NCBI GenBank assembly: GCA_031409335.1
Contig: JANNWY010000093.1
Span: forward strand, 1-37,555
DNA: 37,555 bases
Direction of reading: 5' to 3'
From: Chthoniobacteraceae bacterium
GTDB lineage: Bacteria; Verrucomicrobiota; Verrucomicrobiia; Chthoniobacterales; Chthoniobacteraceae
The notes under the pieces are model-generated. The model did not search any database, was not told the DNA's origin, and saw only the letters and a list, made by a program, of their open reading frames with translations. Numbering within the stretch: position 1 is the stretch's first letter; each line of letters starts with the position of its first letter. Below, piece by piece: positions 1 through 37,555 of the stretch. Both the position numbers and the translations under genes were made by a program.

Positions 1-4
1 GCGA

Positions 5-3000
5 ATGCTCGCGCCCACGGCGGCGACCTTCGGTGCGGAAAACACGTTCGCGTTTCAACAGGACATCGTCTTCAGCGAGATCATGTATCACTTCCCGCCG
101 AATCCCGGCGCGCCGGAAATCCCTGCGGTCACGGCTTCCACGGTGATCGTCCCGCTCGACGCCACCTGGCGCTACAACCGCAGCAACACCAACCTCGGCG
201 CGGCGTGGGCGCAGAGCACGCATCCGGTCGGCGGCGACTGGCTGAGCGGGCCGGCGCTGCTCGGATTCGAGACGACACCCGCCGTGTTGCCGGACACGCT
301 GCGCACTCCGTTCCTCTCGTCGAGTGCGCCGACTTATTATTTCGAGACCGACTTCACCCTCACCGCACAGCAGCTCGCGACGCTCACGGAATTGCGGCTG
401 GAACACGTCATCGACGACGGCGCGGCGTTTTACATCAACGGCGTCGAAATCACGTCCGCGCGCTTCAACCTGCCTGCCGGGTTTTCTTTTGCCACGCCGG
501 GTGTGGGTGTGGTGAATGCCGTGCTGAGCGCGCCGATGGTCATCCCCATCGCGGGCCTGAACCTCCAGGCCGGCCTCAACCGGCTCTCGATCGAGGTGCA
601 TCAGCAGGTCCCTTCGAGCAACGACATGGTGTGCGGCGCGCGGCTGTCGGTCGTGTCGATCGTCACGCCCGCCATGCCAGCCGTCCCCGTGACGGAAAAT
701 CCCGAGGAGTGGATCGAGCTGTTCAACAAAGGCGGAACGTCCGTGAGTCTCGCGGGATGGAAGCTCGATGACGCAGTGGGGTTCACCTTCCCCGCAGGCA
801 CGACGCTCGATCCGGGCGCTTATCTCGTGGTGGCAAAAAATGCGGCGGCGCTGACGGCCAAGTGGCCTGAACACAACACGCGCATCATCGGCAATTATTC
901 GGGTTCACTTTCCAACAATGGCGAACGGATCACGCTCAAGGACGCGAACGGAAATCCCGCCGACGAGACGCGCTACTACGCCGGTGGCGCTTGGCCCGAG
1001 ACCGCCGATGGCGGCGGCGCTTCGCTGGAATTGCGGGACGCGCGCGCGGACAACACGATCGGCTCCGCGTGGGCGGCCAGCGATGAAAGCGGTGATGCGG
1101 CGTGGCAAAACATCAGCTACACGATCGTGGCCGGGCAGACCTTTGGGCAGACGCTTTGGAATGAATTCCGGCTCGGCCTGCACGACAGCGGCGAGTGTCT
1201 CGTGGATGACGTAAGCGTCGTGCGTGTGAGCAATGCGCAGCAGCTCATCCAGGGCGGCAATTTCGAGTCGCTCACGAACAAATGGCGCTTGCTCGGAAAC
1301 CACGGCACGAGCGCGATCGAGACGGAGCCTGGCAATCCGGGCAATCACATCCTGCACATCCGCTCGACCGGCGCGTTCAGTTGGAATCACAACCACATCG
1401 AGACTTCCTACGTGAGCAACACGGCGCTGGTGGACGGGCAAACCTACACGGTGAGCTTCCGCGCGCGCTGGCTCGCCGGCACGAACCAACTCAACAGCCG
1501 CGCGTATTACTCCCGCCTCGCACGCACCACCGAACTGACGATGGCGACACGCATCGGCACGCCGGGCGCGGTGAACTCACGCGGCGTCGCGAACCTCGGC
1601 CCGACGCTCACCGGCCTCGCGCATTCCCCCGTCATCCCGAATGCCGGCGCGCCCGTGACCGTGAGCGCAATCGCGAGCGATCCCGACGGCGTGGCCTCGC
1701 TCACTTTGCGCTACGCGCTGAATGGGAGCGCGTCTTTCGCGAGCGTGGCGATGACTGCGAGCGGCGGCACCTTCTCCGCGCAAATCCCCGGACAGGCCGC
1801 GGGGACCATCGTGCAGTTTTACATCGAAGCCGCCGACAACGCCGCCGCGACTTCCGTGCTCCCCGCCGCGGGCGCAAATTCGCGCGCGCTTTACCTCGTG
1901 AACGACGGCGCCGGCACCGCGCTCAGCGCGCACGAACTGCGCGTCATCATGCTCCCCGCCGATTCGACGAGCCTGCTCGCGACGCTGAACCGCCTGAGCG
2001 ATGCACGCATCGGCGGCACGGCGATCTACCGGCGCGGCGAAGTTTTTTACGATGTCGGCGTGCGGCTCCAGGGCACCGCCGCGGGCCGCATCCGCGATGG
2101 CGAAGAGCACACCGGCTACGATGTCGGCTTTCCTGCCGACCACCTTTTCCGCGGGCTCCACAACAACGTGAACATCGACCGGAGCGGACGCGCACCCGCG
2201 GTCCGGCAGCAGCACGAGATTTATGTGAAGCACCTCTTTCACCGCGCCGGCGTGCCCTGCACGTACGACGACCTCGTCTATTTCATCTCCCCCAGCGGCA
2301 TCCACACCGGCACCGCGATTTTGCAAATGGCGGGCTATGGCGGCGAGTTTGTCTCCTCGCAGTTCGGCGGGGATGGCACGGTCTTCAATCTCGACGGCAC
2401 CTACGAGCCCGGCACCACGACCGACGGGAACTTCGAGAGCCTGAAAAACCCGGTGCCGCTCGCCGCGCAAATCCAGTCCGACTTTACCAACCTCGGGACG
2501 GACAAGGAGCAATACCGCGGACTGCTCGAACAGCGCGCGGGCGGACGGCTGGACGATTTCACGGGCCTCATCCCGTTTTGCCAGGCGATGGGCGACACCG
2601 GGCCGGCCTTCGCCGCGAACATCGCCGCGCGCATGGACGTGAATGAATGGATGCGCTGCGCCGCGATCTATTCGCTGTTCGGCCTCGCCGACTGCTACAT
2701 GACGGGCGGCTTCCCGCACAATCTGCGCGTCCACGTCCCGAGCGACGGGAGGAACGTGACCGCGCTCGCGTGGGACATGGATTTTGTCCACAGCTTCGCC
2801 AGCAACGAACCGCCCATCCTCGCCGGCGGAAATCTGCGGCGCGTCATCGACAACGTCCCCGGCGCGCGCCACGCCTACTACGGCCACCTGTATGACCTCT
2901 GCCAGACGGCTTACAACAGCACCTATATGACGCCGTGGCTCGCGCACTACGGCAGCGTCGTCGGGCAGTCCTACACCGGCAATGCCAGCTACATCGACGC

Positions 3001-4243
3001 GCGCCGCGCCAGCGTGCTTTCTTCTAACCAACTCCCCGCGAGCATCCCTTTTTCGATCACGACCAATGGCGGCGCGGACTTTTCCGTGAACGCCACCACT
3101 GCCGCGCTGGCCGGCAGCGGCTGGATCAACGTGAGCAAAATCCGCCGCGCCGACACCGGTGCCGCGCTCGACCTGACGTGGACCACCGACACCGCGTGGA
3201 CGACGACGATCGCCCTGAACTTCGGCGCGAATCCGATCACGCTGAACGCCTACGACACCAACGGCACGATCGTCGGCACCGATAGCATCACGATCACCAG
3301 CACGCTCCCCGTGCCCACCCCGCGCGACCTCCTGCGCATCACCGAAGTCCACTATCACCCCGCAAATCCGACCACACCCGCCGAACTCGCCGCGAGCGCG
3401 AACCCGGAGGATTTCGAATTCATCGAAGTGCAAAATATCAGCGAGCTGCAACAGGTCGGCATTGGCGGCTGCAAGTTCATCGCTGGAGTGGACGTGACCA
3501 TCCCCGCCGGCACGATCCTGGACGAACTTGAACGCGCTGTCGTCGTCCGCAACGTCGCCGCTTTCCAGGCCCGCTACGGGAACGGTGCGGTCATCCTCGG
3601 CGTCTATGGCCCCGCCGACAGTCTCAGCAATAGCGGCGAAACCATCACGCTCGTCGATGCCACGGGCGCGGTGATCCAGTCATTCACCTACGACGACGCC
3701 TGGCTCCCGCTCACCGACGGCCCCGGTCGCTCGCTCATCGTGCGCGATCCAAGCGCGGCCGTCAGTGCGTGGAATGGCGCAGGTCAATGGGCCGCGAGCA
3801 TCACCCTCGGAGGCACGCCCGGCTTCTCAAACACCGGTCAGTTCGGCACGCAATACGACGGCTGGCGCTACACGTTTTTCTCCGCCGCAGAAGCCGCCAG
3901 CCCCGCGATCAGTGACCCGCTCGTTTCCACCGACGGCGTGACGAACGCTCTGCGCTACGCCCTCGGCTACCTCACCCCGCACCAGCCCACCGCCGCGCTT
4001 TCCGTCATCGGCAACGACGGTACCAACCTCACGATCACCTACCGCCGCACGAAGAACGCCCTCGACGCCACCTTCACCGTCGAAGGCTCGCCCGACCTCG
4101 CGACGTGGACCCCGCTGATCGATCCGCCGACCACGCTCATCGACAACGCCGACGGCACCGAAACGCTCACCGTCCATGACACGATTCCTATGTCCGCCGG
4201 CCCGAAACGCCAGCTTCGGGTGCGCGTGAACTTGCAGCCGTAG
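5..4243 (+). CDS. Large lamin-tail-domain (LTD) / CotH-kinase family protein, 5'-truncated by the window edge
   Basis: LTD motifs (IVFSEIMYH...EEWIELFNK...SLSNNGERITLKD; LRITEVHYHP...DFEFIEVQN). CotH-like motifs FYDVGVRLQG and HNLRVH...AWDMDF. The first residues align to about residue 670 of the paralog at 10141, so the real start lies upstream of the window. Confidence 0.8.
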   Translation: MLAPTAATFGAENTFAFQQDIVFSEIMYHFPPNPGAPEIPAVTASTVIVPLDATWRYNRSNTNLGAAWAQSTHPVGGDWLSGPALLGFETTPAVLPDTLRTPFLSSSAPTYYFETDFTLTAQQLATLTELRLEHVIDDGAAFYINGVEITSARFNLPAGFSFATPGVGVVNAVLSAPMVIPIAGLNLQAGLNRLSIEVHQQVPSSNDMVCGARLSVVSIVTPAMPAVPVTENPEEWIELFNKGGTSVSLAGWKLDDAVGFTFPAGTTLDPGAYLVVAKNAAALTAKWPEHNTRIIGNYSGSLSNNGERITLKDANGNPADETRYYAGGAWPETADGGGASLELRDARADNTIGSAWAASDESGDAAWQNISYTIVAGQTFGQTLWNEFRLGLHDSGECLVDDVSVVRVSNAQQLIQGGNFESLTNKWRLLGNHGTSAIETEPGNPGNHILHIRSTGAFSWNHNHIETSYVSNTALVDGQTYTVSFRARWLAGTNQLNSRAYYSRLARTTELTMATRIGTPGAVNSRGVANLGPTLTGLAHSPVIPNAGAPVTVSAIASDPDGVASLTLRYALNGSASFASVAMTASGGTFSAQIPGQAAGTIVQFYIEAADNAAATSVLPAAGANSRALYLVNDGAGTALSAHELRVIMLPADSTSLLATLNRLSDARIGGTAIYRRGEVFYDVGVRLQGTAAGRIRDGEEHTGYDVGFPADHLFRGLHNNVNIDRSGRAPAVRQQHEIYVKHLFHRAGVPCTYDDLVYFISPSGIHTGTAILQMAGYGGEFVSSQFGGDGTVFNLDGTYEPGTTTDGNFESLKNPVPLAAQIQSDFTNLGTDKEQYRGLLEQRAGGRLDDFTGLIPFCQAMGDTGPAFAANIAARMDVNEWMRCAAIYSLFGLADCYMTGGFPHNLRVHVPSDGRNVTALAWDMDFVHSFASNEPPILAGGNLRRVIDNVPGARHAYYGHLYDLCQTAYNSTYMTPWLAHYGSVVGQSYTGNASYIDARRASVLSSNQLPASIPFSITTNGGADFSVNATTAALAGSGWINVSKIRRADTGAALDLTWTTDTAWTTTIALNFGANPITLNAYDTNGTIVGTDSITITSTLPVPTPRDLLRITEVHYHPANPTTPAELAASANPEDFEFIEVQNISELQQVGIGGCKFIAGVDVTIPAGTILDELERAVVVRNVAAFQARYGNGAVILGVYGPADSLSNSGETITLVDATGAVIQSFTYDDAWLPLTDGPGRSLIVRDPSAAVSAWNGAGQWAASITLGGTPGFSNTGQFGTQYDGWRYTFFSAAEAASPAISDPLVSTDGVTNALRYALGYLTPHQPTAALSVIGNDGTNLTITYRRTKNALDATFTVEGSPDLATWTPLIDPPTTLIDNADGTETLTVHDTIPMSAGPKRQLRVRVNLQP

Positions 4244-4349
4244 CGTTTGCCCCCGCTGCGAGTGGCATGTATCGGCGTAGTATCTGCGCTCCGGCTGGAA
4301 AATCGGCCACTTGTTTTTCTCCCGAGCGGCAGGTGCAGACGGATCCGGC

Positions 4350-4641
4350 TGTGATTAAATGTGGTGCAAATGCGGCGCTCGCGATGTGTCCCGGAGGGAC
4401 AGCGGAAATTAGCCGGGGGTGGAGCGAGTCCACGAGCGCAACCCCCGGACTCCCGCAGCCAAACGGTACCCGCCCCGGCAGGGGCGGTGGAAGTTGGCTC
4501 CCGAATTTCCATCGTCCCTGCCGGGTCGGTTCCGTTTTCTTCGAGGGTTCCGGGGGTTCCGCTGCGCTCTTCCCCCGGCTAATTTCCTCTCGTCCCTCCG
4601 GGACGGATTCCACCAATTGATTTGCACCACATTTAATCACA
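4350..4641. repeat. 292-bp nested palindromic element (REP/REPIN- or MITE-like) with perfect 22-bp terminal inverted repeats
   Basis: tgtgattaaatgtggtgcaaat (4350-4371) is the reverse complement of 4620-4641. Inner pairs: 4388-4400/4592-4604, 4404-4419/4572-4587, 4440-4449/4549-4558 and about 4471-4491/4508-4529. Confidence 0.85.
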
Positions 4642-4698
4642 CAGACTGATCCTCACGTTTTCGTTTCCACACCGGCCTGATTCTGATTTCCCTACTTC

Positions 4699-6096
4699 AT
4701 GAAATACGCCGCCCTGTCTCTGCTCTGCGCTTGCTCCGCCGCTCTTGCGGCCAAAGCTCCGGTCAAAAGCGAACCGTTCACCGTTCGCCCGACACTCTCG
4801 GCGACGGTGCTTCCGGATGCGGTCTTGCCGATCGCCGTCGATGCGCGGCAGTGGAGCGTTTTCACCATCGTCGAGATCGTTTCGCATGGGAGCGCGGTGA
4901 AGAAGGATCAGGTGCTCGTTCGGTTCGATGACGAGGATTTTTTGAAAAAACTCCGCGATGCCGAGTCCGCCGCCACGGCGGGCAAGCTCTCACAGGCGAA
5001 TGCGGAAGCGGAATTCATCACTATGGAAAAGAGCCTGCCGATCCAGTTGCAGGCGGCGAAAATCAAGGCGGAGGAAGCGGCGGAGGCGTGGGAGTATTTC
5101 AAAAATGTGCGGCGCGAAGCGGATATCACGAGGGCGAATCTGACGCTGAAGCAGACCGAGCTTCGGCTGGATGGGGAGCGGGAGGAATTGGTGCAGTTGG
5201 AGAAGATGTACAAGGCCGACGACGTCACGGAGAATACCGAGGAAATCGTGCTCAAGCGTCAGCGCGAAAGCGTGAAGGCAGCGGAGATCGGGCTGGCGCT
5301 GGCGAAGCTCAGTCACAAACGGCAAATGGAAACTTCGCTTCCGCGCGAGGCGGTGACTTTGGAGCGCGAGGCACTGAATTCTGCCATCGCGATCAAGGAA
5401 CAGGAGCAGAGCATCCCGCGTAGTCTGGAGTTGAAGCGGATCGCGCTGGAAGACGCGCGCGTCGCCGCCAAGCGCGCTGCGGAAAACCTGGCGAAGCTCC
5501 AGTCGGAGAAAGCTCTGTTCGTGATCAAAGCTCCGGCGGACGGCTATTTTTACTACGGCACCATCCAGGATGGGCGCTGGTCGCCGGGCGATCCTGCGAA
5601 AGCGCCCACCGTGCATATGCCCGTCGGGACGCGACGCCCCTTTGCGGTGCTCGTTCCGGCCAATGCCACGATGTTGCTGGAATCGGCCGTGGACGAAACC
5701 ACGATGCGTTCGTTGAAAGCGGAACTCGCGGGTTTCGCAAACGTCACGGGACGGGCGGACGTTTCCTTTCCGGTGAAGATCTCCAGCGTTTCCCAGACTC
5801 CGGGTGTCGATGGGCGCTACCGCGTCACACTCAGCGGTCAATATCCCGCGGATATTCCGCTGGTCGCTGGCACGACGGCTTCGGCACAAATCATCGCGTA
5901 TCGCCAAGACGCCGCGCTTACCGTTCCCGTGAAGGCGCTGAACGCGACGGATGACGGTGGCTGGGAAGTGGAGATCGAAGAGGCCGAGGGAAAGACGAAG
6001 CGCGTGCCTGTGAAGCGCGGCATGACGTCGGGCGATAAAGTGGAAATCCTCTCGGGCCTTTCGGCGGACCAATCGGTCATCATTCCCGGCGCATGA
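4699..6096 (+). CDS. HlyD/RND-type periplasmic adaptor (membrane fusion protein)-like protein
   Basis: Signal peptide, lipoyl-like half motifs (VSHGSAVKKDQVLVRFD ... IKAPADG) around a long coiled coil, and a C-terminal LTVPVKAL...RVPVKRG...VEILSGL typical of MFPs. Confidence 0.75.
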   Translation: MKYAALSLLCACSAALAAKAPVKSEPFTVRPTLSATVLPDAVLPIAVDARQWSVFTIVEIVSHGSAVKKDQVLVRFDDEDFLKKLRDAESAATAGKLSQANAEAEFITMEKSLPIQLQAAKIKAEEAAEAWEYFKNVRREADITRANLTLKQTELRLDGEREELVQLEKMYKADDVTENTEEIVLKRQRESVKAAEIGLALAKLSHKRQMETSLPREAVTLEREALNSAIAIKEQEQSIPRSLELKRIALEDARVAAKRAAENLAKLQSEKALFVIKAPADGYFYYGTIQDGRWSPGDPAKAPTVHMPVGTRRPFAVLVPANATMLLESAVDETTMRSLKAELAGFANVTGRADVSFPVKISSVSQTPGVDGRYRVTLSGQYPADIPLVAGTTASAQIIAYRQDAALTVPVKALNATDDGGWEVEIEEAEGKTKRVPVKRGMTSGDKVEILSGLSADQSVIIPGA

Positions 6097-7310
6097 GATC
6101 GCTGATCGTCGTGGCGTTTCTCGCGAGTGGCCTCGCGCTTTTCGCGGAATCGGTTCCGGAAAAATCTGCCGTCGTCGATAGTCGCGTGCTCATTCCCAAG
6201 GAGCAGATCACGCTCGCCGCGGTCGAGGCGGCGATGACGAAGGGCGTGGACTTTTTGGTGGTAAAACAAAACGCCGATGGATCGTTTGGCAGTGCGCGCC
6301 GGACGAAAGAGCTGAACATCTACGCGCCGCTTCCCGGTGCCCAAGATGCCTACCTCGCCGGGACGAGCGGGCTCGCGATTTCGGGCCTGATCGATGCGCA
6401 CGATTCTCGACCCGAAGTAAAGGCGGCGATCGAGAAGGCGGAGAAGTGGGCGTTTGCCAAACTGCCGGAGCTACGCCGCGCGGATGCCACGACGACTTAC
6501 AATGCGTGGGGCCATGCGTATGGGTTGCGGGCAATTTCGCGGCTATATCAATCCGCCGCTGGTGATGCCACGCGACAGGCTGCGCTCAAGGCCCTCGCCC
6601 AACAGCAAGCCGGGCTCGCCGACCGCTACGAATACCTGAACGGCGGATGGGGATATCTGCACCTCTTTGAGGAACTGCACACGCAAAAGCCGACGGGCAT
6701 CACGACCTCATTTACCACCGCAAGCGTGCTCCTCGCCATGCACGAAGCGCGCCAAACGATGGGCATCACGCTCGATCCGAAAATCGTCGAATCATCGCTC
6801 GCATCGATTCGCCGCCAGCAGTTTCCGGATTTCACCTACGCCTACTCCCACAGCCACCGCCTCGCGCCGCAGAATGAAATCAATCGCCGGAATGGATCGC
6901 TCGGACGCTCGCAAGCCTGCAACGCGACGCTCCGCGCGTTCGGCGACGCGAAGATTACCGACGCGGTGCTGACGAAGTGGGCCGACAATTTCATCGAGTT
7001 CGAACACTGGCTCGATCACGGGCGCAAGAAGCCCGTCCCGCACGAATCCACGTTCAAAATCGCCGGCTATTTCTACTACTACGGCATCTACTATTTCACC
7101 GTCTCCGTGCAGTATTTGCCGAAGGAAAAACAACGCGAACTCGCCAGATCGCTCGCGCGAATCATTCTCACGCGGCAGGAAAAAGACGGCTCGTGGTGGG
7201 ACTACCCGCTCTACGATTACGGCCAGGCCTACGGCACCGGCTACGCGCTCATGTCCCTGAAATGGTGCCGCGAGGCGATGCAAGAGGCCGCATCACCATC
7301 GTTGCAGTGA
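6093..7310 (+). CDS. Secreted prenyltransferase/squalene-oxidase repeat (alpha/alpha toroid) protein
   Basis: Signal peptide. QW-like repeats GVDFLVVKQNADGSF, NGGWGY and ILTRQEKDGSW. Overlaps the upstream stop (ATGA). Confidence 0.7.
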   Translation: MRSLIVVAFLASGLALFAESVPEKSAVVDSRVLIPKEQITLAAVEAAMTKGVDFLVVKQNADGSFGSARRTKELNIYAPLPGAQDAYLAGTSGLAISGLIDAHDSRPEVKAAIEKAEKWAFAKLPELRRADATTTYNAWGHAYGLRAISRLYQSAAGDATRQAALKALAQQQAGLADRYEYLNGGWGYLHLFEELHTQKPTGITTSFTTASVLLAMHEARQTMGITLDPKIVESSLASIRRQQFPDFTYAYSHSHRLAPQNEINRRNGSLGRSQACNATLRAFGDAKITDAVLTKWADNFIEFEHWLDHGRKKPVPHESTFKIAGYFYYYGIYYFTVSVQYLPKEKQRELARSLARIILTRQEKDGSWWDYPLYDYGQAYGTGYALMSLKWCREAMQEAASPSLQ

Positions 7311-7414
7311 TCGCATCAGCGCTCGCCTGACATTTTTTTGACATTCCTTTTACCGCGCTCTGGCACCGCGGTTCTAAGGATGAGGTAGAGGTTTTCGTCG
7401 AACACACGAAACCT

Positions 7415-8806
7415 ATGAACCTCAAACTCCATTCCTCAAAAAACACCTCACCGCTCGCGGGCTCTGCCTGCGCGCTCATCGCGGGGCTGGCGCTCGCATT
7501 GACCTCTGCCGTATGGACGCCGCGCGCTCTGGCCAAGGAGCCCGCGCGAAAGTCGGTGCAAGCGCCACAGGAACCGAAAGCGGAAACGAAGATCCCGGCA
7601 CGATCACCCGAAGATGCGCTGCGTGTCGGTCTGGAATACCTCCTCAAGCAGCAGCAGAAAGATGGTGGCTGGGGACAGGGTGGCGGCTGGCGGCAGGGCA
7701 ACGATCAGCGGGGCGCGCGAGTCGAGGGCGCGAATGTGGAGGATCCGTCCGATCTTGGAAATACAGCCGTGAGCGTGGTGACGCTGCTGCGCGCGGGGGA
7801 TTCGCCGGCGCAGGGCGAGCATCGCGATGCGGCGCGCAAGGCGTTCGAGTTCATCTGCCAGCAGGTCGAGAAGGCGGACGACTCTTCGCTCTACGTGACG
7901 GCGGTGCGCGACACGCAGTTGCAGGTGAAGATCGGCAGCTACGTCGATACCTTTCTCACCGGTTGGGCGCTGTCCGAGTTGAAAGGCCGGCTCGCCGATG
8001 ACGATGCGGAAAAACGCCGCGCTTCAGCGCTCGACAAGGTCGTGGCAAAGATCGAACGCAATCAAAAGGACGACGGTTCCTTTTCGGAAAACAAAGGCTG
8101 GGCCGCAGTGCTTTCGCAAGGTTTGTGCAGCAAGGCGCTGAACTCCGCCGCGCGCAGCGGTGCAAAGGTGAGCGCGAAGGCGCTGGACAAGGATCAGCAG
8201 CAAAATCTTGCGGGACTCGATGTGGCGAAGGGCGATTTCAGCGCGCCGACCACAGCGGCGGAGCCGACGAGCGCGGGCGTGTCGCTTTATCGCGAAGCGG
8301 CGAAGCTCGGCGGACTCGTGGAGAAATCGAAATCGAACGCGCCGCGCAAGGCGGAGGCGCAGCGGCGGATCGCCGATCCGAAAGCGCCCGCGCCGGAGAA
8401 GGCGCAGGCGGAGCAGGAGTTGAAGCAGTTTGCGGATGATGAAACCGCGTCCCAGGTCGCGCAGAAGGCGATTGCTGGAAAACTCACCGACGGCCGTTTC
8501 GTCGCCGGTTTTGGCAACAACGGCGGCGAGGAATTTCTGAGCTACCTCAATCTCGGCGAGAGCCTGCGCGAACGCGGCGGCAAGGAATGGGATGCGTGGA
8601 AGGCAAAGATGCAAACGATGCTTTGTTCCGCGCAAAATCAGGACGGAAGTTGGGTGGGTCATCACTGCATCACTGGGCGCATTTTTTGCACCTCGACCGC
8701 GCTGCTCACGCTGCTCATCGACCGTGCTCCCGCGGGTCCCGTGATCGGGACGAAAGCTCCCGAGAAAAGCGAGCCGACGCCGGTGAAGACTGTCGCCGCG
8801 GAGTAG
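7415..8806 (+). CDS. Secreted prenyltransferase/squalene-oxidase repeat protein
   Basis: Hydrophobic signal ending ALA. Repeats GLEYLLKQQQKDGGW, IERNQKDDGSF and LCSAQNQDGSW. Confidence 0.7.
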   Translation: MNLKLHSSKNTSPLAGSACALIAGLALALTSAVWTPRALAKEPARKSVQAPQEPKAETKIPARSPEDALRVGLEYLLKQQQKDGGWGQGGGWRQGNDQRGARVEGANVEDPSDLGNTAVSVVTLLRAGDSPAQGEHRDAARKAFEFICQQVEKADDSSLYVTAVRDTQLQVKIGSYVDTFLTGWALSELKGRLADDDAEKRRASALDKVVAKIERNQKDDGSFSENKGWAAVLSQGLCSKALNSAARSGAKVSAKALDKDQQQNLAGLDVAKGDFSAPTTAAEPTSAGVSLYREAAKLGGLVEKSKSNAPRKAEAQRRIADPKAPAPEKAQAEQELKQFADDETASQVAQKAIAGKLTDGRFVAGFGNNGGEEFLSYLNLGESLRERGGKEWDAWKAKMQTMLCSAQNQDGSWVGHHCITGRIFCTSTALLTLLIDRAPAGPVIGTKAPEKSEPTPVKTVAAE

Positions 8807-8808
8807 CG

Positions 8809-9969
8809 ATGATGGTGCAATCCCGCCGCGAATTCCTGCTGCGCGCCGGTGCGCTGTGCGGCGGCGCGCTCACCGGCTGGGCCGGAATGCCGCGCACCGA
8901 CGCTGCTGAAGTGCGGCGCGCGGCAGTGGCCTTTCTCGTCGCGCGACAATCGGCGGACGGCGCGTGGCGCTCGACCCACTACGGTGCGTTCCGCGACGGC
9001 GACGCGCTCACACCGCTCGTGCTCTGGGCGCTCACCAGCGTGCCCCGCGCGGATGCAGGAAGCGTGGCGCACGGGATCGGCTGGCTGGAAAAGCTGACGC
9101 TCGCTCAATCCGCACGTCCCGAGGCGTGGACCGAATTGCGCTATCCGCTTTTCACCGCCAGCTACTCCGCGCAGATTTTCGCGAAACAGGGCGACGATCG
9201 TCGCGCCGGATTTTGGGCCGATGTCGTCGAGCAACTCCGCATCGCCCCATCGCTCGGATGGCCCGCGGATGCCGACGCCTGTGGCGCGTGGAGCGATGCG
9301 CCCGCGCCACCACGGCTTTCACCCGGCGCCTCGCCTCCGCCGGACATGCTCGCGCCCAATCTCTCCGCGACGGTCCTCGGCCTTCAGGCACTCATCGCCA
9401 CCGGGCGACGCGATCGCACCGCGGCGGCGCTGCCGTTCCTCACGCAATGCCAAAATTTCTCCGCGTCGTCGTCCGATTCGTTTGCTGACGGCGGATTCTT
9501 CTTCGCTCCCGGCGATCCCATCAGAAACAAGGCGGGCATCGCCGGTCGCGACGCCGCGGGTCGCGAACGCTATCACTCGTACGGCAGCGCGACTTGCGAT
9601 GGAGTCCTCGCCCTGCACGCCTGCGGCCTGACGCTCACCGACCCGCGCCTTCGTGCCGCAGTCACATGGCTCCAGCGCCACACCGCCGGCGCGCACCACA
9701 GCGGCACATGGGCCGCAGACCGCACCGACGAACGCGAATCGCTCCGCTTTTACCACGCCCAGGCGCTGGCCGCCGTATTCCCGATCGCGAGCCATGATTC
9801 CTCTCCCTGTGCATGGGCCACGGCCCAGCACCAGTCGTTAATCAGCGACCTCGTGAGTCAGCGAAACTTGGACGCCTCGTGGGCGGGGATCTGTCCGGAA
9901 AGCTTTGAAGATGACCCAATGATCGCCTCTGCATTCGCCCTGCGAGCGCTTTCCTTTGGAGAACTTTGA
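8809..9969 (+). CDS. Tat-exported prenyltransferase/squalene-oxidase repeat protein
   Basis: Start re-assigned to the ATG 2 nt after the upstream stop. Twin-arginine SRREFLLRAG. Repeats AVAFLVARQSADGAW, FLTQCQN...DGGFFF and LVSQRNLDASW. Confidence 0.7.
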   Translation: MMVQSRREFLLRAGALCGGALTGWAGMPRTDAAEVRRAAVAFLVARQSADGAWRSTHYGAFRDGDALTPLVLWALTSVPRADAGSVAHGIGWLEKLTLAQSARPEAWTELRYPLFTASYSAQIFAKQGDDRRAGFWADVVEQLRIAPSLGWPADADACGAWSDAPAPPRLSPGASPPPDMLAPNLSATVLGLQALIATGRRDRTAAALPFLTQCQNFSASSSDSFADGGFFFAPGDPIRNKAGIAGRDAAGRERYHSYGSATCDGVLALHACGLTLTDPRLRAAVTWLQRHTAGAHHSGTWAADRTDERESLRFYHAQALAAVFPIASHDSSPCAWATAQHQSLISDLVSQRNLDASWAGICPESFEDDPMIASAFALRALSFGEL

Positions 9970-10140
9970 AGCGGATCGTGCGCGTCGTTCCTTCCGTAGT
10001 TCCGGCGGGTCTAACGCGGAGAGTGGTTGCCTGGAGTGATGCAAAACAAACGTAACCCCGGCAGAAACTCCTAGCGGACATAAGATGAGGCGGGAAGATG
10101 CGCTAGCCGCTGGCGGTCATCGCAGCGTTCCAATCCCCTT

Positions 10141-13100
10141 ATGAAACGAACTCTCCTGAGTCTCCTCTCCCTTCCCGTGATCGCCATCGCTGCGGACAGC
10201 GTCGTCGTTTTCAACGAAGTCCACTATCACCCGGCCAACGAGGTCGCGCAGACGGAGTGGGTCGAGCTGCGCAATTTGCACGGGGTGGATGTCGATATCG
10301 CGGGCTGGCGGCTGGAGGGCGGGATTGCCTACACGTTTCCCGCCGGGACGCGCATCGCGGGCGGGGCGTATCTCGTCGTCGCGAAAGTGCCGGGGCAAAT
10401 CGCGGGCGCGCTCGGGCCATTCACGGGGATTCTCGATAATGGCGGGGAGGAAATCCGCCTCGTGAATCGCAGCGATCGCGCGATGGATGTGCTGAATTAT
10501 TCCGATGATGGCGACTGGCCTGCGGGCGCGGACGGCAGCGGTGCGACGCTCTCGCGGCGCATTGCCTACTCGGCGGATGGCGGGCCGCTGGCGTGGTCGG
10601 CGAGCAATCAGCTCGGCGGCACTCCCGGCGCGGTGAATTTCCCCAGCCCGACCGATCCGCCGACGGTGACGACGCCCATCCCGCTGAATGCGATTTGGAA
10701 ATATCGCGACGACAACGTGGCTCCGCCCGCGACTTGGAAGGACACGGCTTTCGACGACAGCGCGTGGGCCAGCGGCGGCGCGCTGCTCTACGCGGGCAGC
10801 CCGAATATCACCGGCGCTGGCGAGGGTCTGCTCGGCTACTGGCCATTGCAGGAGACATCGGGCACCGCCGTGCCGAATGTGGCGCCTGGCGGGACGAGTG
10901 GGACGATTTTCAATGGCGTGACGTGGGTGAATGACGCGACGCGCGGGCGGGTGCTGAACTTCGACGGCGTGGATGGTTACGTGAACGCCGGGAGCATCCC
11001 GCAGCCCACGATGGCGAACAATTTTACGTGGTCGTTCTGGGGTTACTCGGCCTCGACCGGGAACACGAGTGTCGTGCTCGGCAACCGTTTCTCGCCGACG
11101 AACGGCGTGGGTTTCAATCCGCTGGAGTTCGTGAAGTTCACGACGGCGTCGTTTGAATTTTACCGGGAGGGCGCGCAGGAGGGGATCGACTATGCGGACA
11201 TGCTCGTAAACGTGTGGACGCATCACGCGGTGGTGAAGCAGGGCGCGACGCTTAACTACTATCGAAACGGAGCCGCCGCCGGGTCGCGGACGATCACCCA
11301 GGCGCTGCGCAACCCACAGCCTTTCTACTTCGGCGGCGATCAGGTGAATGAAAACTGGGGCGGGCGCATGGACGACGTGGCGGTGTGGACGAAGGCGCTG
11401 CCGGCGGCGTCCATCACGGGCCTCGCGAATGGCACGCTGACACCGCTCACCGCGCCGACTGGGAGCACGGCGGGCACGCTCACGACTGCGCTCGCGCTCG
11501 GGCCGACGACGCACTATTTCCGCCGCGCGTTCACTTTCAACGGCGACAAAACGCGCACGACGCTCGCGTTCCAGCATCTGCTCGACGATGGCGCGGTCGT
11601 GTATCTCAACGGCGTCGAAGTGCTCCGCGTGAACATGCCCGGCGGTGCGATCGCGCACGGGACGCCGGCCTCGAGCGACGTCACGGGATCTTTTCTGGTC
11701 TCGAACGTCGCCATCCCGTCCAACGATCTCGTGGTCGGGACGAACGTGCTCGCGGTCGAGGTGCATCAGCACACGGCGAATCCCGATCTGGTTTTCGGAG
11801 CGTCGCTCACCGCGACCGAGACGGCGGGGCCGACGACATTCCCCGGCGGCGCGCTCGTGTTGAATGAAATCGGCGGCGCGAACGACGTGACCTTCCGCGT
11901 GGAGCTGGCGAATCTCACCGGCTCCGCGGTCAGCCTCGCGGACTACCAACTGCGCGGCAGCAACGGCGGCAGCTCCACGCTCAGTGGCTCGCTCTTGCCG
12001 GGCGCGCTGCTTTCACTCGACGAGACACAAATGGGTTTCCGCCCGATCGACGGCGAGAGGCTTTTCATCGTGAATACTGTCGCGAACACCCTCGGCGACG
12101 GACGCACCGTGACGACTGGTTTGCGCGGGCGCAACTCGGCGGGCGTGTGGGCGCATCCGAGCGTGGCGACCTTCGGCTCGGCGAATGCCTTCACGACGCA
12201 CGACGAGATCGTGATCAACGAAATCATGTACAATGCGCCGGGCACGTCGCCGGAGCAGTGGGTCGAGCTTTACAACAAAAGCGGCGGAGCCGTGGACATC
12301 GGCGGGTGGCATTTCACGGACGGCATCGGCTACACCTTTCCGCCGGGCACGATGCTCGGCGCTGGCGAATACGCGCTGGTGGTTTGGGACGTGGCTGCTT
12401 TCAACGCGCTGCATCCCGCACTTCCGCGTGTCTTCGGACCGCTCAGCGGCGGACTCAGTGGAAAGGGCGAGCGCGTGCGGCTGCGCGATGCGGACGACAA
12501 TCTCGCGGACGAACTGGAGTATTTCACCGGTGGGACGTGGCCGGAATTCGCGGACGGCGGCGGCTCATCGCTGGAGCTGAAGAATCCGAACGCCGACAAT
12601 ACGAACGCGGTCGCGTGGGCCGGGAGCAACGAAGTCGCCAACGGCTCGTGGGTGAATGTGAGCTACGACTTCAGCGGAGCGAATCTCGAAAGCAATGTGA
12701 CGGATTACAGCGAGCTTCTCGTCGGCATGGTGGCGGGCGGCGAGGCGTTTATCGACGACCTCGAAGTCATCGAAGACCCGCTCACCATTCCGCGCTCGCT
12801 GCTTGCGAATGGCAATTTCTCAGGCGGCACCGCGGCGTCGTGGCGCTTTCAGGGAAATCACCGCACGAGCACCGTGGTGGACGACCCGTCATCGCCGGGC
12901 AACAAGGTGCTGAAAATCGTCGCGACGGGCTACACCGAGCACATGTCGAATCACTGCGAGACGACGCTGCGCAGCGGCGCGACGCTCCCGTGGCCGATCA
13001 ACCCGGCGAAGACCTATCGCATCAAGTATCGCGCGCACTGGGCTGGCGGCGGAAACCGTCTGCAAACGCGGCTCTACTTCAATCGCGGGGCGCGTCAGGA

Positions 13101-15840
13101 ACTCCTGCCGATGCCCACGACGGGCGGCACGCCCGGCCTGCAAAATTCGCGGTTCGTCGCCAACACCGGCCCCACTTTTTCCGGCACTACACACGCGCCC
13201 GCCGTGCCCGGAGCCTCACAAGCGGCGGTCGTGAGCGCGCGCATCGCGGACAGCGACGGCGTCACTTCCGCCACGCTTTTCTACTCGGTGAATGAAGGCG
13301 CATTCGTTCCGGTGGGGATGACGAACACCGGCGGTGTGTGGAGCGGGACCATCCCCGGCCAGGCGCTCAACGCGAAGGCGCAGTTTTACATTCAGGCCGC
13401 CGACGCACTCGGCGCGACCGCGACCTTCCCCGCGAACGGCACCGCGGGCCGCGCGATGATTCCGTGGAACGACAGTCAGGCCGCGCTCACGCTCCCGACC
13501 GGAGTGAGTCCGCACAATGTGCGCATCGTCATGACCACGACCGACGCGAACAGCAGCCTCCTCGCGCTCAACAACGTGATGAGCAACGAATACCGCCCCT
13601 GCACGGTCATCTACGACGAGCGCGACATTTACTACGGCGCGGGCGTGCATCTCAAAGGCAGCGAGCATGGCCGCGCGAAGTTCTCCTCGCGCACGGGCTT
13701 TCACCTCAGCTTTTCACCGGACCAACTTTTCCTCGGACAGCACTCGGATGTCGCGGCGGATCGCAGCGGCGCGGGCGATCAATTTTCGCAAAAAGAGATG
13801 CTCGTGAAACGCACGCTCAACGCTGTCGGCGGCATCCCGGCGAGCGAGGATGATTTGTGCCGCCTTATCGCGCCCGGCGTCGCGACCGGGCCGGCGATTT
13901 TGATCAAGGCGAAGGTGGACTCGAATGAGTTCCTCGATAACTGGCTGCCGAACGGGGGCGACGGGACCTTCTTCGAGTACGAGCTGACTTACTCGATGTT
14001 CACGGGAGCCATCGCGACTTCCACTGACAACGGCACTTGGGAGGGCAACAAGCTCACGCAGGACAGCGCCGCACCGGGCGTCGGCGTGCGCAAGCTCAAT
14101 CCGGGTCTCAGCAAGGAAGAATATCGCTGGTACTGGCTCATCAAAAATAATCGCAGCGCTGACAACTACGCGCCGCTCATCACCGCGCTCACCGCGCTCG
14201 GGCAGGGGAGCGGACCGACGTTCATCACTCAAACCAACGCGCTGATCGACGTGGACGGATGGCTGCGCAACATGGCCGGGCCGGTCGCGTGGAGCGCGGG
14301 CGACAACTACGCTTTCAACTCCGCGCACAACGCGCTCCTTTTCGTGAAGCCCGACGGGAAAACGCTCTACGTGCCGTGGGATATGGACTTCACCGCGACC
14401 GGCGGCGCGACTGCGGGAATCACCGGGATCAACACCGAGATGGACAAGTTCGTCGGCGACGCCGGAAACCGCCGCGCGTATTACGGGCACTTGCTCGACT
14501 TGTGCAACCGCGCGTTCAACACCGGCTACCTCTCGTATTGGGCGCAGCATTACACAAAGTTCGTGAACGAAGACCTCACAGGCTTCATGTCGTTTGTCGC
14601 AGCGCGCGAGACGCACATCCGCAACACCATCAACGCGGCGATTCCGAACGTGGCCTTCGCCATCGCACCCGCGCCGCCCGCGAATGTCGCCGCGAATTCC
14701 GTCACGCTCACCGGCAGCGGTTGGGTGAACATCCGCGAGTTCCGCCGCGCCGACACCGGTGCCGTGCTGCCCGGGACGTGGACCGGCAACACCGCATGGT
14801 CGCTCAGCTACGCGCTGGTCCCCGGCCCGAATGCAATCACGCTGCAATTCTACGACTTCCAGGGCGCGCTCATCGGCACCGCGACGGCGAACGTCAACAA
14901 CACCCTCACGCCACCCACGCCGCGCGACTGGCTGCGCATCACCGAAGTCCACTACCACCCCGCGGATCCCTCGACGCCCGGAGAACTCTCCGCGAGCCCG
15001 GACCCCGACGACTTCGAGTTCATCGAACTGCAAAACCTCGCCAGCACTACGCTCGACGTGAGCGGGTGCAAATTCACCGTCGGAGTGGACGCGACCATCG
15101 GCGGCAGCACGACCCTCGCCTTGCTCGAACGCGTCGTCGTCGTTCGCAACGTCGCCGCCTTCCAAGCGCGCTACGGGAACGGCCCGCGCATCATCGGCGC
15201 GTATGGCCCCGCCGACAGCCTGAGCAACGGCGGAGAAACGATCACGCTTGTGGACGCAACCGGCGCGGTGATCCAGAGCTTCACCTACGACGACGCATGG
15301 TTCCCGCTCACCGACGGCCCCGGACGTTCGCTCGTCGTGCGAGATCCGAGCGCGGCCGTCAGCGCGTGGAATGGCGCAGGTCAATGGGCCGCGAGCACCA
15401 CGCTCGGCGGCACGCCCGGTGCATCGAACACCGGCCAATTCGGCACGCAATTCGACGGCTGGCGCTACACCTATTTCACCCCCGCCGAACTCGCGAACCC
15501 CGCAATCAGCGGCGCGCTCGTTTCCACCAACGGCGTGAAGAACGCCCTGCGCTACGCCCTCGGCTACTACGCGCCACAACAACCCGCCGCCGCGCTCACC
15601 GTCATCGGCAGCGACGGCACATTTCTCACGATCACCTACCGCCGCACGAAGAACACCCTCGACGCCAACTTCACAATCGACGGCACCCCCGACCTCGTGA
15701 CATGGACCCCGCTTATGAATCCACCGACCACGACAATCGATAACGGTGACGGCACCGAAACCCACACCGTCCGCGACACCATCCCGATTTCCGCTGGCAC
15801 TAAACGCCACCTCCGCGTGCGCGTGACTTTGCAGCCGTAG
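10141..15840 (+). CDS. 1899-aa secreted lamin-tail / LamG / CotH-kinase family protein
   Basis: Signal peptide and several LTDs (VVFNEVHYHP...EWVELRN; IVINEIMYN...QWVELYN; LRITEVHYHP). LamG (LLGYWPLQE...WTHHAVV...GRMDDVAVW). CotH motifs GVHLKGS and HNALLF...VPWDMDF. Confidence 0.85.
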   Translation: MKRTLLSLLSLPVIAIAADSVVVFNEVHYHPANEVAQTEWVELRNLHGVDVDIAGWRLEGGIAYTFPAGTRIAGGAYLVVAKVPGQIAGALGPFTGILDNGGEEIRLVNRSDRAMDVLNYSDDGDWPAGADGSGATLSRRIAYSADGGPLAWSASNQLGGTPGAVNFPSPTDPPTVTTPIPLNAIWKYRDDNVAPPATWKDTAFDDSAWASGGALLYAGSPNITGAGEGLLGYWPLQETSGTAVPNVAPGGTSGTIFNGVTWVNDATRGRVLNFDGVDGYVNAGSIPQPTMANNFTWSFWGYSASTGNTSVVLGNRFSPTNGVGFNPLEFVKFTTASFEFYREGAQEGIDYADMLVNVWTHHAVVKQGATLNYYRNGAAAGSRTITQALRNPQPFYFGGDQVNENWGGRMDDVAVWTKALPAASITGLANGTLTPLTAPTGSTAGTLTTALALGPTTHYFRRAFTFNGDKTRTTLAFQHLLDDGAVVYLNGVEVLRVNMPGGAIAHGTPASSDVTGSFLVSNVAIPSNDLVVGTNVLAVEVHQHTANPDLVFGASLTATETAGPTTFPGGALVLNEIGGANDVTFRVELANLTGSAVSLADYQLRGSNGGSSTLSGSLLPGALLSLDETQMGFRPIDGERLFIVNTVANTLGDGRTVTTGLRGRNSAGVWAHPSVATFGSANAFTTHDEIVINEIMYNAPGTSPEQWVELYNKSGGAVDIGGWHFTDGIGYTFPPGTMLGAGEYALVVWDVAAFNALHPALPRVFGPLSGGLSGKGERVRLRDADDNLADELEYFTGGTWPEFADGGGSSLELKNPNADNTNAVAWAGSNEVANGSWVNVSYDFSGANLESNVTDYSELLVGMVAGGEAFIDDLEVIEDPLTIPRSLLANGNFSGGTAASWRFQGNHRTSTVVDDPSSPGNKVLKIVATGYTEHMSNHCETTLRSGATLPWPINPAKTYRIKYRAHWAGGGNRLQTRLYFNRGARQELLPMPTTGGTPGLQNSRFVANTGPTFSGTTHAPAVPGASQAAVVSARIADSDGVTSATLFYSVNEGAFVPVGMTNTGGVWSGTIPGQALNAKAQFYIQAADALGATATFPANGTAGRAMIPWNDSQAALTLPTGVSPHNVRIVMTTTDANSSLLALNNVMSNEYRPCTVIYDERDIYYGAGVHLKGSEHGRAKFSSRTGFHLSFSPDQLFLGQHSDVAADRSGAGDQFSQKEMLVKRTLNAVGGIPASEDDLCRLIAPGVATGPAILIKAKVDSNEFLDNWLPNGGDGTFFEYELTYSMFTGAIATSTDNGTWEGNKLTQDSAAPGVGVRKLNPGLSKEEYRWYWLIKNNRSADNYAPLITALTALGQGSGPTFITQTNALIDVDGWLRNMAGPVAWSAGDNYAFNSAHNALLFVKPDGKTLYVPWDMDFTATGGATAGITGINTEMDKFVGDAGNRRAYYGHLLDLCNRAFNTGYLSYWAQHYTKFVNEDLTGFMSFVAARETHIRNTINAAIPNVAFAIAPAPPANVAANSVTLTGSGWVNIREFRRADTGAVLPGTWTGNTAWSLSYALVPGPNAITLQFYDFQGALIGTATANVNNTLTPPTPRDWLRITEVHYHPADPSTPGELSASPDPDDFEFIELQNLASTTLDVSGCKFTVGVDATIGGSTTLALLERVVVVRNVAAFQARYGNGPRIIGAYGPADSLSNGGETITLVDATGAVIQSFTYDDAWFPLTDGPGRSLVVRDPSAAVSAWNGAGQWAASTTLGGTPGASNTGQFGTQFDGWRYTYFTPAELANPAISGALVSTNGVKNALRYALGYYAPQQPAAALTVIGSDGTFLTITYRRTKNTLDANFTIDGTPDLVTWTPLMNPPTTTIDNGDGTETHTVRDTIPISAGTKRHLRVRVTLQP

Positions 15841-15951
15841 CACCGTCGCGCCTCCCACAGGCTAGCGTCGTCCACTCGATAGTTGCGCAGCATTTCCGCC
15901 TGCGACCATTGCCATCAGCGCGCCAGCCATGGGTCGCGAATTTTCCAGGCG

Positions 15952-17124
15952 CTACTTGCTGTCGCTTCGCGACATTGCCAGCCACGGATGTTCGAGCGCG
16001 GTGGTGGCGGTGCTGCGAGTTGCGGGGTCGATCGTGAGGAGTTGCTGGAGAAAGGCGGCGGCTTCGGCGCGGGCGGGGGCGTTGAGCGTGCTGCGGCGGC
16101 GGAGGCGTTCGCGGATCGTGATTCGGTCAATGGTGGGGCGAAAGCGGAGCGCGCCGTCGGGCTCGAAGTAGGAGGCGCGAAATTTTGCGGCGGCGATTTG
16201 GTCGGCGGGGATCGGGCCGCGGAGGGCGGTGATGAGGAGGATGTGCTCGTAGTTGAGCGCGAGGTCGAGGAGGTCGTCGGCGCCTTTCGCACGCTTCCAT
16301 GCGCGGTCGGCGAGGTCGCGTGCGGTCAGGGCGCGCGGTGCGCTGGCGATGGCTTCGGCGTGTTTCCAGAGCGGTTTGTGGGAACGCGACAGCCGTTTTT
16401 CGTGGAGTGCGCGCGCGGACCAGACGGTGGCGAAACGGCCGCGGCCGAGTGCCCTTTCGAGATGGTATTTCCCGGCGACGATGTCGGCGCGGCGATGTTG
16501 CTCGGCGAGTTCCTCGGCGTCGTCGGCGAGCACGGTGGCGGCGAGTTCGGTGGGCGGGGCGTCGTGGCTGAATTCGCGATATTTTCGCGCGGCGGCGCGG
16601 CGCGGGGCGAAGAGAAGGTGGCCGGTGAGCATTTCGAACACGGTGCAGCCGAGCGCCCACAAATCCATTTCCACGCGGAGCGGTGCGCCGAGGATGACTT
16701 CGGGCGGGGTGTATTCGCGCGAGCCGAATCCACCGCCCTGCCGGAGTTGGTTCCGCGCGCTGCCGAGGTCGGCGAGGCAGGCAGTGCCGGTGCGCGCGTC
16801 GTAGAGAATGTTGTCGGGCTTGACGTCAGTGTGCGCGATTCCGCAGCGGTGCAGGCGGTCGAGCGCGGTGAGAATCTGGCGGGTGACGCGGCGGACGCGA
16901 GCGAGCGGCAGCGGCCCGCGGTGGAGCGCGGCTTCGAGGCTGCGACCGTGTTTTTCAAAAGCCATGCAGATGTGGCCGTCGTGCAGGAAGGATTCGTGCA
17001 GGGTGACGATCTCGGGACACGGCCCCGACTCGCGCACGCGGTGGTGGACGTAGATTTCCCAAGTCGCCGCGCGGGCGTAGCGGCGGCGCTGGATTTTTAA
17101 CGCGATGGCGGGCGCGGCGTTCAT
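15952..17124 (-). CDS. SRPK/CMGC-like Hanks-type Ser/Thr protein kinase with an internally relocated Gly-rich loop (390 aa)
   Basis: IALKIQ (beta3 Lys), HICMAFE, HTDVKPDN, ADLG, SREYTPPEVILG, DLWALGCTVFEMLTG, DPATRSTATTALEHPWL. GKYHLERALGRGRFATVW lies at residues 218-235. The in-frame upstream extension to 17301 is REP-derived. Confidence 0.85.
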   Translation of the reverse strand: MNAAPAIALKIQRRRYARAATWEIYVHHRVRESGPCPEIVTLHESFLHDGHICMAFEKHGRSLEAALHRGPLPLARVRRVTRQILTALDRLHRCGIAHTDVKPDNILYDARTGTACLADLGSARNQLRQGGGFGSREYTPPEVILGAPLRVEMDLWALGCTVFEMLTGHLLFAPRRAAARKYREFSHDAPPTELAATVLADDAEELAEQHRRADIVAGKYHLERALGRGRFATVWSARALHEKRLSRSHKPLWKHAEAIASAPRALTARDLADRAWKRAKGADDLLDLALNYEHILLITALRGPIPADQIAAAKFRASYFEPDGALRFRPTIDRITIRERLRRRSTLNAPARAEAAAFLQQLLTIDPATRSTATTALEHPWLAMSRSDSK

Positions 17125-17149
17125 GCTGGGAACGGGAGTGGGCGATCTC

Positions 17150-17269
17150 GTAGCGCGGGCTTCCTGCCTGCTGTATCGCGGGCCTCCGGCCTGCGAGACG
17201 CCTGCCGGTCGTGGGCGCCCGAGGCAGGCTGGAAGCCCGCGATACGGCAGGCGGGGACGCCTGCGCCAC
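17150..17269. repeat. REP cluster of four ~22-bp units (two forward, two inverted)
   Basis: gtagcgcgggcttcctgcctgc (17150-17171), gtatcgcgggcctccggcctgc (17173-17194), inverted gcaggctggaagcccgcgatac (17224-17245) and inverted gcaggcggggacgcctgcgccac (17247-17269). Confidence 0.75.
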
Positions 17270-17284
17270 AGTGACGGTTTTGGC

Positions 17285-18613
17285 TCATTGGTTGTCCACA
17301 AAGGCGCGGCGGATTTCGTAGAGGATGCGGCTGATAAGGCGCATGTCTTCGGTGACGATGCGGGCTTCGCCGGTCATTTCCTGCCGGAATTGCAGCGGGC
17401 GGTGGAAGCTCGTGGTGAGCGGGTGCGGGAGAGCGATGAGCACGAGATGCGCGCCGTCACGCGCGACCATCGAGACGCTTTGCACGGTGCCGGTGACGAG
17501 GCCGAATTCCTTGTAGGGATAGTCGTCGAGCCGGATGCGGACGGTCTGGCCGGGTTTGATTTTTCCGGCGCCGCCCGTTTTTACCGACATGCGGCCGAGT
17601 AGCGCGGAGGTTTCCGGGACGATGAGGAAAACCTGCCGCGCGGCGGTGACGAATTGCTGGTCGCTCCAGAAGTCGTAGAACGCGGTGATGCCATCCGCCG
17701 GGGCGCGCAGGACGTGGTCGGCGTCCCACACGTCGATTTCGCCGCGGAGTTTGTTGAGTTGCGCGCGCAGTTGTTCGCGCGCGGTGCGGAGGGCTTCGGT
17801 GCGCTCGTGTTCGAGGTCGCGAAGTTCCTTTTCGATTTCCGCGGCTTCGATTTCGGCGTCGGTCGCGGCGCGCGCAGCGACGGTGCCGGCGCGCATTTGC
17901 TGGATCATCGCTTTTTCCTGCTCCTGAAGATCGGAGATGCTGATGAGGCGGCTGTCGTCGAGCGATTTGGCGCGGTCGTATTTGGCGCGGGCGAGTTCGA
18001 GTTCGCGGGTCATCAGCGTGCTTTGTTCGCGCAGCGAGGCGACTTGTGTGCGCTTGCCTTCGATTTGCTGACGCAAAAGCGCGCCGGCTTTTTCGGCGTA
18101 GTCATCGCCGAGACGGCTGCCGAGCTGGCGGAAGGTCTGGAGGAAATCGGCGTAGCTTTGCTGCAACTTTCCGAGGCCGTCCTCGGGCTGAAAGCGGAGG
18201 TTCAACGCGGACGCGTCGCTGCCGATCACGGCCGCGAGTTGCGCGAGTTTTTCACCCAGCGGTAGCACGGTGGCGGAGCGCGCGGGGCTTTCGACGATGG
18301 CGAGGATCTCGCCTTTTTTCACCGCCTGCCCTTCGCGCACGCGCAGGCTTTCGAGATGCCCGCTCTGCCGCGCGACGACTTCGACGACGGGCTGCGTGCC
18401 GGTGATGCTGACGCGCCCGGTGATGGTGTCGGGATATTTGATGATGATGCTGAGCGCGAGGATGAGCGCGAGCGCGGCGGCGAGGACGAGGATGCCGGAA
18501 CGCAGCAGGAGGTGCGGCGGGCGGGCCATGAATTCATGCACGTCGGCGCTGAGCGCGCCGGGGGCGAGATGGGCGGGGACGAGGGCGGTGGTGGGGTCCG
18601 GGTCAGCGGGCAT
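17285..18613 (-). CDS. HlyD family secretion adaptor for the peptidase-containing ABC transporter
   Basis: N-terminal TM (ILVLAAALALILALSIIIKYPD), VREGQAVKKGEILA, coiled coil, LRAPADG, GKIKPGQTVRIRLDDYPYKEFGLVTGTV. Confidence 0.9.
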   Translation of the reverse strand: MPADPDPTTALVPAHLAPGALSADVHEFMARPPHLLLRSGILVLAAALALILALSIIIKYPDTITGRVSITGTQPVVEVVARQSGHLESLRVREGQAVKKGEILAIVESPARSATVLPLGEKLAQLAAVIGSDASALNLRFQPEDGLGKLQQSYADFLQTFRQLGSRLGDDYAEKAGALLRQQIEGKRTQVASLREQSTLMTRELELARAKYDRAKSLDDSRLISISDLQEQEKAMIQQMRAGTVAARAATDAEIEAAEIEKELRDLEHERTEALRTAREQLRAQLNKLRGEIDVWDADHVLRAPADGITAFYDFWSDQQFVTAARQVFLIVPETSALLGRMSVKTGGAGKIKPGQTVRIRLDDYPYKEFGLVTGTVQSVSMVARDGAHLVLIALPHPLTTSFHRPLQFRQEMTGEARIVTEDMRLISRILYEIRRAFVDNQ

Positions 18614-18621
18614 GGGGCGGT

Positions 18622-18732
18622 CTTTGAAAGTTGAAAGTTGGACGTTGAAAGTTGGAAGTTGAGCCCCGCGCAGCGGCGTTGCCTGCGGCGCTCAACGTCC
18701 AACTTTCAACGTTCAACATTCAACTTTCAAAG
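18622..18732. repeat. Inverted repeat built of TTGAAAG-like heptamer tandems
   Basis: 43-bp arms 18622-18664 and 18690-18732 with 3 mismatches. Units are TTGAAAG, TTGGACG and TTGGAAG. Fills the transporter-HlyD intergenic gap. Confidence 0.85.
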
Positions 18733-18741
18733 TCAGAAGCG

Positions 18742-20970
18742 TTAGCGCGCATGGGCGGCGGTGTTTTCGAGTTCGAGCTGGTTTCGCACGAGGCGGTAGT
18801 AGGTGTCTCCGCGCGCGACGAGGCCGCTGTGGTCGCCGACTTCGACGATGCGGCCCTGGTCCATGACGACGATCTGATCGGCGTCGCGCACGGTGCTGAG
18901 GCGATGCGCGATGACGACGACGGTGCGGCCTGCGGCGAACTCGCGGAGATTGGAAAGAATGGTGCTTTCGTTGTTCGCATCGAGGGCGCTGGTGGCTTCG
19001 TCGAGGAAGAGAAATTCGGGATTGCGATAGACGGCGCGGGCGAGGAGCAGGCGCTGCTTTTGTCCGCCGCTGAGGCCCTGGCCTTCCGCGCCGACCATCG
19101 TCTCGACGCCGTTCGGCAGCGTGCGCAGGTAGTCGCCGAGATTTGCGAGCATGATGGCGAGCCGCAGCCGCAGCGGGTCGATCGGCTCGCTGCCGGGCGC
19201 GATATTGCGCGCGACGCTGCTGGAGAAAATGTGGCCGTCCTGCATCACCACGCCACAGCGCTGCCGCCAGGCCTGGCCGTCGAAGGCGACGAGCGGAATG
19301 TTGCCGAGAAAAATTTCGCCCGCCGTGGGTTGGTAAAGGCCGAGCAGCAGCTTGAGCAGCGTCGTCTTTCCACTGCCGCTGGCGCCGACGATGGCGGTGA
19401 CTTTTCCCGAGGGAATCCGGAGGTCGATCTCGCGCAGCACGTCGGCGTGGCCCGCGCCGGGGTAGCGAAAGGTGAGCCCGGCGAGTTCGAGCGTCGCACC
19501 TTCGGGGATCGCGACGCTGGTGCCTTGCGGCGATTCTTCGTCGCGATGGCGGTAGATTTCCTGCATCCGCTCGAGGCTGAGGCGGGCGTCCTGCGCGGAG
19601 TAGATGAACTCCATGAGCCGCCCGATCGGTGAGTTGAGCTGGCCGACGATGTATTGCGTGGCGAGCATCATGCCGAAGGTCATTTCGCCCTGGATGACGG
19701 CGCGCGCGGCGAGGAAGGCGATGAGGATGTTGCGAAAATTCGACGCGAGAAAAAGGCCGATGCGCTGCGCCTGCTTGAGCGCGAGGCTCTGCGCTTCGAT
19801 GCGGTAAGAGCGCACGGCGAGGTGCTCCCAGTCCCAGCGTTTCGCGCGCTGGAGACCGTGGATTTTGATCTCGGGCATCGCGTGGACGATCTCGAAAAGG
19901 GTGTCGCGTTCCTTGGCTTCGAGGGTGAAACGTTTGTAGTCGAGGTTGCGCCGCCTTTTCAAAAAGAGACCGAGCCAGACCGCGGAGAGAATGGTGAAGA
20001 AGAGGAAGACGCCGAGGATTTGCCAGCTATAGAGCGCGAGCACGAAGGCGAAGACGACGAAGCTCAGCAGCGAAAAAATAATGTCGAGCGACGACGACAT
20101 GAGGAAGCTCTTCACGCGGCGGTGATCGCCGATGCGCTGCATGATGTCGCCCGCGGTGCGGCTCTCGAAAAACGGGACGGGCAGGCGGAGCAGCTTGCCG
20201 AGAAAATCGGCGATCATCGCGATGCTGACGCGCGCACCGACATGCAGCAGCAGCCAGCTTCGGATCATGTCCGCGACCGTCTGGCTGAGCGAAAGCATGA
20301 GCTGCGCGGCGAGCAGCACGTAGATGAAATTCAGGTCGAGATTGCCGATGCCCTGATCGACCACGGCCTGCGTGAGAAAGGGCAGGATCAGCTCGATGCC
20401 GAGGCCGACGAACATGCCGAGCAGCACTTGGAAAAGCAGGCGTTTGTGCGGGCGCAGGTAGTTGAAGAAAAACGCGAGGCCGCGCCCGTCGGCGTCCGCG
20501 TCGTCGCGGCCCGAGGCGCTCTGCTCGTGGAAGGCGGGCGTGACTTCGAGCAGCAGGTAAATGCCGGGCGCGTCCTCCACGAGCGGGGTCTCCGGCGGGG
20601 CGCTGGCGCGGATGAATTCGGCGTGCGTGTAGTCGATGAGGCCGTAGGCGGGATCGGCGACGCGGACCTTCTTGCGGGTGATTTCATAGACCACGACGAA
20701 GTGATCGTTCTCCCAATGCGCGATGCACGGGAGCGGGGCTTCTTCGCGCAGGCGCTTGAAGCTGAGCTTTACCGCAAGCGAGCGCAGGCCGAGGCGTTCC
20801 GCCGCTTCGGAGATGCCGAGCAGATTCACGCCGCCCTTGCCGATCTGGCAAAGCTCGCGCAGCCGCTCCTGCGGGAACTCGCGCCCGAAATGCGAGCAGA
20901 CCATCCGCAGCGATGCAGGCCCGCAATCCATGGCGTCGAGCTGGGCGTGGTAAGGGAAGCGGGATTTCAT
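18742..20970 (-). CDS. Peptidase C39 domain-containing ABC transporter (PCAT, SunT/LagD/ComA-like)
   Basis: QLDAMDCGPASL (catalytic Cys), IAHWENDHFVVV (catalytic His), ADPA, TM domain, Walker A GASGSGKTT, LSGGQKQR, FLDEATSALD, IAHRLST. Confidence 0.95.
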   Translation of the reverse strand: MKSRFPYHAQLDAMDCGPASLRMVCSHFGREFPQERLRELCQIGKGGVNLLGISEAAERLGLRSLAVKLSFKRLREEAPLPCIAHWENDHFVVVYEITRKKVRVADPAYGLIDYTHAEFIRASAPPETPLVEDAPGIYLLLEVTPAFHEQSASGRDDADADGRGLAFFFNYLRPHKRLLFQVLLGMFVGLGIELILPFLTQAVVDQGIGNLDLNFIYVLLAAQLMLSLSQTVADMIRSWLLLHVGARVSIAMIADFLGKLLRLPVPFFESRTAGDIMQRIGDHRRVKSFLMSSSLDIIFSLLSFVVFAFVLALYSWQILGVFLFFTILSAVWLGLFLKRRRNLDYKRFTLEAKERDTLFEIVHAMPEIKIHGLQRAKRWDWEHLAVRSYRIEAQSLALKQAQRIGLFLASNFRNILIAFLAARAVIQGEMTFGMMLATQYIVGQLNSPIGRLMEFIYSAQDARLSLERMQEIYRHRDEESPQGTSVAIPEGATLELAGLTFRYPGAGHADVLREIDLRIPSGKVTAIVGASGSGKTTLLKLLLGLYQPTAGEIFLGNIPLVAFDGQAWRQRCGVVMQDGHIFSSSVARNIAPGSEPIDPLRLRLAIMLANLGDYLRTLPNGVETMVGAEGQGLSGGQKQRLLLARAVYRNPEFLFLDEATSALDANNESTILSNLREFAAGRTVVVIAHRLSTVRDADQIVVMDQGRIVEVGDHSGLVARGDTYYRLVRNQLELENTAAHAR

Positions 20971-21019
20971 CGGTGGCAGACGGGGCCAACTGGTAGCAGA
21001 AGGCCCGGCCTTTCAGGAC

Positions 21020-21052
21020 AAAAAAACAGGAGGGCCGGTGAAGGCCCTCCTG
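21020..21052 (-). terminator. Intrinsic terminator/attenuator downstream of the precursor peptide gene
   Basis: Perfect 10-bp stem caggagggcc/ggccctcctg with a 6-nt loop, followed on the minus strand by T7 (A run 21020-21026). Confidence 0.85.
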
Positions 21053-21104
21053 ACAACTAATCTGACCGCCGTGGGCAGCCGTTTCTGGGGCTGTTAGCCG
21101 ACGA

Positions 21105-21320
21105 CTAGCACTTCGGTGGCGGTGGGCAGCCGCAGTTGCCGCCGCCGCTGCCGGATTTGCTGCCACCGGATTTGCTGCCGCCGGATTTACTGCTGCCGGA
21201 TTTGCCGCTCTTGCTCGATCCGCTCTTGCTCTTTTTGCCTTTTTTTCCGCCACCGCCGGTGACGGCGGCAGGGGCATTGATCGCGTCAGAAGCGAATTGG
21301 TCTAGGATGCTCTTTTTCAT
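21105..21320 (-). CDS. Double-glycine-leader precursor peptide with Lys/Ser/Gly-repeat core (putative RiPP precursor)
   Basis: Leader MKKSILDQFASDAINAPAAVTGG, then a 48-aa core with six KSG motifs and a CGCPPPPKC tail. SD-like AGAAAGG 9 nt upstream of the ATG. Directly upstream of a C39 transporter. Confidence 0.85.
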   Translation of the reverse strand: MKKSILDQFASDAINAPAAVTGGGGKKGKKSKSGSSKSGKSGSSKSGGSKSGGSKSGSGGGNCGCPPPPKC

Positions 21321-21501
21321 ATTAGGATACCTTTCTAGTTCTTACTTTCTGTTTTTGGGTTTGTTTTAACTGATCAATGCAGCACTCGCTGCGGTTCAGA
21401 CTTTGGAGATTGTCACAAGTTAGCGTCAACGATTTTTCAAAAAATCTTCTGCTTGACTCGGAACGGCATTTACGGTCCAAAGCCCTCAAATCATACTTAT
21501 T
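21321..21501. promoter_or_regulatory. AT-rich divergent intergenic region (putative shared promoter region)
   Basis: 181 bp between the divergent starts of the precursor and the lysyl oxidase, visibly AT-richer than the flanks. Individual -10/-35 boxes are not assigned. Confidence 0.5.
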
Positions 21502-23064
21502 ATGAACTATTCTAAGTGTCGGGATTTCGGAATTGCCGTTTGGGTTTTTGTCTTTGGTCTGCTGAGTGTGCTTGCTTCCGCCCAAACCGTGCTGACTAGC
21601 AACGTGCCGCTGGCAAATCTATCTGGCAGCGCGGGCAGCCAGGTGTTTTACCAAATCGCCGTCCCCACTGCGCAGACCAAGCTGGATATCCGCATCACCG
21701 GGTCGGGCGACTGCGATCTCTACGTGAAGCGGGGCTCGCAGCCGACGACATCGAGCTACGACTACCGGCCTTACACGAACACCAGCAATGAAACGGTCAC
21801 AGTGACGAATCCGGTGGCGGGCAATTGGTTCATCATGCTGCGCGGCTACAAGGCGTATTCCGGCCTGACGCTGGTCGCGATTCTCACTGGCGGCAGCACC
21901 ACGACGGCGGTGGCGACACCGACTTTCAGTCCGGTCGGCGGCACGTATCCGCAGCAGCAAAACGTGACGATCCGCACGGTCACGGCGAACGCCATCATTC
22001 GCTACACCACCAACGGAACTGACCCGACGGCGAGTTCGACGGTGTATAGCGCGCCGATCATCTTGAGCAGCACCACGACGCTGAAAGCGCGGGGTTTTCT
22101 CAGCGGGATGACGGATAGCGCAGTGGCGACGGCTACCTTCACCATCTCCGGCAGCGGCGTGAATATCCTGCAAAACGGGAGCCCGCGGGCCAACCTCGCG
22201 GCAGCCAAGGACAGTAAGACCTACTACCAGATTTCGGTGCCGGCGGGGCAGAGCGCCCTGGCCATCACCATCGCCGGCGGCGCGCAAAGCGGGGACTGCG
22301 ATCTGTATGTGCGTCGCGGTTCACAGCCCACGACTGCTACCTACGACTATCGGCCTTACCTCGGCGGGAGCAATGAAGCGGTCTCCGTATCGAGCCCGGT
22401 CGGCGGCGACTGGTTCATCATGCTCCATGGCTATACGACCTACAGCGGGGTGACCCTGACTGCGACTTACTCGGCCACGGCGAAGCCCGATCTCACGCCC
22501 TACACCGGCTCGCTGAACGCTTACACGACGACCGAGACCTTTAGTGGAAACGCCTGCGATGTGACTGAGGGGCTGGTCGTCTCTGGCACACGGAGGCTGC
22601 TCCGCTTCACCACCGAGACGCGCAACGTCGGCACGGCCGATCTCGTGCTGCGCAGCCCGGCGAACAACCCGCTCTTCACCTACGCGCCGTGCCATGGTCA
22701 CTATCACTTCAACAACTTCGCCGAATACCGGCTCATCAACTCGGCGGGACAGCAGGCGGCGATCGGGCAGAAAGTCGGCTTCTGCCTGGAGGATGTTTCG
22801 CGGTGGAATCCGGCGGCCAATTCGCGCGCTCAGTACGATTGCGACTATCAAGGCATCCAGGCCGGATGGTCGGACCTCTATACGCGAAATCTGCCGGGGC
22901 AATGGGTGGACATCACCGGCGTCGCTCCGGGCACTTACGTGCTGGAGATGCGGCTCGATACGGCCAATCGCATCGACGAAGCGAACGAGACAAACAACCT
23001 GGCGCGCGTCGAAGTGGTGATCGGCGCCGCCAATGGGGCGGTGACTTCGCGTCCGCTGCCCTGA
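21502..23064 (+). CDS. Secreted lysyl oxidase (LOX) family protein with two PPC domains and a CHB_HEX_C/FN3-like domain
   Basis: Signal peptide (ASA|Q). Two PPC repeats (GDCDLYVKRGSQPT...YDYRPY) and an ATPTFSP...IRYTTNGTDPT domain. LOX motifs LLRFTTETRNVG, CHGHYH, KVGFCLED, QGIQAGWSDLY...QWVDITGVAPGTYVL...EANETNN. Confidence 0.88.
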   Translation: MNYSKCRDFGIAVWVFVFGLLSVLASAQTVLTSNVPLANLSGSAGSQVFYQIAVPTAQTKLDIRITGSGDCDLYVKRGSQPTTSSYDYRPYTNTSNETVTVTNPVAGNWFIMLRGYKAYSGLTLVAILTGGSTTTAVATPTFSPVGGTYPQQQNVTIRTVTANAIIRYTTNGTDPTASSTVYSAPIILSSTTTLKARGFLSGMTDSAVATATFTISGSGVNILQNGSPRANLAAAKDSKTYYQISVPAGQSALAITIAGGAQSGDCDLYVRRGSQPTTATYDYRPYLGGSNEAVSVSSPVGGDWFIMLHGYTTYSGVTLTATYSATAKPDLTPYTGSLNAYTTTETFSGNACDVTEGLVVSGTRRLLRFTTETRNVGTADLVLRSPANNPLFTYAPCHGHYHFNNFAEYRLINSAGQQAAIGQKVGFCLEDVSRWNPAANSRAQYDCDYQGIQAGWSDLYTRNLPGQWVDITGVAPGTYVLEMRLDTANRIDEANETNNLARVEVVIGAANGAVTSRPLP

Positions 23065-23078
23065 GCCGCCGCTCTCGC

Positions 23079-23996
23079 GTGAAGCTCTCGGTTCCACGTT
23101 TCGTCGCCCTGCTCGCGGGGCTGCTGGTCACCTCGTATCTGATGACCTTTTTTCTCCAACGCCACGCCGTCGTGCCGCACAGCGCCCCGGTGGTGCCCTC
23201 GGTCGAGGTAGCGGTGGCAAACGATGAACCGCCGCGCGGGAATGAAGCCGTCTTCGCGGAGACGGCGGATCGGGTCACCATGGGCTCCGGCATTCTCCCC
23301 GAGCCTCCCACTGACGCACTCGTCGAATACGATCGGGTTCTGCGCCAAATGGCGACACTGCCGGACGGCGACGAGAAGATGCAGCTCGCCCGGCAGGTCG
23401 GCGCGATCCGCGACCGCATGGCCGCGCCCGTGCTCCTCGACTGGGCAGTCGTCACCACGGATCGCGCGCTTTTGCGCTCCGCGCTCGAAGCCCTCGGCCC
23501 GCTCGCCGATGCGGAATTGATCGCGGAAATCAAACTCCGTTTCGCCGCGGCCTTCCGCGCGGACGACCGCTACCGGCTCGGCAAAGTCATCCGAAGTATC
23601 ACCAACGCGGAGGCAGTCACGGCCTTGATCGAACTCGCCGACGACACCACCGCGCCGGAGCCGTTGACGGTCGCCGCGACCGAGGCGCTCGCCACCCTCG
23701 CGACGCCACCGGCGGTGAGCCTGCTGCTCGGAAAACTCGCGTCCGCGGAACCCGACGACACCGGCCGGCTAATGACCGCCATCGCGCGGATCGATCGCGA
23801 GGAAGCGCTCCCCTCACTCCAGTATGCGGCAGTCGGCAACAAGGATGCATCCACCGATCAGGCTCGCGTTGCCGCGATCCACGCCCTGGCGAATTTTCGC
23901 GACGAACCGACGCGCGAACTGCTCAAACGCCTCGACGCCGATCCCAGCGAAGACGTGCGCGACGCCGCGCGGGACGTCCTCGCGCGGAGCCGGTAA
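23079..23996 (+). CDS. Membrane-anchored HEAT/PBS-lyase repeat protein
   Basis: GTG start 14 nt after the LOX stop. N-terminal TM (FVALLAGLLVTSYLMTFFL) and HEAT-like helices (ARVAAIHALAN; LDADPSEDVRDAARDVL). Confidence 0.7.
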   Translation: MKLSVPRFVALLAGLLVTSYLMTFFLQRHAVVPHSAPVVPSVEVAVANDEPPRGNEAVFAETADRVTMGSGILPEPPTDALVEYDRVLRQMATLPDGDEKMQLARQVGAIRDRMAAPVLLDWAVVTTDRALLRSALEALGPLADAELIAEIKLRFAAAFRADDRYRLGKVIRSITNAEAVTALIELADDTTAPEPLTVAATEALATLATPPAVSLLLGKLASAEPDDTGRLMTAIARIDREEALPSLQYAAVGNKDASTDQARVAAIHALANFRDEPTRELLKRLDADPSEDVRDAARDVLARSR

Positions 23997-24026
23997 GATC
24001 GGCAATCATCCCGGAGTCGTTCACTT

Positions 24027-24257
24027 TCAAAACTCGCCCGCGCCATTCCGTTTGCCGACCTGGCCGAGGACTTCGTGCGTGCGGTCGATGGGGCGCTTGA
24101 GGGCGTTCGTCGGCGCGGGTGTGGCGTCTTTCGGCCCGGTGGTCAGGGGCGCGAGTTCCTGGCCGGTGACGGTCTGCGCGACTTCGGCGACGGGCGTTTG
24201 GCGTCCGAAGTAGAGGTAGAGACAGGCGATGACGACGAGGACGACAATGATTTTCAT
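24027..24257 (-). CDS. Small hypothetical membrane-anchored protein
   Basis: 76 aa with an N-terminal hydrophobic stretch MKIIVVLVVIACLYLYF. Fits the gap between neighbours. Confidence 0.6.
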   Translation of the reverse strand: MKIIVVLVVIACLYLYFGRQTPVAEVAQTVTGQELAPLTTGPKDATPAPTNALKRPIDRTHEVLGQVGKRNGAGEF

Positions 24258-24289
24258 GTGTATGGAATCAGCACGGCTTGAGCCAGCGA

Positions 24290-24455
24290 TCCGGGAAGCA
24301 CGCTCGTCCCGAGCGTTGGTCCAGGCGTCCCGCCAAGACGAACTTCCGTTGCCGCATCGCTACTGAACTCGCGAACCATCCTGAAAACGACGCGGCAGGA
24401 AGTTCGCGAAGGCGGGACGCCTTCGCCAACGCTCGGGACGAGCGTGCTACCCGGA
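24290..24455. repeat. REP-like inverted repeat pair
   Basis: 58-bp arms 24290-24347 and 24398-24455 with 8 mismatches, each with internal palindromes. Confidence 0.8.
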
Positions 24456-24518
24456 ATCCCCCGCGCTCCATTTTCCCCGTGACGAATGCGCGCCCACTCC
24501 GCTTACTGAATGCGCGCC

Positions 24519-26729
24519 ATGAAACTCTCAACCGACTCCCCGACCATCGACTCCGCCGCACTCGACGCCATCCTCGGCGCGCATCACAGCGACCCATTCG
24601 GCGTGCTGGGGATGCAACAGGCGGGCGAGGCACTCGTGGTGCGCGTCTTCCGTCCGGATGCGCGCGCGGTCGTGGTGCGCGAGGCGCGCGAAGGCGGGCG
24701 CACTTTCCCGGCGGTGATGGTGCATCCCGATGGATTTTTCGAGGCGCGGCTCGCGGGTGCGACGGAGCGCTTTGCCTACGATCTGGCGCTCACTTCGCGC
24801 GAGGGGAAGGAGTGGACGGAGCACGATCCCTACAGCTTTGGCGTGATCCTCGGGCAGCTCGATCTGCATCTTTTTGGCGAAGGCCAGCACTGGAAACTTT
24901 ACGAAAAACTCGGCGCGCATCTGACCGAGATCGGCGGTGTGCGCGGGACGACTTTTCACGTCTGGGCTCCGAATGCGCAGCGCGTCAGCGTGGTCGGCGA
25001 TTTCAATGGGTGGGACGGTCGCCGCCACACGATGCGGAAGCTGCTCGGCTGCGGCGTTTGGGAAATTTTCCTACCCGGCGTGGCGGAGGGTGCGCATTAC
25101 AAGTTCGAGGTGAAGGGCTGCCACGGCGCGATCGTTTTGAAGAGCGATCCGTTCGCGTTCTTTGGCCAGCACAGCACTGAGACGGCGTCGCTCGTGTTCG
25201 ACCTCGATCGCTACAAATGGGCGGATAGCGCGTGGATGGAATCGCGCAAATCAAAGGAATGGCACCGCTCACCGGTGTCGATTTACGAAGTGCATCTCGG
25301 CTCGTGGCAGCGCAAGCCGGAGGAAGGCGATCGCTATCTGAGCTACCGCGAACTCGCGGACACGCTGCTGCCTTACGTCCTCGAAATGGGCTACACGCAC
25401 ATCGAGTTGCTGCCGATCCTGGAGCATCCGTTCGACGGCTCGTGGGGCTATCAGGTCACCGGATTTTTCGCGCCGACGAGTCGCTTTGGGAATCCGGACG
25501 AGTTCCGCTATTTCGTGGATCGCTGCCATCAGGCGGGCGTCGGCGTCATCCTCGATTGGGTGCCCGGCCATTTCCCGAAAGACCCGCACGGGCTGGCGGA
25601 ATTCGACGGCACCTGCCTCTACGAACACTCCGATCCGCGCCAGGGCGAGCATCGCGACTGGGGCACTTTGATTTTCAACTATGGGCGTAACGAGGTCCGC
25701 AACTTCCTCATCGCCAACGCTCTCTTCTGGCTCGCGGAATATCATCTCGATGGCCTCCGCGTCGATGCCGTCGCCTCGATGCTCTACCTCGACTACTCAC
25801 GCCAGCCCGGCGAGTGGGTGCCGAATATCCACGGCGGTCGCGAGAATCTCGACGCGATCTATTTCCTAAAACGCTTCAACGAAGTCTGCTACGAGCAGCA
25901 TCCCGGCATCATCACGCTCGCCGAGGAAAGCACCGCGTGGCCCGGCGTCTCGCGCCCGACTTACCTCGGCGGACTCGGCTTCGGCTTCAAATGGAACATG
26001 GGCTGGATGCACGACTTCCTCGACTACATGGCGCTCGACCCGATCTACCGCCGCTTCCACCACGGCGCGATTACCTTCAGTCTGCTCTACGCCTTCCATG
26101 AGCATTTCGTCCTCGTCCTCAGCCACGATGAAGTCGTCCACGGCAAACGCTCGCTCATCGACAAAATGCCCGGCGATGCGTGGCAAAAATTTGCGAACCT
26201 CCGCATGTTCTACGGTTGGATGTTCGCCCATCCGGGAAAAAAGCTGCTCTTCATGGGCGGCGAGTTCGGCCAGTGGAGCGAGTGGAATCACGACAAATCG
26301 CTCGACTGGCATCTCTGCTCCCTGCCCGAGCACGACGGCCTCAAGCGCCTCTGCCAGCACCTGAACCACCTCTACCGCAGCGAGCCCGCGCTCTACGATC
26401 AGGACGACACCTACGCCGGCTTCGAGTGGATCGACTTCAACGACTCCGACAACTCCGTCGTCTCCTTCCTGCGCCGCAGCCGCTCCGGCGAAATCATGAT
26501 CTTCGTCATCAACGCCACGCCCGTCGTCCGCGAAGGCTACCGCATCGGCGTCCCTTCGAGCGGATGGTTTGATGAGGTCTTGAACACCGATGCACAAACC
26601 TACGGCGGCAGCAACATCGGCAACTACGGCGGCCAATTTTCCGAGCCGTATCCGTGGCAGGGCAAAGGCCACAGCCTGCTGGTGAATCTGCCGCCGCTGG
26701 CGATCATCGGGTTTAAGTGCCGCGTGTAG
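24519..26729 (+). CDS. glgB: 1,4-alpha-glucan branching enzyme
   Basis: [67 protein letters not shown]. Alternative start at 24510. Confidence 0.97.
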
Positions 26730-26741
26730 CGGGCGCGCCCG

Positions 26742-28181
26742 CTAACTCATAATCCCCTTCACCACCTCGCCCGCGATTCCGGTCAGGCGCACGTCGAGGC
26801 CCTGGAATTTCATGTTCAGCCGTTTGTGATCGATGCCACACAGCCGCAGCATCGTCGCGTGCAAATCGTGAACGCTCACCGGCGCTTCGATCGCGCGATA
26901 GCCCAGCTCGTCGGTCGCGCCATAGGTCGTGCCCGCTTTCACACCGCCACCGGCCATGAATAGCGAGAACCCAAGGATGTGGTGATCCCGTCCGTTGCCG
27001 CCTTGCGACATCGGTGTGCGGCCAAATTCCCCGCCCCACAAAATCAGCGTGTCCTCCAGCATCCCGCGCTGTTTCAAATCCGCGATCAGCGCCGCGGTCG
27101 CGCGATCCACATCCCGCGCGGCGACCGGCATGTCGGTCGCGATATTCCGATGATGATCCCACGCGCGGTGATAAAGCTGGATGAAGCGCACCCCGCGCTC
27201 GGCGAGCCGCCGCGCGAGCAGGCAGTTCGACGCAAACGAGCCATCGCCCGGCCGCTCCACGCCGTACAGTTGCAGCATCTCCTTCGGTTCCTTGGAAAAA
27301 TCCGTGAGTTCCGGCACCGACGATTGCATGCGAAACGCGAGTTCGTATTGCGCGATCCGCGTCTGGATTTCCGGATCGACCCGCACCTCGGCCAACATGC
27401 CATTGAGGCGATTCACCTCCTCCACCACCTGCCGTTGCACGCTCTGGCACACGCCGTCCGGATTCCCGATGTAATGCACCGCATCGCCCTTCGACTGAAA
27501 CATGATGCCCTGAAATTTGCTCGGTAAAATCCCCGCGCTCCATTGCCGCGCCGAGATCGGCTGCGCGCCGCCGATGCCTTTGCTGGTGCTCGTCAGCACG
27601 ATGAAGCCCGGCAGGTCCTCCGTCTCCGCGCCCAGCCCGTAAAGCATCCACGAGCCGAAGCTGGGCCGCCCCGTCACGATCGCGCCCGTGTTCATGAAGG
27701 TGTGCGCGGGGTCGTGATTGATCTGCTCGGTGAACATCGAGCGCACGATGCAGATGTCGTCCGCGACCGTCGCGATGCGCGGGAAGAGCGCGGAGATTTC
27801 CTGGCCCGACCGGCCGTGCTTTTGGAAATCCACAAACGGCCCCATCGCCACCAGCTTCATATTTTGAAGCTGCGCGAGTTGCTGGCCTTTCGTGAACGAT
27901 TCCGGGAACGGCTGCTTGTCCAGCTTCCGCAGCTCCGGCTTGAAATCAAAACTCTCAAACTGCGACGGCCCGCCCGCCATGCACAGATGGATGATCCGCT
28001 TCGCCCGCGCCGGAAAATGCGGCTGCGAGATCGCGCCGCGCCACCGTCCATCCGCACCCTTCGCCGGAATCGCCCCCGCGCGATCCAGCAGCGAAGACAG
28101 CGCCAGGCCGCCGAGGCCATACGCGGAATTGGTGAGGAATGTGCGGCGATTGACGCTGCGGGCGAAGTCTTCCGAATTCAT
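26742..28181 (-). CDS. DUF1501 domain-containing Tat-exported protein
   Basis: NRRTFL Tat motif, AKRIIHLCMAGGPSQFESFD, CLLARRLAERGVRFIQLYH..WDHH, WGGEFGRTP...GRDHH, VHDLHATML. Confidence 0.92.
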   Translation of the reverse strand: MNSEDFARSVNRRTFLTNSAYGLGGLALSSLLDRAGAIPAKGADGRWRGAISQPHFPARAKRIIHLCMAGGPSQFESFDFKPELRKLDKQPFPESFTKGQQLAQLQNMKLVAMGPFVDFQKHGRSGQEISALFPRIATVADDICIVRSMFTEQINHDPAHTFMNTGAIVTGRPSFGSWMLYGLGAETEDLPGFIVLTSTSKGIGGAQPISARQWSAGILPSKFQGIMFQSKGDAVHYIGNPDGVCQSVQRQVVEEVNRLNGMLAEVRVDPEIQTRIAQYELAFRMQSSVPELTDFSKEPKEMLQLYGVERPGDGSFASNCLLARRLAERGVRFIQLYHRAWDHHRNIATDMPVAARDVDRATAALIADLKQRGMLEDTLILWGGEFGRTPMSQGGNGRDHHILGFSLFMAGGGVKAGTTYGATDELGYRAIEAPVSVHDLHATMLRLCGIDHKRLNMKFQGLDVRLTGIAGEVVKGIMS

Positions 28182-28245
28182 TTTGGGAAGCCTAGCCAGC
28201 ATCCCGCGATTTTCACCGGACAAATATTCGGGGCGGCAGGCGGTT

Positions 28246-29517
28246 TCATTTTCCCGGCCCGATGCACCACAAATGTGTGTGCGTGCGGATGAAAAGTTCG
28301 CCGTCGCTGACCGCGACGGAAGCGTTGGTAAGACTGCCGTCCAGCGCGTTGCGGGCGAGTTGCTCGAACTTCGGCGCGGCGCGCAGGACGAAGGTTTCCC
28401 CAGATTGGTTGAGCACATAAATGCGATCACCCGCGAGGACCATCGATGACCAGCTCTCGCCTTTCGCGCCGCTGGATTTCAGCCGCTCCTCCCAAATGGG
28501 CTTGCCGGTCTTTAAGTCGATGCACTGCGCAGTGCCCGGTGTGTTGATGATGTAAAGATGGCCGCCGGTGATGACGCCGGAGCCGATGCGCTGCTTGTCG
28601 CGCGGCTGGTGCCAGAGGCGATTTGATGTCGTAACATCACCCGCGCCGCCGGGCTTCACCGCCAGCGTGCTTCCACCGTATCCGCCGCTGCCGATCACCA
28701 CGCCTTCACCGAACATCGCTGACGTGTAAATCAGCGGGTTGAGTCCCGCGCAGGTCCACCACTCCTTGCCACTCGCGGGATCGTACGCGGCGACACGCTC
28801 CGGCCAGACCATGATGAGTTCCCGCCGCGCGCCAGCGTCGATGATGATCGGCGTCGCCCACGATCCGATCATGCCATCCGCCGCGGCGCCAAAGCCATCG
28901 TTGCGCGGAAGCTTGGGAGTGATGCGTGGAAAGGGCACCCGCCAGACTTCCTTCCCGGTCGTCTTGTTCACCGCCAGCAGGAATGTCGTGGTGCCGGGTC
29001 CGAAATTCAGGATGCAAAGATCGCCGTGCAGAATGGGCGAAGCGGCGTAACCCCATTCGTGATCCTGTTTACCGAGGTCGAGATGCCACTGCTCCTTTCC
29101 CGCCACATCCCAGCACCACAGCCCGGCGGAGCCAAAAAACGCGACGACCCGCTCGCCATCGGTGACTGGCGCGGCGGAGCAGTATGGGTTGGTGGGATGG
29201 GTGGCTTCCGCTTCCGCGTAAGTCGGCCCAGCCTGCCAGAGCGTGCGTCCATCCTTGCGATCGAGGCACATCAGCGCGCGCTGTTTTCCCACATTCTGGG
29301 TGAGGAAAATGCGCCCGCCCGTGACGATCGGCGTCGAGTTTCCGCGCTCGGGCAGCGCCACTTTCCAGCGCACATTTTCGGTTGCGCTCCAGGTCAGCGG
29401 CAGCTTCGTCTCCAGCGCGATGCCATCGCCACTCGGCCCGCGCCACGCTGGCCAATCGGCGGCTTCGGCAAATAGCGGGACGAACAACGAGAGGGCGAGC
29501 AAGCGAAGAATGCGCAT
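28246..29517 (-). CDS. PQQ-binding-like beta-propeller repeat protein (BamB-like, PVC type)
   Basis: Signal peptide then ADWPAWRGPSGDG...WSATENVRWK...STPIV, repeated GK..W motifs, C-terminal LFIRTHTHLWCIG. Confidence 0.88.
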   Translation of the reverse strand: MRILRLLALSLFVPLFAEAADWPAWRGPSGDGIALETKLPLTWSATENVRWKVALPERGNSTPIVTGGRIFLTQNVGKQRALMCLDRKDGRTLWQAGPTYAEAEATHPTNPYCSAAPVTDGERVVAFFGSAGLWCWDVAGKEQWHLDLGKQDHEWGYAASPILHGDLCILNFGPGTTTFLLAVNKTTGKEVWRVPFPRITPKLPRNDGFGAAADGMIGSWATPIIIDAGARRELIMVWPERVAAYDPASGKEWWTCAGLNPLIYTSAMFGEGVVIGSGGYGGSTLAVKPGGAGDVTTSNRLWHQPRDKQRIGSGVITGGHLYIINTPGTAQCIDLKTGKPIWEERLKSSGAKGESWSSMVLAGDRIYVLNQSGETFVLRAAPKFEQLARNALDGSLTNASVAVSDGELFIRTHTHLWCIGPGK

Positions 29518-29641
29518 GGCGAAAGCCCGTATCGTAAAGGGTCGCTGAAGAAAACTGCCAAGTCCGTGAATCTGCATTTTCTGCGCAGTCCTCCCAACCG
29601 GAGATTGCCGAACACTCCTGCATTTGTGAAAGTTTCCGCCC

Positions 29642-30436
29642 ATGAACCATCCCACCGCAAAGCGTGCGATCATCGGCCATTCGGTGAAAGGCCGCGCGAT
29701 CGAGCTTTGGGTGACGAATGCCGCCGTGGCGCGGCCGCGCACGCTGATCATCGGCGGACTGCATGGCGATGAAATGGCGACGATCACCTTGCTCGAAACT
29801 TTCCTCACCCGCCTGCCTTCCTCCGCATCGGTCGCGATCCTGCCACTCGCGAATCCAGACGGCTTCGAGCGGCGCACGCGCACCAATGCGCGCGGCGTCG
29901 ATCTGAATCGCAACTGCGATTTCAACTGGCGCCACGACAGCGAGGAGCCGTCCGGCCCCGCGCCGTGGTCCGAGCCGGAAAGCTGTGCGTTGCGCGATTT
30001 CATCCTGAACTGGCGGCCCGCAAAAATCGTGAGCCTGCACTGGGCGCTCGCGGAGGTGGAGGCGGACGGCCATCACTCCGCCGCCCTCGCGACGGCGATG
30101 TGGGACGGGATGGACGATGCCGGCCGCCAGCCCTACCGGCTTCGCATTCCCGACCGTTTGCGCAGCCAGCAGCATGGTGAAATCGCGCGGGTCGAGTGCC
30201 CGGGCTCGTTCGGGCAGTGGTGTGGATACAGTCTGGAATACCGCGACGGTTCGCTGCCGGCGATGGTCACCCTCGAGCTTCCCGCCGATCCCGAGGCGGC
30301 GCGGCCCGCGGAGCTTCCCAGCGATCATCTCGAAACCCTCCACGCCCGCTATGCCCGCGACGCCGCGGGCTATCTGCGCGCGGTCGAATCGGGAGTTCAC
30401 GCCATGCTTCACGCCTCGTGCGAGCATCGCGGCTGA
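29642..30436 (+). CDS. M14 zinc carboxypeptidase, murein peptide amidase A (MpaA)-like
   Basis: GGLHGDE, ANPDG, RTNARGVDLNRN, SEPES, VSLHW, VTLELP. Confidence 0.85.
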   Translation: MNHPTAKRAIIGHSVKGRAIELWVTNAAVARPRTLIIGGLHGDEMATITLLETFLTRLPSSASVAILPLANPDGFERRTRTNARGVDLNRNCDFNWRHDSEEPSGPAPWSEPESCALRDFILNWRPAKIVSLHWALAEVEADGHHSAALATAMWDGMDDAGRQPYRLRIPDRLRSQQHGEIARVECPGSFGQWCGYSLEYRDGSLPAMVTLELPADPEAARPAELPSDHLETLHARYARDAAGYLRAVESGVHAMLHASCEHRG

Positions 30437-30479
30437 TTCCGCGCTCGACGCATCGGCGACCGGCGGCGAAGAGAAAAGC

Positions 30480-30902
30480 ATGAGCGTCCAAATCGACATC
30501 GAGTACCTCGGCGGCCTCCGCACGCAGGCAAAACACGGGCCGTCCGCGAGCACGCTGCTCACCGATGCGCCCGTGGACAATCATGGGAGGGGCGAATCCT
30601 TCTCGCCGACCGATCTCGCCGCGACGGCATTCGGCACGTGCATGGTCACGATCATGGGCATCTACGCCGAACGCCACGGCATCGACCTGCGCGGCACGAC
30701 CGTGCGCGTCGAAAAGGAAATGATCGCCGCGCCCGTGCGCCGCATCGGCAGACTCGCCACGGAAATCCGCGTGCCGCTCGCGCCGGATCACCCGCAGCGT
30801 GGAGCGCTCGAACGCGCCGCGCTGACTTGCCCCGTGCATCAGAGTCTGCATCCCGATGTGGAAAAGCCGGTGACATTCCTCTGGACCGGCGCGAACCAAT
30901 AG
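30480..30902 (+). CDS. OsmC family protein
   Basis: TDAPVDNHGRGESFSPTDLAATAFGTCM ... LERAALTCPVHQSL with the two conserved Cys. Confidence 0.92.
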   Translation: MSVQIDIEYLGGLRTQAKHGPSASTLLTDAPVDNHGRGESFSPTDLAATAFGTCMVTIMGIYAERHGIDLRGTTVRVEKEMIAAPVRRIGRLATEIRVPLAPDHPQRGALERAALTCPVHQSLHPDVEKPVTFLWTGANQ

Positions 30903-30906
30903 CCGC

Positions 30907-31720
30907 ATGTCGCCCGCCCTTCCCAAAAAACTCAACCGCCGCGCCGCTCATCGCACTCGGCCTTCGCCAGTTCGCGCGCGCTGCGGACGCAGCGGCAGGC
31001 TTCACATTTATCGCGGTGAATGACCTTCACTTTTTCGACGCAGACTGCGCGCCGTTTTTCAAAATGGTCGCCGCCAAAATGCGCGAAAGCGCGCCGGACG
31101 CCGCGTTTTGCCTGATGGCTGGCGACATCGCGAACGACGGCGAAGCGGCGCAGTACGCCGGATTGCGCACCGCCTTTGCCGGACTCGAAATGCCGCTGCA
31201 TCCCGTGCCCGGAAACCATGATTTCACCATCGATGGCGAACGCACCAGCTACGACGCGGCCTTTCCCGGAAAGCTAAACTACATGTTCCAGCACGGCGGC
31301 TGGCAGTTCATCGGCTTCGATAGCACGCAGGGGCTGGACTTCGACCAAACCAATATTTCTCCAGCCACACTCGCGTGGCTCGACTCCACCATCCCCACGC
31401 TCGACGCCTCCGCACCCACCGTCGCCTTCACCCATTTCCCCTTGGGAAAAGACGTAATCTACCGCCCGCTCAACGCCGACGCCGTCCTCGAAAAACTTCG
31501 CAAACTGAATCTGCGCGCCACCTTCAGCGGCCACTGGCACGGCCTCAACGAGCAACGCCTCGAACGCGCCGAACTCATCGTGAATCGCTGCTGCGCCCGC
31601 GTCCGCGGAAACCGCGACGGCTCGCCGCTCAAAGGCTGGTGGGTCTGCCGCGCCATGCCCGATGGCACGCTAACGCGCCGCTTCGTGGCGCTGCCGTTTG
31701 TGAAAAATGCCGGGCTATAA
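30907..31720 (+). pseudogene. Calcineurin-like metallophosphoesterase (Icc/CpdA-like) with an apparent frameshift in the Tat signal region
   Basis: Motifs NDLH, AGDIA, PGNHD, FTHFP and SGHWH are in one frame. The ATG at 30907 (MSPALPKKLNRRAA) is in another frame, and no suitable in-frame start precedes the first motif. Confidence 0.6.
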
Positions 31721-31726
31721 AACTGC

Positions 31727-31753
31727 GCGACCTCCGGAGATACCGGAGGTCGC
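31727..31753. terminator. Hairpin between convergent genes (putative terminator, U-tract on the minus strand)
   Basis: Perfect 11-bp stem gcgacctccgg/ccggaggtcgc with a 5-nt loop. Confidence 0.6.
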
Positions 31754-31786
31754 CTGTCCAACCGAGGGGAATTTGCTGGCGCTCGT

Positions 31787-32407
31787 TCAGCGGCGGCGGC
31801 GCAGACCGGCGATCACGCCAAATCCGGCGAGCCCGAGCAGCGCGCTGCCGGGCTCGGGCACGACCGTCACCGTGTAGCTCACCGGAGCGAGCGGCACTTC
31901 GCCAAAGGCCTCGTCCGTCGCGATCGAATCGCTGGTCGTCTGGATCGTGTAAACGCCCTCCGCGATTCCCACGAGCGCGGTGAAGCTCAGCGTCGCCACG
32001 TCGAACGAGCCGATGCCATTTGGCGTGCCGATATTCGCGAGCAGCGCGCCGAGATCGGCATCGTTGGCTGGATCGAGCAATGACGCGGGCAGATTGAGCG
32101 CGATCGCATCGCTCGTCACCAGATCGCTGTAGCTCGATGTGCTCGTGTCACGCGCGGCGATTTGGAATTGCCCGCTGCCCGCTCCGGGAGCCGCGAAGCG
32201 ATACGTCAGACCGACTGTCGATTCGGCAGTCGAGACGAGGCTCAGCTTGAAGGTGAACGTGTCGCCTGGCGCGATCGTGATCGCGAGTGGATCGCCGATC
32301 GTGTCAGCGATCGAGAGCGAAAGCGCCGCATCAGCAGCGCCGTGCGCGAGGAAACCGGCGGTCGCAATGGCGAGAGCGGTGGGAATGTTTCGTGGGTGCA
32401 TTTTCAT
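31787..32407 (-). CDS. PEP-CTERM sorting domain protein with a possible cohesin-like beta-sandwich
   Basis: Signal peptide (ADA|A) and C-terminal VPEPGSALLGLAGFGVIAGLRRRR. Confidence 0.9.
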   Translation of the reverse strand: MKMHPRNIPTALAIATAGFLAHGAADAALSLSIADTIGDPLAITIAPGDTFTFKLSLVSTAESTVGLTYRFAAPGAGSGQFQIAARDTSTSSYSDLVTSDAIALNLPASLLDPANDADLGALLANIGTPNGIGSFDVATLSFTALVGIAEGVYTIQTTSDSIATDEAFGEVPLAPVSYTVTVVPEPGSALLGLAGFGVIAGLRRRR

Positions 32408-32431
32408 TTGATGGATGGGTTGAGATGCGAG

Positions 32432-35137
32432 TTACGGGAGCGTGCTGCCGATGCGGCTTTTGGTGAGTGCGATGTCGCTGGCGTTGATCGTGCCGTTCAC
32501 GTTCACGTCCGCGCGCGCATTGCGCCGGTTCACCGCGGGCGATGCGAAGCCGAGCGACTTCACTTCGGAAACGTCGTCGCTGTTCACCGTGCGGTCGCCG
32601 TTCACATCGCCGAGCAGGAAGGACATGCTGAGCGCCGCATTCACGACATCCGCGCCACCGTCCGCATCGATCACATTTGTCAGCGTCACCGTCACATTTT
32701 GCACGTCGGCCACGCCGGTCAGACGCACGACCATTTCAGGTCCGTTGAAAGCCACATTTGAAACCGAGCCTGGACCGCTGGTGATCGCCGCACTTCCGCT
32801 CACGACATTGTTCGCAAAGATGAACACGACATCGTGCGAATTTCCCGCGCCGCCTTTCCGCGACTCGATGCCGACCGGGCCGGTGACCGGCAGCACGACA
32901 TCATGCGATGCGGCTGCATGCGCCTTGCGCGAAACCGCGCGCAGCAGCGAATTCGAGACCGGCCCGAGTCGCAGCGCGCGGCCCTGCACCGTGGCTGCGG
33001 GCGGGACGCCGAGGATGCGCTCGATCGTCGGCGCGATGTCCATGTTGGCCATGATCGGGATCGGATTCGCGCTTTGCGAAATGTTCGGACCTGCGGCGTA
33101 GAAGATCGCGCTCATGTTCGGCAGCATCGGATCGTAGCCATGCGCGCCGTAGAAATTCGGCAGCGAGAAGACGTTGTTCGCGGCATCGCCCTGGCGGGTA
33201 ATGAGCGGGTTCTGCGCGCCGTCGAAATTGTATCCCGGAACGAGCGTCGCAAACACATCGCCGCTATCCTGGCCGATGAACTCGCTCGTGCGCAGCCCGA
33301 AGCTCGCGTCGTTGATGTCGGCCGGCAGCGGACGCGAGATCACCTGGTCGAAGATGCTCACCGCGCCGCCCGGATTGTAGGTTGCGTTCACGTCCTTGTA
33401 GTTGCGAAGGATCGCGGCGATTTGCGACTGGAGCGTGAGGTATTCCGTTTTCGAGATCGCCCCGCCCGGACTGCGACCCGTGAGCCGGATATAGACATTC
33501 ACCGCCGGGCCGGTCGTGACGACGCGGACTTTGTTCAGATCAATGCCCGAAGTCGTGAGCAGATTGCTGACATTGATGGCGGTGTGAAACGTCTCAAACC
33601 CGTGGTCGGACGTGACGATGATGTTGCTGTTCGGCACGCCGTTTCCGTCCACACCCACCGCATTGATCACCGCCTGCACCGCGTTGTTCGCGGTCACGTA
33701 AGCGTTCTGCAAATACTGCGCGTAACGCGCCTTCTTCACCGGGTCCTGCCCAGCGAGGATCGAGTTCGGATTGGTGAAATCCGTTGGCTGGCGCGGATCG
33801 GTGAGCAGGAACTGGTGGCCCGAACCATCCGGCTGCTCGAAGTAAAACATTGAGAGGTCGGCGTTCGGCTTCTGCGCGAGCGCGCGCAGCACGATGTTCT
33901 TCTGATACTCCGTGAACTCGGCCACGAGTTCGCCGTAGATCGCCTCGAGTTCCAGATCGGGAAACGTAGCGAAAGTGGAAGGCACCGCGTCGAGTTTTTC
34001 GACGATGCGGAAGTCCGGCTGCGGCTGCCAGAAGCCGACGTTGTTATTGATGTCATCGACATCCCCGAGCACCGCCGCATTTCGCGGAATGAAAGCCGAC
34101 GTGCTGCGCGCGAGCCGCACCACCGAAAGATCGGGCTGGAGGTTTGAGACAAAATACCGAACGCCCGCCTTGTTGGTGTGGCCTTCGAGATAAAAGAGCG
34201 CCGAGATATCCGCGGATGGCTTGATGTAAGACGGGCCAGTCGATGGCAGCGCGAATGGCCCCGGCGCGATGGTCGGCACGCCTGCCTCTTCACGGAAAAT
34301 GACGATCGAATCGTAGTTTACCGTCGCATCACTCGTCGTGTCGTATGCCGCTGCGCGGATGAGGTAGGTCTGGCCGCCAGCCGTGAAGGTTTCCAGCGCC
34401 GCCTGCCTGATCGGCGTCGTCGCGTCGAACGTCTTGCCCGCCGCACTGAGCAGCGGTCCGACTGTCGCCGTCACGTCCGTGCTGAAATCCGCGGCGGTGA
34501 GCGGAAAGCCTTTTTGAAAAGGAGCCGCGCCCGCGCCGAACGGCACGGTGTAATCCACCGTCCGCTCCGACGCGGGTTGTAGAATCGGGGAGCCCGCGAC
34601 GCCCGGCGCAGTCACATTCACGCCATCGCCGCCAGGCCATGTCGCCGTCACCACGACCTTGTTGTAAGGCGCGGCGCGCAGCGTATTCCAAATCGGAATT
34701 GCCGTGACCATCGGCGACATCGCCAGCGGATTGAGCTGATAACCGCCGATCGGCCCACCGAAGCCACTCGTCGTATTCGGCGCCGTCATCGGCGTGGCGA
34801 GCAGGCGGTAGGCATTTCCGGGAATGTCGTTCGCCGCCGCATTCGAGCCCGTCGCAATCGCGATATGCGCCGCCGCGGTCAGCGAGGGATTGATCGTGAG
34901 GTTTTGCAGCGCCTTCACCCCTTTCGCTTCCAGCAAACGAAGCCCGGTGTTCGGCGCGAGCGCGCCGTTGCTCACGTATTGCTCCACGAGCCGCGGAGTC
35001 GCGCCGTCGAGTGAAATGAGGATGACTTTCGGCGCAGCCGACGCGGCGGCATCAAGCACGGCGAGCGTGCCCAGAGTCAGGGCGCAAGCGCGGGCGACGC
35101 GGCATGGGAAAAGGCGCGAGAGAAGGGATGGAGTCAT
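32432..35137 (-). CDS. Alkaline phosphatase superfamily nucleotide pyrophosphatase/phosphodiesterase with C-terminal dockerin-like domain
   Basis: VILISLDG, PSLTAAAHIAIATG, PDGSGHQF, VTSDHGF, GAHGYDP, DIAPTI. Tail has GDVNGDRTVNSDD ... ADVNVNGTINASD. Confidence 0.88.
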   Translation of the reverse strand: MTPSLLSRLFPCRVARACALTLGTLAVLDAAASAAPKVILISLDGATPRLVEQYVSNGALAPNTGLRLLEAKGVKALQNLTINPSLTAAAHIAIATGSNAAANDIPGNAYRLLATPMTAPNTTSGFGGPIGGYQLNPLAMSPMVTAIPIWNTLRAAPYNKVVVTATWPGGDGVNVTAPGVAGSPILQPASERTVDYTVPFGAGAAPFQKGFPLTAADFSTDVTATVGPLLSAAGKTFDATTPIRQAALETFTAGGQTYLIRAAAYDTTSDATVNYDSIVIFREEAGVPTIAPGPFALPSTGPSYIKPSADISALFYLEGHTNKAGVRYFVSNLQPDLSVVRLARSTSAFIPRNAAVLGDVDDINNNVGFWQPQPDFRIVEKLDAVPSTFATFPDLELEAIYGELVAEFTEYQKNIVLRALAQKPNADLSMFYFEQPDGSGHQFLLTDPRQPTDFTNPNSILAGQDPVKKARYAQYLQNAYVTANNAVQAVINAVGVDGNGVPNSNIIVTSDHGFETFHTAINVSNLLTTSGIDLNKVRVVTTGPAVNVYIRLTGRSPGGAISKTEYLTLQSQIAAILRNYKDVNATYNPGGAVSIFDQVISRPLPADINDASFGLRTSEFIGQDSGDVFATLVPGYNFDGAQNPLITRQGDAANNVFSLPNFYGAHGYDPMLPNMSAIFYAAGPNISQSANPIPIMANMDIAPTIERILGVPPAATVQGRALRLGPVSNSLLRAVSRKAHAAASHDVVLPVTGPVGIESRKGGAGNSHDVVFIFANNVVSGSAAITSGPGSVSNVAFNGPEMVVRLTGVADVQNVTVTLTNVIDADGGADVVNAALSMSFLLGDVNGDRTVNSDDVSEVKSLGFASPAVNRRNARADVNVNGTINASDIALTKSRIGSTLP

Positions 35138-35339
35138 GGGATGGTGGTGCGTTCGGAGTTGGAAGAGGGCATTCCGCACAGCGCGGCGATGCGGCTTGTG
35201 GATTGGCACAGTCCCGCGTCCGCCGAAAAGCTCCGTCACGCGCCGACGGCGAATCTTTACCCGCGCGTAACCGATCCGTCGCGGCTGTTGCCGGAACGCC
35301 GCAATTGTCACCACATTGCCGCAGGCTGCGGAGCTGCGA

Positions 35340-36734
35340 TCAACTCTTCATCTCCACCGACGATTCTCCGCGCGGCAGGGCGAAGCACACGGTGACGTCA
35401 TCGCGCTCGCGGGACCAGGTGCCGGGCTGTAGTTGCAGCGGCTTCGACACCTCCTTGAGCGGGACCGCACTTCCCGCCGCGCGGAGTTCCGGCGCGCCAT
35501 TTTCGGGTGCCTTGAAGCGGACGGTAAAGTCCGGGCAGGCGAACGGGGCGCGGAAGGTGATGCGGGCGGCTTGTTGCTCGATGCGCGTGAGTTCTTTCGC
35601 GGCCCAGTAGCGCGCGACTTCACTCAGTTTCATCCAATGGAGATGGTCGAAGCGGGCGTGCAGGCGGCGGACGACTTCCTGGAAGATTTTGAAGCCAAGC
35701 TCCTGGCCATTCCAGTAGATGCCCGTCCAGTGCGCGAGCATCAGCGCAGGCTCGCCGCGCTCGATAATTTCCACCATGCGGCCACTGCGGAGGTCTTCGC
35801 TGATGAAGCGGTCGGCACCGGCAGGCTCGGAGCAATCCCAGCCGCCGGTCCAGTCCCCCGTGCAGCCGATGATGCTGACGACGCAGCGCGGGTCGGCCCC
35901 ATCAAGGCCGCTCGCCAGCTCGACGCGCGGGGCGACGCTCTCCGCACCGTTGTCGTAGCAGTGGCGGAAGTAATGCGGGATATGTTCCGCTCCGAATACA
36001 TCGCGCACCGACTGGAGCGTGGCCTGCGCGAGTTGAGGCAGCGCTTTATTCCCAAAGCCGCCGGGCGTGGTGATCCCCTCGCAGGTGAAGCCAACGCCTT
36101 TCAAAATGCGCAGCGCGTAAGCCATGTAGTCGGCGATCTCGTCAGCGCTGCGACCCGTGGTCCAATCCCAGTTCTCCATGAACTTGAGCGAGTGATCGGG
36201 ATACGGGTGGCCGGTGCGGGTGTCGATGACGCGCGTGTGGGTATTCATCTCGGGATGAATGTCCCAGTTCGGCGTGAGGAGCGTGCGGACAAGTTCGAGG
36301 CTGTCGCTGAGTTCGCGGTGCGTCCAGCCGGGGAGCATGCGGTCGATCCGTCCGACGCAGGCGGGGAAAGGGACCATGCTGTATTTGCCTTTCACACCGC
36401 GGGCGGCGCACCACTCGCCGAATTTGCGCACGAAGCTGTCGGGAATTTCAGCGGGCCAGTCGCGCCACGGCTTGTCGTAGGCGGGATTGGCGCCCGCGAA
36501 GGCCGCGTCGAACTGCGGCATGGCAAAGCGGTTGAGGTTCACGAGCGCGGTCGAGTCGTCGATGATGAGGCCGACCGGCACGCGGGCGCGCGGATTCAAC
36601 ACCGTGACGCCTTCCGGGCGCGACGGACGGTCGCCCGGCGTTTGGGAAAACAGCGCGCCGCCTTCGAGCAGCGCGCCCGTCGAAAGCGCGGCGGTGCGCA
36701 GGAACGCACGGCGGGAGCTGAGGGAGTCTTTCAT
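35340..36734 (-). CDS. Tat-exported hypothetical protein (possibly polysaccharide-deacetylase-like fold)
   Basis: SSRRAFLRTAALSTGALL Tat signal, LIIDDS, IHPEMNTHT, TTPGGFG, LAHW. The fold assignment is tentative. Confidence 0.65.
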   Translation of the reverse strand: MKDSLSSRRAFLRTAALSTGALLEGGALFSQTPGDRPSRPEGVTVLNPRARVPVGLIIDDSTALVNLNRFAMPQFDAAFAGANPAYDKPWRDWPAEIPDSFVRKFGEWCAARGVKGKYSMVPFPACVGRIDRMLPGWTHRELSDSLELVRTLLTPNWDIHPEMNTHTRVIDTRTGHPYPDHSLKFMENWDWTTGRSADEIADYMAYALRILKGVGFTCEGITTPGGFGNKALPQLAQATLQSVRDVFGAEHIPHYFRHCYDNGAESVAPRVELASGLDGADPRCVVSIIGCTGDWTGGWDCSEPAGADRFISEDLRSGRMVEIIERGEPALMLAHWTGIYWNGQELGFKIFQEVVRRLHARFDHLHWMKLSEVARYWAAKELTRIEQQAARITFRAPFACPDFTVRFKAPENGAPELRAAGSAVPLKEVSKPLQLQPGTWSRERDDVTVCFALPRGESSVEMKS

Positions 36735-36770
36735 TTCAGCTCGTGAGAGTCCCGACAACTCGATCTCAAC

Positions 36771-37190
36771 TCAAACTCCAATAACGCTCACCGCGATCGT
36801 CCGCACATGCGGCGCGCGGCGGTGCTCGAAGACGAAGATACCCTGCCACGTCCCGAGCATCAATCGGCTTTGCGCGACGGGAATCACCTCGCTCGTGCGC
36901 GTCAGCACCATGCGCAGATGCGAGGGCATGTCGTCGCTGCCTTCATCGTTGTGGATGAAGTAATCCTGATCCTCCGGCACGAGACGCTCGAAGAATTCGT
37001 GCAGATCCGCGCGCGCGGATGGGTCGGCATTTTCATAAATGACGAGCGAGGCGCTGGTGTGCTGGATGAAAACGGTCGCCGTTCCCGTGGTGATGCCGCT
37101 CTCGCGCACGATCCGCGCGACTTCGCTGCTGATTTCGAACGTGCCCTTGCCGCGCGTGCGGACGGTGAAAGTGGCGGTGTGTGCGCTCAT
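36771..37190 (-). CDS. yjbQ: YjbQ / UPF0047 family protein (secondary thiamine-phosphate synthase)
   Basis: FIQHTSASLVIYENADP, HNDEGSDDMPSHLR, LMLGTWQGIFVFEHR. Confidence 0.92.
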   Translation of the reverse strand: MSAHTATFTVRTRGKGTFEISSEVARIVRESGITTGTATVFIQHTSASLVIYENADPSARADLHEFFERLVPEDQDYFIHNDEGSDDMPSHLRMVLTRTSEVIPVAQSRLMLGTWQGIFVFEHRRAPHVRTIAVSVIGV

Positions 37191-37224
37191 CGGCACGCCA
37201 ATGCTGCCACGACTTTGCGCAATG

Positions 37225-37250
37225 TGACACGGGCTTTCCAGCCTGTGTCA
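37225..37250. repeat. Short REP-like hairpin
   Basis: tgacacgggc-tttcca-gcctgtgtca. Shares a gggc..tcc.gcctg core with the 17150 units. Confidence 0.5.
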
Positions 37251-37254
37251 TGTT

Positions 37255-37555
37255 TCAATGCGTCACCTTCACGCGCAGGTAGCGCGAGGCGGTGGTGGGG
37301 GAAAGGTTCACGGTGTCGCGCACTTCCACGGTCTTGAGTCCGGGCGTCGCGTCATCGCCGCCGACGTAGCCGGGGCCGGTGGTGACGCCGCCGAGCGTGC
37401 TCGCGGCCACGGTCGTCCACGGGCCGGCGGGGCTGTCGGCGGACTGCACTTCGAGCGTCACGTCGTTGCGCGCCGGGTCGCGCGTGAAGAACATCCGCAG
37501 CCGTTCGCCTTCGGCGTAAAGGTGGCGCTCGGCGGGCGGCGGCAGGCTGGGCGCG
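37255..37555 (-). CDS. C-terminal fragment of a protein ending in a verrucomicrobial-type C-terminal domain (truncated by the window edge)
   Basis: The frame stays open to the window edge: ...LRMFFTRDPARNDVTLEVQSADSPAGPW...KTVEVRDTV...RYLRVKVTH*. Same pattern as the C-termini of the two CotH proteins. Confidence 0.75.
   Translation of the reverse strand, partial: APSLPPPAERHLYAEGERLRMFFTRDPARNDVTLEVQSADSPAGPWTTVAASTLGGVTTGPGYVGGDDATPGLKTVEVRDTVNLSPTTASRYLRVKVTH

Follow-up and report, generated by a model that had tools for sequence, protein, structure and literature searches.

Genetic organization of the locus

The cassette described here lies in a window of 37,555 nucleotides, the whole stretch of DNA that was analysed, and belongs to a Verrucomicrobium of soil or sediment. 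Seven genes and elements were confirmed at the locus. On the minus strand, the gene for a precursor peptide of 71 aa (21105..21320) is followed by an intrinsic-terminator-like hairpin with a T run (21027..21052), by the gene for a peptidase-containing ABC transporter with C39, TMD and NBD domains (18742..20970), by that for a HlyD-type periplasmic adaptor recognised from its domain match (17285..18613), and by that for a cytoplasmic SRPK-like Ser/Thr kinase of 390 aa (15952..17124). Divergently, the plus strand encodes a secreted lysyl oxidase (LOX; 21502..23064) and a HEAT-repeat protein (23079..23996). The order, ORFs and domains are those given in the preliminary description of this DNA. 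The putative terminator, a consensus match between the precursor and exporter genes, consists of a 10-bp hairpin (8 GC) and T7 (21052-21027 on the minus strand); terminator-like sites as a class were not enriched, 10 being found against 8.3 expected. A giant surface protein flanks the cassette at positions 10141-15840 of the window, and a giant surface protein of 3410 aa is encoded in the related locus L024; the CotH domain at the locus is confined to the neighbouring giant protein.

The precursor family

The precursor is composed of a 23-aa leader ending in G22-G23 and a 48-aa core of Lys/Ser/Gly repeats with a C-terminal Cys motif. The composition of the core (K 11, S 14, G 15, C 3) reproduces the earlier count of 14 Ser and 11 Lys. 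Homologues of the ORF occur in 24 loci, and we consider it a real coding gene because pairwise differences among 18 leaders amount to 0.13, 0.15 and 0.49 at codon positions 1, 2 and 3, respectively. F9, I14, G22 and G23 are invariant in the alignment, the glycine pair across 21 precursors, and the family displays the conserved leader and variable core by which RiPP precursors are recognised. The leader is at odds with what we take to be the canonical hydrophobic spacing of double-glycine leaders.

The 21 aligned cores carry 7-18 Lys plus Arg and 4-17 Ser plus Thr, with 0-1 acidic residues (Asp plus Glu). Among 25 precursors, 16 have Lys/Ser cores built of Lys/Ser(Gly) repeats, eight have Arg-Thr cores ('TRTRTRTR') that contain no Lys at all, and one has a Lys/Pro/Thr core; the alternation of basic and hydroxyl residues is kept even when both residue types are replaced. 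Being Lys/Ser(Gly) or Arg-Thr repeats, the cores show the basic/hydroxyl alternation of SRPK substrates, and the resemblance already pointed out for the core in the window extends, by analogy, to its Arg/Thr relatives. This Arg-Thr subfamily was absent from the preliminary description. Its cores pair with one single kinase clade (support 100/99), and the switch from Lys/Ser to Arg/Thr is one evolutionary event.

An SRPK-like kinase with a relocated Gly-rich loop

The kinase matches Pkinase at 1.5e-38 and essentially all of its 390 aa belong to the kinase fold; no sensor, transmembrane or partner domain was found by domain search or in the fold model (pLDDT 93.5, pTM 0.92). The open frame reaches position 17301, and the starts of the homologues match the ATG at 17124. 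Sky1p, SRPK1 and SRPK2 are its best solved relatives both by sequence (6e-32) and by predicted fold (1.6e-16, TM 0.63-0.72), which places it closest to the SRPK family of the CMGC group. Throughout 37 kinase sequences K10, E23, H98, D100, K102, N105, D119-L120, P141-E142, G227, G229 and V234 are invariant; at least 90% of them also keep G121 of the DLG motif. The host genome holds 40 kinase-like matches.

The chain begins only 5-9 residues before K10, and the hairpin of the Gly-rich loop is found at residues 218-240, in an insert of the C-lobe after helix F, where its GxGxFxxVW motif aligns out of order to residues 19-40 of Sky1p. With the hairpin in this place, the protein does not have the canonical colinear core, in which the Gly-rich loop is N-terminal to the VAIK Lys. 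The relocated loop, which had gone unremarked in the first reading of the locus, is kept across the family down to about 30% identity, and the family constitutes a natural experiment in architecture, with the loop moved within the chain and all catalytic residues retained.

Structure prediction of the precursor-kinase complex scored 0.77, 0.77 and 0.76 against 0.01 for the best control. In the calibration, 116 of 157 solved complexes attained the mark, as did 2 of 215 mismatched pairs; its set-up differed from that of our runs, which used their own alignments and a riding ATP. The runs share at least 48% of their contacts, and the pLDDT of the partner, about 50, corresponds to low confidence in its fold. 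Leader residues 2-25 are predicted to contact kinase residues 175-198, 272-292 and 328, among them the invariant K181, Y182, E184, W276, G281, A282, D284, L288 and F328. The leader is thereby predicted to dock on invariant residues of an insert specific to this kinase family, away from the active site, in the region beside the segment aligned with SRPK helix G; the model positions the leader alone and gives the core no placement in the active site.

The exporter

The transporter contains Peptidase_C39 (3.1e-32), ABC_membrane (4.5e-24) and ABC_tran (6.8e-30) domains. The catalytic Cys, His and Asp of the C39 domain align to those of LahT150 (6MPZ; 1.4e-19), so that an active peptidase is indicated, and together with the ABC TMD and NBD they identify the protein as an exporter of the PCAT/AMS type. 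The invariant G22-G23 of the 21 precursors fits a PCAT substrate, and cleavage is predicted after this pair. The exporter does not reach any NCBIfam equivalog cut-off; its highest score is with NHLM_micro_ABC1 (431 bits vs 853). Every locus that shows the flank in question, L010 excepted, has the HlyD gene directly upstream of the kinase gene, and a gene for an OEP channel is found within the cassette in L014, L148, L149, L150 and L152.

Linkage of the cassette genes across genomes

At least one partner (HlyD, PCAT and/or precursor) is encoded beside the kinase in 29 of 31 kinase-family loci, a count made up of 7/7, 16/18 and 5/5 from three locus sets plus the window; in the two partnerless loci, L033 and L038, the contig begins at the kinase. 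The same four genes (precursor, PCAT, HlyD and kinase) stay together in two gene orders, and in the loci seen the kinase family never occurred apart from this cassette. Among 151 genomes of the same family the kinase is present in 11 and the precursor in 12, that is, in all 11 kinase-positive genomes and in one of the 140 others (G525, 82% complete). These counts are not independent events, because all named loci, like most of the genomes, derive from metagenome assemblies and are interrelated. The preliminary description had envisaged co-occurrence of the precursor, the C39 exporter, the SRPK-like kinase and LOX; the conserved unit is precursor, PCAT, HlyD and kinase, whereas constancy did not hold for LOX, adjacent in 5 of the 11 kinase-positive genomes (G000, G497, G500, G526 and G528).

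The lysyl oxidase and the HEAT protein

The LOX consists of two PPC domains, a CHB_HEX_C domain and a Lysyl_oxidase domain (5.8e-31), with a signal-peptide-like N-terminus as read from the sequence. In the alignment to LOXL2 (5ZE3) it keeps the His triad that binds Cu as well as Lys and Tyr of the LTQ, residues defined in PMC4448552. The HEAT gene starts with a GTG at 23079, 15 nt past the LOX stop, encodes an N-terminal hydrophobic helix and is conserved together with this orthologue of LOX. A second LOX architecture, not mentioned in the preliminary description, is a giant LOX-PA14-PKD surface protein in which the His triad and the LTQ Lys/Tyr are also kept.

Adjacency is seen in four arrangements; it involves both LOX architectures and kinases of three clades. 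Of the other six kinase-positive genomes, three have LOX elsewhere, and the remaining three, 74-84% complete, yielded none. The HEAT-linked orthologue or the giant LOX is present in 7 of the 11 kinase-positive genomes vs 2 of the 140 kinase-negative ones, in both of which it sits at a contig end; unlinked cases are LOX-HEAT in G454 (L023) and the giant LOX in G554 (L153). Since 20 of the 140 kinase-negative genomes carry paralogues, LOX must have other roles. It was never seen with Arg-Thr cores, and at L032, whose 10-kb flanks make it the sole Arg-Thr locus that allows a judgement, no other tailoring gene was found either. LOX is an accessory of the cassette and not a constant member.

Discussion

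Our search of the literature found no published description of this system of kinase, peptide and exporter; several known systems share parts of it. The eukaryotic SR-protein kinases Sky1p, SRPK1 and SRPK2, which act on RS-dipeptide repeats, are the best match to the kinase in sequence and fold, and all their catalytic residues are present in the bacterial enzyme. As with SRPK substrates, the putative substrate offers hydroxyl residues next to basic ones, and, as in SRPKs, a separate peptide segment is predicted to dock away from the active site. Unlike SRPKs, the cassette kinase is a bacterial protein of 390 aa that has its Gly-rich hairpin after helix F and lacks the SRPK spacer at its customary position, and its substrate would be a small exported leader peptide with Lys/Ser or Arg/Thr instead of Arg/Ser. 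In the CotH system an extracellular structure is built by a dedicated kinase that attaches many phosphates to repeats rich in Ser, located in Ser/Lys/Arg-rich (SKR) regions, but CotH is an atypical kinase unrelated to the one studied here, a Pkinase; its substrates are coat proteins and not exported peptides with a leader, and neither PCAT nor LOX takes part. The cassette is not a CotH-type coat phosphorylation module.

The list of phosphorylated RiPPs in PMC12639078 is a handful: lasso peptide kinases of the HPrK type, the LanM-like EmbM of phospeptin (as previously stated for this peptide), a cyanobactin kinase domain and the kinase domains of class III/IV lanthipeptide enzymes; no stand-alone kinase of SRPK-like type is on that list. 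These systems share with ours a leader-bearing ribosomal precursor and a cluster-encoded kinase. They differ in that the cassette kinase is stand-alone and SRPK-like, with no lyase or cyclase, and in that they modify one or few sites, whereas the cores studied here are repetitive polycations with many potential sites. The 390-aa kinase-only protein is not a class III/IV lanthipeptide synthetase (LanL 45 bits vs a cut-off of 650; LanKC 29 vs 575). With the PCAT/AMS exporters LahT, PCAT1 and ComA the cassette shares the C39 catalytic residues, the TMD and NBD, the HlyD partner and the invariant GG of the substrate, and it departs from them in its sub-cut-off equivalog scores. Animal lysyl oxidases cross-link collagen and elastin, and like animal and prokaryotic LOX the cassette enzyme is secreted and has a LOX domain with the three essential His and the LTQ Lys/Tyr; it differs in its candidate substrate, a small ribosomal peptide, and in its fusion to PPC, or to PA14/PKD in the second type. 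The silaffins of diatoms are Ser/Lys-rich, heavily phosphorylated, silica-forming peptides whose lysines are polyamine-modified. The Ser/Lys-rich repeats with presumed multi-site Ser phosphorylation recall them by analogy; there is no homology, silaffin lysines are not oxidised, and the analogy does not extend to the Arg-Thr subfamily.

Gene content, conservation, linkage and the catalytic residues of kinase and LOX were observed directly, and from them we infer each chemical step of the following mechanism. The 71-aa precursor would be made and its conserved leader would dock on the groove formed by the family-specific insert of the kinase, which would then phosphorylate many Ser (Thr in relatives) adjoining Lys/Arg of the polycationic core, neutralising or reversing its charge. 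The C39 domain would cut after G22-G23, and the exporter, HlyD and an outer-membrane OEP channel, cassette-encoded in relatives, would release the core outside the cell. In Lys-type lineages the co-located secreted LOX, either LOX+HEAT or the LOX-PA14-PKD surface protein, would oxidise lysines of the peptide, leading to cross-linking or attachment and yielding a polyampholyte material outside the cell, not a classical antibiotic. That the kinase phosphorylates the core seems likely to us, and multi-site modification under leader guidance before export is its most likely form. On balance we favour, with modest confidence, the reading of the whole cassette as a peptide maturation and export system with a dedicated SRPK-related cytoplasmic kinase for tailoring, then GG cleavage and export, LOX being an accessory in Lys-type lineages. 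Action of LOX on this very peptide we hold plausible, at somewhat less than an even chance, and a material, adhesive or mineral-binding role for the product is rather unlikely.

The kinase could instead mask the charge of a protamine-like toxic cation, so that it does no harm in the cytoplasm and can be exported against the membrane potential, with phosphates removed outside to yield a cationic bacteriocin and LOX unrelated to its action. The near absence of acidic residues from cores with 7-18 Lys/Arg would suit such a toxin, as would the fact that PCAT cassettes classically export bacteriocins; moreover, kinase and exporter are the constant partners, LOX is optional, and Arg-Thr cores cannot be LOX substrates. 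Yet neither an immunity gene nor a phosphatase was seen in any cassette inspected, the recurrent adjacency of LOX in two architectures is left unexplained, and helical cationic bacteriocins do not, in our judgement, typically have such Gly-rich spacers and C-terminal Cys motifs; we regard this alternative as unlikely. We find it very improbable that the kinase is a regulator of the exporter, or a signalling enzyme responding to the peptide, and that the peptide is exported unmodified: bacterial Ser/Thr kinases are mostly regulators, the genome has those 40 kinase-like matches and modification of the peptide is so far deduced, but this kinase lacks any sensor, transmembrane or partner domain, accompanies only the cassette in the loci seen, holds its predicted leader contacts invariant in the insert, and faces cores that follow SRPK substrate logic.

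A more serious contender, just short of an even prospect, touches the LOX step only and leaves the kinase part of our preferred explanation intact. LOX+HEAT and the giant LOX may form an independent surface-remodelling module acting on other secreted proteins, for example the giant adhesin-like proteins that flank several loci, including the window and L024, their proximity reflecting shared regulation or chance inheritance. The paralogues in kinase-negative genomes and the unlinked copies in G454 and G554 speak for such independence. Against it stand the enrichment of cassette-type LOX in kinase-positive genomes (the two exceptions lying at contig ends), an adjacency that recurs in four different arrangements, and an exported Lys-rich peptide that would be the obvious amine substrate.

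Under the preferred explanation, the cassette, if it works as proposed, would define a new class of ribosomal peptides, characterised by multi-site phosphorylation by a stand-alone SRPK-like kinase; peptides of polycationic or phospho-polyampholyte character attract interest as adhesives and coacervates, for mineralisation and as antimicrobials. PMC4448552 and PMC6452851 describe the role of prokaryotic lysyl oxidases as open, and the locus offers a concrete candidate substrate, testable in vitro. The boldest version, which we consider a long shot, is that some Verrucomicrobia build an extracellular material in which a leader-docked, SRPK-derived kinase with a transplanted Gly-rich loop processively phosphorylates a Lys/Ser core and a dedicated LOX cross-links or anchors the exported polyampholyte. 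If that were true, the peptide would be the first natural substrate known for a prokaryotic LOX, the kinase would take its ATP-lid hairpin from the C-lobe, a first among protein kinases, and the material would represent, in bacteria, a counterpart of silaffin- or collagen-type matrix chemistry.

Gene content of the window and conservation of the cassette

Read by ORF, domain and hairpin, the genes of this region match exactly the list in the preliminary description. On the minus strand, a precursor ORF of 71 aa (21105-21320) is followed by a strong T7-tailed hairpin (21052-21027), a C39/ABC exporter of 742 aa (18742-20970), an HlyD adaptor of 442 aa (17285-18613) and a Ser/Thr kinase, 390 aa in its conserved form (15952-17124). 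Divergent from the precursor, on the plus strand, lies the gene for a 520-aa lysyl oxidase (LOX) protein (21502-23064) that combines a pair of PPC domains with CHB_HEX_C and lysyl oxidase domains; a gene for a HEAT-repeat protein begins on the same strand with GTG at 23079, 15 nt past the LOX gene. The C39 domain of the exporter keeps its Cys, His and Asp in alignment to LahT150, and the exporter is an ordinary peptidase-containing ABC transporter (PCAT). In alignment to LOXL2, the His triad of the LOX domain is conserved and so are its LTQ cofactor residues Lys and Tyr, as these are defined in the available text of PMC4448552. The GC content dips to 0.559 at 21001-22000, over the precursor gene and the gap between it and the divergent LOX gene, compared with ~0.61-0.69 elsewhere.

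Kinase homologues of ~385 aa form a compact family, with 355 matches, the best 120 of them at 50-78% identity, and ~25 clusters at the 50% identity level colinear with the kinase profile over its full length. We compared 31 kinase-family loci, namely the window, 7 from reference genomes, 18 from metagenome contigs and 5 from the same taxonomic family. The association claimed in the preliminary description stood for the core of the system, since HlyD, PCAT and/or a homologous precursor adjoin the kinase in 29 of the 31 loci and the precursor is present in all 11 kinase-positive genomes of the taxonomic family, but only partly for LOX, which is beside the cassette in 5 of these 11. The two remaining loci (L033 and L038) have the kinase at the contig start, with the upstream side invisible. 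Two gene orders occur: precursor-(OEP)-PCAT-HlyD-kinase, which includes the window, and HlyD-kinase-precursor-PCAT; the gene for OEP, an outer-membrane channel, is within the cassette in five loci (L014, L148, L149, L150 and L152). Being the constant member, the kinase is the defining enzyme of the system.

Within the taxonomic family, the kinase was found in 11/151 genomes, from 5 of 29 genera, and the precursor in 12/151, the sole kinase-negative carrier being G525 (82% complete, 980 contigs). The genome of the window has one kinase of the cassette type among 40 kinase-like matches, and one precursor. A query of a phylum-wide sample of 400 genomes with the kinase ORF in its 449-aa form (E<=1e-20) matched only the window's own genome. 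The metagenome loci L044-L105 were rejected as ordinary CMGC-like kinases, aligning only over kinase residues ~7-180 at 23-45% identity and lacking cassette genes; L016 and L017 were dropped likewise, and none of these enters the kinase-family counts. At L152 (G541:C10, 9349-14080), the kinase match is in three pieces and the PCAT in two overlapping pieces. This fragmentation suggests frameshifting or misassembly, and the cassette may be in decay in this carrier.

Precursor peptides

We collected 25 precursors from 24 loci. Their leader is conserved, with the consensus MKKSILDQFAADAINAPAAVTGG and invariant M1, F9, I14, G22 and G23; differences in leader DNA at codon positions 1, 2 and 3 are 0.13, 0.15 and 0.49, and since variation is mainly at third positions, the leader is under selection at the protein level. 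The cores are low-complexity polycations, with 7-18 K+R, 4-17 S+T and 0-1 D+E in the 21 that were aligned; a re-count of the window's 48-residue core gave 11 Lys, 14 Ser, 15 Gly and 3 Cys, bearing out the Lys and Ser counts reported earlier. Sixteen cores consist of Lys/Ser(Gly) repeats, usually with a Cys motif at the end, eight of Arg-Thr repeats ('TRTRTRTR') without Lys or Cys, all from metagenome contigs, and one of Lys/Pro/Thr. Because the Arg-Thr cores are confined to one well-supported kinase clade (100/99), the switch from Lys/Ser to Arg-Thr was a single event. The alternation of basic and hydroxyl residues was kept though both residue types were replaced, as would be expected from these sequences if the hydroxyls were phospho-acceptors read via their basic neighbours.

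No NCBIfam family matched the precursor or the LOX, and the sole Pfam match of the precursor, TAF4, at 16.5 bits with a cut-off of 33, was discarded as a low-complexity artefact. Locus L010 carries tandem precursor genes (3744-3962 and 4361-4579) that share a leader but differ in the core, one of them lacking the C-terminal Cys pair motif, and a weak second precursor match was seen on a separate contig of G497.

A kinase with a relocated Gly-rich loop

The solved proteins nearest to the kinase by sequence are Sky1p, SRPK1 and SRPK2, then DYRK2, PRP4 and CLK, and the predicted fold (pLDDT 93.5, pTM 0.92) ranks them in the same way. The catalytic residues are all invariant among 37 sequences. 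The N-terminus is separated from K10, the VAIK-type Lys, by only 5-9 residues, and therefore there is no Gly-rich loop ahead of this Lys. A canonical GxGxFxxVW segment is instead located at residues 218-240, within an insert that follows helix F and is ~115 residues long. In the HMMER alignment the segment pairs with the N-terminal Gly-rich loop of Sky1p (19-40), a match that alone is weak (6.4 bits); as the segments flanking it match later parts of Sky1p, the order of the kinase is permuted. G227, G229 and V234 are invariant in the family, the arrangement is retained in relatives down to ~30% identity, and the model predicts at 218-240 a beta hairpin that would supply two strands otherwise absent from the N-lobe. 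From the out-of-order alignment, the invariant motif residues, the hairpin in the model and the model's high pLDDT and pTM, we consider it very probable that the relocated hairpin packs over the ATP site. The kinase is predicted to work as SRPKs do, but it lacks the colinear order that membership of that group calls for.

WNG1 is reportedly a kinase without a Gly-rich loop; a kinase with a relocated one was not found in the literature covered, most subscription journals being outside that coverage. Two metagenome proteins, P0114 (716 aa) and P0119 (727 aa), extend the permuted kinase at its N-terminus by an extra domain of ~330 aa, which gives weak matches of ABC1/APH-like (kinase-like) type.

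A single complex prediction was made, of the kinase with ATP and the precursor, each protein with its own alignment. The runs scored 0.77, 0.77 and 0.76 against 0.01 for the best control, with supplied alignments and a riding ATP that differ from the calibration, in which 116 of 157 solved complexes reached the score mark, as did 2 of 215 mismatched pairs. Between runs, contacts agree to at least 48%, and the partner pLDDT is ~50. Confident contacts run from residues 2-25 of the leader to residues 175-198, 272-292 and 328 of the kinase, leaving the core unplaced; these kinase regions are the flanks of the family-specific insert and hold the invariant K181, Y182, E184, W276, G281, A282, D284, L288 and F328. 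The predicted complex supports docking of the leader on the kinase.

Lysyl oxidase as an accessory of the cassette

The LOX domain (PF01186) is present in 28/151 genomes of the taxonomic family, 8 of the 11 kinase-positive and 20 of the 140 kinase-negative ones, and the proteins are of three kinds. Five genomes have orthologues of the LOX in the window, at 62-76% identity and each followed by the HEAT gene. In three of these the pair is beside cassette genes in as many arrangements: in G000 it diverges from the precursor, in G497 it lies upstream of HlyD in the same orientation, and in G500 it converges with HlyD, the kinase being on a different contig. The pair is unlinked to the cassette (L023) in G454, and is at a contig end in G463 (79% complete), where kinase and precursor were not found. 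The second kind comprises secreted proteins of 1312-1400 aa; their LOX domain is N-terminal, with His triad, Lys and Tyr retained, and PA14, He_PIG, GLEYA and PKD domains come after it. In G526 and G528 the gene lies immediately downstream of the kinase gene; in G554 it is unlinked, and in G538, which gave no kinase match, it is at the end of a contig. Paralogues without HEAT (29-46% identity) make up the third kind, widespread among kinase-negative genomes.

In the preliminary description, LOX was proposed as a partner of the peptide. The adjacency does recur, in 5 of the 11 kinase-positive genomes and in three kinase clades, and the first two kinds occur in 7/11 kinase-positive versus 2/140 kinase-negative genomes, counts that are suggestive rather than statistical proof because the genomes are related and most, including all named loci, are metagenome-assembled. 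LOX is nevertheless optional, the kinase being the constant enzyme. Three kinase-positive genomes (74-84% complete, among them G541 at 83%) gave no LOX match, G539 (96% complete) has only a paralogue away from the cassette, and no LOX was found in the distant carriers G404 and G405 or at L032, the only Arg-Thr locus with long flanks. We conclude that LOX is an accessory of lineages with Lys-type cores. The obvious substrate for it would be a secreted, Lys-rich peptide, and the recurrent adjacency speaks for this, though other substrates may exist.

Directly upstream of the HlyD gene that neighbours HEAT-LOX in G500 is a gene for a 3410-aa surface protein with DUF11, SdrD_B, SpaA and Cna-B-like domains (L024, 2343-12575, plus strand), another candidate LOX substrate. 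At L014, in a distant carrier without LOX, a gene divergent from the kinase (11208-13256, minus strand) encodes a secreted PPC and PKD protein with a weak reprolysin-like metallopeptidase match, which may be a different extracellular partner.

Relation to known systems and proposed function

Leader-dependent peptide tailoring and PCAT export are known in kind; what is unusual is the rearranged kinase and the link to LOX. Comparison with NCBIfam ruled out a lanthipeptide kinase. The phosphorylated RiPPs in the available text of PMC12639078 (microcin C, paeninodin, pseudomycoidin, phospeptin, salivaricin 10 and a cyanobactin kinase domain) are all made by enzymes other than the cassette's kinase type, and the phospeptin enzyme, rightly described earlier as LanM-like, is EmbM. 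No description of the cassette was found in the literature covered on SRPK-like and bacterial kinases, PCATs, phosphorylated precursor peptides and RiPPs, most subscription journals being outside coverage.

Convergent with the cassette kinase, the window also encodes (10141-15840, plus strand) a secreted protein of 1899 aa with three Lamin Tail Domains, Laminin_G_3 and a CotH kinase domain; weak Lamin Tail Domain matches occur near L149 and L154. As CotH kinases polyphosphorylate Ser-rich repeats within Ser/Lys/Arg-rich parts of Bacillus coat proteins (PMC7821199, available text), a second, extracellular kinase for the Lys/Ser peptide is conceivable.

The most economical reading is that the core would be phosphorylated at multiple sites in the cytoplasm, guided by the leader, after which the C39 domain would cut the precursor behind GG and the peptide would leave through PCAT, HlyD and OEP. 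A peptide with +7 to +18 basic charges would become neutral or acidic on phosphorylation, which could help its handling and export, its final function, or the two together. The product so exported may be a masked cationic antimicrobial. Alternatively, it may be a material, whether adhesive, matrix or mineral-binding, for which the Bacillus CotH-CotB/CotG module is a bacterial precedent: there, according to the available text of PMC7821199, polyphosphorylated Ser-rich repeats in Ser/Lys/Arg-rich (SKR) regions shape extracellular structure.

Follow-up and report, generated by a model that had tools for sequence, protein, structure and literature searches.

A putative leader-guided, SRPK-like bacterial kinase with its glycine-rich hairpin transposed into the C-lobe

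The docking groove of the eukaryotic kinase SRPK1 lies in the region of the alphaF-alphaG loop, alphaG, and the insert that comes after alphaG. In ordinary kinases the GxG and the Val of the Gly-rich hairpin contact ATP, and some atypical kinases have no normal Gly loop. In the WNK kinases, as Xu et al. are said to have described in 2000, the catalytic Lys is shifted from beta3 to the Gly loop. The kinases of class III/IV lanthipeptide synthetases (LanKC, LanL) belong to the RiPP kinases, which PMC10604976 describes as Hanks-like and as carrying out leader-guided Ser/Thr phosphorylation of precursors. The cyanobactin kinase domain (PMC12639078) is grouped here with the other RiPP kinases.

The window considered here (the whole stretch of DNA that was analyzed, 37,555 nucleotides) carries a gene for a protein that, judged from its sequence, is an SRPK-like Hanks kinase with every catalytic motif. 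Its 390-residue reading frame is intact, and its match to Pfam Pkinase (PF00069) scores 134 bits against a gathering threshold of 31.7; no further Pfam domain was found in the protein. The features of the gene are given below, with invariance in two family alignments of 28 (A1) and 23 (A2) sequences.

15952..17124, minus strand: kinase gene (P0001), 390 residues, SRPK-like Hanks kinase that begins at beta3
17089..17109, minus strand: beta3 strand AIALKIQ, residues 6-12, with ATP-binding Lys10; A8 and K10 invariant in A1 and A2
16810..16833, minus strand: catalytic loop HTDVKPDN, residues 98-105; H98, D100, K102, and N105 invariant in A1 and A2
16762..16770, minus strand: DLG, the DFG equivalent, residues 119-121; D119 invariant in A1 and A2
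16624..16668, minus strand: helix alphaF DLWALGCTVFEMLTG, residues 153-167; a helix in the AF2 model, aligned to alphaF of SRPK1 and Sky1p
16255..16596, minus strand: family-specific insert between alphaF and alphaG, residues 177-290 (114 residues); unaligned to SRPK1, present in all relatives
16570..16584, minus strand: KYREF motif, residues 181-185, in the ascending arm of the insert; conservation 0.93-0.97, predicted leader contact
16399..16488, minus strand: transposed subdomain I (beta1, Gly-rich loop, beta2), residues 213-242, core GKYHLERALGRGRFATVW; assigned from AF2 strands, conservation, HMM, and SRPK1 alignment
16255..16284, minus strand: GADDLLDLAL motif, residues 281-290, running into alphaG; predicted leader contact
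15976..16254, minus strand: alphaG to alphaI with the SRPK-type MAP-kinase-like insert, residues 291-383; aligned to SRPK1 306-397 and Sky1p 248-338

The Hanks catalytic set (K10, E23, D100, N105, D119, and E142) is invariant in both alignments, as is H98, and P141 is invariant in A1. On the best explanation the kinase would be catalytically active and of the Ser/Thr type.

The Gly-rich loop of a Hanks kinase is expected N-terminal to beta3; here the motif was found at residues 226-235 instead, and beta3 (ALK) stands only 5 residues from the N-terminus of a translation that opens with MNAAPAIALK. The best stretch of the Pkinase match begins at profile position 42 (positions 22-25 in relatives), so that the beta1-beta2 part of the profile is absent from the N-terminus. 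In the alignment with SRPK1 (5mxx_A), residues 213-242 pair with chain residues 34-63, which form the Gly-loop hairpin, and residues 13-110 pair with 75-184; by this order the hairpin comes before beta3 in SRPK1 but after alphaF in the present kinase. When a 41-column HMM of the hairpin was compared with 48,228 six-frame ORFs of the same genome, 9 non-self matches were obtained at E<0.01 (best 9.9e-07), every one of them the GxGxFGxVW hairpin of an ordinary kinase, 10-13 residues ahead of its VALK. A Pfam search with the 50-residue hairpin segment alone returned no family, and one with a 115-residue piece returned a chance-level match only. G227, G229, V234, and W235 are invariant in A1, the GxG, Val, and Trp are near-invariant across the family, and mean conservation is 0.64 for the hairpin versus 0.62 for the rest of the kinase. 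As read from these alignments, the topology is a non-circular permutation in which the Gly-rich hairpin has moved into the alphaF-alphaG loop of the C-lobe.

The AF2 monomer model of the kinase (pLDDT 93.4, pTM 0.92) contains five strands, at residues 7-12, 42-48, 51-57, 220-228, and 232-239, and the last two, which form the hairpin, have pLDDT values of 93-97. A family member of 31% identity was modeled with pLDDT 85.5 and pTM 0.85 and has strands at 258-266 and 270-277. Within the insert, an ascending segment (177-212) leads to the hairpin (213-242), which is followed by descending helices (243-290). The hairpin is likely to pack on beta3 and so complete the N-lobe; we favor this reading in view of the confident monomer models and of the near-invariance of those residues that contact ATP in ordinary kinases. 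Mean-field DCA (164 and 159 sequences, Neff about 94) gave gap/indel artefacts as its top pairs and no usable signal between the hairpin and the N-lobe.

The same arrangement appears throughout the family, whose members range from 30 to 78% in identity. All 163 family sequences examined have their best match to the hairpin profile over 100 residues past the catalytic loop, and their beta3 begins at residue 3-33 (median 6). Among 60 relatives searched (completeness 67-100%), the kinase turned up in a single genome, one of the 4 others of the genus; the remaining 56, which include 32 other genomes of the same taxonomic family, gave no match. A family query of 300 other genomes sampled across the phylum (completeness 67-100%) gave no match. 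A profile scan of genome contigs with the whole-kinase alignment, which relied on generic kinase patterns, recovered ordinary kinases only (29-41% identity, partial matches) and no family member, and a search of the ESM Atlas with the kinase returned general kinase clusters only and no model of the protein itself.

These results bear out much of a preliminary description of this DNA, which had the kinase beginning at beta3 without an N-terminal Gly loop (as the translated start, the late Pfam match, and the bare in-frame upstream sequence confirm) and had placed a subdomain I core, with the right coordinates (residues 218-235, nucleotides 16420-16473), in a long insert. The core indeed lies between alphaF and alphaG (NYEHILLITAL, residues 291-301), and the SRPK1 alignment together with the nine HMM matches identifies it as a genuine subdomain I.

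The kinase gene is accompanied by the following features.

17125..17284, no strand assigned: palindromic repeat element between the HlyD and kinase genes; repeat matched elsewhere in the genome
17285..18613, minus strand: HlyD-family membrane-fusion protein, gene upstream of the kinase; Pfam HlyD_3
18742..20970, minus strand: Peptidase-C39 ABC exporter (PCAT); Pfam Peptidase_C39, ABC_membrane, and ABC_tran
21105..21320, minus strand: precursor peptide, 71 residues, with leader MKKSILDQFASDAINAPAAVTGG followed by a Lys/Ser/Gly-repeat core and the end CGCPPPPKC

In 24 of the 25 informative metagenome loci, and in genome G304 too, the HlyD gene is the immediate upstream neighbor of the kinase gene; in the 24 loci it ends 0-53 nucleotides ahead of the kinase start, which leaves no space for an N-terminal hairpin. 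Of 37 metagenome loci, a precursor was found in 22 and a PCAT in 20, in two gene orders, and G304 has them likewise; many of the loci share related source samples and so do not count as independent. Locus L126, whose kinase is 35% identical, has no HlyD gene upstream of it. The module of a double-glycine-leader peptide, a C39-peptidase ABC exporter, an HlyD protein, and the kinase is conserved but not universal. Lysyl-oxidase-like and HEAT genes are neighbors in the window and in G304; they were considered as members of the module and dropped, being matched in 0 of the 37 metagenome loci. Loci L107 and L118 have an OmpR-type regulator gene and a HAMP sensor kinase gene upstream, and a HATPase_c gene occurs in G304.

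In the window, a palindromic repeat stands where relatives have only 0-53 nucleotides. The preliminary description had called this upstream sequence REP-derived, and the 166-nucleotide repeat recurs at 11 further sites of the genome, with matches on both strands. Contigs break inside it, and one strain has different letters there. Since it parts HlyD from the kinase, the coupling of the two genes may be disturbed in the window.

The 22 distinct precursor cores are (R/K)(T/S) repeats of RT, KS, and KT types, in which 163 of 204 Ser/Thr residues adjoin K, R, or H and Asp plus Glu make up less than 1%. Cores of the Lys/Ser type have 1-5 Cys and a Cys-rich tail at the end; Cys is absent from the Arg-Thr cores. 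In the leader, 12 positions are invariant. Predictions of the complex of kinase and precursor scored 0.82, 0.83, and 0.81 versus 0.00 for the best control. Of 157 solved complexes, 116 attain this mark, as do 2 of 215 mismatched pairs; these counts are a rough guide for the present complex, which was predicted from custom alignments and with ATP/Mg included. At least 43% of contacts agree between runs, with a partner pLDDT of at least 50. The predicted contacts are between leader residues 2-25 and kinase residues 18-29, 179-198, 249-260, and 272-292. Residues 182-184 of KYREF are predicted to meet leader residues 4-5, with an expected error below 1 A, and kinase residues 285, 288, and 289 to meet F9 of the leader. 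In GADDLLDLAL, residues G281, A282, D284, D287, and L288 are invariant in A1. Conservation within the insert is 0.58 at the interface (39 residues) versus 0.46 elsewhere (45 residues; permutation p 0.013), and the hairpin is outside the predicted interface. Conserved parts of the insert are thus predicted to bind the conserved precursor leader. The confidently placed parts of the precursor are leader residues 2-25 and the last 7 residues only, and no core Ser/Thr was placed in the kinase active site in the complex model. The kinase probably phosphorylates the precursor repeats; in the Lys/Ser cores with Cys-rich tails, phosphorylation could be intermediate rather than final.

We consider it fairly likely that this protein, with its Gly loop transposed, acts as a peptide kinase guided by a leader and has the peptide of its own operon as substrate. 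The arms of the insert (177-212 and 243-290) would span the distance from the C-lobe base to the N-lobe and bring the hairpin to its usual place by beta3, over ATP. KYREF, GADDLLDLAL, and helix alphaC would form the predicted site for the double-glycine leader, and the kinase would phosphorylate Ser/Thr of the (R/K)(T/S) repeats of the core in the fashion of an SRPK on RS repeats. From the known roles of their families, the C39-peptidase ABC transporter and HlyD would remove the leader and export the product. The putative leader binding by the rest of the insert, and a conserved operon that points to the substrate, go beyond the preliminary description.

A further reading, tentative and rather doubtful, is that leader docking sets the arms and shuts the Gly-rich lid, because the lid hangs on the leader-binding insert. 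The enzyme would then be a substrate-gated kinase, and its product an exported polyphosphorylated cationic repeat peptide representing a new ribosomal peptide class. If so, the ATP site would be fully assembled only with substrate bound, and the system would be a bacterial counterpart of SR-domain phosphorylation. Polyphosphorylated cores of the Lys/Ser/Gly type would be reminiscent of diatom silaffins.

How else could the relocated hairpin be explained? In a domain-swapped dimer, which the preliminary description had offered as an alternative to folding back in cis, it would complete the N-lobe of the second subunit and not its own, and arms some 40 and 50 residues long might extend to a neighboring subunit; nevertheless, we find this improbable, as confident monomer models throughout (pTM 0.92 and 0.85) would be unexpected if a main element lacked its place. 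The insert could also be a mere peptide-binding domain, with the hairpin a structural relic and the protein a lidless kinase or a pseudokinase scaffold. The predicted leader site does fall within the insert, and atypical kinases without a normal Gly loop exist, but the near-invariant residues, GxG and a Val that lies two residues short of the end of beta2, are those that line ATP in ordinary kinases. The hairpin also takes no part in the predicted leader interface, its conservation matches that of the catalytic core, and no catalytic residue varies, so that we regard this explanation as very unlikely. An assembly error, a recent rearrangement, or a pseudogene in one genome, suggested only by the oddity itself and by the repeat element beside the kinase start, has a negligible probability. 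One contig in each of the runs X1 and X2 spans positions 15900-17261, with the whole ORF, at 0 differences (the runs may be the source sample), the frame is intact, and the order is the same in 163 of 163 relatives from many assemblies. The misassembly that the preliminary description had allowed for is thereby excluded, and the permuted order and unusual kinase topology that it proposed prove to be a real, conserved trait of the family.

Other alternatives concern the substrate. The kinase might bind the leader while its true substrate is the exporter, HlyD, or a two-component system, or phosphorylation might be an intermediate on the way to dehydro-residues that react with C-terminal Cys, as in lanthipeptides. 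The regulator and sensor kinase genes near some loci and the position of the core, away from the active site in the complex model, are compatible with another substrate, whereas the composition of the repeats fits substrates of the SRPK type. The Cys residues of the Lys/Ser-type cores would suit a phospho-intermediate, but Arg-Thr cores lack any Cys, Pfam scans of neighboring genes revealed neither a lyase nor a cyclase, and the NCBIfam models for class III/IV lanthipeptide synthetases match the kinase far below their cut-offs (45.5 vs 650 and 29.8 vs 575 bits). We consider this set of alternatives unlikely and retain the in-operon peptide as the probable substrate.

The start order beta1-beta2-beta3 is treated as fixed throughout the kinase superfamily, and a conserved natural family departs from it. 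The ATP lid can, it appears, come from a distant loop with all catalytic residues retained, which offers a natural setting in which to examine the lid's part in catalysis and regulation. For domain-based annotation such a protein is a trap, because a permuted kinase looks truncated. The gene context suggests, in testable form, that exported (R/K)(T/S)-repeat peptides are phosphorylated at multiple sites by a leader-guided kinase acting in the SRPK manner. A full-text literature search found no published account of such a kinase or such a peptide natural-product system.

RevK ("Reverse Kinase") was considered as a precedent on account of its name alone and set aside: in Kannan et al. 2007 its motif order is VAIK, E, LAxLH, HxDxxxN, DFG, DLA, which is normal, with GxGxxG unmarked, and its motifs (HGDLHLGN, DCIE, and an APH-like LAxLH) differ from the HTDVKPDN and DLG of the present kinase. 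The LanKC and LanL kinases are domains within large lyase/cyclase fusions and have the normal order of elements, whereas the present kinase stands alone and is permuted. With double-glycine-leader export systems the module shares a PCAT with the QxxxxDCG Cys motif, HlyD, and a leader ending in GG, and the C39 ABC transporter, the HlyD-type partner, and the GG-leader peptide are encoded together. The nearest NCBIfam models are those for the NHLP bacteriocin exporter and its HlyD, all matched below their curated cut-offs (431 vs 853 bits); the kinase reached no NCBIfam model at cut-off, and three precursors matched no model at all. To our knowledge, neither a Hanks kinase as a constant fourth gene nor (R/K)(T/S) repeat cores have been described for any double-glycine export system.

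The best solved relatives by sequence are the CMGC kinases SRPK1/2 and Sky1p (E 6.4e-32 for Sky1p and 3.6e-27 for SRPK1; the other 39 kinase matches in the own genome reach 1.4e-13 at best), and SRPKs are closest in fold as well (VIA-align with SRPK1, Z 31, rmsd 2.2 A over 274-275 residues, model 1..384 vs SRPK1 100..655). The HTDxKPxN loop, ADLG, the alphaG motif, and the MAP-kinase-like insert are common to both, and the predicted leader site occupies the alphaF-alphaG loop, alphaG, and the following insert, as does the docking groove of SRPK1. Unlike the SRPKs, the present kinase is bacterial, has only 390 residues, carries its hairpin in the alphaF-alphaG loop and not at the N-terminus, and lacks a spacer between the catalytic loop and DLG (13 residues from N105 to D119); the SRPK-like matches P0247 and P0204 have long spacers between the catalytic loop and DFG. 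The substrates, presumed in the present case, are alike in being basic-hydroxyl dipeptide repeats, those of SRPKs being the RS domains of splicing factors and those of the present kinase exported RT/KS/KT leader peptides. For an ATP-site element that acts from another place in the sequence, WNK is a precedent; there a single residue has shifted within the N-lobe, whereas in the present kinase a whole two-strand element lies about 210 residues along the chain.

The kinase gene belongs to a module lying entirely on one strand and transcribed in the order precursor, C39 ABC transporter (PCAT), HlyD, repeat element and kinase:

21105-21320, minus strand: precursor, an ORF of 71 residues
18742-20970, minus strand: Peptidase-C39 ABC transporter (Pfam)
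17285-18613, minus strand: HlyD-family protein (Pfam)
17125-17284: stretch between HlyD and kinase, occupied by a palindromic repeat element (166 nt, 17125-17290) for which the genome has 11 further matches, on either strand
15952-17124, minus strand: kinase, an ORF of 390 residues with the N-terminus MNAAPAIALK

The product matches the Pfam protein kinase family (134 bits), the best match starting only at profile position 42. Among solved structures, HMMER ranks two SR-protein kinases highest, Sky1p (E 6.4e-32) and SRPK1 (3.6e-27). SRPK1 chain residues 75-184 align with query 13-110 and 306-397 with 291-382, and the hairpin ADIVAGKYHLERALGRGRFATVWSARALHE (query 213-242) aligns with chain residues 34-63, the Gly-rich hairpin ahead of beta3 in SRPK1. 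The preliminary description, which placed a Gly-rich loop in an insert between subdomains IX and X, was therefore correct; the flanking helices are alphaF (DLWALGCTVFEMLTG) and alphaG (NYEHILLITAL). Its position for residues 218-235, nt 16420-16473, is exact to the base, and there is indeed no Gly loop upstream in frame, where the repeat element lies.

A hairpin HMM was cut from the 28-sequence family alignment (41 columns around the hairpin) and, with all filters disabled, run against 48,228 six-frame ORFs from the genome to which the window belongs. Nine non-self matches were found at E<0.01 (best 9.9e-07). By this sequence comparison the internal segment is a homologue of subdomain I, because all nine matches coincide with the GxGGFGxVW hairpin in long Hanks kinases of the ordinary kind, 10-13 residues ahead of their VALK.

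Relatives share the permuted order. A word-based search gave 282, and the 120 listed show 50-78% identity across 86-99% of the length and are mostly 380-400 aa long; an exhaustive profile search gave about 20 more clusters at 30-56% identity, each one an end-to-end match to the profile. In all 163 pooled sequences, 28 of which built the profile and match by construction, the best hairpin-profile match falls >100 residues C-terminal to the catalytic loop. The beta3 motif begins at residue 3-33 (median 6), and the hairpin profile found no hairpin in the N-terminal extensions of these 163. One relative, P0121 (716 aa), has an extra N-terminal kinase-like domain of ~330 residues ahead of the permuted kinase, with weak APH and ABC1 Pfam matches.

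As for the assembly, Logan contigs from two runs of one study, which may be the source sample, each span 15900-17261 unbroken and without a difference, and break only inside the repeat element. Misassembly and pseudogene are ruled out by these contigs and the relatives' shared order, and an artefact is extremely improbable. In sequencing run X4, contigs break off at 17125 and 17282, and the repeat letters between these points are of a different, GTTTGGC type, so the HlyD-kinase spacer varies among strains.

Residues K10, E23, H98, D100, K102, N105, D119, P141 and E142 are invariant both in the close set and in the wide set, which reaches 30% identity. Within the hairpin, the close set shows no variation at G227, G229, V234 or W235; in the wide set L226, G227 and W235 are invariant, and G229, F231 and V234 are conserved in at least 90%. 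Weighted conservation of the hairpin is 0.64, compared with 0.62 for the kinase remainder outside the insert (residues 177-290). The conserved residues of the hairpin correspond to the ones lining ATP in ordinary kinases, which is our main argument that the hairpin probably still serves in its usual role. That it is a relic, conserved to this degree, seems improbable.

AlphaFold2, run with a 28-row alignment, gave a kinase model of pLDDT 93.4 and pTM 0.92, with strands at 7-12, 42-48, 51-57, 220-228 and 232-239 and helices in the arms flanking the hairpin at 196-207, 250-260, 268-280 and 285-302. Strand 232-239 would presumably pair with 6-12. A relative only 31% identical (P0147) gave pLDDT 85.5 and pTM 0.85; its hairpin strands, at 258-266 and 270-277, have a block pLDDT of 91-95. 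SRPK1, SRPK2 and Sky1p rank first in Foldseek and VIA-align (Z 31, rmsd 2.2 A, 274-275 residues). Model residues 1..384 match SRPK1 100..655, so the whole kinase except the insert superposes, from just past SRPK1's own hairpin. A domain-swapped dimer would complete the N-lobe with the same conserved hairpin; given the confident single-chain model, we attach little probability to it.

The small ORFs share a leader, M(K/R)KSILDQFAADAINAPE(T/A)VTGG, with 12 invariant positions in 16 sequences, terminating in a double glycine, which is the cleavage site of C39 peptidases. Their cores are of two types. Some consist of Arg-Thr repeats (RTRTRTRTR and RRTHRRTHRHTR, for example); others repeat Lys-Ser or Lys-Thr and frequently end in a Cys-rich tail, as does the core in the window (GGKKGKKSKSGSSKSGKSGSSKSGGSKSGGSKSGSGGGNCGCPPPPKC). 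The 22 distinct cores contain 204 Ser/Thr residues, 163 of which adjoin K, R or H. By residue they are made up of R 24%, G 19%, T 13%, S 10%, K 8% and H 6%, with Asp plus Glu at <1%. SRPKs, the nearest relatives of the kinase, phosphorylate Arg-Ser repeats. A kinase with such relatives, fixed beside exported basic-hydroxyl repeat peptides, provides strong circumstantial evidence, by analogy, that these peptides are its substrate.

The complex of kinase (28-sequence alignment) and precursor (its own alignment) was predicted with ATP and Mg included. Scores were 0.82, 0.83 and 0.81, against 0.00 in all three controls. Of 157 solved complexes, 116 pass the score mark, as do 2 of 215 mismatched pairs; these counts are rough for this run because custom alignments and small molecules were used. 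At least 43% of contacts agree among runs, and partner pLDDT is at least 50. The confident predicted interface joins precursor residues 2-25 (leader) and 65-71 to kinase residues 18-29 (alphaC), 179-198, 249-260, 272-292, 318 and 328. Leader residues 4-5 are predicted to contact 182-184 in the KYREF motif, and F9 to contact 285, 288, 289 and 292 in GADDLLDLAL; the hairpin lies outside this interface. The leader contacts are conserved parts of the arms: insert residues in the predicted interface average 0.58, and other non-hairpin insert residues 0.46 (permutation p 0.013). The predicted pairing is unlikely to be copied from a known structure, since no solved complex holds this insert, though SRPK1-peptide complexes do exist. 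The model thus supports, but does not show, binding of the precursor. Because the leader touches alphaC and arms alike, the arms in the model rest against the N-lobe, an arrangement that fits delivery of the hairpin there.

The likeliest mechanism, which we hold to be probable, is that of a stand-alone peptide kinase guided by the leader. In it, the arms of the insert between alphaF and alphaG would both hold the leader and bring the Gly-rich lid to beta3, the kinase would phosphorylate the (R/K)(T/S) repeats at multiple sites, and PCAT with HlyD would remove the leader and export the peptide. Phosphorylation could mask the charge of a cationic peptide until export or yield a phosphate-rich extracellular peptide. 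The core repeats have no confident placement in the active site of the complex model. That the kinase has another substrate, or that phosphorylation is an intermediate, is in our estimate unlikely.

The kinase occurs in one of four other genomes of the genus (G304, 55% identity), in 0 of 32 other genomes of the family and in 0 of 300 other genomes sampled from the phylum. G304 carries the genes of the window's module in a different arrangement: HlyD, kinase (overlapping by 4 nt), small ORF, C39-ABC. Scanning metagenomes with a segment specific to the family yielded 37 loci, many from related samples, representing at least five levels of identity to the query (72-73, 57-59, 51-56, 48-49 and 33-35%). 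HlyD lies directly upstream of the kinase, at a gap of 0-53 nt, in 24 of the 25 loci with at least 200 nt of upstream sequence. Searches identified the exporter at 20 of the 37 loci and the small ORF at 22, in the same two gene orders. The one locus of the 25 with no HlyD directly upstream, L126 (35% identical), encodes the most distant locus-encoded member (2047-3285, plus strand; 412 aa), which retains the architecture of the kinase. The genes upstream of it lie on the opposite strand and match no Pfam family, so the family extends beyond the PCAT-linked clade.

Other neighbours were also observed. At three loci (L107 3622-5633, L118 3-908, L091 11055-11966) the module, ordered HlyD-kinase-precursor-PCAT, is immediately preceded by an OmpR-type response regulator and a HAMP/HisKA sensor kinase, a layout known from peptide-pheromone or bacteriocin regulons. 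In one lineage a histidine-phosphatase-family gene just downstream of the kinase (L119 5628-6095, minus strand) might act on the phosphopeptide. A secreted-looking lysyl-oxidase-domain protein with two PPC domains and a chitobiase C-terminal domain (window 21502-23064, plus strand; L091 7012-8805, minus strand) adjoins the module in the window and in G304, and was matched in none of the 37 metagenome loci. Its link to a Lys-rich exported peptide is suggestive and confined to the genus. The window also encodes two very large secreted-type lamin-tail proteins (10141-15840 and 5-4243, both plus strand); the 1899-aa one, convergent with the kinase gene, also has Laminin_G_3 and a weak CotH kinase match.

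The kinase is far closer to SRPK/CMGC than to the 39 further kinase matches from the genome of the window (best E 1.4e-13), and the distribution of the family is patchy, with source names that include Chthoniobacteraceae and Planctomycetota. The simplest path would be insertion of a hairpin copy at alphaF-alphaG followed by loss of the N-terminal hairpin; no intermediate was found. An SRPK-like protein of normal order, P0239, has a long acidic Asp/Ser-rich insertion at the same site, so this loop tolerates insertions.

A full-text literature search found no description of the kinase family, the peptide system or permuted Gly-loop kinases, and none of the passages of PMC12599244 consulted concerns this family. 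RevK ('Reverse Kinase'; Kannan et al. 2007, PMC1821047) was rejected as a precedent, its motifs standing in normal order in the supplementary table. SRPK is the closest relative, and an SRPK-like action is presumed by analogy; however, the kinase lacks the N-terminal subdomain I that is a Hanks and SRPK hallmark, and has no SRPK spacer separating the catalytic loop from DLG. To the leader-dependent kinases of class III/IV lanthipeptide synthetases the likeness is in presumed task only; scores fall far under the NCBIfam cut-offs, and no lyase or cyclase is present.
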